NCBI GenBank assembly: GCA_027003075.1
Contig: JALWYV010000001.1
Span: 24,128 to 88,127, forward strand
Reading direction: 5' to 3'
DNA length: 64,000 nucleotides
Source of the DNA: a candidate division WOR-3 bacterium
Lineage (GTDB): Bacteria; Hydrothermota; Hydrothermia; LBFQ01
Shown: piece after piece, positions 1 through 64,000 of the stretch
Layout of the letters: every line of letters starts with the position of its first letter
How positions within the stretch are numbered: the stretch's first letter is position 1
Made by a program: the position numbers and the translations under genes
The notes under the pieces: generated by a model
Database searches by the model: none
The model's input: only the letters and a program-made list of their open reading frames with translations
Told to the model about the DNA's origin: nothing

Positions 1-100
1 TTCAAAGCAAACGGGTGAACCGATAAAGAGGGAGAAGCACCCGATCCTCGGTGAGTACCTTCGCACCGGCAAAGTCTCCGGTTTCTGGGGGGATATATTC

Positions 101-1660
101 ATGAGCGTTAGCATGAAGGACGTGAGGAAGGGGGAAATGAAGATAGAGGAGAACGATCCTCCGGAAATAAAGGCGAAGAAGAGAGAGAAGAGAAGAAAGG
201 CCATAGAGGACCTCCTCGGACTCCTTAAGGAGAGGAAGAGGGGAAGGCAGAATTACCTGAGGGCGCTTCTCAAGTACCTGAAGCCGGACGTGGTGGTTGA
301 CACCGTGAACACGGCTACGGCCATAGCCTACAGGAACATCTTCGGAGTTATAAACGAAGCGTACGCCCTCCTCAAATCCGACGGGGAGACGACCGACATA
401 GAACCTGATGATAAACTTGAGACGCTTGAAATCCTGATAGAGGACCTCCTCCTCACGCTGAACATCCCTATCCTCCTGACCCACGCCATGAACCTCCAGA
501 GAGGGCTTAAGGAGGCCGGTACGAAGATATACGTGAAGGTGGGTACTACGGGTACCGGTGGCATGGGATGGAACATACCCTACACCCACGGGGAAGATAA
601 ACCCTCAAAGGTCCTGCTTGACAAATCGGCCATAGCAGGAGCATCTACCCTCCTGTACGTCCTTATGAACCGGGACGACTCCCATACCGTTGTCAAGGAG
701 ATAAAGCCGGCGGCCATGATAGGCTGGAAGGCCATAGGGAGGGGTGAGATAAGGAAAGGGGGTAAACCCATAGCCCTTAAGATGCCCATTGGAGTTTCCC
801 TCGGAGCCGGTGAGATACCGAAAGTAAAGGAAGGGGATACCAAAGACACCGGCGAGATCCTTGAGACCGCCTACGTAGACACAGGAGAGAACGGTCTCTT
901 CTCTCTTGAGGAGTTCAGGGCGATAACGGACCTTGAGCAGATGGAGATGGTGACACCGGAGGACATAGCAGAGGTGATATTCCTTGAGATAATGGGTAAG
1001 AATACCGGGAAAGACGTAGTCGGAGCCGTGGAAGGTTCAATAATGGGTCCCTCCTACCGTGGTGGGTTCATAAGGGAAGACGCCATAAAGCTCCTTGAGA
1101 AGTACGAGAAGGCCTCGCCCATGCCCAGCGTGGCCTTTGAGATACTCGGGCCTCCCCGCCTCTCCAAACTCCTGTTTGAGGCCCACGTACTTAAGGAGAC
1201 GTTCGGTAAGCTTTCTGCTCTGGCCGAAGCCTCACCCGAGGAGATCTCCCGGAAGATGTGGGAGAAGTTGAAGGGAGACCGGAAGTTGATGTCCTACGTA
1301 ACCTCCGTTGGCATAGGCGTACTTTCTCCCGACGGTAAACTGTACTACACCGAAAACCTGAAGGTACCTGAGCCTCCGGTACACGGGTTTACGGAGGAGG
1401 AGGTTGAGGACTGGGCGCGGAAGGGATGGGTGGATACGCGTGAGGAGAACGCCCGAAGGTGGAAGTACAGGGCCATGATGTACCTTGAGGAGCTCCACAG
1501 GAAGCACAGGGAACTGAAGCGTCTCTCCGGAGCCTCCGTACACGATCGCATAGGCATAAACCCGAGGAATCTCAACGTGGACGACCGCATTATCCCGGGG
1601 GACATCGTCCGCTGGATATTCATCCACGAGGACAAGGGTAGGCGTACGAGACCCTATTAA
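101..1660 (+). CDS. hypothetical protein (519 aa), Lys/Glu-rich N-terminus, Gly-rich 'VGTTGTGGMGW' motif; no family recognised
   Basis: Long ORF whose codon usage matches its neighbours. It displaces the overlapping antisense ORFs. I have no confident homology. Confidence 0.5.
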   Translation: MSVSMKDVRKGEMKIEENDPPEIKAKKREKRRKAIEDLLGLLKERKRGRQNYLRALLKYLKPDVVVDTVNTATAIAYRNIFGVINEAYALLKSDGETTDIEPDDKLETLEILIEDLLLTLNIPILLTHAMNLQRGLKEAGTKIYVKVGTTGTGGMGWNIPYTHGEDKPSKVLLDKSAIAGASTLLYVLMNRDDSHTVVKEIKPAAMIGWKAIGRGEIRKGGKPIALKMPIGVSLGAGEIPKVKEGDTKDTGEILETAYVDTGENGLFSLEEFRAITDLEQMEMVTPEDIAEVIFLEIMGKNTGKDVVGAVEGSIMGPSYRGGFIREDAIKLLEKYEKASPMPSVAFEILGPPRLSKLLFEAHVLKETFGKLSALAEASPEEISRKMWEKLKGDRKLMSYVTSVGIGVLSPDGKLYYTENLKVPEPPVHGFTEEEVEDWARKGWVDTREENARRWKYRAMMYLEELHRKHRELKRLSGASVHDRIGINPRNLNVDDRIIPGDIVRWIFIHEDKGRRTRPY

Positions 1661-1678
1661 CGGGAGTAGAATACCGAT

Positions 1679-2287
1679 ATGATCCTCCTTCTGGTCTCTC
1701 AATACGACTGGGAAGCGGAAGAGTACTACTACGAGGAGATCAGGCGCAAGGGTAAGTACGTCCTCTTCGGCGCCGGCTACGGCATGTTCACGTCCAGAGA
1801 TAAGCCTCAGGTAGCCCTCGGATATCTGGGGATAAGGACAACCCGACTTGAGGATCCCCGCGCCTACTTCACCTTCCTCGCCGGGGGAGGCTACTCCTTC
1901 ACCCACGATCTGATAGTGGGAAGCGGTGGGTTCCTCTACGAAAGGCGCACCCAGAGGTTCGGCGGACGGATAGCCTTCCACCTCGGCATAGGACTCGTGG
2001 CATCTTATTACTCCTGGCAGGAGGGATCCTCCCCCCTCGCGGACACCGGCGTGGACGTAACGAACTCCGTGGGTCTGGACTTCCCGATAAGGGGGGCGGT
2101 GAGCCTCCGCTTCGGCTCCTTTGAGTTCATACCCGAGGTGCAGGCCGTGCCTTTCGTGGATACGAAGTTCAACAAGGCCTTCTCCGTAAGGGGAGTGCTG
2201 TACGTACTGTACGGTCAGGAGTCGGAGTCGGAGTTCTTTGAGGCAAAACGGAAGGAAAAGGAGCGAAAGTACAAGAAATTGAAGTGA
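1679..2287 (+). CDS. hypothetical protein (202 aa), Tyr/Gly-rich, possibly beta-rich with a Lys-rich tail
   Basis: The ORF fits the gap between neighbouring genes and overlaps the next gene by 4 nt. No recognisable domain. Confidence 0.35.
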   Translation: MILLLVSQYDWEAEEYYYEEIRRKGKYVLFGAGYGMFTSRDKPQVALGYLGIRTTRLEDPRAYFTFLAGGGYSFTHDLIVGSGGFLYERRTQRFGGRIAFHLGIGLVASYYSWQEGSSPLADTGVDVTNSVGLDFPIRGAVSLRFGSFEFIPEVQAVPFVDTKFNKAFSVRGVLYVLYGQESESEFFEAKRKEKERKYKKLK

Positions 2288-3072
2288 ATCTTCCTAAAAA
2301 CTTCCTGACCCTCCTGCCACCACCGGCGGAGTGGTCCGATGAGAGGGTTGAGGAGTACATGGATGTAGCTGTAAAGTCCATCAGGAAACTGGGAAATGCC
2401 ACAGTTAACGTGCCTGAGGTCGTACCCTACGGCAGAAAGGAGGACAGACCCCTGCCCTTCCGTCCTAAGATGGACCTCCTCAGATTTGCCCGGATGTTGA
2501 AGGGAAGAGGCCTTGAGGTGTACACCGACCGCTACGCACCCCTGATGGAGAGGGAGGAGTTCCTGCGCTTTTTGAGGGAGGCCGTCGCCGTAGTTGACGG
2601 CGTGGTGGTAGTGGGGAGCGTGAGTTCAAGGATGGAGAACCCCGGATACACCGCCGTTGAGGGTATAAAACTGGCCAGAGAGTACTTTGAGAGCGTGGGT
2701 GCCATAACCGTATTTGAGAGGGATGGGGAGGTGGAGAGGGTATGCGAAAAGGCGAGAGCGGGAGCGACCTTCTTCCTGTCCCAGATAACCTTCTATCCAG
2801 AACGTGTGAGAGCCTTTCTATCCTCCCTGAGATCGGAGTGTGAGAGGAGGGGGATGGCCCTTCCCAGAGTTTACGTCAGCGTCGCCCCCGTCTATGGCGA
2901 GAAGGACAGGGAACTCCTTAGATGGATGGAAGTGGACGTCCCCCCTACCCCTCCGAACCTCATAACCCTCGTACGGGAGGTAAAAAAAGTACCCGGAGTT
3001 GCAGGTATAAACTACGAACATCTGAGGTACTCCAACCTACCCGTGCTGTACGACCTTGACCTTCCGGCGTAG
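2284..3072 (+). CDS. methylenetetrahydrofolate reductase-like (MetF-family-like) protein
   Basis: The C-terminal half is patterned like MetF ('ATFFLSQITFYP' ~ 'AITQFFFD'; 'GINYEHL' ~ 'DFHFYTLN'). The N-terminus has a 'LTLLPPP' segment like the MetF 'FEFFPPRT' segment. The match is weak and from memory only. Confidence 0.45.
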   Translation: MNLPKNFLTLLPPPAEWSDERVEEYMDVAVKSIRKLGNATVNVPEVVPYGRKEDRPLPFRPKMDLLRFARMLKGRGLEVYTDRYAPLMEREEFLRFLREAVAVVDGVVVVGSVSSRMENPGYTAVEGIKLAREYFESVGAITVFERDGEVERVCEKARAGATFFLSQITFYPERVRAFLSSLRSECERRGMALPRVYVSVAPVYGEKDRELLRWMEVDVPPTPPNLITLVREVKKVPGVAGINYEHLRYSNLPVLYDLDLPA

Positions 3073-3495
3073 GGTCTCCCTAAGGTTGGACTCCTGAATT
3101 ATGGACTCTATGGTTATGTCGGAGAGGATATCCTTTATCTTCGCCTGAACCCTGTTCCAGACGCTCCGGAGGACGCAGTCCGTAGCCGGCACGAAACACT
3201 CCTCCTCCCCTCCCGGTGTGAGACACTTTACCAGACCGTACTTCCCCTCAACGGCCTCTATCACGTCCAAAACGGTTATCTCGTAGGGCGGGAGGGCGAG
3301 CATGTACCCGCCCTTCTTACCCCTTATGCTCCGGACGAACCCCTTCCTCCTCAGCCTGACGAGGATCTGCTCAAGGAAGTTGGGGGGTATCCTCTCGGCC
3401 TTGGAGATCTGGGGTACGCTCATGGGCTCCTCGCTCAGGCCGAGTCTTACGAGGGCCTTCAGGGCGTACTCCACCTTTAGCGTAAACTTTAACAA
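3037..3495 (-). CDS. Rrf2-family transcriptional regulator (IscR/NsrR-like)
   Basis: Has the 'KVEYALKALVRL' N-terminal helix-turn-helix signature of Rrf2 proteins and is ~150 aa. Uses a TTG start. Confidence 0.8.
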   Translation of the reverse strand: MLKFTLKVEYALKALVRLGLSEEPMSVPQISKAERIPPNFLEQILVRLRRKGFVRSIRGKKGGYMLALPPYEITVLDVIEAVEGKYGLVKCLTPGGEEECFVPATDCVLRSVWNRVQAKIKDILSDITIESIIQESNLRETLRRKVKVVQHG

Positions 3496-3497
3496 AG

Positions 3498-3572
3498 AGG
3501 TGGCGCGGGGATTCGAACCCCGGAATAGCGGTTTTGCAAACCGCCGCCTTGGACCGCTTGGCTACGCCACCC
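3498..3572 (-). tRNA. tRNA-Cys (GCA)
   Basis: On the minus strand the sequence reads GGTGGCG...TTCGAATCC...CGCCACC. It folds into a cloverleaf with a 7-bp acceptor stem, a GGTTCGAATCC T-loop and an anticodon loop TT-GCA-AA. The CCA end is not encoded. Confidence 0.85.
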
Positions 3573-3586
3573 CGTAGGGACGGATA

Positions 3587-3937
3587 TTATAAAGGGGACG
3601 GATTTACTTCTTCCACCTTCTTCCAGTCAACGGGAGGGTGTCCCCTGAGATCGGCGAGTTTCTCCTTACCTATGAAGATCCAGATTCCAGCGGGGAACCT
3701 GTCCTTGTTCAGTCGGTAGAGTTCCCTCAGTTTCCGTTTTATCCTGTTCCGCCTCACAGCCCTTCTTACCCTTCTCTCCACAGCAAAAAGCACCTTCCTT
3801 TCGTTATGCGGAGCATACCTCAGGACGAAGTAGTCCGTTGATAGGACGGTACGGGAGTTCTTAAAGGCGTACCTTATCTCGTCCCTCCTACGGAGGATCT
3901 CCCCCTTCTTCAGGGTGTACCTACCTCCCATCCTCAA
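3587..3937 (-). CDS. rnpA: ribonuclease P protein component
   Basis: ~116 aa basic protein with the 'RNRIKRKLRELYR' RnpA signature. Confidence 0.75.
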   Translation of the reverse strand: MRMGGRYTLKKGEILRRRDEIRYAFKNSRTVLSTDYFVLRYAPHNERKVLFAVERRVRRAVRRNRIKRKLRELYRLNKDRFPAGIWIFIGKEKLADLRGHPPVDWKKVEEVNPSPL

Positions 3938-4199
3938 CGCCGAAGGCCTTAAGCAGAAGCCTCCTGCGGTTTTCTCTGTTCTCCGGGAGGTCTATACCGG
4001 CGAGGGTTTCCCTAGCAACGTCCTTTATCCCGTCCACCTCAACACCGACCAGAGCATCTTTGAGGGTGTCGGCGAGGGATCTGAGGGTCTTGCACCTCGC
4101 AGCCGTGTACTCCACCTCCTTCACCTTCCCGTTCTCAACGCCGAGGACGAACTTAACACGGAGCCACCCGTCCTTCGCCTGAAAGGTGAGTTGTTCCAT
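3921..4199 (-). CDS. hypothetical small protein (92 aa)
   Basis: The ORF sits between pnp and rnpA and overlaps the rnpA start by 17 nt. No recognised domain. Confidence 0.4.
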   Translation of the reverse strand: MEQLTFQAKDGWLRVKFVLGVENGKVKEVEYTAARCKTLRSLADTLKDALVGVEVDGIKDVARETLAGIDLPENRENRRRLLLKAFGVEDGR

Positions 4200-4202
4200 G
4201 GA

Positions 4203-6368
4203 CTAACCCCGCCTTCCGCCCCGGTTATCGTTCCTGTTGTTCTTTGCCGGGCCTCTGGAGAGTCTGGACACCCCCTTCATGGCCTGCTTCCGGGAGACCT
4301 TGACCCGGCCGAGATCGTCCACGTCTATGACCTTTACCAGTATCTTGTCTCCGATCTTAACCTGTCTCCTGAGCTCCTCCGGCGTGGTGCGTCTGAAGTC
4401 GTACTCCGATATGTGAAGCAGGGCGTCCTTCTTGCCTATGCGCACAAATACGCCGTAAGGCTCTATACGGAAGACCTCACCCATATAGGTCTTCCCGACC
4501 TCAAGGTCGGCCGTGATCTCCTCTATCAGGTCCTTCGCCTTCTGAACGTCCTCGTAGGTCTTACCGTAGATGAATACCGTACCCGTCTCGTCGTCTATAT
4601 CTATCTTGGTGTTCGTCTGGCCGATTATGGACCTTATCACACGTCCACCGGGCCCTATTACCTCCCCCACCTTGGAAGGGTCTATCTTCAGGGTTACGAC
4701 CTTGGGAGCGTACTCGGAGACCTTCTCCCGCGGTCTGGATATTACCCCGTTCATGAAGTCCAGAATCTTCATGCGGACCTCTTTTGCCCTGTTGAGGGCG
4801 TCCTCTATCATACCGAGGGTGAGTCCGTCTATCTTCAGGTCCAGCTGTATGGCCGTTATACCCTTTGTGGTACCGGCCACCTTGAAGTCCATGTCCCCGA
4901 AGAAGTCCTCCATCCCCTGTATGTCCGTAAGGAGCCTGTACTGGCTCTTATCGTCGGATGTGATCAGACCTATGGATATCCCCGCCACGTGTTCCCTTAT
5001 AGGTACGCCGGCGTCCATCAGGGAGAGGGAGCCACCGCAAACGCTCGCCATGGAAGTGGAACCGTTGGAGGAGAGTATGTCCGAGACCACCCTTACGGTA
5101 TATGGGAAGGTATCCTCGTCGGGTATTAGAGGCTCAAGGGCCCTTTCGGCGAGGTTTCCGTGTCCTATCTCGCGACGCCCCGGCCCCCTCATGGGCCTGA
5201 CCTCTCCAACGGAGAAAGGCGGGAAGTTGTAGTGGAGCATGAACCTCTTGAACTCCTCCACGTCCAGCTCAGTCATCATCTGCATATCCTCGTGGGTACC
5301 GAGGGTGGTGGAGACGAGCGCGAGAGTCTCGCCGCGGCTGAAGATGGCCGACCCGTGTACCCTCGGAAGCACGCCTATCTCCGCGGATAACGGTCTTATC
5401 TCGTCTAAAGCCCTGCCGTCTATACGGCGATCGTTCTCAAGGACGTACCTGCGGAGGGTTTCCTTTTGTAGGTTGTAAAGGATATCGTTTATCTCCACCT
5501 CGCTGTCGGGGTACTTCTCGGAGAGGGCCTCTATCACCTCTTCCTTGAGCCTGTCAAGGGCCTCGTTCCTCTCCCCTTTCGTCCCGGAGAGCATCGCATC
5601 AAGGAGACGATCCTTGACTAAGGCCACGACATCGTCCTTCAGCCCCTCCGGATAGGTCAGGAGGGTGGGTTCAAACTTCTCCTTACCGAAGTGTTCCCTC
5701 AGCTCCTCCTGAACGTTGGCTATCAGCTCTATCGGTTCACGGGCAACCTCAAGGGCCTCAAGGAGAACCGACTCCGGTACCTCCTTCCCCCCCAGCTCTA
5801 TCATGTGGAACTTCCCTCCGGGCGTGCCGGCCACGAGCAGGTCAAACTCCCCCTCCTCCACCTCATCGTTCGTCGGGAAGAGGATGAACTGACCGTCCTT
5901 ACGGGTCATCCTGACCGCCCCTATGGGTCCGTTGAAGGGTATCTCGGAGAGGGTGAGGGCGACCGATGAGGCTATGGCACCGAGGAAGTTGCCCTCGTAC
6001 TCCATGTCGTAGGATATGAGCATAACGGCCAGCTCAACGTCGTCCGTCATACCCTTGGGGAAGAGGGGCCTCAGGGAACGGTCTATCGCCCTGCCGTAGA
6101 CGATCTCCTTCTCCCTCGGCTTTCCCTCACGGCGGAAGAAACCTCCGGGTATCTTTCCGGCTGCGAAGGACTCCTCCCTGTACTCCACAAGGAGAGGTAG
6201 AAAGTCCCGCTTGTTCCTGGGATCGGCCTTCCTGTACGTGGCGGCGGCCAGCACGACCGTGTCCCCCATCCTGACGAGGGCGGACCCCGCCGCCTGCTTC
6301 GCCCAGTGATCCGCCGGTTCTATGACGAGCGTCCGCCCGTTGAAGTTTAACTCGTACTTCTTCCGCAT
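4203..6368 (-). CDS. pnp: polyribonucleotide nucleotidyltransferase (PNPase)
   Basis: 721 aa with tandem RNase PH-like domains, a KH domain, an S1 domain ('GKTYMGEVFRIEPYGVFV') and a basic tail. It lies immediately downstream of rpsO, the canonical gene order. Confidence 0.95.
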   Translation of the reverse strand: MRKKYELNFNGRTLVIEPADHWAKQAAGSALVRMGDTVVLAAATYRKADPRNKRDFLPLLVEYREESFAAGKIPGGFFRREGKPREKEIVYGRAIDRSLRPLFPKGMTDDVELAVMLISYDMEYEGNFLGAIASSVALTLSEIPFNGPIGAVRMTRKDGQFILFPTNDEVEEGEFDLLVAGTPGGKFHMIELGGKEVPESVLLEALEVAREPIELIANVQEELREHFGKEKFEPTLLTYPEGLKDDVVALVKDRLLDAMLSGTKGERNEALDRLKEEVIEALSEKYPDSEVEINDILYNLQKETLRRYVLENDRRIDGRALDEIRPLSAEIGVLPRVHGSAIFSRGETLALVSTTLGTHEDMQMMTELDVEEFKRFMLHYNFPPFSVGEVRPMRGPGRREIGHGNLAERALEPLIPDEDTFPYTVRVVSDILSSNGSTSMASVCGGSLSLMDAGVPIREHVAGISIGLITSDDKSQYRLLTDIQGMEDFFGDMDFKVAGTTKGITAIQLDLKIDGLTLGMIEDALNRAKEVRMKILDFMNGVISRPREKVSEYAPKVVTLKIDPSKVGEVIGPGGRVIRSIIGQTNTKIDIDDETGTVFIYGKTYEDVQKAKDLIEEITADLEVGKTYMGEVFRIEPYGVFVRIGKKDALLHISEYDFRRTTPEELRRQVKIGDKILVKVIDVDDLGRVKVSRKQAMKGVSRLSRGPAKNNRNDNRGGRRG

Positions 6369-6372
6369 ACTG

Positions 6373-6645
6373 CTACTTCACATCCCTGAGGCCGAGGGCC
6401 TTTATCACCCTCACGTAGGTCCTGTAATCCGTACGTTTGAGGTATCGCATCAGTTTCTTACGCCTCTCAACCAGCTTAAGGAGGCCATAGCGGGTATGGA
6501 CGTCCTTTCTGTGGCGCTTAACGTGCTCCGTGAGGTGTTTTATCCTCTGCGTCAAGAGGGCTATCTGCACCTCAGGGGAACCCGTGTCCTTCTCGTGCCT
6601 CATGAAGTTCTTCGCTACATCTTCCTTCTCGGGCCTGAAAACCAT
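6373..6645 (-). CDS. rpsO: 30S ribosomal protein S15
   Basis: 90 aa with 'GSPEVQIALLTQRIKHLTEHVKRHRKD', the classic S15 sequence. A TATAAT-like box lies upstream. Confidence 0.95.
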   Translation of the reverse strand: MVFRPEKEDVAKNFMRHEKDTGSPEVQIALLTQRIKHLTEHVKRHRKDVHTRYGLLKLVERRKKLMRYLKRTDYRTYVRVIKALGLRDVK

Positions 6646-6696
6646 AGGCGGGGATTATACTGGTGAAAGGTGAAGTATTTGGGGCAATATATCCGT

Positions 6697-7398
6697 TTAA
6701 ATCATCCCTCCGTCCACAACTATAACCTGCCCCGTGATGTAGGAGGCCCTGTCGGATAGGAGAAAGGCTATAACGGAGGCTACCTCCTCCGGCTTACCGG
6801 GGCGCTTAAGGGCCGTACCTTCCACGTACCTCTTTTTGACCTCCTCCGGCAGGCTCTCGGTCATCTTCGTCTCTATGAAACCGGGGGCCACGGCCACCAC
6901 CCTGACGTTCCGGCTGCCCATCTCCTTGGCGAGGGACTTGGTGAAGGCTATGAGACCGGCCTTTGAGGCGGCGTAGGCCGTCTGCCAGGAGTTCCCCACT
7001 ATGCCAACGACGGAGGAGACGTTAACTATCACCCCACCCCTTTTCATGTACTTCAGAACGGCACGGGAGAAGTGGAAGGCGGCGAACAGGTTGACCCGGA
7101 AGACCTTCTCCAGATCCTCGTCGGATATCCTCAGGAGGGGTTTGTCAAGGGTCATGCCAGCGTTGTTGACGAGGGCGTCTATACGTCCGAACTTATCGTA
7201 CGTCGCCTTAACCACCTCCTTGGCACTCTCCGGTCTGGACACGTCGGCGGCGAGTATAAGGTCCTCCGGAAACTCCTCCTTCAGACTCTCCGGGGGTTTC
7301 CTGCCTACGAGGGTGAGGGACCATCCCTCCTCCTTTAAGGCTCTTGCCGTTGCGAGGCCTATACCTCTCGTTGCACCGGTTATTATGGCTACCTTCAT
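6697..7398 (-). CDS. short-chain dehydrogenase, 3-oxoacyl-ACP reductase-like
   Basis: Has the 'ITGATRGIG' Rossmann motif, an 'NNAG' motif and the 'YAASKAG' catalytic motif of the SDR family. Confidence 0.8.
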   Translation of the reverse strand: MKVAIITGATRGIGLATARALKEEGWSLTLVGRKPPESLKEEFPEDLILAADVSRPESAKEVVKATYDKFGRIDALVNNAGMTLDKPLLRISDEDLEKVFRVNLFAAFHFSRAVLKYMKRGGVIVNVSSVVGIVGNSWQTAYAASKAGLIAFTKSLAKEMGSRNVRVVAVAPGFIETKMTESLPEEVKKRYVEGTALKRPGKPEEVASVIAFLLSDRASYITGQVIVVDGGMI

Positions 7399-7505
7399 GC
7401 CACGATTTTACGGGTGGCCTGCCGTGGGGATAGTTGACGTTGTATTTCGTACTTCCCCCTTACAATTGCCCCTATACCGTGATAACTTTGCTTATAACTG
7501 CGACC

Positions 7506-9461
7506 ATGAACCACTTAAAAGGACAAAAAAGCCCCTACCTGCTTATGCACGCCGACAACCCCGTGGACTGGTATCCGTGGGGAGAGGAGGCCTTTGAGAA
7601 GGCGAAGCGGGAGGATAAACCGATATTCCTGTCCATAGGGTACTCCTCCTGTCACTGGTGCCACGTTATGGAGGAGGAGTCCTTCAGCGACCCGGAGGTC
7701 GCGGAGGTGTTAAACCGGGTCTTCGTAAACGTCAAGGTGGACAGAGAGGAGAGGCCGGACGTGGACCGCAAGTACATGACCTACTGCACCCTAATATCGC
7801 GGAACTGCGGATGGCCCCTAAACGTACTGTTAACACCGGACGGAAGACCCTTCGGTATCTTTACCTACCTCCCGAAACCCGCCCTCATATCCCTCGCTCT
7901 GGAGGTTGAGAGGTTGTGGAGGAACGACCGTGAGAGGATAACGAGAGCCGCGGAGCAGGCCGAGAGTATTTTCAACAGCCTGAAGACCTTTTCCCCCAAG
8001 GCTGAACCTTCCTTCAACGTCGCCCGGAAGGTCTACGGGGACCTGAGAGACAGGTACGACCCCCTCTACGGAGGCTTCGGCACGGCTCCCAAGTTCCCTA
8101 CGGTACACAACGTCCTCTTCCTCCTCCACTACCACGACCTGACGAGCGACGGCACAGCCCTGAGTATGACGACGCACACCCTGACGTCCATGCGCAAGGG
8201 AGGGATATACGACCACGTGGGCTTCGGCTTTCACAGGTACTCCGTGGACAGAGCGTGGAAGGTCCCCCACTTTGAGAAGATGCTCTACGATCAGGCGATG
8301 CTCATCCTCGGATACACGGAGGGCTACGCCCGCACAGGTAAGGACCTATTCAGGAGAACCGTGGAGGAGACGGTAACCTTCCTGAAAAACGAGATGCTAT
8401 CGCCCGAAGGTGCCTTTTACTCTGCCATAGACGCCGACTTCAACGGCGAAGAGGGTGGATACTACGTGTGGTCCTACGGAGAACTGGAGAGCCTGCTCAA
8501 GCCGGAGGAACTGGCCCTTCTGAGGGAATGTTACGACGTAAGGCCCGAAGGGAACTACGAGGGTAAGAACGTCCTCTACGCCATGGAATGCGACGAGTTT
8601 GAGAGGAGGATATCGGAGTTTGAACCAGTAAGGGAGAAACTCCTGAGGGCGAGGAAGCGCCGGGGGGAACCCTTCAAAGACACCAAGGTACTCACCGACT
8701 GGAACGGCCTCACCGTGGCGGCTCTCTCACGGGCGGCCTTCGTTCTGAGCCGAAAGGAGTACGCCGACCTGGCTGAAAGAACGGCAGAGTACGTACTGAA
8801 TCACCTCTACGGTAAAGATGGCCTTCTGCATACGGATAGCGTCCCGGCGACGCTTGAAGATTACGCCTACCTCATATACGGCCTTTTACACCTCCACTAC
8901 GCAACGGGGAGGGAGTCCTATCTAAAGTGGGCCTTTGCCCTTGCGGATGAAGTTGTGGATAGGCTGTGGGACGAAGAACGCGGGGCCTTCGTATCCGACA
9001 GGGTGTCTGACGTGGCCGACATGTACGACGGCGCCCTTCCCTCCGGCAACTCCGTTATGCTGTACGATCTCAAAGTACTGAAAGCGATGGGGGGAAAGTA
9101 CGGGGATAAGGTAAACGCCCTCAGCAGGACCCTCGCCGGATTCGCGGAGAACGTTCCTTCCGGTGCCTCTTTCTCCGCCCTCGCCCTGACGTCTGGCCCG
9201 GGGTACGAGGTGGTGGTCGTGGGTAGCCGTGATCCGTGGAAAGATGAGGTGGTGGCCGTCCTTAGGGAAAACCCCCTACCCGATGCCGTTTATCTGTTCG
9301 TAAGCGGTGAGTGGTCATCCCATCTTTCTCTTTCAAAGGGCAGGGACGCCAGGGATGGCCGTACGACCGTTTACATCTGTAAGGATAGGGTGTGCTACCA
9401 TCCGGTTAATACACCGGATTCTTTACGCACCCTCATCCGCGAGGTTACACGCAAGATCTAA
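7506..9461 (+). CDS. thioredoxin-domain protein of the DUF255/YyaL family (thioredoxin fused to a six-hairpin glycosidase-like domain)
   Basis: '[38 protein letters not shown]' is the DUF255 signature. The track ORF starts at 7434; I place the start at the ATG at 7506. Confidence 0.8.
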
Positions 9462-9572
9462 CCTTCTGGGAAAGGATACGGTTAAACGAATTAAAATTGT
9501 TATACAGGTCTGCAAACGGTTCTCATTACCACTTGCAAAGGGAGTTTTTTGCCTTTATAGAATATACGCCTT

Positions 9573-9704
9573 ATGATGGAGAACAGGGATCTCAAAGACT
9601 TCAAGCCGAAGGGGGCGGTGGCCTTCTTCATCGCCATGATCCTGATGTACGCGGTTATGTGGTTCGCGATATACGCCCTTCTGATAATCTCAAGAGGAGG
9701 TTAA
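9573..9704 (+). CDS. cbaD: ba3-type cytochrome c oxidase subunit IIa (43 aa, single transmembrane helix)
   Basis: Small ORF 'MMENRDLKDFKPKGAVAFFIAMILMYAVMWFAIYALLIISRGG' ending 5 nt before the cbaB ATG. It resembles Thermus ba3 subunit IIa (…EEKPKGALAVILVLTLTILVFWLGVYAVFFARG). Too short to appear in the ORF track. Confidence 0.6.
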   Translation: MMENRDLKDFKPKGAVAFFIAMILMYAVMWFAIYALLIISRGG

Positions 9705-9708
9705 AGCC

Positions 9709-10203
9709 ATGAAGTGGGATTTCATAGACGAGTACGAGGCATGGGCTTTCAAGATCTCCCTTGGTCTCGTTCTGGTGTTCTTCGTGGCCGTTATAGGTAT
9801 AGCCGTCCTCAAGGGGATAGACGTACCCACGTGCGTCACCGACTTCAAGCCCTTTGACAAGGGCGAACTCGTCCAGATAGGGCCCAGGGAGTACCAGTTG
9901 AAACTCCTCGCCCGCATGTGGTCTTTCCAGCCCAACGAAGTGGTTATACCTGTGGGATCTAAAGTAACCATATACACCACGAGCCTTGACGTACAGCACG
10001 GTTTTGAGATAGAGGGGAAGGCCGTTAACCTGATGACCATCCCCGGAGCCGTGAACAAGGCTGAGATAGTCTTCAACAGGCCCGGTGAGTACCGCTTCGT
10101 CTGTAACGAGTTCTGCGGCATAGGGCACCAGAGCATGTACGGCGTTATAAAGGTCCTGCCCGAGGCCGAGTACGAGAAGTGGAAGCAGGAACACGGAATG
10201 TAG
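9709..10203 (+). CDS. cbaB: cytochrome c oxidase subunit II, ba3-type (CuA cupredoxin)
   Basis: CuA site 'RPGEYRFVCNEFCGIGHQSMYG' (C-x-E-x-C-G-x2-H-x2-M) with one N-terminal transmembrane helix. The RBS AAGAGGAGG lies upstream. Confidence 0.85.
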   Translation: MKWDFIDEYEAWAFKISLGLVLVFFVAVIGIAVLKGIDVPTCVTDFKPFDKGELVQIGPREYQLKLLARMWSFQPNEVVIPVGSKVTIYTTSLDVQHGFEIEGKAVNLMTIPGAVNKAEIVFNRPGEYRFVCNEFCGIGHQSMYGVIKVLPEAEYEKWKQEHGM

Positions 10204-10213
10204 GAGGCGAAAC

Positions 10214-11878
10214 ATGAAGATAGAAAAGTACCTGAGGAACATAACCTTCTGGCATATGATGATAGGGATCCTCTCCCTCGCCACGGGCGTTACCTTCGGA
10301 CTCTTTCAGGTTCTGGCGAGGGCGGGGATATACAAGTACGGTAGCTTTACCTACGGAACGAAGATATACTATCAGGGTCTTACCCTCCACGGCGTTCTTA
10401 ACGCCATAGTGTTTACCACCTTCTTTATAGTGGGATTCCTCTACATCGTAACGGAGGTGTCCCTCAAGAGGAAGCTTAACAGGGGGCTGGTACACCTCTC
10501 CTTCTGGACGATGGTCGTGGGAACCCTCCTCGCCGCGTGGGCGATCCTCACGAACAAGGCCACGGTTCTTTACACCTTCTACCCTCCCCTTCAGGCCCAC
10601 CCGGCCTTCTACATAGGTGCTACCCTCCTGATAGTGGGGTCCTGGATAGCCATCCTGAACACCGTTATAACCCACCTGAAATGGCGTAATGAGAATCCTG
10701 GCAAACTTACACCCCCTCCGATGGTCGCCGTTCACGCCACGTACGCCGTCTGGTTCCTCGCTACGATCGGTGTGGCCGTTGAGGTCCTGTTCTTCCTGAT
10801 ACCCTGGTCCCTCGGTCTCGTTAAGAGCATTAACCCCGAACTCGCCCGTACCCTATTCTGGTGGTTCGGGCATCCTCTCGTTTACTTCTGGCTCCTTCCG
10901 GCCTATCTGTCCTGGTACTTCCTTCTGCCCCGTATAGCGGGCGGCAAACTTTACTCCGAGCCCATGGCCCGTGTAGTCTTCCTCATGTTCATACTCTTTT
11001 CCCTTCCCGTGGGTACCCACCACCAGTTCTCCGACCCCGGTATAAGCAGCACGTGGAAAGCCGTACAGGCCTTCCTGACCTTCATGGTGGCCGTACCCTC
11101 ACTCCTCACGGCCTTCAACCTCGCCGCCTCCCTTGAGTACGCCGGCCGTGTGAGGGGCGGGAACGGTCTATTCGGCTGGATAAAGAAACTTCCCTGGGGT
11201 GACTACCGCTTTGCCGGAATGATTGGCCCCATGATAGTGTTCATATTCGGAGGTATAAGCGGTATAGTGAACGCCTCTTACAACGTAAACCAGGTCGTAC
11301 ACAACACCTCCTGGATACCGGGACACTTCCACCTTACGGTCGGTACGGCTTCCGCCATGACCTTTCTCACCCTCTCCTACATCCTCATGGAGAAGCTCTT
11401 CGGCAAGAGGCCGTGGAGCAAGAAGCTGGCCACGTGGCACGCCTACCTCTGGGTCGTTGGCGTTCTAATATTCTCCTGGGGCATGATGCAGCTCGGCCGT
11501 GCCGGTATACCGAGGAGGACACACCTCGGTCTCTCCCCTTACATGAACCTTGAAGAGAAGATCCTCATGGGTATATCCGCCGTTGGCGGTGTCCTGATGT
11601 TCACTTCCTTCCTTATCTACTTCATAAACTTCCTCGCCACCGTCTTCAAGAAGCCCGACGTTGCTAACGTTGAAGAGGTTGATCTGGAGTTCACGGACGC
11701 CTACCACAGGGAGAACGAGAACCTTCCGCGTTATCTGGATAACTTCACCATCTGGATCGCAATAGCGGTCTTCCTCCTCATTGTCACGTACGGACCTATA
11801 TTCTACGACGTCTTCCGCTCCACCTACGCCGTACCCAACGCCTTTAGCCCGTTCAACCCGCTTAACCTGATAAAGTAG
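10214..11878 (+). CDS. cbaA: cytochrome c oxidase subunit I, ba3-type heme-copper oxidase
   Basis: 554 aa polytopic membrane protein with the 'WFGHPLVYFWLLPAY' heme-copper oxidase signature. Its size matches ba3-type subunit I. Confidence 0.9.
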   Translation: MKIEKYLRNITFWHMMIGILSLATGVTFGLFQVLARAGIYKYGSFTYGTKIYYQGLTLHGVLNAIVFTTFFIVGFLYIVTEVSLKRKLNRGLVHLSFWTMVVGTLLAAWAILTNKATVLYTFYPPLQAHPAFYIGATLLIVGSWIAILNTVITHLKWRNENPGKLTPPPMVAVHATYAVWFLATIGVAVEVLFFLIPWSLGLVKSINPELARTLFWWFGHPLVYFWLLPAYLSWYFLLPRIAGGKLYSEPMARVVFLMFILFSLPVGTHHQFSDPGISSTWKAVQAFLTFMVAVPSLLTAFNLAASLEYAGRVRGGNGLFGWIKKLPWGDYRFAGMIGPMIVFIFGGISGIVNASYNVNQVVHNTSWIPGHFHLTVGTASAMTFLTLSYILMEKLFGKRPWSKKLATWHAYLWVVGVLIFSWGMMQLGRAGIPRRTHLGLSPYMNLEEKILMGISAVGGVLMFTSFLIYFINFLATVFKKPDVANVEEVDLEFTDAYHRENENLPRYLDNFTIWIAIAVFLLIVTYGPIFYDVFRSTYAVPNAFSPFNPLNLIK

Positions 11879-11897
11879 TCGGAAAACCTACCGTTAA

Positions 11898-11931
11898 GGG
11901 GGGACTTATTTGCAAAGTCCCCCCTTTTTTT
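11898..11931 (+). terminator. rho-independent terminator after cbaA
   Basis: Hairpin GGGGGGAC/GTCCCCCC with an 11-nt loop, followed by a T7 run. Confidence 0.6.
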
Positions 11932-11959
11932 ATGCCGTTCAATCTTATAATTTTCCGTC

Positions 11960-14062
11960 ATGCTCTGGATTATAAGTGTCAGCTTGCCGGAAGCGTATAT
12001 AAAGGCGGTACTTAGAAATAAGCCGTCCAATGCACACCTGATTAAGGTACCTCGCTCTTCCGCCTATAGCCCCTACATGGACGTAGGTGGGTACGGGTAC
12101 CTGATACTATCCAATCAGGACGGGGATCCAGTCACCTTCAACTACGTAGACATATCCGGCACGGGCACGCCTGTGGGAGCGGGAGACGACTGGTGTTCCG
12201 GATCCGATGCAGGTACGCTCTACTACCTCGGATTCTCGTTCCCGTTCTACGATCAGACGAGGGACTCCATATCAATCTGTTCCAACGGTACGGTGATACT
12301 GGAGAACACTTCCACGTACATAGGCCTTTCCAACACCTCCCTTCCCGACACCATTCGGGCCGGCTTCGTGGCCGTAATGTGGGACGACCTCAACCCCACC
12401 GCCTCCGGGGCAGATGACATATACTTCCAGTCCTTCTCCTCCTGTCCCGACGGATACTCCGGCGCCTGTGCTGTAGTACAGTACAATAACGTTCCGAGAT
12501 TTGGCGGAAGCGTCTTCATGAACTTTGAGGTCATATTCTACGATAACGGGAACATAAAGCTCCAGTACAACTCCGCCGTTGATTACAACGATGCCACGGT
12601 GGGCATGCAGGACTCCACCGCCGCCACAGGCACGAACCCCGATTGGTACGTGCAGTACGTTTATGGTGGCATACCCGACAACCACGTCCCCGATAGCGGC
12701 ACGGCCATCCTCATAAGGTTCGTTCCTGTACAGACCAACGACGTTTTAGTGTTTGATGTTAACCCGGACGAGCTTATCCCCGTTTCCCCCGTTAGCGTGA
12801 CGGCTCAGGTGTTCAACGCCGACACCCTCCCCATCACTGGGTTCACCTTCCACGTTGACGTATACGATACCGTGACGAACACCGTAGTATTCTCGGCGGA
12901 TACTTCGGTAGATCTCTCCCCACGGAATATAAACACGGTCACCTTCTCCGCGTTCACGCCTTCCGACCGTATGTACTACAGGGCCGTGGTCTACGTGACG
13001 GACAGCCGGGATCCTGACCCGACCTACGACACATCTCAGACCCGCTTCAGAACCCACGTGAGAGTTGGGGACGTTCTGGGCACCTTCTCCCTCAGGGTAG
13101 ATCCTCTCCTCGGTCAGAACTTCTGGTTCATAACCTACAACCCGACCTATCAGAGGTACTTCATAAGCGACTACTACGGCGGAGTGTACTCCTTTGATCC
13201 GGGTGATCCCGCCGGTACCTTCAGGATGGAGACATGGGCCTTCGCTCCGGTTTACGACCCCTACCTCAACCATCCCTTCGGCATAGCCACGGATAACGAC
13301 AGCCTCTTCTTCCTCGGACACCTTGAGTACGACGGCTGGTACGTCTACGGTGAGGCTCTGGCATCCTACCGGGAGGTATCCCCCGGAGTTTTCGCCTGGA
13401 CCGGAGATTCCCTTGACCTCTTCTCTATAGCCGCGGCCATAACCTACGGAATGGACTACCAGACCGGAACCCGCGACGCCCTATGGCTCGTAATGTCCGA
13501 CGGAACGGCTCACGCCGCCACCCTCATCAACCCCACGACCGGTACCGTGCGCAAGAACGTTCCTCTCACCGGCCTTCTGGATATACCCACGGGTATATCC
13601 TACCTCCCCTACACCGGAGAACTCCTCCTGACGGACGGTAAGAAGGTTTACCGTGTTGACACCATGGGAAACATCGTGGACGCCTACTATACCCCCGGGA
13701 ACCTTCCTCTCTACGACCTTGACGTATACGAGGCCTGTTCTGGAGGTTCAACCAATCCCGTCGTGGCCTACGCCGTAACGCCCGGAGACACCCTGAACAC
13801 CGTCCATATCGTCGCCACGGGATACTACTGTGACGAGGTCATAAGCGTGGCCGAGAGGCCGAAGGTGGAGAAGGAGAAGGTCAGCCTGTACGTGAGCGGC
13901 AGGACGGTGAGACTGCGTGGAGCCGACGGCGTAGCCTACGTCTACGACCTCGCCGGCAGGCGCGTTGGCACCTTCAGGGCGTCCGAAACCTTCACCTTCA
14001 ACCGTAGCGGGGTGTTCTTCGTGAAAGCCGAAGATCGCGTCTTCAAGGTAGTCGTGAGGTAA
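11960..14062 (+). CDS. large secreted protein with a T9SS-like C-terminal sorting domain
   Basis: 700 aa, Thr/Asp/Tyr-rich beta-type composition. The C-terminus '...GVFFVKAEDRVFKVVVR' matches the T9SS type-A CTD pattern and resembles the tails of the genes at 34467 and 23389. Confidence 0.6.
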   Translation: MLWIISVSLPEAYIKAVLRNKPSNAHLIKVPRSSAYSPYMDVGGYGYLILSNQDGDPVTFNYVDISGTGTPVGAGDDWCSGSDAGTLYYLGFSFPFYDQTRDSISICSNGTVILENTSTYIGLSNTSLPDTIRAGFVAVMWDDLNPTASGADDIYFQSFSSCPDGYSGACAVVQYNNVPRFGGSVFMNFEVIFYDNGNIKLQYNSAVDYNDATVGMQDSTAATGTNPDWYVQYVYGGIPDNHVPDSGTAILIRFVPVQTNDVLVFDVNPDELIPVSPVSVTAQVFNADTLPITGFTFHVDVYDTVTNTVVFSADTSVDLSPRNINTVTFSAFTPSDRMYYRAVVYVTDSRDPDPTYDTSQTRFRTHVRVGDVLGTFSLRVDPLLGQNFWFITYNPTYQRYFISDYYGGVYSFDPGDPAGTFRMETWAFAPVYDPYLNHPFGIATDNDSLFFLGHLEYDGWYVYGEALASYREVSPGVFAWTGDSLDLFSIAAAITYGMDYQTGTRDALWLVMSDGTAHAATLINPTTGTVRKNVPLTGLLDIPTGISYLPYTGELLLTDGKKVYRVDTMGNIVDAYYTPGNLPLYDLDVYEACSGGSTNPVVAYAVTPGDTLNTVHIVATGYYCDEVISVAERPKVEKEKVSLYVSGRTVRLRGADGVAYVYDLAGRRVGTFRASETFTFNRSGVFFVKAEDRVFKVVVR

Positions 14063-14083
14063 GAAGAACCTTTCCACTCTTTC

Positions 14084-14108
14084 GGGGGGCCGTGCGGCCC
14101 CCCTTTTT
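14084..14108 (+). terminator. rho-independent terminator
   Basis: Hairpin GGGGGGCC-GTGC-GGCCCCCC followed by a T5 run. Confidence 0.6.
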
Positions 14109-14133
14109 GTTAGGGCGACTCTAAAATACCCTG

Positions 14134-14658
14134 ATGCGTCTGCTGAAAGAGAAGGTGGTGTATAAGGGCAGTTTCATGGATTTCGTCGTAAGGGAGTACG
14201 AGATAAACGGGAAGGTAAAGGTCCGTCAACTGGTCAAACATCCCGGTGCCGTCGTTATGATACCCGTCCTCCCCGACGGCCGGATAATATACGAGAAACA
14301 GTACAGGTTCGCCGTGGGGGACTACATATACGAGCTTCCGGCCGGGACCCTTGAGCCGGGTGAAGATCCCCTTGAGACGGCGAAAAGGGAACTGATAGAG
14401 GAAACCGGATACAGGGCGGAGCAGTGGCGGAAACTCGCCGAATTCTACCTCGCTCCGGGCTACTCCACCGAGTACATGCACCTCTACGTGGCCGAAGGTC
14501 TTACTTTCGTGGGTGAAGACAGGGACGAGGACGAGGATATTACTCTCGTCCTTATGACGCCGGAGGAGGCGGAGAGGGCGGTAAAGGAGAACGTATTTAA
14601 GGATGCCAAGACCATCCTCGGTACGCTGATGTACCTGAAGGAGATCCGGGGGTGTTAG
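14134..14658 (+). CDS. NUDIX hydrolase (ADP-ribose pyrophosphatase-like)
   Basis: Has the Nudix box 'GTLEPGEDPLETAKRELIEETGY'. Confidence 0.8.
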   Translation: MRLLKEKVVYKGSFMDFVVREYEINGKVKVRQLVKHPGAVVMIPVLPDGRIIYEKQYRFAVGDYIYELPAGTLEPGEDPLETAKRELIEETGYRAEQWRKLAEFYLAPGYSTEYMHLYVAEGLTFVGEDRDEDEDITLVLMTPEEAERAVKENVFKDAKTILGTLMYLKEIRGC

Positions 14659-14690
14659 AGGGTATCTCATCCATCGTATAATCTACACCC

Positions 14691-14876
14691 GTGCTTAAGA
14701 AGGAACTCCTTGAGGTTATAGCCTGCCCGAAATGTAAGGGGGAGTTGACCTATTGCCCGAAGAGGAACGAACTGAGATGCTACCGCTGTAAGCTTGTCTA
14801 CCGCGTTGAGGACGATATACCCATCCTCCTCGTTGAGGAGGCAAAACCCCTGAAAGAAGATGAGCCTTGCGAATAA
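14691..14876 (+). CDS. Trm112-family small zinc-ribbon protein (UPF0434)
   Basis: 61 aa with 'CPKCKGEL...CYRCKLVYRVEDDIPILL', the Trm112/YcaR signature. Overlaps the dnaX start by 17 nt. Confidence 0.7.
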   Translation: MLKKELLEVIACPKCKGELTYCPKRNELRCYRCKLVYRVEDDIPILLVEEAKPLKEDEPCE

Positions 14877-16251
14877 GTACAGGCCAAGGACGTTTGAAGA
14901 GGTCGTAGGTCAGAAGTTCGTAAAGAGGGTTTTAGCCCGCGCCCTTGATCGCAAGGACATACCCCACGCCCTGTTGTTTGCCGGTCCCAGAGGCATAGGG
15001 AAGACAACCCTCGCCCGGATATTCGCCAAGGGACTGAACTGCGAGGCAGGGCCCACTTCTAAGCCCTGCGGGGTGTGTCGTTTCTGTAAGGAGATAGACG
15101 AGGGCAGGAGCGTTGACGTGGTTGAGATAGACGCCGCATCCAACCGCGGCATAGAGAACGTAAGGGAGATACAGGAACAGCTCCGTTACATGCCCGTCTC
15201 CCGGTACAGGGTGTACATAATAGACGAGGTCCACATGCTCACCACCGAGGCCTTCAACTCCCTTCTTAAAACCCTTGAGGAGCCACCGCCCTACGTCGTC
15301 TTCGTTCTCGCCACCACCGACCCCCACAGGATACCGGCCACCGTCCTATCCCGTCTCCAGAAGTTCAACCTGAAGCCTCACTCCGTATCCGATATAGTGG
15401 AGAGGCTTAAGTACGTGGCGGCGAAGGAGGGGATATCCGTGACGGACGAGGCCCTGCGCATGATAGCCGAGAGATCCGAGGGGAGCCTCCGGGACGCCCT
15501 CGTGATGTTGGAGCAGGCCCACATATACTCCGACGGTACGGTTACGGAGAAGGACGTATCCGACATGCTCGGCGTCGTGCCGGACAACCTCTACTCCCTC
15601 TTTATGGACGACGTGGTTAAGGGGAACTTCAAGGAGGCCTACGACAGGGTGATGGAGATAACGGAGAGGTTCTCCCCTCAGGAGTTCGCTTCCGGTCTGG
15701 TGAGGTATCTGGAGAGGAGGTTGATGGTGAAGGATGGCCTGTCCTTTGAAGAAAAGGTTGTACTCCTGCGTATGGCTCTGGATATGGAGGTACACATAAG
15801 GCAGTCCTCCGACCCCTACGCCTGGATAGTGTACGACGTGGCCCGGATGTCGGCCTTCAGGAGGGTAGTAAACCTTGACGAGATAAGTCGTTACCTCGGA
15901 GATCCGAACAAGGTACCACCACCCGTAGGGTACGCCCCCCCTACCCCTCCCGCTGGAGAGAGTGAGCCTCAACCGGTGCCAACCGAACCTACCGTAGAAG
16001 ATCCGATTGAGGTTATAAGAAAGAAGAACCCTACCGTAGCCGGGTACCTGTCGGACGCCACCTATACGAAGGATGGGGATACCCTCCACGTCGTGGTGAG
16101 CAGCAGGATAGTCGCCCAGAAGGTTGAGAAGGCGGCCGACCTCGTTAAGGATGCCTTTGGCGTCTCCGAAATTAAAGTTCAGGTGAAGAAGGTCCAGAAT
16201 TACCGGGATCTGTTTGACGAGATAAGGAAGGACTGGGAGAGCGTAGACTGA
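14860..16251 (+). CDS. dnaX: DNA polymerase III subunit gamma/tau (short form)
   Basis: Has the 'KYRPRTFEEVVGQ', Walker A 'GPRGIGKTT', zinc module 'CGVCRFCKE' and 'SRLQKF' motifs. At 463 aa it lacks the tau C-terminal domains. Confidence 0.9.
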   Translation: MSLANKYRPRTFEEVVGQKFVKRVLARALDRKDIPHALLFAGPRGIGKTTLARIFAKGLNCEAGPTSKPCGVCRFCKEIDEGRSVDVVEIDAASNRGIENVREIQEQLRYMPVSRYRVYIIDEVHMLTTEAFNSLLKTLEEPPPYVVFVLATTDPHRIPATVLSRLQKFNLKPHSVSDIVERLKYVAAKEGISVTDEALRMIAERSEGSLRDALVMLEQAHIYSDGTVTEKDVSDMLGVVPDNLYSLFMDDVVKGNFKEAYDRVMEITERFSPQEFASGLVRYLERRLMVKDGLSFEEKVVLLRMALDMEVHIRQSSDPYAWIVYDVARMSAFRRVVNLDEISRYLGDPNKVPPPVGYAPPTPPAGESEPQPVPTEPTVEDPIEVIRKKNPTVAGYLSDATYTKDGDTLHVVVSSRIVAQKVEKAADLVKDAFGVSEIKVQVKKVQNYRDLFDEIRKDWESVD

Positions 16252-16303
16252 CCCGTTGCAAACCCTTCCCTGTCCCATGCCTCTCCCTCTTTAGAATGGG
16301 GCG

Positions 16304-17548
16304 ATGTTTCGCAGGTTGAAGTCCGAAATTTCCTTCAAAGGTAAGGGTTTGCACACCGGAGAGGAGTGCGAGGTTACCGTACGGCCGTCGGAGTCGGGGT
16401 ACGTCTTCATAAAGGATGGAGTCTCTATCCCGGCCCTCTACGAGAACGTCTGCGACACTACCCGGAACACCACCCTCTGCAGGGATGACGTAAAGGTTAT
16501 GACGGTGGAACACCTGCTGTCCGCTCTGTACGGTCTGAGGATTCTGGGGGCGGAAATAGAGGTAAGGGGACCGGAGATCCCGGCTCTGGACGGTTCTGCT
16601 CTGGAGTTCGCACAGGCCTTCTACGACCACTCCGAGACCGTAGGCGAAGGCAGGGCGTACAGGCTCAAGATGCCCATCGTTTACGGTGAAAACGGAGCGG
16701 AGATAAGGGGTCTGCCCTCGGATTCCCTTCGGGTGTCCTACGCCATAGAGTACACGTCTCCCATCCGGTACAGCGCCTTTATAGACGTCGTTATAACGCC
16801 TGAGACCTACCTGAAGGAGATCGCTCCGGCCCGGACGTTCGCCTTTGAAGATGAGGTGAAGGAGCTGCTCTCCAGAGGTCTGGCGAAGGGGGGAAGTCTG
16901 GACAACGCCCTGATATTAACCGAAAGTGGCCCGAGGAACGAGAGGATCCCGGACGAGGCCGTAAGGCACAAGGTTCTGGACTTTCTCGGCGATCTCGCCC
17001 TGACGGGCAGGTTTATAGACGGGCATTACGTCGTCTTCCGGGGTGGCCACGCCTCCCACACGGCCTTCTCTCAAAAGCTCTACGAGGAAGGGATATGGGG
17101 CGACGAGCTGGATATTAAGGATATTTTATCCCTCCTCCCCCACCGTTACCCCTTTCTCCTCGTGGACAGGATAGTACACCTTGACGACAGGAGGGTCGTT
17201 GGCATAAAGAACGTCACGTTCAACGAGGACTTCTTCAACGGTCACTTTCCGGGTGAACCTATAATGCCGGGAGTCCTCCAGATAGAGGCCCTGGCGCAGG
17301 TCGCAGGTGTGGGTATGGCCTACAAACTCCGGGAGATGAACAGGGGGAACGTCCTTCCCCTATTCGCTGGAGTGGAGAACGTCCGCTTCCGGAGGGTAGT
17401 AAGGCCGGGAGATACGTTGATACTTGAAGCCACTCTACTCCGCTTCGGTGGAAGGCTGGCCAAGGCCAGAGGTAGGGCGTTCGTGGACGGAGAATTAGTT
17501 GCCGAGGTCGTGATGATAGCCACCTTCGTTGAGCGGGATACCCTTTGA
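16304..17548 (+). CDS. lpxC/fabZ: bifunctional UDP-3-O-acyl-GlcNAc deacetylase / 3-hydroxyacyl-ACP dehydratase (LpxC-FabZ fusion)
   Basis: The N-terminal ~270 aa are LpxC-like. The C-terminal hotdog domain 'HRYPFLLVDRIVHL...FFNGHFPGEPIMPGVLQIEALAQ' is FabZ. Confidence 0.9.
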   Translation: MFRRLKSEISFKGKGLHTGEECEVTVRPSESGYVFIKDGVSIPALYENVCDTTRNTTLCRDDVKVMTVEHLLSALYGLRILGAEIEVRGPEIPALDGSALEFAQAFYDHSETVGEGRAYRLKMPIVYGENGAEIRGLPSDSLRVSYAIEYTSPIRYSAFIDVVITPETYLKEIAPARTFAFEDEVKELLSRGLAKGGSLDNALILTESGPRNERIPDEAVRHKVLDFLGDLALTGRFIDGHYVVFRGGHASHTAFSQKLYEEGIWGDELDIKDILSLLPHRYPFLLVDRIVHLDDRRVVGIKNVTFNEDFFNGHFPGEPIMPGVLQIEALAQVAGVGMAYKLREMNRGNVLPLFAGVENVRFRRVVRPGDTLILEATLLRFGGRLAKARGRAFVDGELVAEVVMIATFVERDTL

Positions 17549-17583
17549 CGTGGGGGACCAATCCGGGGTAAAATACTGTACCT

Positions 17584-17886
17584 ATGATACCGATCAACCT
17601 GCACTTTAAGAACTTCCCGGCTACGGAGGCTCTGGAAAACTACATAAACAAGCGGTTCAAATCTCTGGAGAAGTTCAAGGATCTCGTGATGCACGTGGAC
17701 CTTCACATGGCCGAGGAGAGGGGTCAGTACGTCGGTACGGCCGTCGCCAAGCTCAAGGGAAAGACCGTAAGGGTAGAGGCCCGGAACAAGGATCCCATGT
17801 CCGTCGTGGACGAAATAAAGGATATACTTCTGCGCGAGGTGAAGAGGGAGAAGGAAAAGATTAAGCTAGAGAGACGCCGGAGTTGA
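17584..17886 (+). CDS. hpf: ribosome hibernation-promoting factor (HPF/RaiA, short form)
   Basis: 100 aa beginning 'INLHFKNFPATEALENYINKRFKSLEKF', the S30EA-family signature. Confidence 0.8.
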   Translation: MIPINLHFKNFPATEALENYINKRFKSLEKFKDLVMHVDLHMAEERGQYVGTAVAKLKGKTVRVEARNKDPMSVVDEIKDILLREVKREKEKIKLERRRS

Positions 17887-18974
17887 TACTTACGAAGATT
17901 GACCGGTACGTTCTGCGGGAGTACCTGAAGGTTTTCCTCGTCCTCGTCGTCGGTGTTATTGGCATCTTCGTGGTGGTGAACTTCTTTGAGATGATGGACA
18001 AGATAGCCGACCACAAGCCCTCTCCTTTGTCTATCGCCAGATACTACGCGTGGATGGTTCCCTACCTCCTGAGCATACTCATGCCCATAGCCGAACTCCT
18101 CGCCTGCTTCTTCTCCGTGGGTGAGATGAACCGGAGGTTGGAGATACTGGCCCTTAAAGCCTCCGGTGTGGACGTCTGGAGGGTGTTCCTTCCCATACTC
18201 CTGCTCGGCGTTATAAATACCGGCATAGGGATATACCTCAACTGGGAACTCGTCCCCAAAGGCAGGTTGAGGGCGGCGGAGATAAAGGCACGGGAGATTG
18301 AGAAGCGGAAGAACCTGCCCAGCCGTACCTTCGCCCGGAACCTCTCCTTCTTCGGTGAGGGAAACAGGTTGTACTTCTTTACCTACATAAACGCGAAGGA
18401 AAACAGGGCGCAGGGGATATCCATATTCATGTTTGACAGTGCGGGGAAGATCAGGGAGAGGATGGACGCCGTAGTCGCAAAGTACGCGGGTGGAAAGTGG
18501 ACGCTTGAGGGCGTGGTACACAGGGTATTTCAGGGCGAGGACGAGATACTGAGGAGGTACGCAAAGTACACGGACACACTCATGAAGGAGACCCCGGCCC
18601 AGTTCCTTAAACCCCTCGGCGACTCCCTTATGACGACTCCGGAACTTCTCCACAGGATAGACTTCCTGAACAGGGCGGGTCTGGTAAACTACGAGGAGAG
18701 GACGGAACTCGCCATCCGTTTCCTCTTCCCCATAATGAACTTCATCATCCTGCTCATCGGCCTGCCTCTGGCCGTCTTCTCAAGCACCAGAGGGGGCAAC
18801 AGGGCGGTATCCTTCGGTTCTGCACTGTTTCTGGCCTTCTTCTACTGGGGAGCATTGCAGTCTGCCCGCGCCTTCGGGGAGACGGGGAAACTGGATCCGT
18901 GGATAGCCGCTTCCATTCCTAACGTTCTATTCCTGCTTCTGGCCATTCCGCTCATGATGAGAATGCATAGGTAA
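17883..18974 (+). CDS. LptF/LptG-family LPS export permease
   Basis: YjgP/YjgQ-type membrane protein with an 'IDRYVLREYLKVF' N-terminus and a periplasmic beta-jellyroll segment. Confidence 0.8.
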   Translation: MILTKIDRYVLREYLKVFLVLVVGVIGIFVVVNFFEMMDKIADHKPSPLSIARYYAWMVPYLLSILMPIAELLACFFSVGEMNRRLEILALKASGVDVWRVFLPILLLGVINTGIGIYLNWELVPKGRLRAAEIKAREIEKRKNLPSRTFARNLSFFGEGNRLYFFTYINAKENRAQGISIFMFDSAGKIRERMDAVVAKYAGGKWTLEGVVHRVFQGEDEILRRYAKYTDTLMKETPAQFLKPLGDSLMTTPELLHRIDFLNRAGLVNYEERTELAIRFLFPIMNFIILLIGLPLAVFSSTRGGNRAVSFGSALFLAFFYWGALQSARAFGETGKLDPWIAASIPNVLFLLLAIPLMMRMHR

Positions 18975-18982
18975 GTCCGTTC

Positions 18983-19689
18983 GTTTCAATCCCTTGGCTG
19001 CAAACTATACGTGGGCAATAGATCCGTTCTGGTGAAAAGACGGTTTCAATCCCTGTTTCAATCCCTTATAGGTAGGCTGAAAACGCACATACCCGTGGGC
19101 TAAATCGCATTAGTCTGGGGAGTTTCAATCCCTTATAGGTAGGCTGAAAACAGTAAAGATGATGCATGGAAAGTTGTGCAGAAAATGCGGTTTCAATCCC
19201 TTATAGGTAGGCTGAAAACGAGCCTGTTGGGGAGGATGAAGACGACCCCTCTTAACAGTTTCAATCCCTTATAGGTAGGCTGAAAACTACCGTATTAGGG
19301 GCAATTTCCCAGTACTCGCCCTTGTTTCAATCCCTTATAGGTAGGCTGAAAACGCTGAAAACTGGGAGAGGACGGCGGCGACCGTGGATAGTTTCAATCC
19401 CTTATAGGTAGGCTGAAAACGTGAGAGTAGGGCGGGGCCCGGTAGTCGCTTCGGGTAGTTTCAATCCCTTATAGGTAGGCTGAAAACCTATCACCATGCC
19501 GGTGGCCCACTGAAGGAGTCGTAGTTTCAATCCCTTATAGGTAGGCTGAAAACTCCGTTTTGTTCAGGTACGTACTTAAATTTGAACCAAGTTTCAATCC
19601 CTTATAGGTAGGCTGAAAACGAATAAAGGAGAATGGAAAAGTAGTGCACGAGTTTAAACGTTTCAATCCCTTATAGGTAGGCTGAAAAC
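18983..19689 (-). CRISPR. CRISPR array of 10 full 30-nt repeats, one truncated repeat, one degenerate terminal repeat and 9 spacers
   Basis: Perfect 30-nt repeats start at 19055, 19122, 19190, 19258, 19324, 19391, 19458, 19524, 19591 and 19660. Spacers are 36-39 nt and all different. A degenerate copy lies at 18983-19005. I infer minus-strand orientation because the leader-like region is on the right and the minus-strand repeat ends in ATTGAAAC. Confidence 0.9.
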
Positions 19690-20023
19690 CCATCTCTCAT
19701 CCCTCGCCAAATTCTCAATTCTCATGCGATTCTACCGGGTATTATAAGGGCGGGAAAATGAAGGTGGAGGTTCGCAAACCTCCAATCCTGCAGAAATGCC
19801 GGGGGGTTTGCGAAGAGGGTGTGGATGCCCATCACTATTGAGAAAACGACATTTCAATACGTTTGAACGGTCGTTCAAGCACCCCACGTAAGTTAAAATT
19901 TTCCGGAGGTTTGCGAAGTCGCTTTGTGGTACAAAGTAGTCTTCAATGTGAACTTAAGTACTCACAGCAACATAGTGTCCCATGCAGAAGACGATTTTTC
20001 GTATCTACAGCCTCCCTCCAGAC
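19690..20023 (-). promoter_or_regulatory. putative CRISPR leader (non-coding, abuts the perfect-repeat end of the array)
   Basis: 334-nt non-coding stretch next to the last perfect repeat. It holds the palindrome GGAGGTTCGCAAACCTCC and two GGTTTGCGAAG copies. Confidence 0.4.
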
Positions 20024-20755
20024 TCATGGGATTATGTAAGGTACACCTCTCCTGTCTACTTTTACCCTTCCCACTATCACGATTTTCTCCTCACCCGGCA
20101 TGTAGATAGGATGTACATCCGGGGATAGTACCCTTCCCGCAATTAGCATTCCACTGCCGTATATACAGCCCGTAGAGTCATAAACTGTCATGGCGGAACG
20201 GCTGAGATCCTCGGGATGAGGGGTGCTTCTCTTTACCGGACACCCCCATCCTCCAGGGGAAACCACTAACAGAACCCTCTTCCCGGCGTAGTCCTTCGGC
20301 GAGTCCAGGATGTCCCCTACCCTTACCCTGTAAATGGGCTTCCCCGAATACTCAAGACGTACGCTCAAAGATTCCCCTACCAGAACCACCTTTCCTTCAG
20401 GAAGGATCTTGAGGGATAACACTTCCCCCGGTTTTCCCCCTTCACGATTTTCCCTGTGACCGTTGTGGGAGATGTACCACTTTCCCCCTTTGTACCCTAT
20501 CTCAATACGGTCTTTCGCAGGGATTTCAAAAGTCACGTTTTCAACAGTTATCAGGAGTGTAGATTTACCACTACTTTCCACATCAAACGCCACAGATACG
20601 GACTTTAGAGTGTCCGATTTCAGGAGAGGAAGCCTGATCCTGTAAGTTATCCCATCCCCCGGGATCTTTATCCGGGAAGATAAATAGGTTTTGGGAAGTG
20701 AGCCATCGTAGGCACCGATGGGAACGGGAAAAACTATTGTAATAGGCGCAACCAT
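20024..20755 (-). CDS. hypothetical protein (243 aa)
   Basis: ORF with host-like composition. The C-terminal 'GKRVLLVVSPGGWGCP' segment is faintly reminiscent of swivelling beta/beta/alpha (DUF126-like) domains. Unassigned. Confidence 0.4.
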   Translation of the reverse strand: MVAPITIVFPVPIGAYDGSLPKTYLSSRIKIPGDGITYRIRLPLLKSDTLKSVSVAFDVESSGKSTLLITVENVTFEIPAKDRIEIGYKGGKWYISHNGHRENREGGKPGEVLSLKILPEGKVVLVGESLSVRLEYSGKPIYRVRVGDILDSPKDYAGKRVLLVVSPGGWGCPVKRSTPHPEDLSRSAMTVYDSTGCIYGSGMLIAGRVLSPDVHPIYMPGEEKIVIVGRVKVDRRGVPYIIP

Positions 20756-20794
20756 ACCCGGATTTTACGGTGGGGACTTTGTGAATACTTCCTT

Positions 20795-21754
20795 TTGCCC
20801 TCGTATAATTCCTGCCGCTTGAAGGGTAGAAAATTACTCACGAACCTTGTAAAGGTTCTGCTTACGGTTGTCGCTGTCTACTGGGTCTTTCGCACGACCG
20901 ATATAAAGGCCGTATATCATCTGATCCTTAAGATGGACGTACTTTTGGGGTTTCTCGGCGTCCTCTTCATATTCCTTGGCCTCTCCCTGTCCGGTATCCG
21001 ATGGTGGATATTCCTGCCCTACAAGGATAAGATATCCCCGTTCAGGGCGGTCTTTATAACTCTGGGGGCCCTCTTTTACGGTATGTTCCTGCCCGCCGGG
21101 GCCGGTGTGGACGCCATAAGGGGGTACTACGCCGGTCTGGAGATAAACTCCCATTCCACAAGTTTCGCCTCCGTGTTCATAGACCGTATGGTCGGTTTCC
21201 TCGCCCTTACCACCATAGCCGTCATAGGCGTCCTCCTTGGCAGCAAACCGCTCCAACCCATCGCTCCCCTGATATTTGTGGGCTTTGTCCTGACCTTCTT
21301 CGCCTCCGTCGTTATCCTGAGCCGGAGACTGAGGCATCCCGTAGCCCGGTTGCTCGGCAGGATCCACCTCTGGGGGTTAGGAGATAAACTGGCCCGCTTC
21401 TTGATGGCGTTTGACCATTACAGGGATAACCCGGGGAAGGTGGGGGTAGGCTTTGTGGTCTCCTTCATCATGCAGAGCCTTCTCGGTGTGGGAGCATACT
21501 TCATAGGGAAAGGCCTCCATCTAGATCCTCCGTTTATAAAGACGGTGGTTTACACTCCCCTCGTAAACCTCATAACCATGCTCCCCGTAACCATAGGGGG
21601 GGTGGGTATCCGTGAAGGGGGGTTCATTTATCTGCTCTCCCATGCCGTTGGTAAAACCGGGGCTGTATCCCTCTCCATCCTGTACTACTTCGGAAACATA
21701 CTGGCCGCATCTCCCGGTTTCCTCTTTATATGGCTGTCGGATAGGAAGAGGTAA
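20795..21754 (+). CDS. flippase-like / lysylphosphatidylglycerol-synthase transmembrane-region family membrane protein (UPF0104)
   Basis: Eight predicted transmembrane helices. 'RWWIFLPYKDKISPFRAVFITLGALFYGMFLPAGAGVDAIRGYY' resembles the MprF transmembrane-domain family. Confidence 0.6.
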   Translation: MPSYNSCRLKGRKLLTNLVKVLLTVVAVYWVFRTTDIKAVYHLILKMDVLLGFLGVLFIFLGLSLSGIRWWIFLPYKDKISPFRAVFITLGALFYGMFLPAGAGVDAIRGYYAGLEINSHSTSFASVFIDRMVGFLALTTIAVIGVLLGSKPLQPIAPLIFVGFVLTFFASVVILSRRLRHPVARLLGRIHLWGLGDKLARFLMAFDHYRDNPGKVGVGFVVSFIMQSLLGVGAYFIGKGLHLDPPFIKTVVYTPLVNLITMLPVTIGGVGIREGGFIYLLSHAVGKTGAVSLSILYYFGNILAASPGFLFIWLSDRKR

Positions 21755-21861
21755 TGCCATAACGGATATTATTGTTTCATATACCCCAATTGTCATAAGC
21801 GTTTAAATTGTTCCGGTATACCGGAGCAATTCCGGTATCTTGACTTCCCTATGACACGTGA

Positions 21862-22377
21862 TCAAACCAGCCCCATTCTTTTTGCCAGAGTGTGAAACAG
21901 TTCCTCCCTGTTTTCAAGGGTTATCAGAATGGGCCGGGAGGTCCTCCTTATCCTTCTCACGAGAGGGTGAACGTCCTTTATAGGTATGGTGGCCAGAACC
22001 CTTATGTTCCTCCGAAAGGCTATCCCCTCAACCACCCTGACGAACCTATCACTGAAGAGCTCCATTTTACCTATCTCGTCCACAAGTACGATCTCTGGAC
22101 AGAGAGGTAAGCACGATTCAAGGATGGGTACAACCACCTCCTCAAATCCCCGGACGTTCACCCTGTACTTCCCCACCCTGTAGGGACTCTCAAAATCCAC
22201 GTGGGCAAGAATACCTTCCTTCCCTTCCGTCGTTATTACCTTAAATCCCACCCTCCTTCCCCTCTCCCTTATCTCCTCCGTCCAGAAACCCCTGAACCTA
22301 TCCGGGTCCAGAGAGTACAACCTCTTAATTAGGGTCGTCTTCCCTACGCCCGGTTTACCCGTAACGAAAACCTTCAA
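21862..22377 (-). CDS. nucleoside-triphosphatase, THEP1/NTPase_1 family
   Basis: Walker A 'VTGKPGVGKTT' and Walker B 'VLVDEIG'. ~170 aa, the typical size for THEP1. Confidence 0.7.
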   Translation of the reverse strand: MKVFVTGKPGVGKTTLIKRLYSLDPDRFRGFWTEEIRERGRRVGFKVITTEGKEGILAHVDFESPYRVGKYRVNVRGFEEVVVPILESCLPLCPEIVLVDEIGKMELFSDRFVRVVEGIAFRRNIRVLATIPIKDVHPLVRRIRRTSRPILITLENREELFHTLAKRMGLV

Positions 22378-23360
22378 CCCCCGTGGGCCTCCAGTTCCCT
22401 TATGTACTCGTCCGCCATCATGGCGGCCACGGCACCGTCCGCTACGGCCGTAACCACCTGCCTGAGGGGTTTGACCCTGCCATCGCCGGCGACGAAGAGG
22501 CCGGGGGTCTTCGTTCTGGTATCCTCACCCACGAGTGCAAAGCCCCTCTCGTCCAGATCAACGAAATCCTTAACTAAGTCGTTCATAGGACGGAGACCTA
22601 TATATATGAAAGCCGCATCCACCTCAAGGAAGCTCTCCTCCCCCGTCTTCGTGTCCCTTAAGCGCAGGCCTTTGAGCATCTTATCCCCCACGAACTCCAC
22701 CACGACCTTGTTCAGAAGGAACTCAACGTTCGGTTTCTTCTTCATCTGCTCAACGTATATCTTCTGCGCCCGGAACTGATCCCTGCGGTGGATGAGGTAG
22801 ACCTTCTTTACGATGTTGGTCAGGTACAACCCCTCGGTAAAGGCGGAGTCCCCTCCCCCTATGACTGCCACCTCTTTGCCCTTGAAAAAGGGGCCGTCGC
22901 ATACTGCACAGTAGGACACACCCCTGCCCGTGAACTCCTTCTCACCCGGAACGCCGAGTTTCCTCGGCTCGGCACCGGTAGCCCATATAACGGCCTTCGC
23001 CCTGAACTCTCCCTCCGTGGTTTCCAGAACGAACTTCCCTTCCCCCTCCTTCCTTATGCGTGTTACCTCCGCGAAAACTATATGGGCGCCGAACTTCTTG
23101 GCGTGCTTCTCCATCCTCTTGGCGAGCTCTGGCCCCTTGATACTCTCTATGCCCGGGTAGTTGTCAACGTCGTCCGTAACGGCTATCTGACCTCCTATGG
23201 AAAGTTTCTCAAATACGACGGTCTTCAACATGGACCTTCCGGCGTACAGGGCGGCGGTGAGTCCGGCGGGCCCCCCACCCACTATAGCCACGTCCAGGTC
23301 TCTCTCCACATCGCTCTCACCGGATATGTCCTCAAGGGTTATCTGGAACATAACCGGCAA
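22374..23360 (-). CDS. trxB: thioredoxin-disulfide reductase
   Basis: FAD site 'VAIVGGGPAGLTAALYAGR', redox site 'CAVCDG', NADPH site 'GGGDSA'. The N-terminus may be over-extended by about 20 aa. Confidence 0.9.
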   Translation of the reverse strand: MPVMFQITLEDISGESDVERDLDVAIVGGGPAGLTAALYAGRSMLKTVVFEKLSIGGQIAVTDDVDNYPGIESIKGPELAKRMEKHAKKFGAHIVFAEVTRIRKEGEGKFVLETTEGEFRAKAVIWATGAEPRKLGVPGEKEFTGRGVSYCAVCDGPFFKGKEVAVIGGGDSAFTEGLYLTNIVKKVYLIHRRDQFRAQKIYVEQMKKKPNVEFLLNKVVVEFVGDKMLKGLRLRDTKTGEESFLEVDAAFIYIGLRPMNDLVKDFVDLDERGFALVGEDTRTKTPGLFVAGDGRVKPLRQVVTAVADGAVAAMMADEYIRELEAHGG

Positions 23361-23388
23361 TTATACCGTTGAAACGGGAAATATAACC

Positions 23389-25539
23389 TTACTTCCCTAC
23401 GGTTGAACCTACCTTCATTACCCTGTCTCCTACCCTTACCAGAACGAAACCCACCCTTTTGGACGGTAGATCCAGAGGTATCCTGTACTTCCCCGCCGGC
23501 AGGTACCCGATACTACGCCTCTTCACGAGACGTCCATCGCCGGAGAATACGTCGTATCCGACGTAGGCGGGACTATCCAGTACCACGACGATCCCATCCC
23601 CCTGAAGTTTGACCTTATCCCGAATCTCAGGAGCCTCGTAAACGTCCACAATATCCGGATCCATCTTCACAATTACCACGTCTTCACTGCCCACAGTTCC
23701 AAAAACCACCCTTGAGGGCATGAAGTCCACAGACTGAAACGAGTAGCCCACGACGAATACGCTCCCGTCGCCTCCAACGGCGACCCCTACACCCCCCTCG
23801 CTGGAGGGCCCCGCAAAGACCCGGCTCTCAACGTGGGTAGTCAGGGTTCCGTCCATCCTCGTGAGGAATATGTCCGATCCTCCTTCCGTCCCTATAACGG
23901 TCCTTGAGACCGAGTACTTTGAGGCGTTGTAGGTCGTACCGGTCACCAGAACGTCCCCATCTCCGGCTACGGCCATACCTCCGAAGATCACGTACATGGA
24001 ATCCCCAAATACGGCCGTAGACAGGTGGGACGAGAGATCCGGTGTAAGTCTGGTCACAAAAGGCGAGATTCTCGTCGCTGGCCCGTACACGGTTCTGGAG
24101 TCGGAGAAGGTAAGTGCAGATCCCGTGGTACCGCCTACGAGGACGTTTCCGGCGCTGTCTAAGGCGACCCCCTCGGCACGGTCGGCGTCCTCGCTTGATA
24201 CGATGGCCGTGGCCACGTGGGAGTTTAGATCGTCGGTAAGCTTTGTAGCGAAGGCCGCCTGATATAGGTTCAGCGTACCGAATACCGTACGCCAGGGCAT
24301 AAAATCGGATCCGTCCCCCGCCTGTCCCACCACGTAAACGTATCCCGAAGGGTCGTAAGTAAGGGCGTAGGCCACGTCCGTTTCGCTGGACGTCAGTATG
24401 GCAGTGGCTATATGGGTGGACAGGTCTCCGCTCAACTTAGTGATGAAGGCGTTCCCGCCTCCCGGTGTACCGAAAACCGTTCTGTTCGGAGCGAAGTCGG
24501 AGGACGACGTGTATCCGGCCACGAAGACGTCACCGCTGTCGTCCGTAGTCACAGCGTGGGCCTCGTCGTAGGAACTTCCCCCGAGAATAACGGTCGCCCG
24601 GTGGGTACTCAGGTCCCCGGACAGACGGGTTATAAAGGCGTCCTTACCTCCGGTGGTTCCCAGAACCGTACGGGAGGGGGCGAAGTCGGAGGGCGAGTAC
24701 GTCCACCCGGCCACCACGACATCCCCGTCGCCTGTCAGAGTGATAGCGTCTCCTGCGTCTCTGCCACTGCTGGATAGGATAACTGTAGCCACGTGACCGG
24801 TGAGATCGGGGGTTAACTTCGTTACGAACACGTCGCTCAGGGTATCGGATGCGGTAGGCCCCAGAAAGGTTCTGGAGGGAGCGAAGTCAAACGGGAAGCT
24901 GGTCGTTCCCACGACGTACACGTACCCGTCGTTGTCCACCACCACCCCTCCGGGTCTATCTTTTCCGCTCCCCGATACGACGGCGGTTACAACGGGGTCT
25001 ATCACCAGAGTGTCCGAGGGGTCGTAATCGTTGACTATAAATCGTATCGCGTTCCCCTTTATCTCCGCAGAGACTTCCACCTCCCGCGTCCCCTGAAATG
25101 CCCTGATCTCGCCTATCCTCACAACCTTCCTTCCATCCCTCACGATGTAAACTCCCCCGTTGTCCCTTAAGAGCGCTGCCCCCTCAACCTCAAGTCCCAC
25201 CTGAGAGGGATCCCTTCCGGGATGGACGAAGAACTGCACCTCCACCCCTCCGTTCGCCCTCGTAAGGGTGACGTCCGTCCCCTCTCCCCCGAACCTCAAC
25301 CTCCTGTACAGGGCGTACGCAGAAGACGTGCCACGACCGAGGAACGTAACCTTCCCCTCCGGCATCTCAGGTATCACCGTACCGTTAAGCCGTACCGTAG
25401 GCCTTACGGTTATACCGGATATACGTACGGAAGCGTCCTTCCCCACGCTTACACCGTCCGACCACGCCGATTCACGGGCCTCACTCACAAGGAAACCGTC
25501 CGGGAACGTCCCGAACGAATTGAGAAAAATATGGAACAT
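23389..25539 (-). CDS. secreted beta-propeller (SBBP-like) repeat protein with a T9SS-like C-terminal domain
   Basis: 716 aa with about 9 repeats of '...DxxGNVYVxGxTxxxDFxPxRTVxG'. The C-terminus '...LPAGKYRIPLDL...GFVLVRVGDRVMKVGSTVGK' is patterned like a CTD. A strong RBS (AAAGGAGG) precedes the ATG at 25539. Confidence 0.6.
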   Translation of the reverse strand: MFHIFLNSFGTFPDGFLVSEARESAWSDGVSVGKDASVRISGITVRPTVRLNGTVIPEMPEGKVTFLGRGTSSAYALYRRLRFGGEGTDVTLTRANGGVEVQFFVHPGRDPSQVGLEVEGAALLRDNGGVYIVRDGRKVVRIGEIRAFQGTREVEVSAEIKGNAIRFIVNDYDPSDTLVIDPVVTAVVSGSGKDRPGGVVVDNDGYVYVVGTTSFPFDFAPSRTFLGPTASDTLSDVFVTKLTPDLTGHVATVILSSSGRDAGDAITLTGDGDVVVAGWTYSPSDFAPSRTVLGTTGGKDAFITRLSGDLSTHRATVILGGSSYDEAHAVTTDDSGDVFVAGYTSSSDFAPNRTVFGTPGGGNAFITKLSGDLSTHIATAILTSSETDVAYALTYDPSGYVYVVGQAGDGSDFMPWRTVFGTLNLYQAAFATKLTDDLNSHVATAIVSSEDADRAEGVALDSAGNVLVGGTTGSALTFSDSRTVYGPATRISPFVTRLTPDLSSHLSTAVFGDSMYVIFGGMAVAGDGDVLVTGTTYNASKYSVSRTVIGTEGGSDIFLTRMDGTLTTHVESRVFAGPSSEGGVGVAVGGDGSVFVVGYSFQSVDFMPSRVVFGTVGSEDVVIVKMDPDIVDVYEAPEIRDKVKLQGDGIVVVLDSPAYVGYDVFSGDGRLVKRRSIGYLPAGKYRIPLDLPSKRVGFVLVRVGDRVMKVGSTVGK

Positions 25540-25708
25540 ATCCCCTCCTTTGCAACTATTATACGGGAGATTTAGGAAATTTTCACATACCGAGCAAAAT
25601 AATTCAAATTTTTGAGCAGATAAAACGGGTAAGGCTCAATAAAATCCGACCTTACAGGTCAGGATTCACCCTTAAAATACCTTCGCAAACCCAAAAGGAG
25701 GTAGAAAG

Positions 25709-26353
25709 ATGAAGCTGATAGGAGACAGGTTCCCGGAGATAGAGGTGGAGACGACCCACGGAAAGATAAAGCTGCCCGATCACTTTGCGGGTAAGTGGTT
25801 TATACTCTTTAGCCATCCCGCCGACTTTACCCCCGTCTGTACGACGGAGTTCTACTCCTTCCAGAAGCACTACGACGAGTTCCGCAACCTCGGGGCGGAG
25901 CTGATAGGTCTATCCGTGGATCAGGTCTTCTCCCACATAAAGTGGGTGGAGTGGATAGAGGAGAAGCTCGGTCTGAAGATAGAGTTCCCCATCATAGCAG
26001 ATCACACCCTTGAGGTTTCTAAAGAGCTCGGCCTGATACACCCCAACAAGGACACGACCACCGTCCGTGCCGTCTTCATAGTGGATCCTAACGGTGTAAT
26101 CCGTGCCATAATCTACTACCCGCAGGAGATCGGTCGCAACATTCCCGAGATCGTGCGCGCCCTTAAAGCCCTCAAGACCTTTGACGAGAAGAAGCTCGCC
26201 GTACCCGCCAACTGGCCCGAGAACGAACTGATAGGGGACAGGCTCATAGTACCGCCGGCGAAGAGCGTGGAGGACGCTAAGGCCCGCCTTGAGGCCGCGA
26301 AGAAGGGCGAACACGAGTGTTACGACTGGTGGTTCTGTCACAAGAAGGCCTGA
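25709..26353 (+). CDS. peroxiredoxin (archaeal-type, Prx6-like, with a C-terminal Cys pair)
   Basis: '[41 protein letters not shown]' is the AhpC/TSA active site. It ends '...[11 protein letters not shown]'. The RBS AAAGGAGGT lies upstream. Confidence 0.9.
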
Positions 26354-26376
26354 GAGAGGGAAATTCGGAAAGGATA

Positions 26377-26401
26377 GGGGAGGCGTAGCCTCCCCTTTTT
26401 T
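26377..26401 (+). terminator. rho-independent terminator after the peroxiredoxin gene
   Basis: Hairpin GGGGAGGC-GTA-GCCTCCCC followed by a T6 run. Confidence 0.6.
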
Positions 26402-26409
26402 CGTTCCAC

Positions 26410-26439
26410 TTGACGTACCTGTCCTCGCGCCTTTAAAAT
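26410..26439 (+). promoter_or_regulatory. sigma70-like promoter for the lipoprotein gene
   Basis: TTGACG, an 18-nt spacer, then TAAAAT, ending 9 nt before the ATG at 26449. This implies a near-leaderless mRNA. Confidence 0.4.
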
Positions 26440-26448
26440 CCACTTACC

Positions 26449-27243
26449 ATGCGTAGAGTTTTGATGGCGTTTCTTCTGGTCGGTGTTATAGCTTCGTGTA
26501 AGAAGTCCACGGAACCGGATACGGGATCTGGACCGGAACCGGAGCCGACCCCCACACCGGAAAGTACGGTGGTGTACTTCGGACTTGACAGTACCTTCGT
26601 GTACAGGGATAGCCTCTACATCTTCAGTTCTGACAGCTCCTCCATAGATACCGTGAAGAGGACGTTCTTTGACGGTATAACCTCAGGTGGATTTTATCTC
26701 GTACCTTTCAGGGACTCCACGTACTCCAGCGGGCAGGTGAGGGAGGATACCTTTAAGGTGAGCGGCGATACCCTCTACCTGAAGATCCGCTTCGCCATGG
26801 ATACCGTCAGCCTCGGTCTGGTCCTTGACTACCTCATAGGGGTCAAACCCCTCACCGTAGGCCAGTCCTGGACTCCTCTGACTCCCGCCGTGTACCCCCT
26901 TACGGACTCGCTCATAAGTCCCCAGAGCGGATGTACCCTTTACGTCTACTTTGATTCCCTGAGTGTGGACTCCTCCTTCGCCAGAGTTCTGGACACCACC
27001 ACCGTCACCACGCCTCTGGACACGTACACCGGAGTTTACCGGGTGATCTACCGCCACTACCTCAAGCTCTACTTCCACACCACCGGATGCTTCACCCTGA
27101 ACGGCACGGCCGATATAGCCATGAGGGACACCTCCTACTTCAAGACGTACTACGGCCTCGTGCAGTCGGACGTGTTTACGCGAATAGTATCTCTGGTTAG
27201 TACGGACTCCACGAAGAACCACAGGGTACTCATAGGGAGGTGA
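26449..27243 (+). CDS. hypothetical lipoprotein
   Basis: Signal peptide with a lipobox, 'MRRVLMAFLLVGVIASC'. The mature protein is Thr/Ser/Asp-rich. Confidence 0.5.
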   Translation: MRRVLMAFLLVGVIASCKKSTEPDTGSGPEPEPTPTPESTVVYFGLDSTFVYRDSLYIFSSDSSSIDTVKRTFFDGITSGGFYLVPFRDSTYSSGQVREDTFKVSGDTLYLKIRFAMDTVSLGLVLDYLIGVKPLTVGQSWTPLTPAVYPLTDSLISPQSGCTLYVYFDSLSVDSSFARVLDTTTVTTPLDTYTGVYRVIYRHYLKLYFHTTGCFTLNGTADIAMRDTSYFKTYYGLVQSDVFTRIVSLVSTDSTKNHRVLIGR

Positions 27244-27485
27244 GCATGGAGATCACCCCCGAGACGACGGTTGAGGAGGTAGTCATCAGGTATCCTGAGT
27301 CCGTGGATATCTTTTTCAAGTACGGTATCCCTGCTATAGCGTGCGGTGCCCCCATCTGGGGGACGATAGGAGAGAACGCCGAGAAGTACGGTGTCAAGGA
27401 TCTGGACGCCCTTCTCAGGGAACTGAACGACCTGGCCAGAAAGAAGGGAGGGAAGATAGACGTAAAGCTCATGCCCGGCTCGTGA
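27240..27485 (+). CDS. DUF1858-domain protein
   Basis: 81 aa with 'FFKYGIPAIACGAPIWGTIGE', typical of DUF1858. Its stop overlaps the next gene's start (TGATG). Confidence 0.6.
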   Translation: MSMEITPETTVEEVVIRYPESVDIFFKYGIPAIACGAPIWGTIGENAEKYGVKDLDALLRELNDLARKKGGKIDVKLMPGS

Positions 27486-27934
27486 TGGAGGATCTGCGTT
27501 GTCTTAAAGAGGTTCTGGTGGGTGAGGGCCTTACGGTTTCTGCCGCCGAATCCTGTACGGGTGGGGCCCTCGCCCACGCCCTGACCTCCATCCCGGGATC
27601 GTCGGAGTACTTTCTCGGTAGCGTCGTTGCCTACTCCGTGGACGTTAAGGTCAAAGTGCTTGGGGTAAATAGGGAGACGGTTGAGAAGTATACCGTGTAC
27701 TCCCCTCAGGTCGTCCGCGAGATGGCCGAGGGTGTAAGGAGAATAACCGGTTCGGAAGTTGCCCTATCCACGAGCGGGGAGTTCAACGGAAAGGGGTACT
27801 TCTACTACTGCATAATCACGCCGTACGGGGAAGAAGTGGGGAGGGTGGAGGTGGAGGGCGACAGAATAGAAATGAAGGAAAAGGCCGTACGTTTCCTTCT
27901 GCGTAGACTCCTGCGTATCCTCGTTACGTCTTGA
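27485..27934 (+). CDS. pncC: CinA C-terminal domain protein / nicotinamide-nucleotide amidohydrolase PncC-like
   Basis: 'LTVSAAESCTGGALAH' is the CinA_C motif. I place the start at the ATG at 27485, not at the upstream ORF extension. Confidence 0.75.
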   Translation: MEDLRCLKEVLVGEGLTVSAAESCTGGALAHALTSIPGSSEYFLGSVVAYSVDVKVKVLGVNRETVEKYTVYSPQVVREMAEGVRRITGSEVALSTSGEFNGKGYFYYCIITPYGEEVGRVEVEGDRIEMKEKAVRFLLRRLLRILVTS

Positions 27935-28844
27935 TAGGTGAGTACTTCGGATCCATAGGGACCGCCTTTATCCGGTCGGTTATCTGGGATATGAGTCCTG
28001 AAAGTACCCTGCCCGGCCCCACCTCCCACGCCTCTCTGACCCCCATACCCACGGCCTCCCTGACCATATCAACGAAACGGACGGGGGAGCTGAGCTGTCG
28101 GACCACCGCCCTCTTCACATCGCTGGCAGTGAGGGCCACCTTACCCGTCGTGTTCATTATTATGGGAACGACCGGATCCCTGAACCTTGCCCCGTCAAGG
28201 ATCCGGGCCAGGCGGTTGGATGCACCCTCCACCAGGGGAGAGTGGGAGGCGAAGCTGATCTTCAGCCTTACCGCCCGTATACGGGCCCTCATCTTCCGGG
28301 CCTGTTTTTCCATGAAATCCACCACCTTATCAAGTTCAACCCTGTGGCCGGATAGTACGATCTGCTTTGGGGAGTTGTAGTTGGATATGACCACACCGAC
28401 GGACGTTAGCCGTTTCAGGACCTCTTCGGCGAGGCTCAGGACGTTCTCCCCTATGAGAGCCACCATACCCCCTTCCCTCCCGGAGTCCTCAACTATTATG
28501 CGTCCCCTCTCAAGGACCAGACTTAAGGCGGTCTCAAAGTCCAGGACGCCGGCAGCGTACAGGGCCGCCAGTTCCCCCAGGCTGTGGCCAAAGACCACGT
28601 CGGGGAAGGCGTCGCGTTTCAGAACGTCGTACAGGGCAGCCTCGTAGAGGAATACGGCCGGATGGGTGTTCTCCGTCCTCTTCAACTCCTCGTCGGACAG
28701 ATTGTACAGCAGATGCCTGAGGGGTCTCCCGCTTATCCTCTCGGCCCGTATTAGGGTCTCCTCGGCCTCCGGGTACCTCCGTACGAGGATCCTGCCCATA
28801 CCGGCGTACTGGCTACCCTGGCCCGGAAAAGCGTAAGCCAGCAT
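27924..28844 (-). CDS. fabD: malonyl-CoA:ACP transacylase
   Basis: Has 'FPGQGSQYAGMG' and the active-site 'GHSLGELAALYAAGVL'. Confidence 0.9.
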   Translation of the reverse strand: MLAYAFPGQGSQYAGMGRILVRRYPEAEETLIRAERISGRPLRHLLYNLSDEELKRTENTHPAVFLYEAALYDVLKRDAFPDVVFGHSLGELAALYAAGVLDFETALSLVLERGRIIVEDSGREGGMVALIGENVLSLAEEVLKRLTSVGVVISNYNSPKQIVLSGHRVELDKVVDFMEKQARKMRARIRAVRLKISFASHSPLVEGASNRLARILDGARFRDPVVPIIMNTTGKVALTASDVKRAVVRQLSSPVRFVDMVREAVGMGVREAWEVGPGRVLSGLISQITDRIKAVPMDPKYSPIKT

Positions 28845-28897
28845 ATCCGGATATTCTAAGAGTAAAACCTCACCATATGGTCGGACGGTGCAGGTAG

Positions 28898-31033
28898 TTA
28901 TACCTCAGCCTCTTCCTTTTCTTCCGTCAACACCCGCGGCTTCTCCACCCTCGTGTAGATCTCAAATACGTCTCCCGGCTTGAACTTGTTAAAGCTCTCA
29001 AGCCTGACACCGCACTCGTATCCCTCCTGCACCTCCCTGACGTCGTCCTTGAAACGCTTCAGGGATGCTATGCGGCTCTGGGCTATTACCTGTCCGTCCC
29101 TGACCACCTTTACAAGGGCGTCCCGGGTTATCTTCCCGGATCTTACGTAACATCCCGCCACCGTTCCGGCTTTAGTGCTGAAGGTGGCTTTAACCTCTGC
29201 CTCACCTATCTTGACCTCCTCTACCTCAGGTTCAAGGTTGCTGGCGAGGATGTTCTTGAGCTCGTCAAGCAGGTGGTAGATCACCTTGTGGGTGCGTATG
29301 GGGACACCGCGGGTCTCGGCCAGCTTACGGGCATCGCTGTTGACCTTGGTGTTGAAGCCGAGTATGACCCCCTCCGACGCCGTGGCGAGGTCCACGTCCG
29401 TAACGGTGATCGGTCCCACTCCGCTGTGGATGACCCTCGGCTCTATCTCCCTGTACTTCATCTTATGGATGGCCTGAACGAGAGCCTCCACGGATCCCTG
29501 AGTGTCCGCCTTGACTATAACGGGGATCTTCAACTTCTCACCGGCCTTCAACTTCTCCTGGATCCGGCGCATTATCTTGACGTCCACCCGCTTATCTATC
29601 TGGTACTTCATCGTACGGCGGTACTCCTCAGCCCTCTCCTTGGCCTCCTGTACGAACGGGACGACCACCAGTATATCTCCGGCTCTCGGCACCTCCTCAA
29701 AACCCTGCACGACGACAGGGGTCGCGGGCGTGGCCTCCTTGACCCTCCGGTTGGTTTCGTCGTACATGGCCCGGACCTTTCCGTAGGTGGGACCACACCA
29801 GAAGGCGTCCCCGACCTTAAGGGTTCCCTTCTGAATTATCACGCTCCCGAGGGGACCCCTTCCCCTCGTGTCCATTCGGGACTCTATGACGACGGCACGG
29901 GCGGGCCCCTTGTACGGAGCCTTCAGTTCCAGTTCTTCGGCTTTTAGAATAATGGCATCTAAGAGGTCGTCTATCCCTATCTTCTTGAGAGCCGAGACCT
30001 CCACCATTATCGTATCCCCGCCGTACTCCTCCGGAACCAGACCGTACTTCATCAGCTGGTTCTTCACCATCATGGGATCGGCACCGGGGACGTCTATCTT
30101 GTTTATGGCGACGATTATCGGAACTCCGGCCGTTTTGGCGTGGTTTATGGCCTCAACCGTCTGAGGCTTTACCCCCTCGTTGGCCGCCACCACAAGCACG
30201 ACCATATCGGTCACCTGCGCCCCTCTGGCCCGCATGGCCGTAAAGGCCTCGTGTCCGGGAGTGTCTATGAATATGATCTCGTAATCTCCCTTCTTTACCC
30301 TCCAGGCACCTATGCTCTGGGTTATCCCTCCGGCCTCCTGCGCGGCCACGCTGGTTCCCCTTATGGCGTCCAGTAAGGTGGTCTTACCGTGGTCCACGTG
30401 TCCCATAACCGTGACTATGGGAGGTCTCGGTCTCCAGTCGGAGTAGAGGTTTTCGTCCTCCTCAACCAGCTCCTCGGCCGCCTCGGAGTACTCCACCTCC
30501 ACGCCGAACTCCCCCGCGAGTACTTCAATGAGGTCGGGTTCAAGTATGTGGTTTATCGTGAGGAGCGTACCCATCTCAAAGGCCTTCTTGATGATCTCCT
30601 CCGGGTCCCTCCCCATGGCGTCGGCGAACTCCCTGAGGGACATTGGACCCGTTACGATTATCTTATCAACCTGCTTTTTGGGTTCGGCCTTCTGTTTTGG
30701 CTTCGGTTTCGTCCGGCTCTTGGTAAGCTTCTTCGTCTGACGGGGTTGCTTCTCGTCCCTTCTTCTGTCGTCTTTCTTCTTGGCTTTGCGGCCGGGCGGG
30801 GGCGGTGTAACCGGCCTGTAGATCTGCTTCTTAACGTTCAACTCCCGGGAGATCTGACGCCTCTGCTCCTCTATCTTCCGGCGTACCAGCATCTCCATAT
30901 CCCGGTTCAGATTGTGAGTCTTACTCCGGACGTGCTTGTAGCCGTTCTCCCGGAGTATCTGGATGATCACCTTCGGATCAACCTTCAGCTCTTCCGCCAG
31001 TTCGTAAAGCGGAACCGGTCCTTTTCTACGCAT
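28898..31033 (-). CDS. infB: translation initiation factor IF-2
   Basis: G domain '[19 protein letters not shown]' with a basic Lys-rich N-terminal region. Lies downstream of nusA. Confidence 0.95.
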
Positions 31034-32258
31034 TCTCTCCGTTCTCCTTCTTTTCCTCTTGCTTTCGGGCTTTCTCCCTTATGGCCTCCTCAACGATATC
31101 TATCACCCTTATGGCCGTGGCCTCGTCCACGTCAAGGAGACGCTGGATATGGACGAGAGGAGGCAGTTTCTTGAAGTACACGAGGGCCGCCCTCTTCATC
31201 TTCTCGTATATCTGAGGCGGGAGCTTGTCCTTTATGTCGTAAAGGGTTACGCCCTCCTCCGGAGGCTCGTACTCCGATATGGGAAGGGCCATGATCCTCT
31301 TACCCACCAGACGGGAGGCGAGGATCACGTTCAGGCCCTCTTTGCCCTTCGCCTTTCCGAGGTCGTCCTCGTTCTCGTAGTAAACCCGTATCTCGTCCTC
31401 GGTTTCATAGGCGGCCACGGCGTTCTCGGCCGGCGATAGGGCCAGCACGGCGAACCTCACCCTATCGGGGTCGTACTCCACGACCTCTATACTCTCGTTC
31501 CTTGGCAACCTCCTCCTCAGGTCCCTGAGGCGTATACCCTTCTTACCCACGAGGCTCGTAACCGGATTCACGAATGGGTCGGTTGTGGATACGGCCACCT
31601 TCGTCAAAACTCCGGCCTCACGGGCTATCGCTCTTATCTGGACGGTTCCGTCGGAGACCTCAGGGATCTTCTCAAGGAGAGCCCTGACGTACGCGGGATG
31701 GGCCCGCGAGAGTATGAGGGGATAGGCGCTCTTCTCCTCTATGCTGAGGACTACGGCATCTATATCCTGACCGGGGCGGTACACTTCCCCTTCCACCATG
31801 CCGGAAGGCTCTATGCGCCCCTCAATGCCTATGTCGTCAATCGTTACCCCGACCAGTATTCCCCGTCTCTTGTCCACCTTCTGTATCTTTCCCGTGACTA
31901 TCTTTCCGATGTAGGGGGTAAGTTTGGCCAGCTTGGACCTCTGGATGTCGTACTTGATCATCTGGACGAAGTAGTTCTTCAGGGTATGGACGTCGTCTAT
32001 ACTCAGGCTGGAGGGATCTATTACCTCGGTCTTCTTCTCGTCGTCCGGGTACTTCAGGATGACCTTAATATCCCCCCTATCAAGGTCAACGTGAGCCTCA
32101 ACCTCCGGTTTGGGATGGGCGTACCTGTACTTATGCTCAAACGTGCGCTTTAAGGCCGCTTCCAGGACTTTGCCGACCCTCTTGGAGTCCACACCGTGCC
32201 TGTTGGCGAACTCTTCCAGAGCAAGTCGCAGTTCGTCAAACCTTATTCTGGTTTCCAT
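31026..32258 (-). CDS. nusA: transcription termination/antitermination factor NusA
   Basis: 410 aa with S1 and two KH domains. The rimP-nusA-infB order is conserved. Confidence 0.95.
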   Translation of the reverse strand: METRIRFDELRLALEEFANRHGVDSKRVGKVLEAALKRTFEHKYRYAHPKPEVEAHVDLDRGDIKVILKYPDDEKKTEVIDPSSLSIDDVHTLKNYFVQMIKYDIQRSKLAKLTPYIGKIVTGKIQKVDKRRGILVGVTIDDIGIEGRIEPSGMVEGEVYRPGQDIDAVVLSIEEKSAYPLILSRAHPAYVRALLEKIPEVSDGTVQIRAIAREAGVLTKVAVSTTDPFVNPVTSLVGKKGIRLRDLRRRLPRNESIEVVEYDPDRVRFAVLALSPAENAVAAYETEDEIRVYYENEDDLGKAKGKEGLNVILASRLVGKRIMALPISEYEPPEEGVTLYDIKDKLPPQIYEKMKRAALVYFKKLPPLVHIQRLLDVDEATAIRVIDIVEEAIREKARKQEEKKENGENA

Positions 32259-32271
32259 TCTTACCTCCTTT

Positions 32272-32718
32272 TTAAACCTCGTCTAACCTGAGGAGGGCCA
32301 CGTCCGCGAGGTTGAAGAACTTACCGCTAACGCCTACCGTGTTCTCCTCCTCGTTGTAGTAGTCCAGAACTCCCCTGTAGGTCCTGCCGTCTTTCAGGAC
32401 GAGAACGACCCTCTTTCCGATCGCCCAGTTTATCTCCCGCGGCTTTACGAGTTTCCTGTCCAGACCCGGAGAGGACACCTCCAGAACGTAGGACTGGTCT
32501 ATAAAGTCCTCCGCATCAAGCATATCGGAGTAGGTGCGGGAGAACCTCTCAACGTCCCGTATGGTTATACCACCTTCACGGTCAATAAAGATACGCAGGG
32601 TTCCCTTCCTGCCCTCCTTCCACTCCACGTCCACCAGCGTGAAGTTCATCTCGTCGGCCAGCTTCTCGGCCATCTCCTCTGCCTTCTTCTCTATCTCCTT
32701 CCCTTTTTCCCCATTCAT
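32272..32718 (-). CDS. rimP: ribosome maturation factor RimP
   Basis: 'LVDVEW...LRIFIDREGGITIRDVERFSR...LEVSSPGLDRKL' is the RimP signature. Confidence 0.85.
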   Translation of the reverse strand: MNGEKGKEIEKKAEEMAEKLADEMNFTLVDVEWKEGRKGTLRIFIDREGGITIRDVERFSRTYSDMLDAEDFIDQSYVLEVSSPGLDRKLVKPREINWAIGKRVVLVLKDGRTYRGVLDYYNEEENTVGVSGKFFNLADVALLRLDEV

Positions 32719-32770
32719 ATAACTGCGTATTATACCGCAGAACTGCGTATTACTTTACGGTAAATCCGCC

Positions 32771-34423
32771 TTACGGACAGACTTTACCCTTGCACACTAC
32801 CCCCCGCGTCGGGAAGGTGGACCTTATACTCAGGGAATCAACGGCCGGATTACTGAAGCCGAGGCCTTTCCCCCTCAGGTTTACCTTCAGACTGCCGTCC
32901 ATATCCCAGAATACGCCCACCCCCTGCGCGTTCCCGCTCCCGAGGCAGAGATTTCCGCACGTGTAGGTGTCCTTTCCCCTACCGTCTAAAAGGAGGCCGT
33001 AGGAGAAGTCGTGTCCCACACCCTGAGACGTGGACCTGGTGGCCAGATACACGTCGTCTCCCCCTCTGTCGTAGAGCGCCCCTATCGCGAAGTGGGCAGC
33101 CGCTCCCTGAACGTACCATACTCCGGAGTAGGCGTCGTTGCCACTTCCGTCGTAAAGTACTCCCGTACCGAGCCAGTACCCGGCCCCCTGAGCAAATACC
33201 CCGGCCTCGTACCTGTCGTCCCCCTCCCCGTCAAGGAGCAGCCCCACACCTCCGGCGAGGGATCTCCCGTCAAAGAAGTCCCTCCTCTCGCCGAACCCCA
33301 TACCCTGACCGAGGCTGGAGTTATGGCGGGGATCCTGCGGGGACGGGAAGAGGGTCAGGGAGTCCTCCATCCTGTAGGAGTCGTTCCCTGAGAGGTCGGC
33401 CAGTATTCCAATACCCCTCACCCATCCGAATCCCTGAGCCTTCTGGTAGGCGTAGTAAGTGTCGTTCCCGGAGACGTCTATGAGGAGGCCCCCACCGTTG
33501 TACCCGGCTCCCTGTACGAAGACCTTACCCCTGTACGTGTCTTTTCCGGACAGGTCAAGGAGGACGCCGAAACCGGAGAACCCTGCCCCCTGCCCTTCAC
33601 CCTCGTATACGTCGTCCCCTCCCACGTCCACGAAGGCGGCTACGGAGAAGAGGCCGAACCCGACGGAACCGGTATAGGTGTCGTTCCCTCCGTTATCTAC
33701 TCCTATGGCCACGGACTTATAGGTGTCGTCCCCACCGGCGTCCACGACTATCAGGGCGTCGGGGAAGCTGTCGTTCTCGGGCCCACCGAAGGAGACGTAC
33801 CCCCACGGTGTAGGGACGTTTAGGCTCTTTATTTTGCCTCCCTCCCTTCGGAGGGCTGACCTCAGGGAGTCCAGAAGCAGGCAGGCCACCTGAAAGGCGT
33901 AGGCTTCCTCGTTCAGATTTCTGAGGTTCTTCCTTTCAAATGCCCTCTTTTCCTTAAGGTTCAGGCTGTCCCAGATGTACGCCCGGCTCCTTTCGGAGAC
34001 CTTCCCGTCAAGGGCGATGTAGAGTTTCAGGAGGGCGGTGACTATCCGGTTGACGGAACGGGGTACGTACTCCGGTATTATCTGAAGGGTGTCCCTGTGG
34101 GCTTTCGTGAGTTTCTTCGCCCTGTCAAATACGAACTTTCCGAGGGGGTTATCGCCCGTTATGCTGAGGACCTCCTCCCTGTAAACGTCTCCAACGATGC
34201 CGGCGCGGACGTTGTAGCCGGATAGTTTTGTTATCAGGGCGCAGGCGGGGAATAGTTTTAAGGTATCACCCTGGGCCTTCCACCTACGGGCTATCTTCTC
34301 GGCCGTCGTGTACGTCAGGTTGGGGTCGGACAGGTAGAGGTCGGTTATGGGAAGTGTGGTATGCCTGCCCGCCCAGAAGTTTATGGCGCTCAAAGAGATT
34401 ACGAAGAGGGAGGAGTCTATCAT
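32771..34423 (-). CDS. Gly/Asp-rich repeat protein, paralog A (putative beta-solenoid with 'xDxxGNDxY' repeats)
   Basis: 550 aa. The C-terminal ~330 aa carry about 12 repeats of 'hhD-x2-G-(N/D)-D-x-Y-x7-QG-x-G' (h = hydrophobic). It is paralogous to the gene at 36655-38298. The N-terminal ~220 aa are unrelated to that paralog. Confidence 0.5.
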   Translation of the reverse strand: MIDSSLFVISLSAINFWAGRHTTLPITDLYLSDPNLTYTTAEKIARRWKAQGDTLKLFPACALITKLSGYNVRAGIVGDVYREEVLSITGDNPLGKFVFDRAKKLTKAHRDTLQIIPEYVPRSVNRIVTALLKLYIALDGKVSERSRAYIWDSLNLKEKRAFERKNLRNLNEEAYAFQVACLLLDSLRSALRREGGKIKSLNVPTPWGYVSFGGPENDSFPDALIVVDAGGDDTYKSVAIGVDNGGNDTYTGSVGFGLFSVAAFVDVGGDDVYEGEGQGAGFSGFGVLLDLSGKDTYRGKVFVQGAGYNGGGLLIDVSGNDTYYAYQKAQGFGWVRGIGILADLSGNDSYRMEDSLTLFPSPQDPRHNSSLGQGMGFGERRDFFDGRSLAGGVGLLLDGEGDDRYEAGVFAQGAGYWLGTGVLYDGSGNDAYSGVWYVQGAAAHFAIGALYDRGGDDVYLATRSTSQGVGHDFSYGLLLDGRGKDTYTCGNLCLGSGNAQGVGVFWDMDGSLKVNLRGKGLGFSNPAVDSLSIRSTFPTRGVVCKGKVCP

Positions 34424-34466
34424 ACCCGAATTCTACGGTTGCGGCTGATACGAGGGGGTAAAGGGC

Positions 34467-35963
34467 TTATCTTACAACAACTCTAAACACCTTACCCCCG
34501 ACCTTCACGAAATACACCCCGGCGGGCAAAGAGACCCTGCCCTTGCCTCTGAAAACGAGCCTGCCGCTGACGGAATACACCTCACCGTACTCCGGAACTT
34601 CAATACCACCTCTCACAACCTTGATAGTGGCCTTCCCTGTTTTCCTCACAACCTCCTCAACCTCGGTGATCTCGCTCACTATACCCCTGAAAAACCACGC
34701 GTTCCCCCCACCGGAGAAGATATAACCATCACGAGACCTATCACCACCAGTGTAGTAATACACCGTATCCCTGTACGTTATCAAACTCGCATAATCATTG
34801 CCCGGTTTGTTGTGGCAGGCAGGAAACATATCGGGATGGTAGCCCCAAGCAGATGCTATCCTCCTGTTCCTCCACACACCTCCCTCCATCCATCCGTACA
34901 TCACCATGCTCGTATCGGGAAGGATGTCAGATCTGACTCTCTCAACGAAGAATAGAAGAAGCGTATCTCCGGAGGAGGATAAAACGGGATTTCCTTGAAT
35001 GCTGTCACTTCTGTAAACTGCACTATCTATCCACGTTGTCCCTCCGTCAAAGCTGTAGGAGACGTATACGTTGCACCTCCCTGTGTCGCTGCGGTCGTTC
35101 CCATAGACGTAGGCAACCGCAAGACCGTTTATACCAAAGGCCGATATGCTCTTGAGCCGCTTCGTGAAGCCATTAAACGGAACGTTGCATTGCTTATACA
35201 GAGGTCTCCTGTAGAACCGTGCTGCCACACCCGGTACCTCGTTCCACGTCGTGCCACTGTCCGTGGAGTAGAGGACGTGGATGTAAACGGAGTCTAAATC
35301 AGTTTTCTCCTCAACTACAAGGTAATACACACCATCGTGATAGGCGAAATATGGAATATTGAAAATTGAACGGCGACGACCAACAGATTTCCTGATCACC
35401 CAATCACCCGGCGCACCGTGGTTGTCGTTGGTAAGGATGAAAACGGTGTCCTCCTTCATCCACGCCCCTATCACCCTGCTACTGCTTAAAACTCCCATCA
35501 CCCACGGTTTGTCCCTCCTCCTCGGGCTGTACTCGTGCATGTTGTAACAGTACCAGCTGCCTGACAGATGGGGATCGGAGAACGCCATGCAGAATACTAT
35601 CATGTTTGAATCCCTTCGTGACGTGTCCTTGAGGCTTACCATTCCTATCAGGTAGAATCCGTTCGGATTATCTCCCATTATGCTGACAGAGGGGTCAACT
35701 ATCGCATACCTGCTCGTGTCCATTACCCACCCGTCATCAAATGTGCCTATCAGGTCCTTTACGTGAAGCCAATTTGTACCTCTGGTGGTATCAACGAAGA
35801 TGCTTATCGTCCAGAACTTATTAGGCCAGTTTCTGTTTAGTACTGCTGCCACTAAATAGCCATCGTTAAGTGCGAGGTCTCCTTCAAGGTAACTCTGGTA
35901 GCAGTAGTTGGGTATATCGCTGTTTATACGTGTAGAGAAGAAGGAGACCGCTAACGGCAGCAC
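34467..35963 (-). CDS. BNR/Asp-box repeat (sialidase-like) protein with a T9SS-like C-terminal domain
   Basis: Asp-boxes 'YSTDSGTTW' and 'YSFDGGTTW'. The C-terminus '...LPAGVYFVKVGGKVFRVVVR' is close to the tail of the gene at 11960. Confidence 0.6.
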   Translation of the reverse strand: MLPLAVSFFSTRINSDIPNYCYQSYLEGDLALNDGYLVAAVLNRNWPNKFWTISIFVDTTRGTNWLHVKDLIGTFDDGWVMDTSRYAIVDPSVSIMGDNPNGFYLIGMVSLKDTSRRDSNMIVFCMAFSDPHLSGSWYCYNMHEYSPRRRDKPWVMGVLSSSRVIGAWMKEDTVFILTNDNHGAPGDWVIRKSVGRRRSIFNIPYFAYHDGVYYLVVEEKTDLDSVYIHVLYSTDSGTTWNEVPGVAARFYRRPLYKQCNVPFNGFTKRLKSISAFGINGLAVAYVYGNDRSDTGRCNVYVSYSFDGGTTWIDSAVYRSDSIQGNPVLSSSGDTLLLFFVERVRSDILPDTSMVMYGWMEGGVWRNRRIASAWGYHPDMFPACHNKPGNDYASLITYRDTVYYYTGGDRSRDGYIFSGGGNAWFFRGIVSEITEVEEVVRKTGKATIKVVRGGIEVPEYGEVYSVSGRLVFRGKGRVSLPAGVYFVKVGGKVFRVVVR

Positions 35964-36040
35964 GTTTCACCTCCTACCTCACGAGATATATCGGGCTTAG
36001 TTCTATCTCGTACCCGCAGGTACGCAAAAGTATGGGCCTT

Positions 36041-36631
36041 TTACTTACCCCGGTGTATCGCTTCCACGTTCAGTTCTACCTTCACCTTCCTGCCCACGAC
36101 CAGACCCCCCGTCTCCATCTTCTTGTTCCACCTTATACCGAAGTCGTACCGGTCTATGGTGAAACTGGCCTCAACGCCTATGCGAAGGTTTCCCCACGGA
36201 TCCTTAACGGGTCCGTACCACTTGAAGGGGAAGGATACCGTCTTCGTTATGCCCTTGATCGTGAGGTCGGCGTCCGCCCACCACTCGCCCCCCTTCTTAT
36301 AAATTCTCTTCACCACCATCTTCATCCGGGGGTACTTCTGGACGTCAAAGAAGTCGGAGTCCCTCAGGTGGTCGTCCCTCTTCTTGTTTCGGGTGTCTAT
36401 GCTGGCGACGTCCACCCAGCCTTCGGCCCGGCTCTTGGTTATGTCGGAGGTATCCAGATCTATCCAGCCGTCAAAGTTGTGGAAGGTCCCAACGACGGTC
36501 GTGACCATCATGTGGCGCACCTTGAAGTTTATGGACGTGTGGGCCTTGTCCACCTTAAATCGGATGGCCTCCGCCCTCAGAGAAACAAAGGGAAGTGCCG
36601 TTACTATCAGGACGATCGTTAACCTCAGCAT
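36041..36631 (-). CDS. YceI-family periplasmic polyisoprenoid-binding protein
   Basis: Signal peptide followed by 'FKVDKAHTSINFKVRHMMVTTVVGTFHNFDGWIDLD', the YceI signature. Confidence 0.8.
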   Translation of the reverse strand: MLRLTIVLIVTALPFVSLRAEAIRFKVDKAHTSINFKVRHMMVTTVVGTFHNFDGWIDLDTSDITKSRAEGWVDVASIDTRNKKRDDHLRDSDFFDVQKYPRMKMVVKRIYKKGGEWWADADLTIKGITKTVSFPFKWYGPVKDPWGNLRIGVEASFTIDRYDFGIRWNKKMETGGLVVGRKVKVELNVEAIHRGK

Positions 36632-36654
36632 AGACAGTGATTGTAAAGGGGAAA

Positions 36655-38298
36655 CTACCTATCCCAGCCGAGACCCCACTTCGGCCTTACCCATAGGGAG
36701 GTGTTCCGGGCGTGGGATTTGAAGGGGTAGACGTCCATATCCGTTCCGAGATCAAGGAAGATCCCTATGCCCCCCATCTCTCTCTGTACGTTTGCCCCTC
36801 CGAAGGATATGTCCTCCTCCCTCGCCGAATAGTTGTCCTTTCCGTCTCCGTCCACGAAGATACCCACGGAGTTGGTCAGGCCCACACCGAACCCCCCGCT
36901 GGTGTAGTAAGTGTCGTTCCCGGTTGAGTCGTAGAAGAAGCCTACGGACAGGTCGTGTCCCTCCCCGATGCTGGGGCCGTAGTAGGCGTAGTAGAGGTCG
37001 TCCCCGTCCTTATCTACGAGGCCACCGACGGAGAGGTGAATCCCCGCTCCCTGACAGTACTCGGCACAGGTGTACCTGTCGTCCCCTCCCCCGTCGTAAA
37101 GGGCGCCGAGACCGTACCAGTAGGAGACCCCCTGAGCGTACGTCCCGGCCGAATAGTGGTCGTTTCCGGAGGCGTCGGCCAGTATGCCCACACCGCCACC
37201 GAACCGGTCCCTCCACCCTATGGAGAAGCCCTGACCCATGGCCTGCCTCTGCCTGAGGAATAGGGGTTTGTGGATGGGACCGTAGCCGAGGGTGTAGACG
37301 TCGTTCCCACCGTGGTCGGAGAGGATACCGACGCCGTACGTCCCTGCGAACCCCTGACCGTATATTACGGCCTTGTAGATGTCGTTCCCGCCTCCGTCCA
37401 TGAGGTACCCCCCTCCGAAGGTTCCGGCACCGAGGGAGTGGAAACCGCCGGAGTAGTAATCGTCCCCCTCCCGATCGTAGAGGAGTCCGAAACCTCCCAG
37501 ACCTACACCGCCACACGTCCCCTTACAGACGTAGACGTCGTTTCCTGCGTAATCGTAGAGGACGGATATTCCCAGAATACCGGCTGCGAACTCCCCGGAG
37601 TACCTGTCTTCCCCGGAGAGGTCCACTATCAGGACGGGCGCCCTCGTGAGGAGGTAGTCGTCGTCCCCGCCGAAGTCGTATATGGCCACATACTCCCCCC
37701 GGTACGTGTTGTTCCCCTTACCCCCTATCGCCACCTTCCCGAAGCCCGTGACGTACTCGTACTGGAAGTCCCCCTCCATCCGGGGAACCGACGAGGTATC
37801 AAAGTTAAGAACGCAAACGAGAGCGTTCAACAGGAGGTTGTAATCCACCGAATCCGAAAGTGTGCGCACCTGTGCGTGGGTAAGGGAGTCCCCCTCCGGT
37901 GAGTCGGGATCCCACGTGGCGATCAATCTGGCCCTCAGGGTATCCCTCTCCCTTTCCTTGAGCTTTACGAAGGCCCTGTTGGTAAAGTAGTCCACGCAGT
38001 GAAGTGTTTCAACTATGCCCCTTATTACCGTATCCTTCACCGTAAATCGGGTCCTCATCCGTACGGGCTTGAACCTGACAGGCCAGAAGGTGGAAGGGAT
38101 ATTTCTGGGGTTAAGGGAAGCGTAGGACGGAAGGGAATCCACGGACCACTTCACGAAACTCAGGGGATCCGATAGAAAGCGGAGAACGGGCCGGGGTTTC
38201 AGTACAGTCCGCGTGGAGAGGTCCTTGTCAAACGTGAGATCCTTCCGGGTCAACCCCCCGTAAAACAGAAGGGAATCAATAAAGGACATAAACCACAT
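36655..38298 (-). CDS. Gly/Asp-rich repeat protein, paralog B
   Basis: 547 aa with about 12 'hhD-x2-G-(N/D)-D-x-Y' repeats, for example 'LYDYAGNDVYV', 'LMDGGGNDIYKA' and 'LADASGNDHYSA'. Confidence 0.5.
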   Translation of the reverse strand: MWFMSFIDSLLFYGGLTRKDLTFDKDLSTRTVLKPRPVLRFLSDPLSFVKWSVDSLPSYASLNPRNIPSTFWPVRFKPVRMRTRFTVKDTVIRGIVETLHCVDYFTNRAFVKLKERERDTLRARLIATWDPDSPEGDSLTHAQVRTLSDSVDYNLLLNALVCVLNFDTSSVPRMEGDFQYEYVTGFGKVAIGGKGNNTYRGEYVAIYDFGGDDDYLLTRAPVLIVDLSGEDRYSGEFAAGILGISVLYDYAGNDVYVCKGTCGGVGLGGFGLLYDREGDDYYSGGFHSLGAGTFGGGYLMDGGGNDIYKAVIYGQGFAGTYGVGILSDHGGNDVYTLGYGPIHKPLFLRQRQAMGQGFSIGWRDRFGGGVGILADASGNDHYSAGTYAQGVSYWYGLGALYDGGGDDRYTCAEYCQGAGIHLSVGGLVDKDGDDLYYAYYGPSIGEGHDLSVGFFYDSTGNDTYYTSGGFGVGLTNSVGIFVDGDGKDNYSAREEDISFGGANVQREMGGIGIFLDLGTDMDVYPFKSHARNTSLWVRPKWGLGWDR

Positions 38299-38324
38299 TT
38301 ATTCCCCTATTCTAAGGTGGCGTA

Positions 38325-39137
38325 CTACATGCGGAAGCTCACGCTTCCGAGGAAGGAGTACCCGAAGTCCAGATGGTAGGACGTACCGAAGGAGAACTTC
38401 CCTCTGCCGTGGTTGTAGGAGAGTCCGAGCCGTCCCTTCCCTTCAACGAGACCCGCATAAACGTCCATCCTCCAGAAAGAAGCCCTTAAAGATAAGAAAC
38501 CGTCCCGCAGAGGTGAGAACCCGCGCCCGTCCGGTGAGTACTCCCCGCCAAATAAGAGGTACGTGGACCCGTAAACCTTAACCCTTGCCCGGAGGTCCAC
38601 GAGAGGAAGGGCGAACTCCCGCCTGCCGGTACTCCATACGACCGGAGACGTGGCCGCGTTTTTAATGCCGGCGTACAGGTCAAGGAGACTGAGAGGCGAG
38701 TAAAGGAACGCAACGTCTATCCCACCCCCCACACCGCTGCCGTACTTCCCCGCCCCCGCGTAGATAAACTTAACGGCTGCCGCAACCTTCAACGTCTTAC
38801 CGAAGGGTTTAAACGCACCGACCCTCCCCTCGTACGCCCCGAACCTCACCCGATCCACCACCTCCGGTACGTTGTCCTCAGAGGGGGGAGCAGTCGTGTC
38901 CGGAAGGGTGGTTATAAGGATCTCTCCCGAACGGTAGACCTTCAGATGGAAGGAGAAGGGTAAGTACCCTACGCTTATCCCTCCGTAAACGTCCCCCGGT
39001 ACCGTACCCGTGGCCAGACCGACCCCTACCCCTCTTTCCGGGGACAGAACGTTGAACGGGGACTGATAGAACACCTCACTCCTTGAAACGTACTCCTCAA
39101 CGTTGTAGGCGAAGTTCAGGAACTCAAGGGCGAACAT
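38325..39137 (-). CDS. putative outer-membrane beta-barrel protein (270 aa)
   Basis: Alternating hydrophobic, Gly- and Tyr-rich beta strands with an aromatic C-terminus. It could be a PorP/SprF-like or PorQ-like T9SS accessory protein, but that is not established. Confidence 0.4.
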   Translation of the reverse strand: MFALEFLNFAYNVEEYVSRSEVFYQSPFNVLSPERGVGVGLATGTVPGDVYGGISVGYLPFSFHLKVYRSGEILITTLPDTTAPPSEDNVPEVVDRVRFGAYEGRVGAFKPFGKTLKVAAAVKFIYAGAGKYGSGVGGGIDVAFLYSPLSLLDLYAGIKNAATSPVVWSTGRREFALPLVDLRARVKVYGSTYLLFGGEYSPDGRGFSPLRDGFLSLRASFWRMDVYAGLVEGKGRLGLSYNHGRGKFSFGTSYHLDFGYSFLGSVSFRM

Positions 39138-39150
39138 ATTCCCCGTTATT

Positions 39151-39726
39151 CTAAGGCAGAGAAGATGCGATCTTCTCCTTAATCCTCTTTAGATCCAGCT
39201 TCTCTCCGTCCCCTCTGTAAACTATCCTTCCGTCCGGGGTTACGACGTGGACGTAGTCCGTATGGGTCAGGAAGTAGACCGTGTCCCCGTTGGGAGCTAT
39301 CTCCGTCTTTCCCTTTACGGCTATCACACCCACGTCCTTTATGAACCTGCGGACCTCCTCCGGATCTCCGGTAAGGAAGATCCAGCCCGACGAGCCTATA
39401 CCGTACATACTCGCATACTTCCGCAGTACCTCAGGCCTATCCCTCTCCGGATCTATGCTCACGGACAGGAAGAGGACCTTTTCCCTCACGCTGTCGGGGA
39501 GGCTGGAGTGGAGTTTTTTGAGGTTGGCCATCGTAAGGGGACAGGCGTCCGGGCAGTGGGTATAGAAGTAACTCACGACGAGGGTACGTCCACTCAGGGA
39601 GTCAAGGGCAACCGTATCCCCCCACCGGTTGATGAAGGTATAACCCTTTCCGTACGGGAACCTCTCCGCTCCCCTCTGGCATGCGAGAAGCAGTAAGGAA
39701 AAGAACAACCACCGCCTTAACGCCAT
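39151..39726 (-). CDS. SCO1/SenC-family copper chaperone (thioredoxin fold), lipoprotein
   Basis: 'YFYTHCPDACP' is the CxxxC motif. Lipobox 'LLLLAC'. Confidence 0.8.
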   Translation of the reverse strand: MALRRWLFFSLLLLACQRGAERFPYGKGYTFINRWGDTVALDSLSGRTLVVSYFYTHCPDACPLTMANLKKLHSSLPDSVREKVLFLSVSIDPERDRPEVLRKYASMYGIGSSGWIFLTGDPEEVRRFIKDVGVIAVKGKTEIAPNGDTVYFLTHTDYVHVVTPDGRIVYRGDGEKLDLKRIKEKIASSLP

Positions 39727-39752
39727 CTATCCATCAAATCTAAGGCCGTACC

Positions 39753-40845
39753 TTAACCTTTCCCTTCCCCTTTATGGAAAAGGTAAGCCTTTATGAAATC
39801 GTCCAGTTCGCCGTCAAGAACGGCCTCGGCGTTGGAGGTCTCGTACCCGGTACGGTGATCCTTGACCAGCTTGTAGGGGTAGAGGACGTAGGACCTTATC
39901 TGGTGTCCCCACTCTATGGAGGACTTGGGTCCGGCCAGCTCCTGAAGTTTCTCCTCCTGCTTCTTCCGGTAGTACTCGTACAGGCGGGCCTTTAAAACCC
40001 GCATGGCGTTCTCCCTGTTCTGGTGCTGGGACCTCTCGCTCCTCATTACGACGGTTATTCCCGTAGGTATGTGGGTTATGCGGACGGCCGATTCCGTCTT
40101 GTTCACGTGCTGGCCACCGGCACCGCTGGATCTGAAGGTCTCAATCTTCAACTCGTCCGGCTTTATCTCTACCTCAACGTCCTTCATCTCCGGGAGTACG
40201 CCCACGGCTGCGAAGGAGGTATGTCGGCGGTTGCTGGCGTCAAACGGGGAAATGCGTACCAGACGATGTACCCCCTTCTCTCCCTTCAGGTATCCGTAGG
40301 CGTAGGGTCCCTGAATCATCAGGGTCGCAGACTTTATCCCCGCCTCCTCACCCCTCTGGTAGTCAAGGACGCTCACCCTGTACCCCCTCCTCTCGGCCCA
40401 TCGCACGTACATACGCATAAGCATCTCCGCCCAATCCTGACTCTCCGTCCCCCCTGCTCCGGGGTGGATCTCAAGGATAGCGTTCTGGTAATCCTCCTCG
40501 TTCTGAAAGAGCAGCTTTATCTGGAAATCCTCTATGGCCCTTTTCAGGTCCTCGTACTCCCTGCTCACCTCTTCGGCCACCTCCGGATCCTCCTCGGCCA
40601 GTTCGTAGACCTCCTTCAGGTAGTCTAACCTCTCCCCTATCTCCCTGAAGGTCTTCAGTCTCTCCTTCAGGACGGAAAGCTCCTGCATCACCCTGCTCGC
40701 CCTCTTCTGATCCGACCAGAAGTCCGGTTTCAGGGACTCCTCTTCCAGCTCCTTTATCCGGCTGACGAGGACATCCTCGTCAAAGATACCCCCTTATTTT
40801 CTCGTACTCCCTGACGAGATCCTCTATGTGCGACAGCAGAACCAT
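39753..40845 (-). CDS. prfB: peptide chain release factor 2, made by a programmed +1 ribosomal frameshift
   Basis: Frame-0 ORF of 21 codons (MVLLSHIEDLVREYEKIRGYL) ends in the canonical shift cassette AGGGGG-TAT-CTT-TGA-C at about 40779-40794. The +1 frame continues into the 343-codon ORF containing 'SGAGGQHVNKTESAVRITHIPTG'. Confidence 0.85.
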
Positions 40846-40885
40846 AGGTGGCAATTTTAAAGGGGAAGATTCCTGCCCGGTTCCG

Positions 40886-41689
40886 CTACTCCCCGTGGGG
40901 ATGGCCGAAGTACTTGCTCAGGAGGTCGTAGATTTTCCGGGGGTCGTGCTTCGGTACGGGATAGGTTACGGTTGTGGTCGTATCACGGTTCCATGATACG
41001 GTGTCGGAGACTGTGGCTACTGCGAAGTACTGTCCCTTCGCCCCCTTCACGTTGTCACCCTCGCCACTCCACGGTGCTGACACGAACGAGAGGAGAAAAT
41101 AGGCGTGGGTGTGCTCTATAGGAACGGGATAGGGGGAACACGCCCTGGGTACGTACACCTTAACCGTGTTCATCTCAAGGTCGGAGATGAGGGTGTCGTA
41201 CTCACCGGACTCAAAGTTCCATCCGGTATCTCTGCAGGTAATGCTGACATGGAACAGTACGAAGTCCACCTTCTCCGGATCGGGCGATTCCCACGATACG
41301 ACCATATGCTGGGAATCTATGCTCACGAGAGTGAGTTTCGGGACGGGAGGTACCTCGTTTATGGCCGAAGCCTCTCTGTCACTTCCGTTCAGATCTTTGA
41401 ACTGCAGGTTCAATTCTACCTCCTGCCCTGACGATATGGGTGGAACGGAGTCCCACACGAAGTATCCGTCCATCCACGCGCTGTATATATCTACGGGATA
41501 CCCGTTTATGCTCACCTGAGGCGTGTCGTACGGGGATATACCGAACATCCAGACGACGTGTTCCGTTGAAGTATCGTACCTGCCCGCACGGTATTCGCTA
41601 ACCGCCCGAATGAGGATCGTCGGTACATCCTTCCTGCATCCCCATCCTGCGATCACGAAGAGAACCGTGAGGATAACTATCCGCCTCAT
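40886..41689 (-). CDS. hypothetical lipoprotein
   Basis: Signal peptide 'MRRIVILTVLFVIAGWGC'. I place the start at the internal ATG at 41689. Confidence 0.45.
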   Translation of the reverse strand: MRRIVILTVLFVIAGWGCRKDVPTILIRAVSEYRAGRYDTSTEHVVWMFGISPYDTPQVSINGYPVDIYSAWMDGYFVWDSVPPISSGQEVELNLQFKDLNGSDREASAINEVPPVPKLTLVSIDSQHMVVSWESPDPEKVDFVLFHVSITCRDTGWNFESGEYDTLISDLEMNTVKVYVPRACSPYPVPIEHTHAYFLLSFVSAPWSGEGDNVKGAKGQYFAVATVSDTVSWNRDTTTTVTYPVPKHDPRKIYDLLSKYFGHPHGE

Positions 41690-41821
41690 GGTACATAATT
41701 TTAGCGCGGGTTTTAATACATTTCGGCAAAACAACCGCATATCAATTTCGTATGAATAGGATGCGTGGCAAACAACCACCTCCTTCCGGGGTCACTTTTT
41801 ACGCAACCACGAAGTGGGATA

Positions 41822-42556
41822 TTACCGCCCTAACCTGTTTCTCACCCTTCTCGCGGCCTCCCTCGCCTTTACGAAGGTGGGGTCGTATTCGGAGGCTCTC
41901 TGGAAATGCATCAGGGCGTCTTCCAGTCTATCCTGAGCGAAGGCCTCAAGACCGGCGTTGTATTCCCTGAGCGCCCTTTCCCTGTCCTTCGGCGTTATCT
42001 TCCTCCTGTACCTGCGCCTTTTGAGCTTTTTAACTACCTTTACCACAACGACCGTATCCTTCTCCACGGTTTTTACCGTATCGTAAACGGTGTCTATCCT
42101 CACGATCTCCACCACTTTAACCTTCATGTTGGCCATATTATGGACGTTCATGGCGTCGTAGATTGAGGCCGAAGCGCACCCCAGAGAGGATACTGAAAAG
42201 GCGGCGGCCGACAGGGGATCAAACGACTCGTCCTCCCTCTTGACGTAGGAAGATCCGATCAGGATGGCACAGGAGGCCGACTTAATACAGCATGAAACGG
42301 CGCCTCCCACGTACTCTCCGTACACGAAGCGGGCTATGGTCGTGGAGCTGGCGAAAAGGAAAGCCCCAAGTGAGAGTAAGGCCCCTCCGATGAGCTGACC
42401 CTGCGCGTCCTCGGACGATAGGGCCATAACCGTTCCCGTGCCGAACATTATGGCCGACAGGGCGGACGACCCGATCATGGCATAATAGGGGAGTTTGTTG
42501 GGTTTACGGACGAATACGCTGTCTTCAATACCGGAGACAAAAAGGAGGGTCAACAT
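41822..42556 (-). CDS. hypothetical membrane protein with a basic helical C-terminal region
   Basis: Three to four transmembrane segments followed by 'KLKRRRYRRK' and a TPR-like helical tail. Confidence 0.4.
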   Translation of the reverse strand: MLTLLFVSGIEDSVFVRKPNKLPYYAMIGSSALSAIMFGTGTVMALSSEDAQGQLIGGALLSLGAFLFASSTTIARFVYGEYVGGAVSCCIKSASCAILIGSSYVKREDESFDPLSAAAFSVSSLGCASASIYDAMNVHNMANMKVKVVEIVRIDTVYDTVKTVEKDTVVVVKVVKKLKRRRYRRKITPKDRERALREYNAGLEAFAQDRLEDALMHFQRASEYDPTFVKAREAARRVRNRLGR

Positions 42557-42563
42557 ATGGAGA

Positions 42564-42908
42564 TTATAAGGAAGTTCGCGGCTTTTTTCGTGGCAGGTCA
42601 GAAGTATCTATACCGTACTTGCTCAGGTAGGCCCTTACGAGAAGTTTGAAGAACTTCGTATGTTTCCCGTCCATCAGCTTAAGATGAACCAGCTCGTGTA
42701 CTATCACCTCGTGGCGGAATCGGGCGGGTTGTTTGAGCAGCTCGCTGTTTAAGGTGAGCCTCCCCCTCGTTGAGACGCTCGCCCACTTGCGTTTCATCGG
42801 CCTTACGTGTATCTCCCTCAGCCTGTCCTCAACCCCTATTCTCCTCGCCCATGTCCAGACCTCGGCGATGAGAACATCCCGCATTACGTCATCCCTCATA
42901 TCTCTCAT
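42564..42908 (-). CDS. YgjP-like (DUF45/M48-family) zinc metallopeptidase, short form
   Basis: 'HEVIVHELVHL' is the HExxH motif. It overlaps the hsdR 3' end by 20 nt, a known hsdR-associated position. Confidence 0.65.
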   Translation of the reverse strand: MRDMRDDVMRDVLIAEVWTWARRIGVEDRLREIHVRPMKRKWASVSTRGRLTLNSELLKQPARFRHEVIVHELVHLKLMDGKHTKFFKLLVRAYLSKYGIDTSDLPRKKPRTSL

Positions 42909-45804
42909 CCTCTATCCTCCTAAGTAATCTGAGTATGTCGTTCGTCCACGGCACGACGTCCTTTATTCCGGCCCCAAGGAGGATTTTGTAAATCCTCTTC
43001 CTAAGTCTCCCCTCCTGTGTGGAGCTCCTGCCCCAATAAGGGAACTCCTTCAGGGCTTCGTCTATACCGGTGGCCAGTTTTTCGGAGGTTTCTGGATCCA
43101 TTTCCTTCTGCACGCGCATCCACCACTTTACGGCGAAGGCCTTGCCGGAGAGATGGGTTTCCTTCATCTGTCTCCGGGCCTCCTTTATTTCCCTTACGAG
43201 CCTTTCCAGTTCCTTCAGGGCCTGCCTGCTGTTTATCTGTCTCTCCTCAAAGGCTTTCCTTATCCTCTCCGCCCTCTCTCCTATGGGAATGAGGTAGGGT
43301 TCTTCCCTCCCTTCCTGTGCCACCAGCCGGGCTATGGTGTTCAGGAGGTTGAACATCCTTACGGTTTCGGGTGTGTGTCTTGCCGCAAGGAGGGTCTCAA
43401 GCGTTTCGGGGGTTATCTCGTAGGTTTCGTTCAAAAAGTTAAGCTTTGACGTGTGGGTGTTCCTCTGTACTATCTCAGCCGTTTTCCTGAGGAAGGATTT
43501 ACTGACGTCAACCTTCGGATCGTAGGCGTTTCTGAGTACCCTGTACATCTCCGCCAGTTTCCTGTAGTCCTCTATGAAAGGGCGCAGGAAAGGGTCCGGG
43601 GATATTACCTCGTAGAGTTCCTGAAGTTCGCGGAAGAACCTGTAAAACTCCTCCCTCTTATCCCTGTCCCGAAACCTCTCCAACAGGGCATCGGCCATCC
43701 TGTCGGCGCTCCCCACGTTGAGAAAACTCAGGTATTCCGTTTTTCCGGCCCGTATCAGCTCCGCGAAGCGCTCCTTCAGGACGTCAATCCCCTCCACGAC
43801 CCCCTTTATGTCCTCGGAGTCAAAGGTCAGCGCCCTCTCAAGGTTGTCAAATATGCCGACGAAGTCTATTATCAGGCCGTTGGTCTTCTTGCGGCCGCTT
43901 TCGTCCTCGTAAGGGCGGTTCACTCTGGCGATGGCCTGAAGGAGGACGTGGTCCCGCATGGGTTTGTCAAGGTACATGGCGTAGAGGATAGGGGCGTCGT
44001 AGCCGGTCAGGAGTTTTTCCGTGACGATGAGGATCTTAGGGTTTTCGTCGGGTTTCCTGAAGGCCTTCCTTATGCGGGTCTCCTCCTCGTCGTTCAGGTG
44101 GTAGCGCTTCAGATGGGGAGGGTCGTTGTGGCCCCGGCTTATCACGACCTCGCTGTATTCAGGGGGCAGGTACCTGTCCAGAGCCTCCTTGTAGAGGACA
44201 CACGCCTCCCTATCCACGGCCACAAGGAAGGCCTTGTACCCCATAGGTTCAACGTTGTTTTTGAAGTGATCGGCGACGAAACGGGCGATCTTATCCACCC
44301 TCTCGCTGTTCTTCAGCATGTTTTTGAGCCTGACAGCCCTATCCAATACCCGGTTTATCTCCTCAATGTCGGCCACCCCCTCAAGGGCAGCGGCCTCCCA
44401 GAACTCCTTTTCCATGGTCACCCTGTCAACTACGAGGTCGTTCGGTGCCATCTGGTAGTAGAGGGGAACGGTCGTCCCGTCCTCTATGGACTCCTTTATG
44501 GAGTACTTGTCAAGGTAACCCCTCGGAGGGTCGTCTGCTCCGAAGACCTTGAAGGTACCCTTCCCCTTGCTCGTCTTGTCTATCGGCGTGCCGGTGAATC
44601 CTATAAACGTGGCGTTGGGGAGCGCCCCCATAAGGTAGTTTCCGAGGTCCCCGCCCGTTGATCTGTGGGCCTCGTCTATCAGGACGATTATGTTGGAGCG
44701 GGTGTTTAGATTGGCGTCCGCTTTATCAAACTTATGGATCATGGAAACTATCAGGCCGCGGGTGTCACTCTTGAGGAGTTCCCGCAGGTGTCTTTTGCTC
44801 TTCGCAACGTGAAGGTTGCCGAAGCCCACGGCCTCAAGGTTCTGGAAGAGCTGTTGCTGGAGTTCGTTCCTGTCCACTATCATGAGGACGGTGGGGTTCT
44901 CAAATCTCGGGTCCTCCAGTATCAACCTCGCAATTGTTATCATGGTGTAGGTCTTACCGGAACCCTGCGTGTGCCATACGAGGCCGCGCCGTTTTATGGG
45001 GTCTCTTGCCCTGCCTATAACCTTCCTCACAGCCCGCATCTGGTGGGGTCTCAGAACGACTTTGGAGAGTTCCCCGTCTCTGCGTACGAACAGGATATAA
45101 TCTCTCAGGACCTTCAGGACCCTCTGCGGAGATATAAAGGTTTTTACGAGGGTCTCAAAGTCCCCGGCCTGCTCATCTTTGTAATTGAACAGCGCCTTTC
45201 TGGATAGGTTCCACGTGGGTCCGTAGAAGAACCGGACCCGGTTCGTCAGGGCATATATCTGGCTCTGAACCATGAGTTCGGGGCCCTCTTCGTGGTACCT
45301 GCGTATCTGGTCGTGGGCCTCCGGTATCCCCTCCATCTTCGTGGGTGATTTGGCCTCAAGGATTATTACGGGTATGCCGTTGATGAGGAAGACGACGTCA
45401 GGCCGTATTACGGCCGCACCACTGACAAAACGGAACTCCTCCGTAACGTGGAACGTGTTGTTGCGTGGATTTTTGAAGTCAACGAGACGGACGTTCTTCT
45501 CCCTTTTCTCCACCTCAACGAAAACGGTTTTAAGGCCCTTCAGGTACTCCCACGCCTCGTAATTCCCCTCTATGTTGAGCTTCACCCTTACGAGCCTGTC
45601 TATTACCTCTTCGGCCTTTGTCCTGTTCGTTATGGTAGTGGGGTTGAGTCTCTGAAGCTGCTCTATCAGGATGCTCCGCAGTACGGGGCTGCTCTCCCCT
45701 CCCCTCAGTCTCAGGGCCTCGTCCGGAGGAAGGTACTCCCAACCCACCTCTTGAGCGTGCTGTATTATCGGGTTCTGAACGGTGTGGCGTTCGGAGAACA
45801 TCAC
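42889..45804 (-). CDS. hsdR: type I restriction enzyme R subunit
   Basis: 971 aa with an N-terminal nuclease domain and SF2 helicase motifs ('WHTQGSGKTYTM', 'IVDRNELQQQ', 'DEAHRS'). Host-like GC content. Confidence 0.9.
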   Translation of the reverse strand: MMFSERHTVQNPIIQHAQEVGWEYLPPDEALRLRGGESSPVLRSILIEQLQRLNPTTITNRTKAEEVIDRLVRVKLNIEGNYEAWEYLKGLKTVFVEVEKREKNVRLVDFKNPRNNTFHVTEEFRFVSGAAVIRPDVVFLINGIPVIILEAKSPTKMEGIPEAHDQIRRYHEEGPELMVQSQIYALTNRVRFFYGPTWNLSRKALFNYKDEQAGDFETLVKTFISPQRVLKVLRDYILFVRRDGELSKVVLRPHQMRAVRKVIGRARDPIKRRGLVWHTQGSGKTYTMITIARLILEDPRFENPTVLMIVDRNELQQQLFQNLEAVGFGNLHVAKSKRHLRELLKSDTRGLIVSMIHKFDKADANLNTRSNIIVLIDEAHRSTGGDLGNYLMGALPNATFIGFTGTPIDKTSKGKGTFKVFGADDPPRGYLDKYSIKESIEDGTTVPLYYQMAPNDLVVDRVTMEKEFWEAAALEGVADIEEINRVLDRAVRLKNMLKNSERVDKIARFVADHFKNNVEPMGYKAFLVAVDREACVLYKEALDRYLPPEYSEVVISRGHNDPPHLKRYHLNDEEETRIRKAFRKPDENPKILIVTEKLLTGYDAPILYAMYLDKPMRDHVLLQAIARVNRPYEDESGRKKTNGLIIDFVGIFDNLERALTFDSEDIKGVVEGIDVLKERFAELIRAGKTEYLSFLNVGSADRMADALLERFRDRDKREEFYRFFRELQELYEVISPDPFLRPFIEDYRKLAEMYRVLRNAYDPKVDVSKSFLRKTAEIVQRNTHTSKLNFLNETYEITPETLETLLAARHTPETVRMFNLLNTIARLVAQEGREEPYLIPIGERAERIRKAFEERQINSRQALKELERLVREIKEARRQMKETHLSGKAFAVKWWMRVQKEMDPETSEKLATGIDEALKEFPYWGRSSTQEGRLRKRIYKILLGAGIKDVVPWTNDILRLLRRIEDERYEG

Positions 45805-46313
45805 AGGAAGATATTATATACGATTTGAGCGACCATAAATATTGCCGTAACCAAATACATACAGGCAAAAATTTTGGGAATTAGTGCCTCATAAGAGGTA
45901 AACGGCTTATAAATTTTGGGATGTTTCCCTTGTTTTAATATTTCCCATTCCGCGGTATATGGCTTCACTGGTAGATAATTTTCTAAAGCATGTATAACCT
46001 TAAATTTGCCGCTATTCATTCGTTTATATGAATTTATAAGATCCCCCCATAGCATTGCTATTGCGAATCCTACTAATGAAGCGGGGATTATGAAAAGTGC
46101 ATTTGATGTTTTAAAGGAATACATTATCACCCCGAGAATGGCTGAGTTGATAGTTATGAATAAATTATTCGTCTTATGCCGTCTTTCGCTTATATTGTCC
46201 GTCATTTTTACATAAAGTTTATAAATTTCTAATAGATGATCTTCATATTTATTACCATATCTCTCTTTTTCCAAACCCCTTATAAAATTCGAAAGTTCCA
46301 ACTCCTTATGCAT
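45801..46313 (-). CDS. small three-helix membrane protein (170 aa), candidate effector partner of the TIR protein
   Basis: Three hydrophobic helices (LFITINSAILGVIMYSF, LFIIPASLVGFAIAMLWGDLI and the C-terminal IFACMYLVTAIFMVAQIVYNIFL). It overlaps the TIR gene by 8 nt and hsdR by 4 nt, and is AT-rich. Confidence 0.5.
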   Translation of the reverse strand: MHKELELSNFIRGLEKERYGNKYEDHLLEIYKLYVKMTDNISERRHKTNNLFITINSAILGVIMYSFKTSNALFIIPASLVGFAIAMLWGDLINSYKRMNSGKFKVIHALENYLPVKPYTAEWEILKQGKHPKIYKPFTSYEALIPKIFACMYLVTAIFMVAQIVYNIFL

Positions 46314-46725
46314 TTGCCCATTTTCGTATTGCTCTAACTATAGATTCTGTATTCCATCCAACAATCTCATTAGCGTTTTCCCTTACTTTTCTGGATATTT
46401 TAATCTGACCTCTTGGAACTATTGCAATAATTGGTTTAGGAATTGCAAATTCTTTCTTCGCTATTAATATTTCCTTCTGTATCCATTTACTGTATGTTGC
46501 ATATACTCCAGCCAAAACTAAAACCACATGGCATGATTTCATCTGGTTCTTTATGGCTTCATAAAGTTCTCTATCACTACCGGAGGTATGAATAGGATCA
46601 TCTGGGGGAACAGAATAATCCTTAAATTTAAAATATTTACGCTTTTGTAGGAGATTTATTAATCTCCTATAATGATCCTCATATGTCCATGAATGGCTGA
46701 TAAACAGGTTATACGTCTTTACCAT
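46306..46725 (-). CDS. TIR-like domain protein (DUF1863, Thoeris ThsB-like)
   Basis: 'YNLFISHSWTYED...' matches the ThsB 'VFFSFHYQD' start. '...SKWIQKEILIAKKEFAIPKPIIAI' matches ThsB 'RRWVRYEIMKSIEKGNKIIGI'. 139 aa and AT-rich. Confidence 0.65.
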   Translation of the reverse strand: MVKTYNLFISHSWTYEDHYRRLINLLQKRKYFKFKDYSVPPDDPIHTSGSDRELYEAIKNQMKSCHVVLVLAGVYATYSKWIQKEILIAKKEFAIPKPIIAIVPRGQIKISRKVRENANEIVGWNTESIVRAIRKWANA

Positions 46726-46748
46726 TTTTTGCCTCCTTTAGGTAGATA

Positions 46749-47528
46749 TTATAAGCCCGGATGAACGTCAAGTGGGCAGCTCTCAACCCTCCACCTGAAT
46801 ATTTCATGCTGGACCTCCACAGCCGAACGGTTATCCTTTATGACACCCGCCCACTCCCACGAGAATTCAGCTCTCTTATCCCCTTCAACGAACTTCAAAA
46901 ATCTTCTAAAGGCGATAAAATAATGCTGTACAAGTGATTTGAAAGTATCCTTCGCCTCCATCAAAACGTTCTCTTTTATGCTGATTTTATTTTCCATCCA
47001 GAACATAAAAACGAAGAGTAAAACCTCAACCTTAAGGGACAGATTTATAGAGTCTTTTAGACTCTCCGCTATCTCCGGTCTGTAGATCAAGATAATCGCC
47101 CAAACGGGATGTGAAAACATGGAACGCATAAAATCCGGGTACGTTATACTTTTGAAGTCAAAACTTTTGAATTCTTCAGGTGATTCGTTCAAGACCGTAC
47201 GGATTAGTTTGGATGAGGATTTAACGATCGGTACCAGATAGTTTTCAACATAGGGGAACATATCTATAAGCTGCGGATGGTCTTTGAACCCCTCACCAAT
47301 CCGTTCTATTCCCTCAACTATATCCACTCCCTCCCATTCTTCTGCAAGTTTAGAAAGGACAAGGAACCTTATCTGAAGCAAGGTCGTTAATATTTCCTTA
47401 TCCTCCAACATCTCTGACACATCTTCGTGGCTCTCAACCAGCTCCCTGAACCTCTCAATCAACTCCCTCCCCTTCTCGTCTTCCATCTCCTCAATCATCC
47501 CCGGCGCCAAAATCTCCAACATAGGCAC
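46749..47528 (-). CDS. hypothetical protein (259 aa) inside the defense island
   Basis: ORF with AT-rich codon usage like its neighbours. Contains an 'RELVESH' (R-x5-H) motif of uncertain meaning. Confidence 0.45.
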   Translation of the reverse strand: MPMLEILAPGMIEEMEDEKGRELIERFRELVESHEDVSEMLEDKEILTTLLQIRFLVLSKLAEEWEGVDIVEGIERIGEGFKDHPQLIDMFPYVENYLVPIVKSSSKLIRTVLNESPEEFKSFDFKSITYPDFMRSMFSHPVWAIILIYRPEIAESLKDSINLSLKVEVLLFVFMFWMENKISIKENVLMEAKDTFKSLVQHYFIAFRRFLKFVEGDKRAEFSWEWAGVIKDNRSAVEVQHEIFRWRVESCPLDVHPGL

Positions 47529-47530
47529 GT

Positions 47531-48877
47531 TTATTTTACAGCCGAACCGTCCCCCTCAAACTGCTTGACGAACTCCTTTGGCAGACGCCTTCGGGCCGTT
47601 AAGAGGTCGTGGAGGAGGGTTTTAAAGAGCGTATCTAACGCTTCCACCTTCTTCCTCTCAGCCTCTATTTTGTCATCCACGGCCTTCAGAATTTCGGCTA
47701 TGTGTTTCTGCTCGTGGAGAGGAGGGAGGGGGATGGGGAGAGAAATTAAAAGTGACTTTGGAAGTCTTTGCCGTCCCGTCGTTCCTTCCATCTTACTCGA
47801 TAGATTTTGGCGAACTTTTGGATACTTCAGATAATATGCTAGATAAAACAAATTCAAAGAGCTTTTTTCGTCTGTCCATATTGGAAAAACTTCTGTCGTA
47901 GCGTAACCCCATTCTCCGGGAATACTCTTAACTATTCCCTGTTTTCCGTTCTCAAAACTCGGTGTTATTCGTGCTACCAGTAAATCCCCTTCTTTTACCA
48001 AAACCCCACTTTTAACGTCCTCCCTGCGTCTCATCTCCCACCGCTCTATAAACATAAATTCATCAGGGATAAGACTCATAGGAATGAATGGAATACTATC
48101 CCCACTTAACTTTACCCCTTTGTGTCCGATCTTTACCACCTCCCCCAACCGCACCACCTCCCAATGTTCCGGGATCTTTCCGACTTCCGTTTCCTTCAAC
48201 TTCACCTTATCAACCTCGTCAAGAGGCACGGGGCCGTAGGTGAATAGGTGCCTCATCAAAGACTTCTTGAGTTCCTTGAGAGCCTTTATAACGTTTTCGG
48301 TCTTCTCCTTCGCCTCCTGCACAGCCCTTAAGACGTAGGCGATGGCCCTCTGCTCCGGTAGAGGGGGGAGGGGGAAAAGAACTTTCAGAAAATCTTGGGG
48401 CTTTAGATTTTTTCTCCTGTGGACGACGTTGGAAGCAAAACGCATGTACTGGGAAATCATAAAAGGTTGTTTAACTAACCAGTTAAGAAAATCTAGATCT
48501 ACATCCTTGCGAACTATATCCCACACGTGATAAGCCGGACTCACTGCTCCGATGGGATAATTAGAAACCGCAAGAACACCTTCATTGATGGGAAATCCAT
48601 ATACAAGTTACCCCTTTAACACCACTTTATAATTACTTATATCGCGTCCTGCCACCCTTTTTTTAAATTTTTTAAACTGGGGTATCAATCCGTCGTATCT
48701 AGTAATGGAGAGTATAATACCCTTAAAACTTTGCTCTAAATCCTTTACACGTAGTGAGCTTTTCCTAAACAAATCAGCCCCTTTGACCACCTCCCACTCC
48801 TCCGGCAAAGGCCCTAACTCTGTCATTCTGTGGCCGGGAGGGAAATTGTTAGATTTAATCATTTTTGTTCTGTTCAT
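47531..48877 (-). pseudogene. hsdS: type I restriction specificity subunit HsdS interrupted by one in-frame TAA
   Basis: The 89-aa ORF (48608-48877, 'LPEEWEVVKGADL') and the 337-aa ORF (47531-48544) share one reading frame. They are separated only by a TAA at 48608-48610 and 21 sense codons. Together they make about 448 aa with two target-recognition domains. Confidence 0.6.
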
Positions 48878-50519
48878 GTTGTGTTCCTGTTTTAACTAAA
48901 TGTTTTATCTTGTCAATCATATTTTTTATGTATGTCCATCCCTCGTGATCCCGGTCCGGATCCAATCTCCGTACCGCTTCTCTTGCTATAAATGGTTTAC
49001 CTGTAGATCCTTCATCTTTTGCTTTCTTTTCTAATTCTCTATAATTCGGGAAATATTGCCTCATAGCATTTTCAAAATTTTTCCCAAATATAGTAAACTT
49101 ATCCTCTACAATCCAGTCATTGGCTGATATCAAATCGCCAATTTCATTTTCGTCGTTTATTCCTACTGAACGCAAAACATCTTTACGTTTTATTCCTTGC
49201 TTGTCATCTGTTATATCGTTGTCAAAAATAATATATGTAGGTATACCGTAAGAAGTAAAAAATCTATACCATTTAGCAAGATTTCCCTTGCCGCCTACAC
49301 TTATTATAGCAATACCTTCTTTTTCCAATTGAAAGTACTGCTTTTCAAAAAGTTCTGGCAATGCAAATACTTCAGTAGGCCCTTCTACAAGTATTATAGC
49401 ACGTGCGAAAAAACCTGAAAGAATTTCAGGGGATGCATGAACACTGTAATACGGGATTACCGTGTCTTCATTAACCTTATCGGAAGGAGCCCCTAATTTT
49501 ATAAGACTGTTGGACAGATCTTTGCGGGTTAACTGTCGGGTCCTTGTAGCACCGTTCTCCTTATATACAAGGACTAATCCTTCCAAGTTTTCTATTGATA
49601 GAAATTCAGGGCTATGGGTTGTTATGAGTATTTGGAGTCCCTCCTGAGCTCTGCTGCGGAGCTTTTTGGCAAGCCATTTTTGTGCAAGCGGATGCAAATG
49701 GGCTTCAGGTTCTTCAATAATTAGCAGTATTCCACCGTGAAAGGCTTTTGCATAAGAGTATGCAAGTGTTAGAGCCAAAATTTGTTGTTCACCAGTCCCC
49801 ATCTCTTCCAGAGAAACAACAGTCTCCCCTTCTATGGCTTGTAGTTTTAATGCATGAAAGTAATTTGCTGGATTATAAGCTTCAAAATCCACTTCAAGAC
49901 GATGCTGCATTCCATCAATCATATCATTAAACTCTGTTTGTAAATCATCAACAAATTGTTTGAATGGGGATATCTTGAGAAATTCTTCTTTAATTTGTTC
50001 GAATAATCCATTAAGGTTATTTACTACCTCATTGTGTTCTTTTAAATGTTTATGGAACCTTCTCATAATTCTACTAAGCAATGTCCATTTAGAAGAATAG
50101 CTCAGGTGATAAGAGAGGTTTCTTTCTGCTTCAACCACAACTGCAATGCAGTCTTCTCTATCTTCATTTCTAATATATCTTGCTTCTCCGTGACTGATTC
50201 CTTTATAATACACCGGAATATCTTCTAATGGATTGTATCGCCATATGATAGCTTCAAACTTCCCTGCAAGAGGAGGATCAAATTTTGCGCTAATTTCAAT
50301 CGTATTACTCCTATCTCTACCGAAAAATTCAAAATCTTCAGGGTCGTAATTACCTGGCCAGACAGGCCCCAGAAGTAACCGTATCGCTTTGACTATATTA
50401 GATTTTCCGGCATTATTTTCTCCTATTAATACTACATGACCTGTTTCAGGAAAAACTATTTTCACAGGATCCTTAATAGAACGGTATCCCGAAATTCTTA
50501 TTTCCCTAATCCTACCCAT
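48855..50519 (-). CDS. OLD-family ATP-dependent endonuclease (ABC-type ATPase plus C-terminal TOPRIM), single-gene class 1-like
   Basis: Walker A 'GENNAGKSN', Walker B '[13 protein letters not shown]', H-loop '[10 protein letters not shown]'. The C-terminal TOPRIM has 'ILVEGPTE' and 'IFDNDITDD'. AT-rich. Overlaps hsdS by 23 nt. Confidence 0.8.
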
Positions 50520-50793
50520 TCTCCCCCTCCATCCTAACCCCCAGTACCCTCAACACCTCCCACAACCTCCTGTCCGCCTCCCTCCTCTCGTCCTCCACGA
50601 TCTGCAGGGCCACATCCCGGCTCCCGTACTCCATCGCCAGGGCCTTTATCTCGTCCTCAAAGACGTCCGAAAGGCGCTTGAGGAAAATGAGTGGCAGTAT
50701 GTAGTCCTTGAACTTCGGGGCGTCAATCGGCCCCCTTATCACCGAGGCGGCTTCCCACAACCAGTTTTCAAGCGTCTTTATGCTCAACGCCAT
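50512..50793 (-). pseudogene. hsdM: HsdM N-terminal domain remnant (93 aa); the methyltransferase domain is absent
   Basis: '[41 protein letters not shown]' is the HsdM_N signature. The ORF ends in a divergent tail whose TAG overlaps the OLD ATG (ATGGGTAG). accD follows immediately, so no catalytic domain can be present. Confidence 0.55.
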
Positions 50794-50829
50794 AGAGCCG
50801 GAGGGTATTATAAGAGGGAGCAGAACCCC

Positions 50830-51678
50830 TCACCTTATGCCCGCAGTCATCATATCAAGGAGGCGGGCTATGGTACGCTTCATCTCCCTCCTGTCCACCA
50901 CCAGGTCCACCTGCCCATGCTCCAGCTGGAACTCGCTCCTCTGGAATCCGGGAGGGAGGTCCTGCCCTATGGTCTGCTTTATCACCCTCGGCCCGGCAAA
51001 ACCAATAAGGGCGTTCGGTTCTGCTATTATCACGTCCCCTAACGCCGCAAAGCTGGCCATAACACCGCCCATGGTCGGGTCCCCGAGGACGGTTATGTAC
51101 GGAACCCCTCTCTCCTCCAGTTGTATGACCCCCACGGTGGTCTTCACCATCTGCATTAACGAAAATATCCCCTCGTGCATCCTCGCCCCGCCCCCGGAGA
51201 AGAGGACGGCTATGAGAGGTACGCGTTTACGTCGGGACTCCCTTGCCGCTCTGTAGAACTTCTCCCCGAAGACCGACCCCATTGACCCCCCAAGGAAGGC
51301 GAAGTCCGTGAAGAACCCCACCACCTTCCTACCGAATATGTGTCCTATCCCGGCCACGCTGCTGTCTTTGAGGCCGTACAGCCTCTCGTACTTGCGCATC
51401 TTATCCTTGTATCCGGGGAAGTTCAGGGGGTCCGCGGAGACGAGGTTCGCCCCGATCTCCTTCTCTATGCCCTCGTCAAAGAGGAGGTTGGCGTACTCGT
51501 ACGCCCCTATACGGAAGTGATAGCCGCACTTCGGACACACCTTGGCGTTGGCCGTCAGGTCCGGGTTCGGGAGGATGCTCCCGCAGGAGGGACACTTTAC
51601 CCAGAAGTCGTCCGGTATGCTTATCCGGGACTTCTTTTTCGGGGGTGGTACCTTCTTCTTTTTCCTGCGGAAGAACAT
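50830..51678 (-). CDS. accD: acetyl-CoA carboxylase carboxyltransferase subunit beta
   Basis: Zinc ribbon 'CPSCGSILPNPDLTANAKVCPKCGYHFR' and a carboxyltransferase domain. The start at 51678 overlaps the upstream gene's stop (ATGA). The track ORF is over-extended. Confidence 0.9.
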   Translation of the reverse strand: MFFRRKKKKVPPPKKKSRISIPDDFWVKCPSCGSILPNPDLTANAKVCPKCGYHFRIGAYEYANLLFDEGIEKEIGANLVSADPLNFPGYKDKMRKYERLYGLKDSSVAGIGHIFGRKVVGFFTDFAFLGGSMGSVFGEKFYRAARESRRKRVPLIAVLFSGGGARMHEGIFSLMQMVKTTVGVIQLEERGVPYITVLGDPTMGGVMASFAALGDVIIAEPNALIGFAGPRVIKQTIGQDLPPGFQRSEFQLEHGQVDLVVDRREMKRTIARLLDMMTAGIR

Positions 51679-52865
51679 CAGGCCACCTCCACGCCCTCGT
51701 ACACGATCTTCTTCCAGAGCGTACCTACCTCCCTGACCCTGTCGGCCACGTACTCCTTTATGTCCTGAAGCTCCGTATCCGTCACCCCACCCCACACCCT
51801 CGTATGGACGAGCTGGGGTTCGTTGATGGGCCTCCCGATCTGGGAGACGAGGTAGATGTAAACGTTCTCAACGGCCGGGAACCTCTCCACCACCTCCCTC
51901 GCTATCATGTTGGCGGCTACGTTGTATATCTTCCCCACGTGGGAGACGGGGTTTTTGCCGGCCGCGGCCTCAAGGGTCATGGGTCTGTAGGGGGTTATGA
52001 GGCCGTTCACACGGTTCCCCCTTCCCACCTGACCGTCGTCCCCCGCCTCAGCGCTGGTGCCGGTTACGGTTATGTAAACCGACCCCCTCCCGTAGTCGTC
52101 GGCCACGTTGATCTCAACCGACAGGGGGTAATCCCCAAGTATCTCCTTGGCGCGTACGTACACGTCGTTCTGGACCCTCGTCTTCAGTTCCCTGTAGTGT
52201 TTGACGTCCTTCACGTACCTGTCAACGAAGGCGAGGGCCACGGTGATCCGGTAGGTCTTGAGGTCCCTCACCACCATCACCTTTATGTCCTCTCCCACGA
52301 AGGGGTTGTCAGATTTGTACTGGGGTGAATTAAGGAAACGTTCCACCTCGTAGGCCAGCTTTTCGGCCTTCGTCAAAGGGTAGAAGCCAACGCCGAAGGA
52401 CGTGTCGTTGGCAAGGGGAACCCCACCCTCCCTCTCAAAGAGGTCGGTGAGGTCCTCGCTTCCGGCCCGCGCCTTCAGGTATAGGTTGATGTGCCGGTCA
52501 ACGTCAAGGTGGGGGAGGTTCCTGCGGAGCCACTCCTTCGTCGTCTCGTAGTAGATCTCCTCTATCTCCTTACGGAACTCCTCCCCCCTGTACCGGTAGG
52601 TTGCTCTCCCCACGAGGGTGAACTCTATAGGTTCCTTTATCTCCCCTCCTCCGAATCTGGGTGAGGCCTCCCCGCCAACGAGGATGGCCTTGTCAAGGTT
52701 GTGATGCAGTATCTTCCCGAACCTGCCGATGTAAAAACGGGAAAGGGCCCTGCTGTACTCCTCCGCGAGGCTGTCGCATATGGTGTCAGGGTGTCCCGTA
52801 CCCTTACGCTCCACTATCTCAAAGTCTCCCATGAAGGGTGCCGTCTCCAGATCTATCCTGACCAT
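51678..52865 (-). CDS. mat: S-adenosylmethionine synthetase, archaeal-type (MAT)
   Basis: 395 aa with 'ERKGTGHPDTICDSLAEE' near the N-terminus, the archaeal AdoMet synthetase signature. It is not the bacterial MetK pattern. Confidence 0.8.
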   Translation of the reverse strand: MVRIDLETAPFMGDFEIVERKGTGHPDTICDSLAEEYSRALSRFYIGRFGKILHHNLDKAILVGGEASPRFGGGEIKEPIEFTLVGRATYRYRGEEFRKEIEEIYYETTKEWLRRNLPHLDVDRHINLYLKARAGSEDLTDLFEREGGVPLANDTSFGVGFYPLTKAEKLAYEVERFLNSPQYKSDNPFVGEDIKVMVVRDLKTYRITVALAFVDRYVKDVKHYRELKTRVQNDVYVRAKEILGDYPLSVEINVADDYGRGSVYITVTGTSAEAGDDGQVGRGNRVNGLITPYRPMTLEAAAGKNPVSHVGKIYNVAANMIAREVVERFPAVENVYIYLVSQIGRPINEPQLVHTRVWGGVTDTELQDIKEYVADRVREVGTLWKKIVYEGVEVA

Positions 52866-52924
52866 TTTGACCTGCTATTCTACACGAGAGAGAAGCGTTA
52901 GAAGACTCCCCCTTTTGCCCTCGC

Positions 52925-54370
52925 CTACCCCTTGACGACTATTACGGGCCTGTTCCTCGCCACTATCTTTGATAGGCCGGCGCCCTCCACCACCTTAACC
53001 ACCTCCTCCGCATCCTTGTAAGCCTCCGGCACCTCCTCAAGGATCGTCGCCCTGCTGCTCGCTCTGATTATTATCCCCCTCTCCTGAAGTCTCCTCTTAA
53101 CCTCTCCAACGCTGAACAGTTTCTTTGCTTTACGTCTGGAGAGGACCCTTCCGGCACCGTGGCACGTGGATCCGAAACTCTTTTCCATAGAACCGGGCAT
53201 ACCCACCAGGACGAAGGAGTACCGGCCCATATCCCCCGGTATTATCACGGGCTGGCCCACGTCCCTGTAGGCCTCCGGTATCTCCGGCCTGCCGGCCGGA
53301 AAGGCGCGGGTTGCCCCCTTGCGGTGAACGAGGACGTCCACCGTCCTGCCGTCCACATCGTACCTCTCAAACTTGGCTATGTTGTGGGCCACGTCGTAAA
53401 GGAGGTGCATTCCGAGATCGTCGGCCGACTTCCTGAAGACCTCCTCAAAGGCCCTCCGGACGTTGAAGGTTATGAGCTGGCGGTTCGCAAAGGCGTAGTT
53501 GGCCGCCGAGGCCATCGCTTTAAGGTAATCCCTCCCCTCCTTGCTCGTTATGGGTGCGCAGGCGAGCTGCTTATCCGGAACGTCTATCCCGTACTTGCTC
53601 TTCATAACGGAGAGCATCACGGAGATGTAGTCGTCGGCGATCTGATGGCCGAAGCCCCTTGAGCCGCAGTGAACCATGACCACCACCTGCCCTTTATAAA
53701 GGCCGAACTTCTGAGCAACCTCCCTGTCGTAAATCTTATCCACCACCTGAACCTCAAGGAAGTGGTTGCCGCTCCCGAGGGTACCCAGCTGGTCCGCCCC
53801 CCTCTGCCTCGCCCTCCGGGACACCTTTGAGAAGTCGGCCCCCTTCATCTGGCCGTTCTCCTCTATGAAGTTCAGATCCTCCTCCCAGCCGTACCCCATC
53901 TCCACCATGTACCTTGCCCCCTCGTGGGAGACCCTCTCCAGATCCTTCTTGCTCGCCCGGAAGGGACCCCCCACCCCCACACCCGAAGGTACGTAGGAGT
54001 AGAGTTTGTTCGCGAGCCTCTCGGCCACGCTCTGGAGCTCCTCGTAAAATATGTTGGTCTTTATGAGTCTGACCCCGCAGTTTATGTCAAACCCTATCCC
54101 CCCCGGAGAGACGACCCCGTCCTCTACCCGGAAGGCGGCAACGCCCCCGACGGGGAAGCCGTACCCCCAGTGGATGTCCGGCATCCCTATGGAGTACTTC
54201 ACTATACCCGGCAACGTCGCCACGTTGGCCACCTGTTCAAGGGCCTCGTCCTCCGGCATTATCCGGGAACTCGTAAATATCAGGCCGGGGACCCTCATAC
54301 CCGGCTTGTAATCCATCGGAAGCTCGTACATGAACCTTCCGATCTTTCTCAGATGACTTCTCGCACCCAC
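52925..54370 (-). CDS. rtcB: RNA-splicing ligase RtcB (3'-phosphate/5'-hydroxy RNA ligase)
   Basis: 'HCGSRGFGHQ' and 'GSTCHGAGR' are RtcB motifs. 481 aa. Confidence 0.9.
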   Translation of the reverse strand: MGARSHLRKIGRFMYELPMDYKPGMRVPGLIFTSSRIMPEDEALEQVANVATLPGIVKYSIGMPDIHWGYGFPVGGVAAFRVEDGVVSPGGIGFDINCGVRLIKTNIFYEELQSVAERLANKLYSYVPSGVGVGGPFRASKKDLERVSHEGARYMVEMGYGWEEDLNFIEENGQMKGADFSKVSRRARQRGADQLGTLGSGNHFLEVQVVDKIYDREVAQKFGLYKGQVVVMVHCGSRGFGHQIADDYISVMLSVMKSKYGIDVPDKQLACAPITSKEGRDYLKAMASAANYAFANRQLITFNVRRAFEEVFRKSADDLGMHLLYDVAHNIAKFERYDVDGRTVDVLVHRKGATRAFPAGRPEIPEAYRDVGQPVIIPGDMGRYSFVLVGMPGSMEKSFGSTCHGAGRVLSRRKAKKLFSVGEVKRRLQERGIIIRASSRATILEEVPEAYKDAEEVVKVVEGAGLSKIVARNRPVIVVKG

Positions 54371-54392
54371 CTTTTGATTGTAAGGTTGAAGG

Positions 54393-55196
54393 TCAACCCA
54401 GCTTGCCGAGGAACTCGTCCAGCTCCTCGCGGCTCTTGAACTTTATCTCAAGGGTGAGCGACCTCTTTCCCGCCTTGAGGCGGCCCCTCAACCCCTTCCT
54501 CTGGAGCATCTCCTCGTACTCGTTCACCCAGACGTTATCGTCCTCCCCGTCCGATAGCAGCCTCTCAAGCTCCCGGACGCTTATACCCTCCTCAACCACC
54601 CTCCTCGCCCACAGGATCTGATCGTCGGGGTCGTTCAGCCGCAGTAGAACCCTCGCGTGTCCCTCGCTTATCCGACCGTTCGCGAGGAGATTTAGGACCT
54701 CCTCCGGAAGGTCCAGAAGGCGAAGGGTGTTGGTTATGGCGCTCCGGCTCTTCCCCACTATCTTACCTATCTCGGAGTCCGTGGCGTTGAACTCCTCCTT
54801 GAGCTTCTTCAGGGCGAGGGCCTTTTCAACCGGGTTAAGGTCCTCCCTCTGCAGGTTCTCAACTAAGGCGAATATCAGCATCTCCTCTTCGCTCTCCACC
54901 TCCCTTATTATGGCCGGAACCCGGTCAAGACCGGCCAGTTTGGCCGCCCTCCACCTCCTCTCACCGGCTATTATCTCGTACCTGCCGTCCTTCTCCCTGA
55001 CCACTATGGGCTGGAGCATGCCGTGGCTCTTTATGGATTCGGCCAGCTCAAGGAGTTCCTCCTCCGTGAAGTTGCGGCGGGGCTGGTAAGGGTTCGGCAC
55101 GATCTCGTCCACGGGTACGTACCTCTGGAGACTCACGTCCTCCTTCTCGCTGAATATGGCACCCAGTCCCCTACCGAGCCGACTTGACCTTGGCAT
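54393..55196 (-). CDS. parB: chromosome partitioning protein ParB/Spo0J
   Basis: 'PNPYQPRRNFTEEELLELAESIKSHGMLQPIVVR' and 'EIIAGERRWRAAKLAGL'. Confidence 0.9.
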   Translation of the reverse strand: MPRSSRLGRGLGAIFSEKEDVSLQRYVPVDEIVPNPYQPRRNFTEEELLELAESIKSHGMLQPIVVREKDGRYEIIAGERRWRAAKLAGLDRVPAIIREVESEEEMLIFALVENLQREDLNPVEKALALKKLKEEFNATDSEIGKIVGKSRSAITNTLRLLDLPEEVLNLLANGRISEGHARVLLRLNDPDDQILWARRVVEEGISVRELERLLSDGEDDNVWVNEYEEMLQRKGLRGRLKAGKRSLTLEIKFKSREELDEFLGKLG

Positions 55197-55932
55197 ACTT
55201 TATCTCCTTTGCCAGCTCCATGTACGCGATGGCCCCGCGGGATGAGGGGTCGTAGACCACACCGGGCTTCCCGAAACTCGGCGCCTCCGCCAGTTTGACG
55301 TTTCGGGGGATAACGGAGCGGAAGAGCTTGTCCCCGAAGTACCTCCGCAACTCCTCGTACACCTCTCTTGCAAGCCTCACCCTCTTGTCGTACATGGCCA
55401 CAAGAACGCCCATCAACTCCAGACGGGGGTTCAGGAGGTTGATAACGTACTTCAGGGTCTCAAGGAGCTGCCCCAGACCTTCAAGGGCGTAGTACTCCGC
55501 CTGAACCGGTATGATCACCCTGTCGGCCGCCGTGAGGGACAGGATAGTTAAGGTACCGAGGGACGGGGGCGTATCTATTATGACCCAGTCGTAATCCAGC
55601 CCCCTCAGGAGGTCTCGCAGGCGGTACTCCCATCCGCCCATCCCCTTCAGTTCGGCGTCAACACCTATCAGATCCGGGGAGGAGGGCAGACAGTCCATTC
55701 CCTTGACCTCCGTGGGGTATATGGCCTCCCGTACGTCGGCCAGACCTATAAGGGCGTGGTAGAGGTTGGGCGTGCGGTTCACGAGACCCACCCCTATGCT
55801 GGCGTTGGCCTGAGAGTCCGCGTCAACCAGAAGGACCCTGTCCCCCATGAGGGCGAGGGCGGCGGAGAGGTTCACGGCGGTGGTGGTCTTGCCCACCCCT
55901 CCCTTCTGGTTGGCTATTACGATCCTCATCAC
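55171..55932 (-). CDS. parA: chromosome partitioning ATPase ParA/Soj
   Basis: Deviant Walker A '[15 protein letters not shown]'. Confidence 0.9.
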
Positions 55933-56810
55933 CAGCCCCTGGTCTGGAGGAGTTCCCCTTCGGAGAGCTCGTGGATGTCCACTCCCCTCATCGGCTCACC
56001 GAGGCCACGGGAGATACGGGCCAGAACCTTCGGGTTGTCGTAGTAGGCGACGGCCTCAACTATGGCTGCGGCCATACGGCGGGGGTTGGAGGACTTGAAT
56101 ATACCGCTACCCACGAATACGGCCTCGGCTCCCAGCTGCATCATCAGGGCGGCGTCGGCGGGCGTTGCTATCCCACCGGCGGCGAAGTTGGGTACGGGAA
56201 GGCGACCGTGTTCCGCAACGTACTTGACCAGTTCGTAGGGGGCCTTTAACTCCTTCGCTGCGGCGTAGAGTTCCTCGGGGTCCTTCGTCGTTAGCTCCCT
56301 TATCTGGCGATTTATACGGCGCATGTGCCGGACGGCCTCCACCACGTTACCCGTGCCGGCCTCACCTTTGGTCCTTATCATGGCCGCCCCCTCCGCTATC
56401 CTTCTGAGGGCCTCACCGAGGTCCCTGGCCCCGCACACGAAGGGGACGTTGAAGGGATGTTTGTCTATGTGGTTCTCCTCGTCCGCAGGGGTAAGAACCT
56501 CGCTCTCGTCTATGAAGTCAACTCCGAGCTCTTCCAGTATCTGGGCCTCAACGAAGTGGCCTATCCGGACCTTTGCCATTACGGGTATGGTCACGGCGTC
56601 CATTATCCGGAGGATGATTTCGGGGTCGGCCATACGGGCGACTCCCCCCTGCTTCCGGATGTCGGCCGGGACCCTCTCCAGGGCCATGACGGCCACGGCT
56701 CCGGCCTCCTCGGCTATTCTGGCCTGTTCCGGAGTGGTAACGTCCATTATCACCCCACCCTTCAGCATCTGAGCCAGCCCTACCTTAACGCGCCAGGTTC
56801 CTCTGAGCAT
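55929..56810 (-). CDS. pdxS: pyridoxal 5'-phosphate synthase lyase subunit PdxS
   Basis: '[31 protein letters not shown]'. I place the start at the ATG at 56810, not at the track's extended start. Confidence 0.9.
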
Positions 56811-56855
56811 GTTCAACCGATATTCTAAAGGTGCGGAAAGTGGTATATCCCCACT

Positions 56856-57764
56856 GTGGAATACCGTGTGTGCTTCCCCCGTACAATATCCCATATGCCT
56901 TCAGTGGCCATAATGGACGAACTTGATCCGATAGCCCGGAATATCCTTCAGGAGGCGGGGATAACCGTACTCCCCCCTGAGAGGTACACCGAAGCCGAAG
57001 CCGTGATAGTCCGTAGCAGGACGAAGGTGGACAGAAAGTTCATGGATTCGGCTCCCCGGCTGCGTCTCGTGGTCCGGGCGGGTGTGGGGCTGGACAACGT
57101 GGACCTCGCGTACGCCAGAGAGAGAGGTATTACCGTAAAGAACACGCCACAGGCGACGGTGGTGTCTGTCGCCGAACTCGCTATCGGCCTGATGATAGCC
57201 GCGGCACGGCACATCCCCCGCGCCCACTCCTCCACGAAGGCCGGCCTCTGGGAGAAGAAGAAACTCAAGGGTATTGAACTCCACGGTAAGGTGTTGGGTG
57301 TGGTGGGCATGGGAAGGATAGGAAGGGCGGTGGCCGAGAGGGCGAAGTGCTTCGGTATGGAGGTCGTTTACTACGACCTCGTTGACGTTCCGGGGTACCG
57401 TAAGGTGGACCTCCCGGAACTCTTCTCCACAGCCGACGTCGTAAGCCTTCACCTTCCCCTGAACGAGAACACGCGGGGTATAATAAACTACGACCTCATG
57501 AAGAGGATGAAGGAGGGGGCGATACTGATAAACACCGCGCGGGGAGGCCTGATACCCACGGAAGACCTCGTAAGGGTCCTGGAGGAGGGGAAGATAACCG
57601 TGGCCCTTGACGTTTACGAGGAGGAACCTCCACCGCCCCACCTCCTGAAGTACCCCAATCTCATAGCCACACCCCACATAGGGGCGCAGACGAAAGAAGC
57701 CCAGAGGAGGGCCGCCGAAGAGGCCGCGAGAATAGTGGTGGAATTCTTTAATGCGGGCGCCTGA
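56856..57764 (+). CDS. serA: D-isomer-specific 2-hydroxyacid dehydrogenase (phosphoglycerate dehydrogenase-like)
   Basis: NAD-binding motif '[16 protein letters not shown]' plus catalytic R, E and H residues. The true start is probably the internal M (MPSVAIMDE). Confidence 0.75.
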
Positions 57765-58719
57765 GGTTTACCTATCAACCGAAGGTTTCGCCGTCCCCTA
57801 CGAGAACCTATGGCCGTTTTTAAGCTCCTCGTGGGAGAGCCTGAAGAACCTGCCCCTGAGACACGTCGGCCAGACCTACCTCCTCGTCGTTCAGGAGTTC
57901 AATTTGAACGGGGTAAAACGCGTTAGACGGGCGCTCCTGTGTATGGTAGACCCGAAGGATTACCGGATATACCCCCACGAGGACACCTTTCCGGAGGGCG
58001 TGGCATTTTACAGGGAGATAGCCCGAAACTTCCCCTACCAGTTCGCTCCCGTCATGCTCATAGGTGAGGATGAGGACGGTGTCCTGAAACGCACGGAGCC
58101 AGTTGACCTGTTATTTGAAGCGGAGTTTTACGGAGTAAGGACCTATCTGTACACGGCGAAGGTAAAGGGAAAGTTGCCCCGCGAGATGGTGATAGCAGAT
58201 GGGCATCACAGGTACCGGGCGTACAGCATGGAGGGAGAGGTTTTCGTGGCCTTTATGGACGTAAACGATCCCGCCCTCGTTATACTGCCGACCCACAGGG
58301 GTTTGAAGGTTAACAGGGTACTCATAAAAAAACTCCTGAAAAACGGGAACGTTCAGAAGAAAGTCCTCCGGGACGTCAGGGACGAGCATCTCAACCGTTT
58401 CCCGGTCGTACTCAAAGGCGGAGGAGCCAGGCCCATCGGTCTGAACTTCAACGTCAAAGACGGGCCAATAACCGGAGTACCCGCCCATCTGAGCGACAAC
58501 GTCTTTCTCGGTGGACGGTACGACCGCATAGTCGGGTACGAGAGGCACAGACGGGAGGCCCTTAAGAAACTCTACGATGGGGTGTACGACTTCGTCCTCC
58601 TTCTGAGGGCGACAACACCGAAACAGGTAATGGAGGTGGCGAGGGCGGGTCTCAACATGCCGAGGAAATCAACCGACTTCTTTCCCAAACTCGTCGCCGG
58701 GCCTACTTTTGTCAAATAA
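57751..58719 (+). CDS. DUF1015-family protein
   Basis: 'VIADGHHRYRA' is the DUF1015 signature. It overlaps the end of the serA-like gene. Confidence 0.7.
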   Translation: MRAPEVYLSTEGFAVPYENLWPFLSSSWESLKNLPLRHVGQTYLLVVQEFNLNGVKRVRRALLCMVDPKDYRIYPHEDTFPEGVAFYREIARNFPYQFAPVMLIGEDEDGVLKRTEPVDLLFEAEFYGVRTYLYTAKVKGKLPREMVIADGHHRYRAYSMEGEVFVAFMDVNDPALVILPTHRGLKVNRVLIKKLLKNGNVQKKVLRDVRDEHLNRFPVVLKGGGARPIGLNFNVKDGPITGVPAHLSDNVFLGGRYDRIVGYERHRREALKKLYDGVYDFVLLLRATTPKQVMEVARAGLNMPRKSTDFFPKLVAGPTFVK

Positions 58720-58772
58720 CTGCACCTTCTTCCGGATTATCCGTTGGATATCAACCTTAGAATACCTTCGTC

Positions 58773-59546
58773 ATGAAGAGGTTTTCAGTTTTGCTGTTTG
58801 CCGGCGCTCTGCTGGTGGCTGGATGTAAGAAGGGAGAGGTAGGCACGCCTGAGGTTACGGCTAAGGCCGTGAACAACGGTGCCGATCTGGATCTTACCTG
58901 GAACGCGGTTGAGAATGCCAGCACGTACAAGATCTACGGGGACGACTCCCTCCTGGCCGAGATAGACTCCACCCACTTCGTCATATCCGGAAACAACGGT
59001 GTCTTCACCAAGGTTACGGTAGAGGCCGTGGGCGGCGGTAAGTACGACGTGGACCTGATGCCCTACGAGAAGGATCTCGGCACCATATACACCCACGACG
59101 ATCCCGATACCACCCACCACTCCTGGGTCAAGGTGTACCTGAGCGGCGATAGTACGGAAGCCACGACCACCAACCAGGCGGGTGTGGACACTACCCTCGC
59201 TAACACCGCTTACTTCGTCTTCTTTAACAACTCCGGAACCGTCCAGTTCAAGGATATACATCAGACCTCCTTCGGAGCGGGGAAGGTTCACTCCTACTTC
59301 GCCGATCCCGGTAGCGTTTCCGGTCTTGCCCCCAACTCCACGAGCGACTACGCCGACATAAAGGACGTCTCCGGAAACTCCGAGTACTACATCTGGTTTG
59401 ACAGGGATCTGGACGGAGACATATCCACCAACTCCTGTTTCGGTCTCATAAAGGTCGGACCCACCAACGGAACCGGTCCCTACAACACCACCGCCACCAT
59501 CTACGTCCAGAACAAGGTCCCCGGTCTCGGCTGGATAAAGTACTGA
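58773..59546 (+). CDS. hypothetical lipoprotein
   Basis: Lipobox 'LLVAGC'. Thr/Asp/Gly-rich beta-type composition. Confidence 0.5.
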   Translation: MKRFSVLLFAGALLVAGCKKGEVGTPEVTAKAVNNGADLDLTWNAVENASTYKIYGDDSLLAEIDSTHFVISGNNGVFTKVTVEAVGGGKYDVDLMPYEKDLGTIYTHDDPDTTHHSWVKVYLSGDSTEATTTNQAGVDTTLANTAYFVFFNNSGTVQFKDIHQTSFGAGKVHSYFADPGSVSGLAPNSTSDYADIKDVSGNSEYYIWFDRDLDGDISTNSCFGLIKVGPTNGTGPYNTTATIYVQNKVPGLGWIKY

Positions 59547-59570
59547 TTCAGAAGACGGAACTCAGCCTCA

Positions 59571-59595
59571 GGGGGGCGGAATGCCCCCTTTTTTG
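59571..59595 (+). terminator. rho-independent terminator
   Basis: Hairpin GGGGGGC-GGAAT-GCCCCCC followed by a T6 run. It overlaps the track's 59581 start, supporting the later start for the next gene. Confidence 0.6.
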
Positions 59596-59631
59596 TTCGC
59601 TTATCTCCCTTCCCCCCTTAAAATAGAGTCT

Positions 59632-61314
59632 ATGCGTGAAACCGTCAAGAAGGATCTGGAGGAGCTGTACAGGGAGTGGAGGGAAAGGGCCAGAGCCAGA
59701 TCAAAGGACAGGAAGGAAAGGTACCTTACGATCTCCGGAGTTCCCATAAAGGACCTGTATACCCCACTGGACATTCCCGGATTTGACTATACGGAGAAGC
59801 TCGGTTTTCCCGGGGAGTACCCTTACACCCGCGGGCCGTACTACAACATGTACAGGGGCCGACCCTGGACCATAAGGCAGTTCGCCGGTTTCGGCAGGGC
59901 GAAGGACACGAACGAGCGTTTCAAGTACCTCATATCGGTGGGTCAGACGGGCCTCTCAACGGCCTTTGATATGCCCACCCTGATGGGGTACGACTCCGAC
60001 CACCCCATGGCCGAGGGAGAGGTCGGAAGGGAGGGGGTGGCCGTTGATACGCTGGCCGACTTTGAGATCCTGTTTGACGGCATAAACCTCGGGGAGGTCT
60101 CCGTCTCCTTCACCATAAACGCCCCTGCCATCTTCATCTACGCCCTCTACCTCGCCGTCGCCGAGAAGCAGGGGGTCCCCTGGGAGAAGCTCCGCGGCAC
60201 CCTCCAGAACGACATGCTCAAGGAGTTCCACGCCCAGAACGAGTGGATATTCCCGCCCGGCCCCTCCGTCAAGCTCGTGACGGACATCGTTGAGTTCTCC
60301 ACCTACCACACCCCCAAGTTCAACACCATATCCATATCCGGGTACCACATCCGGGAGGCGGGTTCCACGGCGGCCCAGGAGCTGGCCTTCACCCTGGCGG
60401 ATGGCTTCGCGTACGTTGAGGCCGGAATACGCCGTGGTTTGGACGTGGACGCCTTCGCCCCCCGTTTATCCTTCTTCTTCAACTCCCACCTTGACTTCTT
60501 TGAGGAGATAGCGAAGTTCAGGGCCGCCCGCCGGATATGGGCGAGGGAGATGAGGTACCGCTACGGTGCCAGGAAGCCCGAAAGCTGGCGTCTACGCTTC
60601 CATACCCAGACGGCCGGATGCTCCCTCACCGCCCAGCAGCCCCTCGTGAACATAGTCAGGACGGCCTTTGAGGCCCTCGCTGCCGTCCTTGGCGGTACCC
60701 AGAGCTTGCATACCAACTCCTACGACGAGGCCCTTCAGCTTCCCTCCAGGGAGGCCGTAACCATAGCCGTGAGGACGCAGCAGGTCATCCTGCACGAGAT
60801 AGGGGTCGCCAACACCATAGACCCCCTCGCCGGTTCCTACTTCGTGGAGTGGCTTACGGACGAGATGGAGAGGCAGGCCTACGAGTACTTTGACAGGATC
60901 CTTGACCTCGGAAACGGCTCCTTCCTTGACGGCATACTCAAGGGTATAGACCTCGGCTTCTTCAAGAAGGAGATAGCCGACGCCGCCTACGATTTCCAGA
61001 AGAGGGTTGAGGAAGGGGAGTTCATATGGGTAGGTATAAACGCCTATCAGGAAGACGTACCCCTTGAGGTTCCCAAGTTCCACGTGGATCCGAAGATAGA
61101 GGAGGAGCAGAAGGCCTTCGTCAGGAAGATAAGGGAGACGAGGGACAACTACGCCGTTAAAGAGGCCCTGAAGAGGCTGAAGGAGGCCGCAAAGAGGGGC
61201 GAGAACCTCGTGCCCTACTTCGTGGAGGCCGTGAAGGTCTACGCCACCGAAGGGGAGCTGATGGACGCCTTGAAGGAGGTGTACGGCACCTACAGGGAGA
61301 ACCTCATTATCTGA
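59632..61314 (+). CDS. methylmalonyl-CoA mutase family, large (catalytic TIM-barrel) subunit without a fused B12-binding domain
   Basis: 'RGPYYNMYRGRPWTIRQFAGFG', 'QTGLSTAFDMPT' and 'ISISGYHIREAGS' are mutase barrel motifs. I place the start at the ATG at 59632. Confidence 0.85.
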   Translation: MRETVKKDLEELYREWRERARARSKDRKERYLTISGVPIKDLYTPLDIPGFDYTEKLGFPGEYPYTRGPYYNMYRGRPWTIRQFAGFGRAKDTNERFKYLISVGQTGLSTAFDMPTLMGYDSDHPMAEGEVGREGVAVDTLADFEILFDGINLGEVSVSFTINAPAIFIYALYLAVAEKQGVPWEKLRGTLQNDMLKEFHAQNEWIFPPGPSVKLVTDIVEFSTYHTPKFNTISISGYHIREAGSTAAQELAFTLADGFAYVEAGIRRGLDVDAFAPRLSFFFNSHLDFFEEIAKFRAARRIWAREMRYRYGARKPESWRLRFHTQTAGCSLTAQQPLVNIVRTAFEALAAVLGGTQSLHTNSYDEALQLPSREAVTIAVRTQQVILHEIGVANTIDPLAGSYFVEWLTDEMERQAYEYFDRILDLGNGSFLDGILKGIDLGFFKKEIADAAYDFQKRVEEGEFIWVGINAYQEDVPLEVPKFHVDPKIEEEQKAFVRKIRETRDNYAVKEALKRLKEAAKRGENLVPYFVEAVKVYATEGELMDALKEVYGTYRENLII

Positions 61315-61411
61315 GGGTTTCTCCCTTTAAGGGGGAGGTGGTGATTATAGGAGGACCGTAGGTATCTCCCCTACTCTGCTAATAAAATATTTGAGGATTT
61401 CGCCGGTATAA

Positions 61412-63322
61412 TTGCCACTTATGGCCGAAGTAAGGAACGAATACGGTGCGGAGGCGATACGGGTACTCAAAGGCCTTGAAGGTGTAAGACGTCGCCCCGC
61501 CATGTACATAGGGGACACCGGACGCAGGGGGTTCCATCACCTACTCCTTGAGATCCTTGACAACGCCGTGGACGAGGCTCTGGCAGGATATGCGAAGAAC
61601 ATCACTGTTACCCTGCACGCGGATGACTCCGTCTCCGTAGAGGACGATGGACGAGGCATCCCCACCGACCCCCACCCGGAGCTGGGCATAAGCGGTGTTG
61701 AGGTCGTATTTACGGTACTCCATGCTGGAGGGAAGTTTGACAGGAAGGCCTATCAGGTGTCCGGAGGGTTGCACGGTGTGGGTGCATCCGTGGTCAATGC
61801 CCTGTCCGAATGGACGGAGGTAATAGTAAAGCGGGACGGTAAGGTATGGAGGGCGCGGTTCAGCAGAGGGGAGGTGGTGGAACCCCTTCACGTGATAGGT
61901 GAGGCGAATGGTACGGGAACTTTCGTCAGGTTCAAACCTGACCCCGAAATATTCGGACACCAGACGTGGGATAAGGAGTTCATAAGGCACAGACTGCGGG
62001 AACTCTCCTACCTCGTATCCGGGGTGCGTTTCCGCTTCGTGGACGAGAAAACCGGGGAGGAAGAGGTTTACGAGAGCGGTGGGCTTGTGGACTTCCTGCT
62101 CTACGTGGACGAGGGAAACCCTCCCCTCTTCTCCCCGCCCTTCTACGTTAAAAAGAGGGAGGGAGACTACGAGCTTGAGCTGGCCCTCCACTATACGGAT
62201 ACGGACGACGAGAAGATAATATCTTTCGTTAACACCATACAGACGACCGAAGGTGGTACCCATGTAACCGGCCTGAGGGCGGCCCTTACCAAGGTGGTGA
62301 ACGAGTACGCTCAGGCCCACAACATGCTCCGGGAGCTGAAGGGCAAGACCCTTTCCGGTGAGGACGTGAGGGAAGGCCTTACGGCTATAATCCACGTGAA
62401 ACTTCCGGAGCCGCAGTTTGAGGGCCAGACCAAAACCAAACTCGGAACGGCTGCAGCGAGGACGTTCGTTGAGGGAATAGTCGCACGGGAGTTCCGTCGG
62501 TTCCTTGAGGAGAACCCCAAAGCCGCCCAGGCCATCATCCAGAAGGCCATAGTGGCCGCAAAGTCAAGGGCGGCCGCCCGTAAGGCGAGGGAACTGGTAA
62601 AGCGCAAGAGTTTCTTAGAGTCGGATACCCTTCCCGGCAAGCTCTCCGACTGCATAACCAAAAACCCCGAAGAGGCCGAGCTCTTCATCGTGGAGGGAGA
62701 TTCGGCGGGTGGTTCGGCCAAGCAGGCGAGGGACAGGAGGACTCAGGCCATACTCCCCATAAGGGGTAAGATAAGGAACGTGGAGAAGGCCGAGGTGGTC
62801 AAAGTACTTTCTAACGCCGAGGTGAGAGCGATAATAAGCGCCATAGGTTGCGGTATAAAGGACGAGTGCGATCCTTCCAAAGCCCGTTATAAGAAGATCA
62901 TCATCATGAGCGACGCCGACGTGGACGGCGCCCACATCCGTACCCTACTCCTTACCCTCTTCTGGCGTTTCATGAAACCCTTAGTGGAACAGGGGTATAT
63001 CTACATCGCCATGCCGCCCCTCTACAGGGTACAGAAGGGTAAGCAGGTACGTTACCTCTATTCCGACGAGGAGCTGGAGGAGCTGAAGAGGGAGTGGGGC
63101 AACAACATCACGATCCAGAGGTACAAGGGGTTAGGTGAGATGAACCCGGAGCAGCTCTGGGAGACTACCATGAACCCGGAGACCCGTACCCTCAAAAAGG
63201 TGACCGTTGAAGACGCCATAGAGGCCGACCACCTCTTCTCCATCCTCATGGGCAAGATCGTGGAGAGGAGGAGGGAGTTCATAGAGCAGAACGCCCAATT
63301 CGTAAAGAACCTGGACGTCTAA
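61412..63322 (+). CDS. gyrB: DNA gyrase (type II topoisomerase) subunit B
   Basis: GHKL ATPase motifs 'LLLEILDNAVDEALAG' and 'GLHGVGASVVNALS'. TOPRIM motifs 'EGDSAGGSAKQ' and 'IMSDADVDGAHI'. 636 aa. Confidence 0.85.
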   Translation: MPLMAEVRNEYGAEAIRVLKGLEGVRRRPAMYIGDTGRRGFHHLLLEILDNAVDEALAGYAKNITVTLHADDSVSVEDDGRGIPTDPHPELGISGVEVVFTVLHAGGKFDRKAYQVSGGLHGVGASVVNALSEWTEVIVKRDGKVWRARFSRGEVVEPLHVIGEANGTGTFVRFKPDPEIFGHQTWDKEFIRHRLRELSYLVSGVRFRFVDEKTGEEEVYESGGLVDFLLYVDEGNPPLFSPPFYVKKREGDYELELALHYTDTDDEKIISFVNTIQTTEGGTHVTGLRAALTKVVNEYAQAHNMLRELKGKTLSGEDVREGLTAIIHVKLPEPQFEGQTKTKLGTAAARTFVEGIVAREFRRFLEENPKAAQAIIQKAIVAAKSRAAARKARELVKRKSFLESDTLPGKLSDCITKNPEEAELFIVEGDSAGGSAKQARDRRTQAILPIRGKIRNVEKAEVVKVLSNAEVRAIISAIGCGIKDECDPSKARYKKIIIMSDADVDGAHIRTLLLTLFWRFMKPLVEQGYIYIAMPPLYRVQKGKQVRYLYSDEELEELKREWGNNITIQRYKGLGEMNPEQLWETTMNPETRTLKKVTVEDAIEADHLFSILMGKIVERRREFIEQNAQFVKNLDV

Positions 63323-63323
63323 G

Positions 63324-64000
63324 GTGCTGGCCGACCTCCTCGTTAACCTACGGGACGTTCACATAGTGTTCAACCTATTCTCCTACCTCACCTTTCGCTC
63401 CGCCGTCGCCTTCGTCCTGTCTTTCGTCCTCTCTTACCTCCTCCTCGGATGGTACATAAGGAAGTTTGGGAACAGCCTGTACGAGAGGATATCGGAGGAC
63501 GTACCTGAAAGACATCGCAAAAAGGAGGGTACCCCCTCCTCCGGTGGTCTGATATTTGTTCCTGTGGCTCTGATAGTCACCCTCCTTTTCGCCTCACCCG
63601 TTCCGGAGGTTCTCACGGCGGTTTTCGCCACGTCCGTCATGGGAGCCATGGGTTTCGTTGACGACCTCTCCAAACTCCGCAGGACGGACAAAAAGGGAGG
63701 CCTGCCCAAACGGGTGAAACTCCTGTTTCAGCTGGGCCTCGGCTTCGTGTTTGCCTTGGTCGCCCTTCACATCTTCGGCAACAAGGCCTTCACCACACAA
63801 CTTCTCTTCCTGAAGAACTACTTCATCTACATGGGGTGGTTCTACGTTCTGTTCGTGGCTCTCGTCCTTGCGGGTACGGCCAACGGTGTAAACCTGACCG
63901 ATGGACTTGATGGTCTGGCTGCGGGTGTGGTACTCTATCCCCTCGTCGTCTTCGGGATCATAGCCTACGTGGAGGGTAACGTCAAGTTCGCCACCTACCT
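63324..64000 (+). CDS. mraY: phospho-N-acetylmuramoyl-pentapeptide transferase MraY (partial, runs off the window)
   Basis: GTG start 2 nt after the gyrB stop. 'GGLIFVPV', 'MGFVDD' and 'NGVNLTDGLDGLAAG' are MraY motifs. Absent from the track because it has no stop within the window. Confidence 0.75.
   Translation, partial: MLADLLVNLRDVHIVFNLFSYLTFRSAVAFVLSFVLSYLLLGWYIRKFGNSLYERISEDVPERHRKKEGTPSSGGLIFVPVALIVTLLFASPVPEVLTAVFATSVMGAMGFVDDLSKLRRTDKKGGLPKRVKLLFQLGLGFVFALVALHIFGNKAFTTQLLFLKNYFIYMGWFYVLFVALVLAGTANGVNLTDGLDGLAAGVVLYPLVVFGIIAYVEGNVKFATY

Follow-up and report, generated by a model that had tools for sequence, protein, structure and literature searches.

How did an AT-rich block of 4.7 kb come to lie inside a type I restriction-modification (R-M) operon of a candidate division WOR-3 bacterium whose GC content is about 56%? 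We analysed it within a stretch of 64,000 nucleotides, called the window here. A first-pass annotation had read the block as one compositional island, acquired by homologous recombination with the hsdM/hsdS/hsdR framework as the exchange scaffold. We consider it probable that the block is anti-phage cargo in two slots of the operon, in the order hsdM-slot 1-hsdS-slot 2-hsdR-ygjP. The features, all on the minus strand, are as follows.

50512-50793: hsdM remnant, 93 aa (Pfam HsdM_N, positions 1-59 only)
50575-50613: hsdM deletion junction, where the N- and C-terminal tblastn matches overlap
48855-50519: stand-alone OLD family ATPase/Toprim nuclease of Class-1 type, 554 aa, cargo slot 1 (Pfam AAA_15, AAA_21, OLD-like_TOPRIM)
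47531-48877: hsdS specificity gene, mosaic (Methylase_S and PADLOC Specificity_I matches; continuous translation)
48786-48877: hsdS leader
48376-48785: hsdS TRD1, GC 0.383
48608-48610: in-frame TAA stop inside TRD1 (translation ...KVVLKG*LVYGFPINEG...)
48141-48375: hsdS CR1, GC 0.553
47740-48140: hsdS TRD2, GC 0.409
47531-47739: hsdS CR2, GC 0.526
46749-47528: unk259, orphan 259-aa protein, cargo slot 2, gene 1 (likely true start, ATG at 47522)
46306-46725: ThsB-like TIR protein, 139 aa, cargo slot 2, gene 2 (Pfam ThsB_TIR, 3.7e-16)
45801-46313: 8xMP-family membrane protein, 170 aa, cargo slot 2, gene 3 (Pfam PF24838 8xMP, 1.5e-36)
42889-45801: hsdR, 970 aa from the ATG at 45801 (Pfam HSDR_N, SWI2_SNF2, ResIII, T1R_D3)
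42564-42908: YgjP-like metallopeptidase, 114 aa (Pfam YgjP-like, 5.1e-17), last gene of the hsd operon family

Composition and edges of the block

GC content was 0.397 in 45805-50519 and 0.558 in the remaining window. This is the lowest-GC 4.7-kb segment of the 64 kb; the runner-up without overlap, which contains a CRISPR array, had 0.509. In a sliding profile, GC went from 0.55-0.60 to 0.30-0.47 across ~45.8-50.5 kb, and the discontinuity that the first-pass annotation had proposed to look for was found at both ends. Each step was completed inside one 200-nt window placed at a gene junction. The steps coincided with the ATG of hsdR and the ATG of OLD, the two start codons that the annotation had named as boundaries, so that its AT-rich island with abrupt edges was borne out. 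It was also right that hallmarks of integration are lacking: no integrase, transposase or IS was found among the neighbouring genes, flanking direct or inverted repeats did not go beyond short matches at chance level, and the sole tRNA gene in the window, tRNA-Cys, lies at 3497-3571.

The contrast holds gene by gene. Against 47 other ORFs (GC 0.562±0.024, GC3 0.713±0.064), 8xMP had GC 0.333 and GC3 0.333 (z = -9.6), TIR 0.338 and 0.264, and OLD 0.369 and 0.277; the GC3 of these three genes was thus 0.26-0.33 compared with 0.71±0.06 elsewhere in the window. GC was 0.436 in unk259 and 0.464 over the whole of hsdS. The block is not uniform inside: the conserved regions of hsdS (CR1 and CR2) are host-like, with GC of 0.53-0.55.

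Genes in the two slots

The OLD gene starts at an ATG (50519), and its first 8 nt are also the last 8 of the hsdM remnant. It matched PADLOC Old at 1.3e-47 and carries a Walker A motif (GENNAGKS, 33-40), IEEPE (268-272), the Toprim residue E379 and DND (433-435). Among Class 1 OLD nucleases, such as those of Thermus scotoductus (PDB 6P74, PMC7049728) and Vibrio cholerae (PMC12392090), the former matched residues 5-437 at E = 5.8e-31, which suggests a protein of this class. Unlike these examples, the predicted-nuclease clade of the window repeatedly sits directly after an R-M methylase gene: the nearest homologues (~60% identical) come after either hsdM or an MmeI-like R-M gene, and the clade follows hsdM in Thermoflexus and Marinithermus as well. 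The best homologue (60% identical) is from GC-rich thermophiles and no donor was found, which weighs against the explanation that we prefer.

In slot 2, unk259 matched no Pfam, NCBIfam or PADLOC family and only 6 of 1.84 billion representative proteins. The 5' end of the gene resembles the host in composition and is preserved in relatives. Homologues of unk259 stand ahead of a PIN gene both in the related locus L003 and in L139 and L140, where they are not part of an hsd locus. Even in a genome of 41% GC, where no hsd locus is close by, the unk-PIN module remains AT-rich (0.31-0.33). The TIR protein matched PADLOC ThsB (1.4e-11) and PDB 1EIW (MTH538; 8e-4), and has the S-x-W-x3-E motif as SKWIQKE (residues 79-85). 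The 8xMP gene shares 8 nt with TIR at one end, and at the other its TGA stop runs into the ATG of hsdR (TGATG, 45801-45803). The protein matched no PADLOC model. It has three hydrophobic helices (51-67, 72-93 and 148-169), and its AF2 model is all-helical (pLDDT 86.9). In L089, L090 and L091, 8xMP always lies directly after a ThsB_TIR gene, and the pairing is kept in four different contexts. Downstream, the YgjP gene directly follows hsdR in the related loci checked (tblastn, 76 matches in all).

Lesions in hsdM and hsdS

The framework that the first-pass annotation invoked is not intact; it had overlooked two lesions. The hsdM remnant consists of HsdM residues 1-72 fused in frame to the last ~21 residues, without the entire N6-methyltransferase domain. 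It is GC-rich (0.578, GC3 0.83). In tblastn with the intact HsdM (530 aa) of the Thermotogota locus L015, residues 1-73 matched 50793-50575 and residues 496-529 matched 50613-50515; no second hsdM was found in the window by the same search. Across 8 HsdMs of the family, the C-terminus retains the motif EAEEERA.ADR.L.EVL..LG. At the junction, N-terminal '...VEDERRE' abuts C-terminal 'ADRRLWEVL...', with microhomology EDERRE/EEERAE, and alignment with L015, L088 and other HsdMs placed the junction likewise. The same 93-aa ORF recurs in two other assemblies, L001 and L002. In hsdS, the TAA divides the gene into ORFs of 89 and 337 aa, and the same split was called in the independent contig L001.

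Unlike hsdM and hsdS, the cargo genes and hsdR are intact, hsdR with a host-like composition (GC 0.544, GC3 0.72). Judged from its reading frames, with hsdM an in-frame remnant and hsdS interrupted, the type I R-M system of the window is evidently dead. The dN/dS of hsdR was 0.08 against L003 and 0.13 against L004, and hsdM is missing from both WOR-3 lineages while hsdR is under purifying selection. This selection sits ill with a framework that is merely decaying, and counts against the explanation that we prefer.

Cargo polymorphism in related loci

The comparison sequences are all metagenome-assembled contigs. The hsdR of L003 is 97.8% identical in nucleotides to that of the window, in an alignment running downstream from the ATG at 45801. 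Upstream, the two align only in CR2 and the 5' end of unk (93%) and in the 3' end of unk (82%). Slot 2 holds unk-TIR-8xMP in the window and unk'-PIN in L003, PIN replacing TIR and 8xMP. In L004 (hsdR 82%), slot 2 is filled by DarT-macro and DUF3800, and PIN_12 and MNT/HepT lie upstream of hsdS; L089 carries DarT-macro, unk, TIR and 8xMP; in L015, a Piwi cassette occupies slot 1 and DarT-macro slot 2. In every pair, homology with L003, L004 and L089 resumes precisely at the ATG of hsdR; just upstream of it, the sequence differs between cargo types. Across the window, L004 and L089, hsdS is 78-92% identical in its leader, CR1 and CR2, but the TRDs do not align; TRD and cargo swaps in L004 and L089 are delimited by the conserved regions. 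The window and L089 do not differ in the final 30 nt of 8xMP, but their hsdR genes are 81.5% identical from the first codons. Within hsdR, the first 84 nt hold 8 of the 63 window/L003 mismatches (P = 3e-4 as pre-specified, 0.07 as a scan statistic), a weak hint of a crossover footprint.

Cassettes were shared with other lineages, as the first-pass annotation had proposed to check: TIR-8xMP in L089-L091, and the DarT-macro block across WOR-3 and Thermotogota. CR2 plus DarT-macro is 80% identical in nucleotides between a WOR-3 and a Thermotogota locus, while their hsdR is about 70-72% identical. In L004, L089 and L015, DarT-macro replaces the last ~11 codons of hsdS, and the old tail and the 5' end of unk remain downstream; the cassette looks inserted into the hsdS tail rather than exchanged from flank to flank. 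Comparison with close genomes gave a shared framework with differing cargo (L003, L004, L089). The closest accD-syntenic relative did not yield a clean empty locus, which counts against the explanation that we prefer.

Between the two lineages, dS was 0.20 for TIR, 0.27 for 8xMP, 0.60 for unk and 0.74 for hsdR, and dN/dS was 0.08-0.17 for the genes compared, indicating purifying selection on all. Because dS differs in this way, the parts of the block have different histories. A single 4.7-kb acquisition, as first annotated, gives way to two cargo slots and two AT-rich TRDs. In a survey of 80 related loci, slot 1 was compact in 27 of 42 and slot 2 in 31 of 60. In 40 of the 44 filled slots, the cargo had a lower GC than hsdR (median -0.058; P = 1.7e-8 in a sign test), and 77 of 93 ORFs were on the hsd strand. 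The cargo families are of defence or toxin-antitoxin types (AlbA_2, MNT/HepT, Mrr, DarT, GmrSD, HamA, Piwi, OLD); transposases were few.

Alternative explanations

The locus might be a passive genomic sink, an idea cited by Payne et al., where genes insert by illegitimate or microhomology recombination wherever disruption is tolerated; homologous recombination in hsd would have no special role, and junctions at gene boundaries would reflect merely selection against disrupted genes. The hsdM lesion as a microhomology deletion, the DarT-macro cassettes that supplant the hsdS tail and leave the old one downstream, and the variation immediately 5' of the hsdR ATG with cargo type all fit. We nevertheless regard this as unlikely, given that the 8xMP/hsdR TGATG junction is identical in two lineages whose hsdR differ by 18%, that CR2 and DarT-macro travel together across phyla at an identity above that of hsdR, and that TRD swaps are delimited by CR1 and CR2.

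The abrupt steps at both ends would also suit site-specific integration of the whole island in one step, with integrase and att sites lost later. This is very improbable: besides the missing integrase, tRNA and repeats, the block contains host-like hsdS regions, its modules diverged differently, and close relatives differ in part of it only. The internal mosaic already contradicts it. AT enrichment in place without any transfer, by relaxed selection or AT-biased mutation of dispensable genes, draws on the general bias seen in the filled slots across many phyla, but it is just as hard to accept, as the gap in GC3 (0.26-0.33 versus 0.71) is too large while dN/dS is 0.09-0.17, these modules stay AT-rich in other contexts and in hosts that are not related, and near-identical strains carry non-homologous cargo. 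An assembly chimera, with DNA of an AT-rich organism fused to a GC-rich contig, comes to mind for very sharp steps in a metagenome-assembled genome; we give it hardly any credence. The accD-hsdM'-OLD junction is also in ENA and Logan assemblies, the 8xMP-hsdR junction recurs in L089 from a different sample and lineage, overlapping reading frames span both junctions, and L003, L004 and L015 show a comparable step at the hsdR ATG with other cargo.

Comparison with known systems

Recombinational shuffling of hsdS target-recognition domains (TRDs) is classical. It has been reported between type I systems in Xylella fastidiosa, for example (10.1101/2022.09.01.506293). As in such shuffling, the TRDs in the window, L004 and L089 differ, leader, CR1 and CR2 are conserved, and breakpoints lie at conserved-region edges; here, unlike there, the exchanged tracts include whole non-R-M genes beyond hsdS.

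Defence genes embedded in type I R-M operons have been described, 96.7% of them in the same orientation, with the mechanism left open (Payne et al. 2024, bioRxiv 10.1101/2024.01.29.577857). Further examples are PrrC in EcoprrI, TgvAB in Vibrio cholerae VPI-2 (PMC11411939) and the Campylobacter jejuni rlo genes cited there. In our locus, too, accessory defence genes sit between hsd genes and share their orientation, mobility genes are lacking, and the repertoire here and in relatives is matching (OLD/ABC ATPases, TIR, GmrSD, HepT/MNT, pAgo). The locus differs in its unusually strong composition contrast and in that the host R-M is inactivated, so that PADLOC-style rules would call no complete type I system. 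Here, cargo is seen to vary between strains, with breakpoints at the edges of the framework, whereas that study left the mechanism of embedding open.

A preprint outlines Thoeris systems with small membrane effectors, type V with ThsB and ThsF/DUF2270 and type VII with ThsB and ThsH/SLATT (bioRxiv 10.64898/2025.12.03.692087). The window has a similar two-gene operon: a ThsB-type TIR beside a small protein that has three hydrophobic helices and whose family takes its name from an oligomeric ring. By sequence, the putative effector is Pfam 8xMP and not DUF2270, SLATT or Macro; the accessible supplements of the preprint name neither PF24838 nor 8xMP.

A model for cargo exchange

In the explanation that we prefer, cargo would be drawn from a low-GC pool of mobile defence modules common to thermophile lineages, and its gain, loss and replacement would run mainly through recombination anchored in conserved parts of the framework, namely the 3' end of hsdM, the leader, CR1 and CR2 of hsdS, and the 5' end of hsdR. 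The AT-rich TRDs would be exchangeable too. Because recombination would be anchored in these pieces, composition would step at gene boundaries without an integrase or att sites. Exchange through the hsd framework, as first annotated, is supported in part: it agrees with the missing integration hallmarks and with cargo that differs on a shared framework and breaks at its edges, but an intact framework can no longer be part of it. Illegitimate recombination probably acts at the locus as well, because DarT-macro is insertion-like and the hsdM deletion appears microhomology-mediated. The R-M system would have been inactivated afterwards, by the in-frame deletion in hsdM and the nonsense codon in hsdS.

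All genes may form one operon, probably co-expressed, because they share a strand and have overlapping or closely adjacent stops and starts. TIR-8xMP is predicted to act like Thoeris with a membrane effector: TIR would sense infection and make an NAD-derived signal, and 8xMP, as an oligomeric membrane protein, would kill or arrest the cell. The arrangement, with defence genes embedded in a type I R-M operon, belongs to a known kind; it does not represent a new type of genomic island.

A sharply bounded AT-rich block in a type I RM operon

The first-pass annotation had proposed an abrupt AT-rich island of about 4.7 kb with edges at the hsdR and OLD start codons, and the computed GC profile bore this out. 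In the sliding profile, GC fell from 0.55-0.60 to 0.30-0.47 across ~45.8-50.5 kb. The block at 45805-50519 had a GC content of 0.397 as compared with 0.558 in the remaining window, and it was the lowest-GC 4.7-kb stretch in the window (next lowest, 0.509). It lies in a type I RM operon of a candidate division WOR-3 bacterium. The genes of this operon are all read from the minus strand, each stop overlapping or lying next to the following start. The OLD gene sits between the hsdM remnant and hsdS (slot 1), and three genes, unk259 (or unk), TIR and 8xMP, sit between hsdS and hsdR (slot 2). We refer to such non-hsd genes as cargo and to the hsdM, hsdS and hsdR pieces as the framework.

Genes of the operon region in the window
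50830-51795, minus: accD
50512-50793, minus: hsdM remnant, 93 aa; HsdM_N, first 59 positions only
48855-50519, minus: OLD-family ATPase/Toprim, 554 aa
47531-48877, minus: hsdS
46749-47528, minus: unk259, 259 aa, no family
46306-46725, minus: ThsB-type TIR protein, 139 aa
45801-46313, minus: 8xMP Pfam family protein, 170 aa
42889-45801, minus: hsdR, 970 aa, called start ATG 45801
42564-42908, minus: short YgjP-like peptidase gene

Each composition step was completed inside one 200-nt window at a gene junction. On the hsdR side, the TGA of 8xMP overlaps the ATG of hsdR (TGATG, 45801-45803); on the other side, the last nucleotides of the upstream ORF overlap the ATG of OLD at 50519. When compared with the 47 other long ORFs in the window (GC 0.562±0.024, GC3 0.713±0.064), OLD (GC3 0.277) and TIR (GC3 0.264) were strong outliers, 8xMP had a GC3 of 0.333 and a GC z of -9.6, and unk259 and hsdS had GC3 values of 0.535 and 0.518. 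The block is not uniform, because the conserved regions of hsdS are host-like (CR1, 0.553 GC; CR2, 0.526) while its TRDs are cargo-like (TRD1, 0.383; TRD2, 0.409).

The absence of mobility features noted in the first pass also held. The sole tRNA in the window is a tRNA-Cys at 3497-3571. A repeat search around the block returned only short, chance-level matches, and a domain search found no integrase or transposase domains in the genes of the block or its neighbours. The block thus has none of the marks of an integrase-mobilised genomic island (an integrase or recombinase, a tRNA or att target, flanking direct repeats). When the operon was scanned for promoters and terminators, the counts did not exceed those of shuffled sequence.

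A second GC dip of the window corresponds to a CRISPR array at 19055-19689 on the plus strand, with 10 perfect 30-nt repeats (GTTTCAATCCCTTATAGGTAGGCTGAAAAC) and spacers of 36-39 nt; degenerate repeat-like copies lie just upstream, from ~18984. No cas genes adjoin the array, which is flanked by LptF/G upstream and an unannotated 243-aa ORF downstream. Its spacers had no credible match to the block or to any of the fetched loci.

State of the restriction-modification genes

The HsdR ORF is intact, with HSDR_N, SWI2_SNF2, ResIII and T1R_D3 matches covering the nuclease, SF2 motor and helical domains, and its dN/dS against relatives was 0.08-0.13. A short gene for a YgjP-like HExxH peptidase (114-118 aa) overlaps the end of hsdR throughout the hsd family (76 tblastn matches).

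The hsdM remnant encodes only the first 72 and the last 21 aa of HsdM and has no N6_Mtase match. With the intact 530-aa HsdM of L015, a Thermotogota MAG, as tblastn query, residues 1-73 matched 50793-50575 and residues 496-529 matched 50613-50515. In the HsdM family, the sequence around residue 70 includes 'IVEDERRE' and the C-terminal sequence includes EAEEERAEADRKLREVLGVLG, and the family alignment at the junction indicates that a deletion joined these two similar purine-rich stretches, with loss of the entire methyltransferase domain. The deletion is thus internal, in frame and microhomology-mediated. The native hsdM stop is retained and overlaps the start of the next gene. No further hsdM turned up in a tblastn search of the 64 kb window.

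The hsdS gene has two TRDs and two conserved regions but is interrupted by an in-frame TAA at 48608-48610 ('...KVVLKG*LVYGFP...'). Neither of these two lesions had been noted in the first pass. The same 93-aa ORF and hsdS split recur in other assemblies, L001 (ENA), in which the split was seen, and L002 (Logan). Judged from its genes, the host RM system of the window is predicted to be dead.

Loss of hsdM was also found in L004, a second WOR-3 lineage. There, no hsdM remnant was detected in positions 1-10000 even at lenient thresholds, as compared with the in-frame remnant at 50512-50793 in the window. In both lineages hsdR is intact and under purifying selection (dN/dS 0.08-0.13), and in L004 hsdS is intact as well. 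The same layout was seen decaying in a cultured organism, Marinithermus hydrothermalis (CP002630, 1090920-1108377), where hsdM and AlbA_2 are followed by a truncated OLD of 485 aa, a DDE transposase, a truncated hsdR of 806 aa, and ygjP.

Cargo genes of the window

The OLD protein combines AAA_15, AAA_21 and OLD-like_TOPRIM in one chain (N-terminal ABC-type ATPase, C-terminal Toprim), and matched the Class 1 OLD of Thermus scotoductus (PDB 6P74) with E = 5.8e-31. Its catalytic motifs comprise Walker A, IEEPE, and the E and DxD of Toprim. It is flanked by the hsdM remnant and hsdS, without the UvrD/PcrA-like helicase of Class 2, the retron of Class 3 or the AriB of Class 4. The gene therefore fits the architecture of a Class 1 OLD family nuclease, with a predicted role as a nuclease in defence. 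Its closest homologues, in Thermoflexus, Thermus and Marinithermus, are only ~60% identical, and no recent donor was identifiable. Of three homologue contexts inspected, two follow hsdM and AlbA_2 and the third follows an MmeI-like RM gene; the OLD clade is therefore RM-linked.

The TIR protein is of the ThsB type (ThsB_TIR, 3.7e-16 in Pfam; ThsB, 1.4e-11 in PADLOC), with the catalytic glutamate motif SKWIQKE at residues 79-85. The 8xMP gene directly follows a ThsB_TIR gene, as a conserved pair, in four unrelated contexts: the window, L089 (a locus from a different sample within the same project), L090 and L091. The 8xMP protein has three hydrophobic helices and a confident all-helical model (pLDDT 86.9). 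PF24838 was its sole family match, with none in PADLOC or NCBIfam, and no solved relative was found in the PDB (no Foldseek E below 0.9, nothing by phmmer). A literature search on the family gave no relevant match.

As in Thoeris, a ThsB-type TIR is here paired with a conserved adjacent gene. The effector differs from those of Thoeris types V and VII, described in bioRxiv 10.64898/2025.12.03.692087, and lies outside the validated Thoeris effector families (SIR2-SLOG, Macro-TM, caspase-like, DUF2270, DUF6650, SLATT and others); the accessible part of the supplements of that survey does not name the 8xMP family. By analogy with types V and VII, we infer that TIR would be the sensor or signal generator and 8xMP an oligomeric membrane effector.

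The unk259 family is tiny, with 6 matches among 1.84 billion representative proteins. Members lie at 46749-47528 in the window, 363-1154 in L003 (a related hsd locus), 10001-10771 in L139 and 1735-2505 in L140, and an overlapping PIN gene follows in the last three. In L139 and L140 the gene is preceded by an ECF sigma/anti-sigma pair, and its vicinity has no hsd genes. Outside hsd loci the gene is AT-rich (0.31) even against a genome background of 41% GC. The unk259 protein may be a partner, either a sensor or an antitoxin, of exchangeable effectors.

Related loci carry different cargo

A scan with HsdR as query, with one genome per species, gave 80 loci. Slot 1 was compact (at most 300 bp) in 27 of 42 scorable related loci and slot 2 in 31 of 60. 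Cargo was AT-richer than hsdR in 40 of 44 filled slots (median -0.058; sign test, P = 1.7e-8), with the most extreme contrast of the survey in the WOR-3 loci. The 89 cargo ORFs were mainly of defence or toxin families (AlbA_2/PDC-S09, MNT/HepT, AAA_21, Mrr, DarT-macro, GmrSD, HamA, Piwi/pAgo and OLD), with few transposases among those of the 80 loci. The hsd strand carried 77 of 93 ORFs.

In L003, hsdR was 97.8% identical in nucleotide sequence (dS 0.079, dN/dS 0.08) and the downstream genes were the same. The alignment with the window begins exactly at the hsdR ATG and runs downstream. Upstream, homology was limited to hsdS CR2 with the first ~60 nt of unk (93%) and to the 3′ end of unk (82%); between them L003 carries a divergent unk (40% aa) and then a PIN gene in place of TIR and 8xMP. 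A search for the empty site via AccD in metagenome contigs defined no ancestral empty state of the whole operon, and the reference for empty slots is only the compact M-S-R state of hsd-family relatives. In these contigs, distant AccD relatives kept MAT-accD synteny and had no hsd genes. In the closest relative, L092 (AccD 88%), accD is followed by an HD-domain phosphohydrolase gene (2266-3357) absent from the window, so that synteny breaks exactly at the start of the hsd operon.

L004, with an hsdR of 82% nucleotide identity, shows an abrupt drop to GC 0.28-0.46 ending at the hsdR ATG. Its cargo is PIN_12 and MNT/HepT upstream of hsdS, and a DarT-macro fusion and DUF3800 downstream. L089, where the 5′ end of hsdR is 91% identical to that of L004, has the order hsdS, DarT-macro, unk, TIR, 8xMP and the start of hsdR. 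In L015, slot 1 holds a cassette of 244-aa, Piwi and 128-aa genes (GC 0.27-0.35) and slot 2 holds DarT-macro and an inverted unk homologue.

Two of these cassettes recur. DarT fused to a DarG-like macro domain (406-410 aa), with a start overlapping the hsdS stop, lies at 7745-8965 in L004, 1165-2385 in L089 and 5564-6796 in L015. A three-gene cassette of ~142-244 aa, ~241 aa and a 433-435-aa Piwi-domain short pAgo lies in slot 1 of L015 (1781-4221) and, in L085 (9676-12135), directly after an OLD homologue beside an MmeI-like RM gene.

Probable exchange at framework segments

Genes on either side of the junctions have different histories. Between the window and L089, TIR was 95% identical in nucleotide sequence (dS 0.20) and 8xMP 92% (dS 0.27); dS was 0.60 for unk. 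For hsdR, dS between the two lineages was 0.74, and its first 119 nt were only 81.5% identical. The window and L089 do not differ over the final 30 nt of 8xMP, and divergence starts from the first hsdR codons. Between L089 and L004, TRD1 and CR1 were 92% identical, TRD2 was unalignable, CR2 with DarT-macro was 94.6% identical, and the cargo beyond differed up to the hsdR ATG. CR2 with DarT-macro was 80% identical between L004 and L015, as compared with ~70-72% for hsdR.

Cargo has probably been exchanged by recombination anchored in conserved segments of the hsd framework. Such exchange predicts these patterns: homology, and hence any conversion tract, stops where heterologous cargo starts. 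The first 84 nt of hsdR contain 8 of the 63 mismatches between the window and L003. This cluster has P = 3e-4 if the segment is specified in advance and P = 0.07 if the best segment anywhere is taken; as a candidate crossover footprint it is suggestive only. Illegitimate events act at the locus as well. When compared with the window, the DarT-macro cassette stands in place of the last ~11 hsdS codons, and the old hsdS tail ('QFEGDGSAV*') and the start of unk persist downstream of it; the hsdM deletion at microhomology is another such event. The proposal of acquisition through hsd framework exchange is therefore partly supported: breakpoints do fall at framework edges, but homologous exchange is not the only process at work.

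Discussion

Defence genes nested in type I RM, BREX, DISARM and Hma operons, mostly co-oriented, have been described, with the mechanism left open (Payne et al. 2024); specific cases are PrrC in EcoprrI and TgvAB in VPI-2. The window locus, which likewise has co-oriented non-hsd genes between hsd genes, belongs to this described embedding. It differs in its unusually strong composition contrast, its apparently dead host RM system and its informative strain-level polymorphism.

The maintenance of hsdR without hsdM could reflect recent losses, a compatible hsdM elsewhere in the genome, or another reason. One such reason, which we consider rather improbable, would be that the hsd operon outlives RM as a 'cassette rack' for trading AT-rich defence modules among thermophile lineages. 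The hsdR gene, together with the conserved segments of hsdS and hsdM, would then serve as recombination anchors and an expression scaffold, and not for restriction, and the traded modules would include ThsB-TIR with 8xMP, which would be a Thoeris-like type not described to date. Purifying selection on hsdR in two WOR-3 lineages without hsdM, and an in-frame hsdM remnant that keeps coupling to OLD, are consistent with this cassette-rack reading.

Taken together, the window, L003, L004, L089 and L015 give breakpoints at single-codon resolution, and the RM-linked OLD clade, the TIR and 8xMP pair and the orphan partner gene are candidates for experiment. These results refine, and do not change, current concepts: what appeared to be an island without an integrase becomes a concrete natural example of the packing and trading of defence genes through an RM operon.

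What the first reader, a model, noticed from the sequence alone, without database searches (positions are those of the whole stretch)
48855..50793. OLD-family nuclease whose ATG is embedded in the stop of a truncated HsdM N-terminal domain ORF
The sequence shows GAG-AAT-GGG-TAG (end of the stub) containing ATG-GGT-AGG (start of OLD), an 8-nt overlap. The GC-rich to AT-rich transition falls exactly here, at about 50519.

The HsdM stub keeps the conserved 'LWEAA...RG..D...[15 protein letters not shown]' core but ends in a non-homologous tail. Either a recombination event replaced the methyltransferase domain with an OLD cassette, or the stub is kept on purpose as a small ORF that gives translational coupling and a promoter for the nuclease.
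Basis: seen in the sequence. Interest (0 to 1): 0.7.

Follow-up and report, generated by a model that had tools for sequence, protein, structure and literature searches.

The report
Decayed restriction operon carrying OLD nuclease
A type I restriction-modification operon in a candidate-division WOR-3 bacterium has lost its methylase through an in-frame internal deletion and its specificity gene through a stop codon, leaving a 93-codon hsdM remnant whose native stop still overlaps the start of an intact OLD-family defence nuclease; this is ordinary defence-island decay, not a new system.

Summary
The sequence facts hold. A 93-aa HsdM_N ORF (50512-50793, minus strand) overlaps a 554-aa OLD ATPase-Toprim gene (48855-50519) by 8 nt (ATGGGTAG), and GC drops from 0.58 to 0.37 at that point.

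The "non-homologous tail" claim is wrong. Stub residues 72-93 are the genuine, conserved HsdM C-terminus. The stub is hsdM with about 435 internal codons deleted in frame, across a codon-phased purine-rich repeat (EDERRE / EEERAE). The stop/ATG overlap is therefore the native hsdM 3' junction.

OLD did not replace the methyltransferase domain. It occupies a recurrent cargo slot between hsdM and hsdS. Relatives with full-length hsdM have hsdM-cargo-OLD-hsdS (L114, L116), and other relatives carry a short pAgo, Schlafen, Mrr-TPR or deaminase genes in that slot.

hsdS is also dead, through a single in-frame TAA. hsdR is intact. So the R-M system is disabled, while OLD keeps all catalytic motifs, as does a second cargo block (unknown protein + ThsB-like TIR + 8xMP membrane protein).

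Embedding of defence genes in type I R-M operons is already described. The only mildly new points are an R-M-linked OLD clade and recurrent in-frame "mini-HsdM" remnants. Interest is low to moderate.

The parts
50512..50793 (-). mini-hsdM ORF (93 codons). It is hsdM with an in-frame internal deletion of about 435 codons.
   Evidence: Pfam HsdM_N 53.5 bits. It aligns in two blocks to the L015 HsdM, aa 1-71 and aa 507-529. The sequence is identical in L001 and L002.
50581..50793 (-). Retained hsdM 5' part (codons 1-71), about half of the HsdM N-terminal domain.
   Evidence: 57/71 identical to L015 HsdM residues 1-71. The HsdM N-terminal domain is about 150 aa in M.EcoKI (PMC2647291).
50512..50580 (-). 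Retained hsdM 3' part (codons 72-93 plus TAG), the native C-terminal helix and stop.
   Evidence: 15/22 identical to L015 HsdM 507-529. C-terminal profile score 28.0 bits against a shuffle maximum of 11.4. tblastn E=4e-4.
50566..50596 (-). Deletion junction inside a purine-rich imperfect repeat (GAGGACGAGAGGAGG | GAGGCGGACAGGAGG; E-D-E-R-R-E | A-D-R-R).
   Evidence: Repeat family D3. In L015 the two parental sites read GAA GAT GAG AGG AGA GAG and GAA GAA GAG CGC GCC GAG, in the same codon phase.
50512..50530 (-). Native hsdM-stop/next-gene-start junction: an SD-like GGAGGGGGAG (50521-50530), the OLD ATG (50517-50519) and the hsdM TAG (50512-50514), giving an 8-nt overlap.
   Evidence: Read directly. 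In L015 the downstream gene's ATG lies in the same AAT-GGn codons. Overlaps are the family norm.
48855..50519 (-). OLD-family nuclease (554 aa), an ABC ATPase plus Toprim domain that is class-1-like, intact and low in GC (0.37).
   Evidence: Pfam and PADLOC matches. Best solved relative is TsOLD 6P74, E=6e-31. All clade-invariant catalytic residues are present. GC.
48855..48877 (-). OLD 3' end overlapping the hsdS start (23 nt).
   Evidence: A 26-nt overlap of the same kind occurs in L114 and L116.
47531..48877 (-). hsdS pseudogene: one 448-codon frame interrupted by a single TAA at 48608-48610 (codon 90).
   Evidence: In-frame translation, and the same TAA in L001. Homologues have Gln or Asp at that position and the alignment runs across the stop without gaps. 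Pfam Methylase_S and PADLOC Specificity_I matches.
45801..47528 (-). Second cargo block between hsdS and hsdR: an unknown 259-aa protein (46749-47528), a ThsB-like TIR (46306-46725) and an 8xMP membrane protein (45801-46313). GC is 0.33-0.44.
   Evidence: Pfam and PADLOC matches. The block is replaced by other cargo in L003, L004 and L015.
42889..45804 (-). hsdR, intact (971 aa).
   Evidence: Full set of Pfam domains and PADLOC REase_I at E=3e-110. dN/dS is 0.079 against L003 and 0.134 against L004.

Best explanation
This is a type I R-M operon of the order hsdM-[slot 1]-hsdS-[slot 2]-hsdR, in a candidate division WOR-3 bacterium. It carries embedded defence cargo in both slots and has since lost its own R-M function.

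Shown:
1. The 93-codon ORF is hsdM with codons ~72-506 deleted in frame, between two short codon-phased purine-rich repeats. The start of the gene and its last 22 codons survive, including the native stop and the ribosome-binding sequence of the next gene.
2. hsdS carries one nonsense codon. With neither M nor S, the system can neither methylate nor restrict, although hsdR is intact.
3. OLD occupies slot 1, a position where relatives with full-length hsdM also carry OLD or other defence genes. Everything from the hsdM stop to the hsdR start is low-GC relative to the flanks.
4. OLD retains all ATPase and Toprim catalytic residues.

Inferred:
- The central low-GC block was imported by recombination within the conserved hsdM and hsdR flanks.
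- The deletion arose by slippage or illegitimate recombination between the repeats.
- OLD is expressed from the hsdM 5' signals (or by read-through from accD), using its own SD inside the hsdM tail, possibly helped by termination-reinitiation at the ATGGGTAG overlap.
- OLD acts autonomously as an ATP-regulated, two-metal Toprim DNA nuclease that nicks or degrades DNA on phage infection, like class 1 OLD enzymes. Ancestrally it would have been a second line of defence behind the R-M system.
- Because OLD survives intact while M and S are dead, it probably does not need the R-M complex to be kept silent.
For: Deletion:
- Two-block alignment of the stub to the L015 HsdM.
- Conserved C-terminal motif in about 30 HsdMs, and the profile test.
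- The junction lies in a repeat.
- No MTase domain anywhere in the window.
- Identical sequence in three assemblies.

hsdS stop.

Slot 1:
- 11-13 of 37 related loci have extra genes between hsdM and hsdS.
- These include Piwi, Mrr_cat-TPR, Schlafen/AlbA_2, deaminase and HEPN genes.
- L114 and L116 show full-length hsdM - one cargo gene - OLD (58-60% identical) - hsdS, with the same OLD/hsdS overlap.
- L107 shows hsdM - Schlafen - OLD.

OLD-R-M linkage: 14 of about 17 informative metagenome loci have type I, type III or BREX genes directly upstream of the OLD relative.

OLD integrity: with the catalytic residues as defined for TsOLD in PMC7049728.

GC block.

Precedent: embedded defence genes in type I R-M operons are described in bioRxiv 10.1101/2024.01.29.577857 and PMC11411939.
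Against: - No expression data exist. The promoter and terminator scans were no better than shuffled sequence, so the transcription unit is assumed.
- No intact accD-hsdM-OLD-hsdS locus was found within WOR-3. L003 is too short, and L004 lacks hsdM and sits elsewhere. The ancestral state is therefore inferred from other phyla.
- hsdR shows strong purifying selection (dN/dS 0.08). That fits a very recent inactivation, but it could also mean HsdR still works with M and S subunits encoded elsewhere in the genome, which I could not search.
- OLD's trigger and substrate are unknown.
Confidence: 0.8

Rival explanations
1. One reading: a recombination event replaced the hsdM methyltransferase domain with an incoming OLD cassette, so the stub's end is the insertion breakpoint.
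For: The GC step coincides with the stub/OLD boundary. OLD is foreign in composition.
Against: - The stub's last 22 codons and its stop are genuine hsdM 3' sequence. The breakpoint of the MTase loss is therefore at codon 71/72 (about 50580), 60 nt upstream of OLD and inside GC-rich hsdM sequence.
- Full-length hsdM coexists with OLD in the same slot in L114 and L116.
- The GC boundary is simply the hsdM/cargo gene boundary.
Confidence: 0.07
2. The mini-HsdM ORF is maintained by selection. Either it is an expression platform (promoter, start and termination-reinitiation coupling) for OLD, or it is a small protein with a function of its own, for example an HsdS-binding or HsdR-binding decoy or an OLD regulator.
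For: - The remnant keeps just the 5' start and the 3' SD plus overlap.
- In-frame N+C mini-HsdMs recur independently (P0002, P0003, P0029, P0053).
- One of them (L112) also overlaps the start of unrelated cargo, a STAND-like NTPase.
- The HsdM C-terminal region is the part that contacts the HsdS coiled coil (PMC2647291).
Against: - Frame preservation is automatic for a deletion between codon-phased repeats.
- Only 5 of 120 hits have this form, with no out-of-frame denominator for comparison.
- The stub keeps only about 71 of 150 N-terminal-domain residues and about 22 of 60 C-terminal residues, so a stable fold is doubtful.
- hsdS, the would-be partner, is itself a pseudogene.
- OLD has its own strong SD, and in L114, L116 and L107 it is not adjacent to hsdM at all.
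- No sequence variation is available to test for selection on the stub.
Confidence: 0.2
3. Assembly or binning artefact: the short hsdM results from a collapsed repeat or a chimeric join in a metagenome assembly.
For: The source is a MAG, and the junction lies in a short repeat.
Against: - The repeat is about 15 nt and only about 80% identical, too short to collapse.
- Three assemblies from different pipelines (the window, an ENA scaffold and a Logan unitig assembly) are identical across the junction.
- The frame, the tail and the downstream junction are all coherent.
Confidence: 0.03

Closest known systems
Defence genes genetically embedded within type I R-M (and BREX, DISARM, Hma) operons: Payne et al. 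2024 (bioRxiv 10.1101/2024.01.29.577857), TgvAB in V. cholerae VPI-2 (PMC11411939), PrrC in EcoprrI
   Same: Same-strand defence genes are inserted between the subunit genes of a type I system. The cargo varies between close relatives. ABC-ATPase/TOPRIM proteins are among the known embedded cargo (HEC-01, HEC-04).
   Different: Here the host R-M system is itself inactivated (hsdM internal deletion, hsdS nonsense) while the cargo stays intact. The cargo is a bona fide OLD (class-1-like) with a conserved overlap onto hsdS. I did not find this particular OLD clade or slot named in the papers I read.
Class 1 OLD nucleases (Thermus scotoductus OLD, PDB 6P74; P2 Old; V. cholerae class 1 OLD, PMC12392090)
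   Same: [quoted passage not shown] Walker A Lys, EEPE Walker B, His D-loop and H-loop, and the metal A and metal B acidic residues are conserved. There is no helicase, reverse transcriptase or split AriA/AriB partner.
   Different: Class 1 is described as single genes not proximal to other defence genes (PMC10568477). This clade is habitually the neighbour, often the translationally overlapping neighbour, of methyltransferase-containing defence operons. No biochemistry is available.
PARIS (AriA/AriB, class 4 OLD) and Gabija (GajA/GajB, class 2 OLD)
   Same: ABC ATPase plus Toprim chemistry. Conceptually these are back-up systems triggered by anti-restriction proteins such as Ocr, which would make sense of the linkage to R-M operons.
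   Different: PARIS is two proteins and Gabija needs a UvrD-like helicase, and neither partner is present here. A trigger by anti-restriction proteins is speculation for this OLD.
Ordinary R-M pseudogenisation (orphaned or decayed hsd genes)
   Same: hsdM is lost by deletion and hsdS by a point nonsense mutation. Loss of M before or with R is the safe order of inactivation.
   Different: The deletion is cleanly in frame and retains both gene ends and the downstream coupling signals. The same N+C remnant form recurs elsewhere.

Membership tests
HsdM (type I R-M methyltransferase subunit) | HsdM N-terminal domain | tested here: met
   Pfam HsdM_N at 53.5 bits against a 24.5-bit cut-off, covering profile positions 1-59 of 135 only. 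57/71 identical to L015 HsdM.
HsdM (type I R-M methyltransferase subunit) | N6_Mtase catalytic domain (AdoMet binding, NPPW/F motif) | tested here: not met
   Absent from the ORF and from all six frames of the window. The corresponding L015 residues 72-506 are deleted.
HsdM (type I R-M methyltransferase subunit) | C-terminal helix that contacts the HsdS coiled coil | tested here: met
   Only the last 22 residues are retained. Profile score is 28.0 bits against a shuffle maximum of 11.4. The role of this region is taken from PMC2647291.
Functional type I R-M system | Intact hsdM, hsdS and hsdR | tested here: not met
   hsdM has an internal deletion. hsdS has an in-frame TAA. hsdR is intact. A trans-acting M or S elsewhere in the genome could not be checked.
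OLD family nuclease | N-terminal ABC ATPase with Walker A Lys, Walker B acidic residues, and D-loop and H-loop His | tested here: met
   GENNAGK39S, EEPEAH274LH276P and TTH302SP are invariant across 12 clade members. The protein aligns to TsOLD residues 3-435 at E=6e-31. AAA_15 and AAA_21 match.
OLD family nuclease | C-terminal Toprim with metal A (E, DxD) and metal B ligands | tested here: met
   E379, E383, D433-N-D435, E483 and R487 are invariant or nearly invariant. They align with TsOLD E377, D381, D431 and D433. Pfam OLD-like_TOPRIM is at 82.5 bits. The residues downstream of 437 are assigned by clade conservation, not by structural superposition.
OLD class 1 (as opposed to classes 2, 3 and 4) | No adjacent UvrD-like helicase, no retron RT/ncRNA, not split into AriA/AriB; size about 50 aa shorter than class 2 | tested here: met
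   The neighbours are the hsdM remnant and hsdS. The protein is 554 aa, and the best PDB hit is the class 1 TsOLD. I did not search for a retron ncRNA.
OLD class 1 (as opposed to classes 2, 3 and 4) | Stand-alone gene not proximal to other defence genes (as described in PMC10568477) | tested here: not met
   It is embedded in a type I R-M operon next to TIR/8xMP cargo. Its relatives lie next to type I, type III, BREX or MmeI-like systems in most loci.
Embedded defence gene (guilt-by-embedding sense, Payne et al. 2024) | Gene flanked on both sides, on the same strand, by components of one multi-gene defence system, with variable content between relatives | tested here: met
   The order is hsdM remnant - OLD - hsdS - cargo - hsdR, all on the minus strand. 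Slot content varies among relatives.
Nuclease activity / anti-phage function of this OLD | Demonstrated DNA cleavage and phage protection | not testable with these tools
   Needs biochemistry and plaque assays.

The most novel reading that the evidence does not exclude
This OLD clade may be a dedicated companion of methyltransferase-based defence systems (type I, type III, BREX, MmeI-like). It would be co-expressed with them through overlapping reading frames and would act as a guard that fires when phage anti-restriction proteins disable the host system.

In addition, in-frame 'mini-HsdM' remnants (N-terminus plus C-terminal helix) may be selectively retained leader ORFs that keep such cargo expressed after the R-M system itself decays.
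Probability: 0.15. Interest if true: 0.55.

Novelty: new member of a known kind. Interest (0 to 1): 0.3.

Why it matters
The result corrects the annotation. The short ORF is neither a truncated gene with a random tail nor the scar of a cassette insertion. It is a cleanly deleted hsdM whose two ends survive.

The locus is a tidy example of two known themes: defence genes nested inside type I R-M operons, and the nested cargo outliving its host system.

Two points might interest specialists.
- A class-1-like OLD lineage is habitually attached to methyltransferase-based defence operons. This contradicts the textbook description of class 1 OLDs as isolated genes and hints at a back-up role.
- In-frame hsdM remnants that keep the downstream translational junction recur in unrelated metagenomes.

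Neither point is surprising enough to change thinking without experiments.

Tried and rejected
- **Stub homologue search.** It returned only short HsdM_N proteins. I first wondered whether stand-alone stubs form a family. Most have random, frameshift-like tails or sit at contig ends, so this is mostly a ranking artefact plus ordinary pseudogenes. Only 5 of 120 are N+C fusions.
- **Intact ancestral locus in WOR-3.** The single genome-contig scan, with HsdR as query, found L003 (same species, but the contig starts inside hsdS) and L004 (84% HsdR, with no hsdM within 10 kb upstream and a different chromosomal context). No accD-hsdM(full)-OLD locus was found.
- **Promoter and terminator scan around accD, the stub and OLD.** Hit counts were no higher than in shuffled sequence. 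A TATAAT lies 15 nt upstream of the stub ATG, but no -35 element was called. I make no promoter claim.
- **Repeat search for att-like or cassette-bounding repeats around OLD.** Nothing convincing turned up apart from the junction repeat D3.
- **Programmed frameshift fusing the stub to OLD.** There is no slippery heptamer at GGGGGAGAATGGG (read). Rejected.
- **Literature search for '8xMP'.** Nothing relevant was found.
- **Structure prediction of the stub.** I considered it and did not run it. The stub retains only fragments of two domains, and a model would not decide between the explanations.
Full report
**1. What is there**

All genes below lie on the minus strand, in this order:

| Gene | Coordinates | Notes |
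|---|---|---|
| accD | 50830-51795 | |
| HsdM_N ORF | 50512-50793 | 93 aa |
| OLD-family protein | 48855-50519 | 554 aa |
| hsdS | 47531-48877 | split into 89-aa and 337-aa ORFs |
| unknown protein | 46749-47528 | 259 aa |
| ThsB-like TIR protein | 46306-46725 | |
| 8xMP membrane protein | 45801-46313 | |
| hsdR | 42889-45804 | 971 aa |
| YgjP-like gene | 42564-42908 | |

- The stub ends GAG AAT GGG TAG and OLD starts at the ATG inside it, an 8-nt overlap.
- GC is 0.58 in accD and the stub, 0.37 in OLD, 0.45 in hsdS, 0.33-0.44 in the next three genes and 0.54 in hsdR.
Its partner boundary is the start of hsdR: the whole middle of the operon is low-GC.
- The same DNA occurs in an ENA metagenome scaffold (L001: 18 mismatches in 21,665 nt) and in a Logan assembly (L002: identical).
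- The organism is a candidate division WOR-3 bacterium. L003 has HsdR 99% identical and 96.7% DNA identity over 7 kb.

**2. The stub is an internally deleted hsdM, not a truncation with a foreign tail**

- The closest full-length relative found is L015, a Thermotogota MAG with HsdR 74% identical and a 530-aa HsdM.
- L015 HsdM begins ...[10 protein letters not shown]|GIISKG... and ends ...EAEEERAE|ADRKLREVLGVLGIRIGGRKNGI*.
- The stub reads ...[10 protein letters not shown]|[21 protein letters not shown].
- Stub residues 1-71 align to HsdM 1-71 (57/71 identical). Stub residues 72-93 align to HsdM 507-529 (15/22 identical).
- tblastn of the full-length protein against the window gives exactly these two hits and nothing else.
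- The C-terminal motif EAEEER.EAD..L..vL..LG is shared by about 30 HsdMs of this family.
- A profile built from 34 of those C-termini scores the stub's tail at 28.0 bits, against a maximum of 11.4 in 2000 shuffles. It finds only this site in a six-frame scan of the window.
- The two parental sites are short purine-rich repeats in the same codon phase: GAR GAN GAG MGN NNN GAG, encoding E-D-E-R-R-E and E-E-E-R-A-E. The junction lies in repeat D3 at 50566-50596.
- A deletion between such repeats is automatically in frame.
- About 435 codons are gone, comprising the rest of the N-terminal domain, the whole N6_Mtase domain and most of the C-terminal region.
- No frameshift correction could restore hsdM, because no methyltransferase sequence remains in any frame.

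**3. The stop/ATG overlap is the native hsdM 3' junction**

- In 26 of 37 related loci where hsdM and hsdS are both visible, the next gene starts within -17 to +8 nt of the hsdM stop. An 8-nt overlap occurs in L016, L018, L019, L025 and L041.
- Caveat: ORF starts in this survey are the first possible start codon, so some may be over-extended.
- In L015 the downstream gene's ATG lies in the same AAT-GGn (Asn-Gly) codons as in the window.
- OLD's SD-like GGAGGGGGAG (50521-50530) is encoded by the MEGE codons of the hsdM tail.
- OLD's N-terminus aligns from this ATG with 11 homologues, so the start is right.

**4. OLD sits in a recurrent cargo slot and did not replace the MTase domain**

Among loci related through HsdR:
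- 11-13 of 37 have extra genes between hsdM and hsdS.
- 26 of 55 have more than 300 nt between hsdS and hsdR.
- Slot-1 cargo includes a short pAgo set (L015, Piwi), Mrr_cat-TPR (L041), Schlafen/AlbA_2 (L056), a deaminase (L069) and a HEPN protein (L046).
- Slot-2 cargo includes fused DarT-Macro (L004, L015), DUF3800 (L004) and PIN (L003).

The closest OLD homologues (55-61% identical) show the intact form of the window's arrangement:
- L114: hsdM (521 aa, HsdM_N + N6_Mtase) - PD-(D/E)XK/NucS-like gene - OLD - hsdS.
- L116: hsdM (543 aa) - Schlafen - OLD - hsdS - AAA_15 ATPase.
- In both, the OLD 3' end overlaps the hsdS start by 26 nt, compared with 23 nt in the window. OLD is also lower in GC than hsdM.
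- L107 (Thermoflexus) has hsdM (split 107 + 417 aa) - Schlafen - OLD.

More distant OLD relatives (40-46% identical) follow R-M-type genes in 14 of about 17 loci with enough upstream sequence:
- type I hsdR-hsdM-hsdS, or fused M-S genes;
- type III mod-res (L084, L093);
- BREX (L092).

Others follow a SNF2 helicase plus an MmeI-like enzyme (L109-111, L115). L117 (Thermus), L086, L099 and L100 are not R-M-linked.

No long repeats bound OLD in the window. Exchange by homologous recombination in the flanking conserved hsd sequences is therefore the most economical inference.

**5. State of the R-M system**

- hsdS is one 448-codon frame with a single TAA at 48608-48610, present also in L001.
- Homologues have Gln or Asp at that position, and the alignment runs across the stop without gaps. 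This points to a recent point mutation, most simply CAA to TAA.
- All 18 differences between the window and L001 lie in a 320-nt patch of hsdS (47860-48179). That is a recombination tract, not scattered decay.
- hsdR has all its domains. Its dN/dS is 0.079 against L003 and 0.134 against L004.
- Restriction needs R2M2S1, and methylation needs M and S (established knowledge, restated in PMC11411939). As encoded here, the system can do neither.
- The clean lesions and the constrained hsdR suggest recent inactivation. Alternatively M and S are supplied from elsewhere, which I could not test.

**6. OLD itself**

- The best solved relative is the class 1 Thermus scotoductus OLD (6P74, E=6e-31, aligned over residues 5-437).
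- The following are invariant or nearly so across the clade and present in the window's protein: Walker A K39, the GTGxQQ signature, EEPE-A-H274-L-H276-P, H302, Toprim E379/E383, D433-N-D435, E483 and R487.
- They correspond to the TsOLD catalytic residues K34, E276, H283, H310, E377, D381, D431 and D433 described in PMC7049728.
- There is no helicase, reverse transcriptase or split partner next to it.
- By sequence it is class-1-like. By context it departs from the description of class 1 as isolated genes (PMC10568477).

**7. Mechanism (inferred)**

- OLD is probably expressed from hsdM's 5' signals, or by read-through from accD (36-nt gap, no terminator called). It would use the SD in the hsdM tail, and termination-reinitiation at ATGGGTAG is possible.
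- It most likely acts on its own as an ATP-regulated two-metal Toprim nuclease in phage defence.
- Its habitual attachment to methyltransferase-based systems suggests a back-up role. This is analogous to PrrC with EcoprrI, or to PARIS and Gabija being triggered by Ocr, but that is analogy only.
- Its intactness in a background without M and S argues that it does not need the R-M complex to stay silent.

**8. Is the stub kept on purpose?**

Points for:
- The remnant keeps exactly the parts needed to express the downstream gene.
- Four other hits (P0002, P0003, P0029, P0053) are independent in-frame N+C mini-HsdMs.
- One of them (L112) overlaps the start of a STAND-like NTPase.

Points against:
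- The in-frame outcome is automatic for codon-phased repeats.
- There is no denominator of out-of-frame deletions.
- The stub keeps only about 71 of 150 and about 22 of 60 residues of the two terminal domains (PMC2647291).
- Its would-be partner hsdS is dead.
- OLD has its own SD.

I give this reading about 0.2.

**9. Novelty**

Embedding of defence genes in type I R-M, BREX and DISARM operons is already described, including ABC-ATPase/TOPRIM proteins (10.1101/2024.01.29.577857; PMC11411939). OLD nucleases and R-M pseudogenisation are well known.

This locus is a new member of a known kind. The R-M-linked OLD lineage and the recurrent mini-HsdM remnants are modest additions.

Noticed in passing
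window 48608-48610 (hsdS, 47531-48877, minus strand): hsdS is not frameshifted. It is interrupted by a single in-frame TAA at codon 90 of 448. Homologues have Gln or Asp there, and the same stop is present in the independent assembly L001.
   Followed up: yes
window 47860-48179 (inside hsdS): All 18 mismatches between the window and the ENA scaffold L001 (21,665 nt aligned) fall in this 320-nt patch. It looks like a gene-conversion or recombination tract, possibly from another hsdS allele or copy in the population.
   Followed up: partly
window 45801-47528: Second embedded cargo block between hsdS and hsdR: an unknown 259-aa protein with no family hit, a ThsB-like TIR protein and an 8xMP (octameric membrane protein) family member. 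GC is 0.33-0.44. It could be a Thoeris-like TIR plus membrane-effector system. No literature on 8xMP was found.
   Followed up: partly
window 47443-47528; L003 141-448; L004 9041-9109: The first ~28 codons of the 259-aa protein are conserved at the left edge of slot 2, even where the rest of the slot is replaced: 93% DNA identity in L003, and a 23-aa remnant in L004. In L003 (HsdR 99% identical) the slot holds a 40%-identical homologue plus a PIN protein instead of TIR + 8xMP. This stretch may be a recombination anchor.
   Followed up: partly
P0002, P0003, P0029, P0053 (L112 9001-9387): These are independent in-frame 'mini-HsdM' proteins that join the HsdM N-terminus to the conserved C-terminal helix. 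P0003 has two internal deletions. In L112 the remnant overlaps by 4 nt the start of a 46-aa ORF, followed by a 1684-aa STAND-like NTPase.
   Followed up: partly
L015 1781-4221: A short pAgo set (244 aa + 433-aa Piwi protein + 128 aa) occupies the hsdM-hsdS slot of the closest full-length relative. A similar 241-aa + Piwi pair follows OLD in L109-L111.
   Followed up: partly
L004 1-13000: A related WOR-3 MAG (HsdR 84% identical) has intact hsdS and hsdR but no hsdM within 10 kb upstream. PIN-like and MNT/HEPN-like genes precede hsdS, and a fused DarT-Macro plus a DUF3800 gene lie between hsdS and hsdR. The operon sits in a different chromosomal context from the window.
   Followed up: partly
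L107 6025-7601: In Thermoflexus sp. the hsdM upstream of Schlafen-OLD is split into 107-aa and 417-aa ORFs that overlap by 1 nt. This is a frameshift, present in both an NCBI and a Logan assembly.
   Followed up: no
window 42564-42908: A YgjP-like/SprT-like metallopeptidase fragment (114 aa, matching only the C-terminal half of the profile) overlaps the end of hsdR. Homologous short ORFs follow hsdR in L004 and L015.
   Followed up: no

Follow-up and report, generated by a model that had tools for sequence, protein, structure and literature searches.

The known functional truncations of HsdS, such as those of EcoDXXI and NgoAV, retain TRD1 and CR1, and 'embedded' systems in Type I R-M loci have reportedly been described by Payne et al. 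NgoAV, whose truncated HsdS keeps a whole TRD together with a CR, is a documented example of dimerisation by such shortened subunits, with palindromic motifs as the outcome (bioRxiv 10.64898/2026.01.10.698759). Defence genes embedded in a Type I cluster include TgvAB in V. cholerae VPI-2 (PMC11411939) and PrrC in EcoprrI (PMC12707154). The locus analyzed here lies in a 64 kb stretch of DNA (the whole of which is called the window below) and has the minus-strand gene order hsdM remnant, OLD nuclease, hsdS pseudogene, 259-aa protein, TIR, 8xMP, and hsdR. Judged from its sequence, the hsdS gene is very probably (at a probability of roughly 0.88) a genuine, recently formed pseudogene whose Type I R-M locus was itself inactivated not long ago. 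The loss of hsdS to a nonsense codon during the decay of such a locus is a real but commonplace event.

The hsdS reading frame and its internal TAA codon

The composite hsdS frame (47531..48877, minus strand) comprises 448 codons, interrupted once by a stop and free of frameshifts. Its three minus-strand pieces (48877..48608, then 48607..48545, then 48544..47531) share one frame; the coordinates and the peptide quoted for them in the initial annotation were exact, and the composite of 448 codons was confirmed. The 5' fragment (48611..48877, minus strand) contains 89 codons for the N-terminal conserved motif RMTELGPLPEEWEVV and the first half of TRD1. It includes neither a helical conserved region nor a complete TRD, and on its own it has no Pfam match. 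The premature TAA stop follows at 48608..48610 (minus strand), which is codon 90, in the middle of TRD1. From the stop to the next possible start there are 21 sense codons (LVYGFPINEGVLAVSNYPIGA; 48545..48607, minus strand) that continue TRD1. The 3' part (47531..48544, minus strand) has 337 codons from a GTG and covers the second half of TRD1, CR1 (approximately 48373..48230), TRD2 (approximately 48172..47738), and CR2 (approximately 47737..47534). The public gene call for this part begins at an internal ATG, resulting in a protein of 309 aa (P0001). In the 358 codons that remain beyond the TAA, the N-terminal half of TRD1 is missing.

Two stretches of the composite match Pfam Methylase_S (PF01420; E=4e-22), as had been predicted. 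The structure of M. jannaschii HsdS (1YF2) aligns without a break over residues 16-250, spanning the stop and the 21-codon linker, and the alignment resumes at residues 337-432. Thousands of HsdS matches to the composite were obtained in a search of approximately 5.8 billion proteins. Among the matches listed, the best full-length proteins have 427-476 aa, 53-69% identity, and 94-98% query coverage; many full-length HsdS proteins are 53-58% identical to the composite. In an alignment of 16 sequences, the composite is colinear end to end with full-length HsdS, from the N-terminal motif MTELGPLPEEWEVV on, and keeps every one of the 48 invariant columns, which concentrate in LPPLPEQRAIA...LFTYGP and LPPL.EQ...L. 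PF01420 and colinearity with the homologues and 1YF2 assign to the pseudogene an N-terminal motif, TRD1, CR1, TRD2, and CR2; the two TRDs, the central and C-terminal helical regions, and the N-terminal motif of an HsdS are all present, and what is absent is an uninterrupted frame. If the TAA is read through, the composite is a complete, colinear two-domain HsdS. The one-frame geometry, the two PF01420 matches, the colinearity across 16 sequences, and 1YF2 together uphold the proposal that hsdS is split by a single in-frame TAA and is otherwise a full two-TRD subunit.

The linker is identical at 18 of 21 positions to the corresponding segment of P0011 (LVYGFPINEGVLAISPYPLGA), which indicates that it is a true continuation of TRD1, as first suggested; P0008 is also closely similar. 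Downstream of the stop, 65 of 78 TRD1 positions are identical to P0011. Across the stop position, the homologues with the same TRD1 read KGQLVYGFPINEGV (P0008) and RGQLVYGFPINEGV (P0011), with Gln at the stop codon, and their genes have CAA (P0008, locus L070) and CAG (P0011, locus L074) where the window has TAA. Other, more distant HsdS homologues have Q or E at the position of codon 90. Because the closest relatives with the same TRD1 have Gln there, the most economical explanation is that the TAA arose by a single C>T transition at window position 48610 (minus strand), which would have converted the CAA codon of Gln-90 in mid-TRD1.

The hsdM remnant, the embedded cargo, and related loci

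The hsdM remnant (50512..50793, minus strand) encodes 93 aa, in which HsdM residues 1-72 are joined in frame to approximately the last 24, and HsdM_N matches it at positions 1-59 of 135 only. The deletion gap was mapped by alignment to the full HsdM proteins of L002 (530 aa) and L070 (528 aa): approximately 433 codons (residues ~73 to 505) are gone, and the whole N6_Mtase domain is lost with them. At the junction there is a short repeated motif (EDERRE/EEERAE microhomology), and adjacent imperfect direct repeats are located at 50566-50596. Read from this alignment, the 93-aa ORF is an in-frame internal deletion and not a simple truncation. An identical remnant is present in assembly L069 (ENA ERZ23491050 scaffold_1995, SAMN10217877; reached via cluster member P0122) and in an independent Logan assembly (SRR14510437, contig L076; 100% identical), the latter also confirming the junction between the remnant and the OLD gene. 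No second hsdM was found within the 64 kb window. When the remnant was used as the query against 5.8 billion proteins, the matches listed were limited to short HsdM_N fragments and the identical 93-aa product, with no near-identical full-length HsdM in a listing that appears to favour short proteins. The initial annotation had described hsdM as gone, which needs correction in that an in-frame remnant survives at 50793..50512, but holds for the deleted methyltransferase domain; its reading of the locus as decaying agrees with an adjacent hsdM that has no catalytic domain.

The hsdR gene (42889..45804, minus strand) is intact and encodes 971 aa (966-987 aa in relatives) with HSDR_N, SWI2_SNF2, ResIII, and T1R_D3 (TIGR00348, 511 bits). 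With regard to what a Type I R-M system requires, the nuclease and SF2 motor domains of HsdR are present at the locus, and the N6-adenine methyltransferase domain of HsdM is absent from the 64 kb window.

Between the hsdM remnant and hsdS lies a gene of approximately 35% GC for an OLD-family ATPase/TOPRIM nuclease of 554 aa (48855..50519, minus strand; AAA_15 and OLD-like_TOPRIM; PADLOC 'Old' 1e-47, GajA-like next), whose start overlaps the stop of the hsdM remnant and whose end overlaps the start of hsdS. The OLD nuclease stands alone, no GajB-like helicase partner being seen. Between hsdS and hsdR, Pfam and PADLOC searches identified a ThsB-like TIR protein of 139 aa (46306..46725, minus strand) and an 8xMP octameric membrane protein of 170 aa (45801..46313, minus strand). 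These two genes overlap by 8 nt, have approximately 33% GC, and are not accompanied by ThsA; they may form a two-gene TIR/membrane-effector defence module embedded in the locus. Immediately downstream of hsdS is a gene for a 259-aa protein (46749..47528, minus strand) without a Pfam or PADLOC family, whose homologue in a Thermotogota MAG, at 36% identity, is a 185-aa ORF located between hsdS and hsdR (L002 6742-7299, minus strand). The two proteins share a conserved C-terminal motif, FSWxW...VQHEI(F/Y)RWR, and the L002 homologue has the opposite orientation relative to hsdS. In addition, an intergenic segment of L005 (12535-12633) matches 99 bp across the start of the 259-aa gene (47466-47564) at 86% identity. 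The GC content of 45800-50500 is 33-45%, compared with approximately 55% in the flanks, and hsdR and the hsdM remnant are flank-like. This profile fits foreign cargo and variable TRDs inserted into a resident hsd scaffold. A promoter and terminator scan of 47300-51000 gave counts not above those of shuffled sequence.

Elsewhere in the window, a CRISPR array (19055-19689, plus strand) has at least 10 identical 30-nt repeats (Rfam CRISPR-DR2) spaced by approximately 67 nt. A gene for AdoMet synthase (51678-52865, minus strand; Pfam AdoMet_Synthase, PF01941, which we take to be an archaeal-type family) is located beside accD, RtcB, and ParAB in what is apparently a bacterial (WOR-3-like) genome.

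The nearest hsdR (83% nucleotide identity) was found in a candidate division WOR-3 MAG (L005), where the order is hsdS, DarT-Macro fusion, DUF3800, and hsdR, with no hsdM within 10 kb. In the Thermotogota MAG (L002), the order is hsdM, unknown gene, Piwi-domain protein, unknown gene, hsdS, DarT-Macro fusion, and hsdR. The cargo between the hsd genes thus differs among the window, L002, and L005. The DarT-Macro fusion, of approximately 406-410 aa, is located between hsdS and hsdR in both relatives (L005 11278-12498, L002 5564-6796). The Piwi-domain protein of L002 (433 aa, 2521-3822), encoded between hsdM and hsdS, is possibly a short prokaryotic Argonaute. An intact hsdS with no hsdM within 10 kb was observed in the relatives L005, L001, and L072, and such loci may point to a trans-acting HsdM in this clade.

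If hsdS is indeed such a pseudogene, translation from the native start would halt at 89 residues, which is half a recognition domain without a helical conserved region, and the product would be expected neither to adopt a TRD fold nor to bind DNA or pair with HsdM. The GTG of the 3' part is preceded by GGAG at a spacing of just 2 nt, and the internal ATG has no Shine-Dalgarno sequence ahead of it; the 3' fragment would have no credible ribosome-binding site and hence would presumably not be expressed. Independently, hsdM has lost its methyltransferase core by in-frame deletion between short direct repeats. In view of the subunit requirements of Type I systems (PMC11411939), without HsdM neither the M2S1 methylase nor the R2M2S1 nuclease could assemble from this locus. 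The intact HsdR would be a stranded subunit, and the OLD and TIR/8xMP cargo, whose frames are intact, presumably still act independently. Since hsdS has one lesion and keeps all conserved positions, its inactivation is probably recent. Either lesion, that of hsdM or that of hsdS, may have come first. The initial annotation expected selection on hsdS to be relaxed once hsdM was gone; the available hsdS copies are identical in TRD1, come from what is essentially one strain, and show just this one lesion.

For annotation, the 89-aa and 309/337-aa ORFs belong together under a single hsdS pseudogene entry, and the 93-aa 'HsdM_N protein' is to be marked as a deletion remnant. It would be wrong to include the locus among active Type I R-M systems or to base a methylation-motif prediction on it.

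A second hsdS copy, other assemblies, and competing readings

An intact hsdS of 454 aa (P0002/P0121) was found on scaffold_312 (L072 10001-11365), from the same sample as L069. It has another TRD1, but shares 92% nucleotide identity with the window in its CR1-TRD2-CR2 part. The tetranucleotide profiles of scaffold_312 and the window correlate at r=0.967, compared with 0.952 for two parts of the window against each other, and on this basis scaffold_312 may come from the same genome as the window. Over 19,753 bp, L069 aligns to the window ungapped at 99.909% identity, and all 18 differences fall in TRD2 (window 47860-48179; L069 10282-10601), each matching the state of scaffold_312. This 18-SNP patch would reflect either gene conversion between the paralogues or assembler cross-talk. 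In addition, TRDs are shuffled among relatives: L072 combines a TRD1-B with the TRD2 of the window, and L001 combines TRD1-B (95% nucleotide identity) with another TRD2. The hsdS of L072 is an orphan among housekeeping genes and adjoins a mad3-like AAA ATPase. Orphan intact hsdS genes occur in both L072 and L001 (9890-11290), which are WOR-3-like contigs with no hsdM or hsdR within 10 kb.

These observations are what speaks for an alternative that we regard as unlikely, namely that the broken hsdS is a silent cassette that swaps TRDs and CRs by gene conversion, as donor or acceptor, with an unlinked intact paralogue of the P0002/P0121 type in the same genome, forming a reservoir for specificity switching. 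Under it, the 18-SNP patch in TRD2 would be explained, TRD shuffling would need neither an inverton nor a recombinase, and a functional hsdS could be restored. Against it, neither inverted repeats nor a recombinase gene are found near hsdS, the copies are on different scaffolds that are not shown to share one genome, and assembler cross-talk between similar sequences accounts for the mosaic patch just as well. Moreover, without hsdM, such switching would have no phenotype.

Inverted repeats flanking hsdS and a recombinase among its neighbouring genes were both searched for and not found, and an inverton or shufflon was rejected on these grounds. Nor does hsdS show the features of a phase-variable switch: there is no slippage-prone repeat tract at the disruption, and its origin is a substitution.

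The lack of a credible Shine-Dalgarno sequence at either candidate start (GTG or ATG) also bears on a reading with somewhat smaller chances still, in which the 3' ORF (CR1-TRD2-CR2, 309-337 aa) is translated as a dimerising single-TRD half-HsdS and gives palindromic specificity with an HsdM encoded elsewhere. Dimerising truncated HsdS proteins with palindromic motifs are documented (NgoAV; bioRxiv 10.64898/2026.01.10.698759), the 3' fragment keeps both helical regions and the whole of TRD2, and relatives carry hsdS without a nearby hsdM. However, the local hsdM is destroyed, and an unfolded half of TRD1 would remain at the N-terminus of the fragment. The known functional truncations, those of EcoDXXI and NgoAV, keep TRD1 and CR1, unlike the fragment in the window.

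A sequencing or assembly error, with CAA as the true codon and an intact hsdS, is very improbable. The window is apparently a metagenome-derived contig, hsdS is repeat-like and shared with paralogues, and the 18-SNP mosaic patch in TRD2 of the second assembly indicates that local consensus problems occur in this gene. However, that patch is at a distance of 430-750 bp, within sequence that the paralogue also carries, whereas TRD1 occurs at this locus alone, and the stop is preceded only by GGGG and lies outside any long homopolymer. The same TAA was found in L069, and again, together with an identical TRD1, in L078 (ERZ23491340 scaffold_274611, SAMN10217878), which encodes the exact 89-aa product. 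TRD1 around the TAA is 100% identical in the window, L069, and L078; these three assemblies represent one near-identical strain, a near-clonal population in sister samples, and not independent evolutionary lineages. They exclude a random assembly error. The Logan contig (L076) ends 175 bp short of the TAA. No intact copy of this hsdS allele is among the best 120 matches listed from the 5.8 billion proteins searched, and among them the 309-aa truncated call alone reaches 100% identity. When JGI metagenome contigs were scanned for the exact pattern across the stop, with N at the mutated base, there was no match at all, and no CAA allele was recovered in this way.

Programmed read-through or stop-codon reassignment, with TAA as a sense codon here, has practically no prospect of being correct, since nothing beyond the in-frame position of the stop favours it, TAA is in ordinary use as a stop (of the 49 stop-free stretches with 250 or more codons in the six frames of the whole window, 17 end in TAA, as does the hsdS composite itself), reassignment was rejected on this usage, and we know of no bacterial TAA-to-Gln recoding in this kind of lineage.

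Because the TAA recurs in two other assemblies from two BioSamples and is not recoded, the evidence argues for a reproducible nonsense allele. Of the two origins initially offered for the stop, nonsense or sequencing error, the first is retained and the second falls away, the TAA recurring in L069 and L078, from two BioSamples.

Comparison with known systems

The hsdS gene of the window has the same architecture as Type I HsdS (PF01420; 1YF2), consisting of the N-terminal motif, TRD1, CR1, TRD2, and CR2, and it is situated between the hsdM remnant and hsdR. It differs by the TAA at codon 90 and by a partner hsdM that has no catalytic domain.

With NgoAV HsdS200 of N. gonorrhoeae and with inverton hsdS loci such as SpnD39III, the hsdS gene of the window shares a shortened frame and the presence in the community of extra copies with common conserved regions. 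In contrast to these systems, its frame was shortened by a base substitution and not by the slip of a repeat tract, and its N-terminal product stops inside TRD1, without the helical region for dimerising.

The locus further indicates that a Type I locus can die, by hsdM deletion and hsdS nonsense, while its embedded defence genes stay intact, which is consistent with Type I loci being landing pads for other defence cargo. As in the Type I loci with embedded defence (PrrC, TgvAB), unrelated defence genes are located between the hsd genes of the window and vary among relatives; the difference is that here the host R-M system itself has been inactivated and the frames of its cargo are intact.
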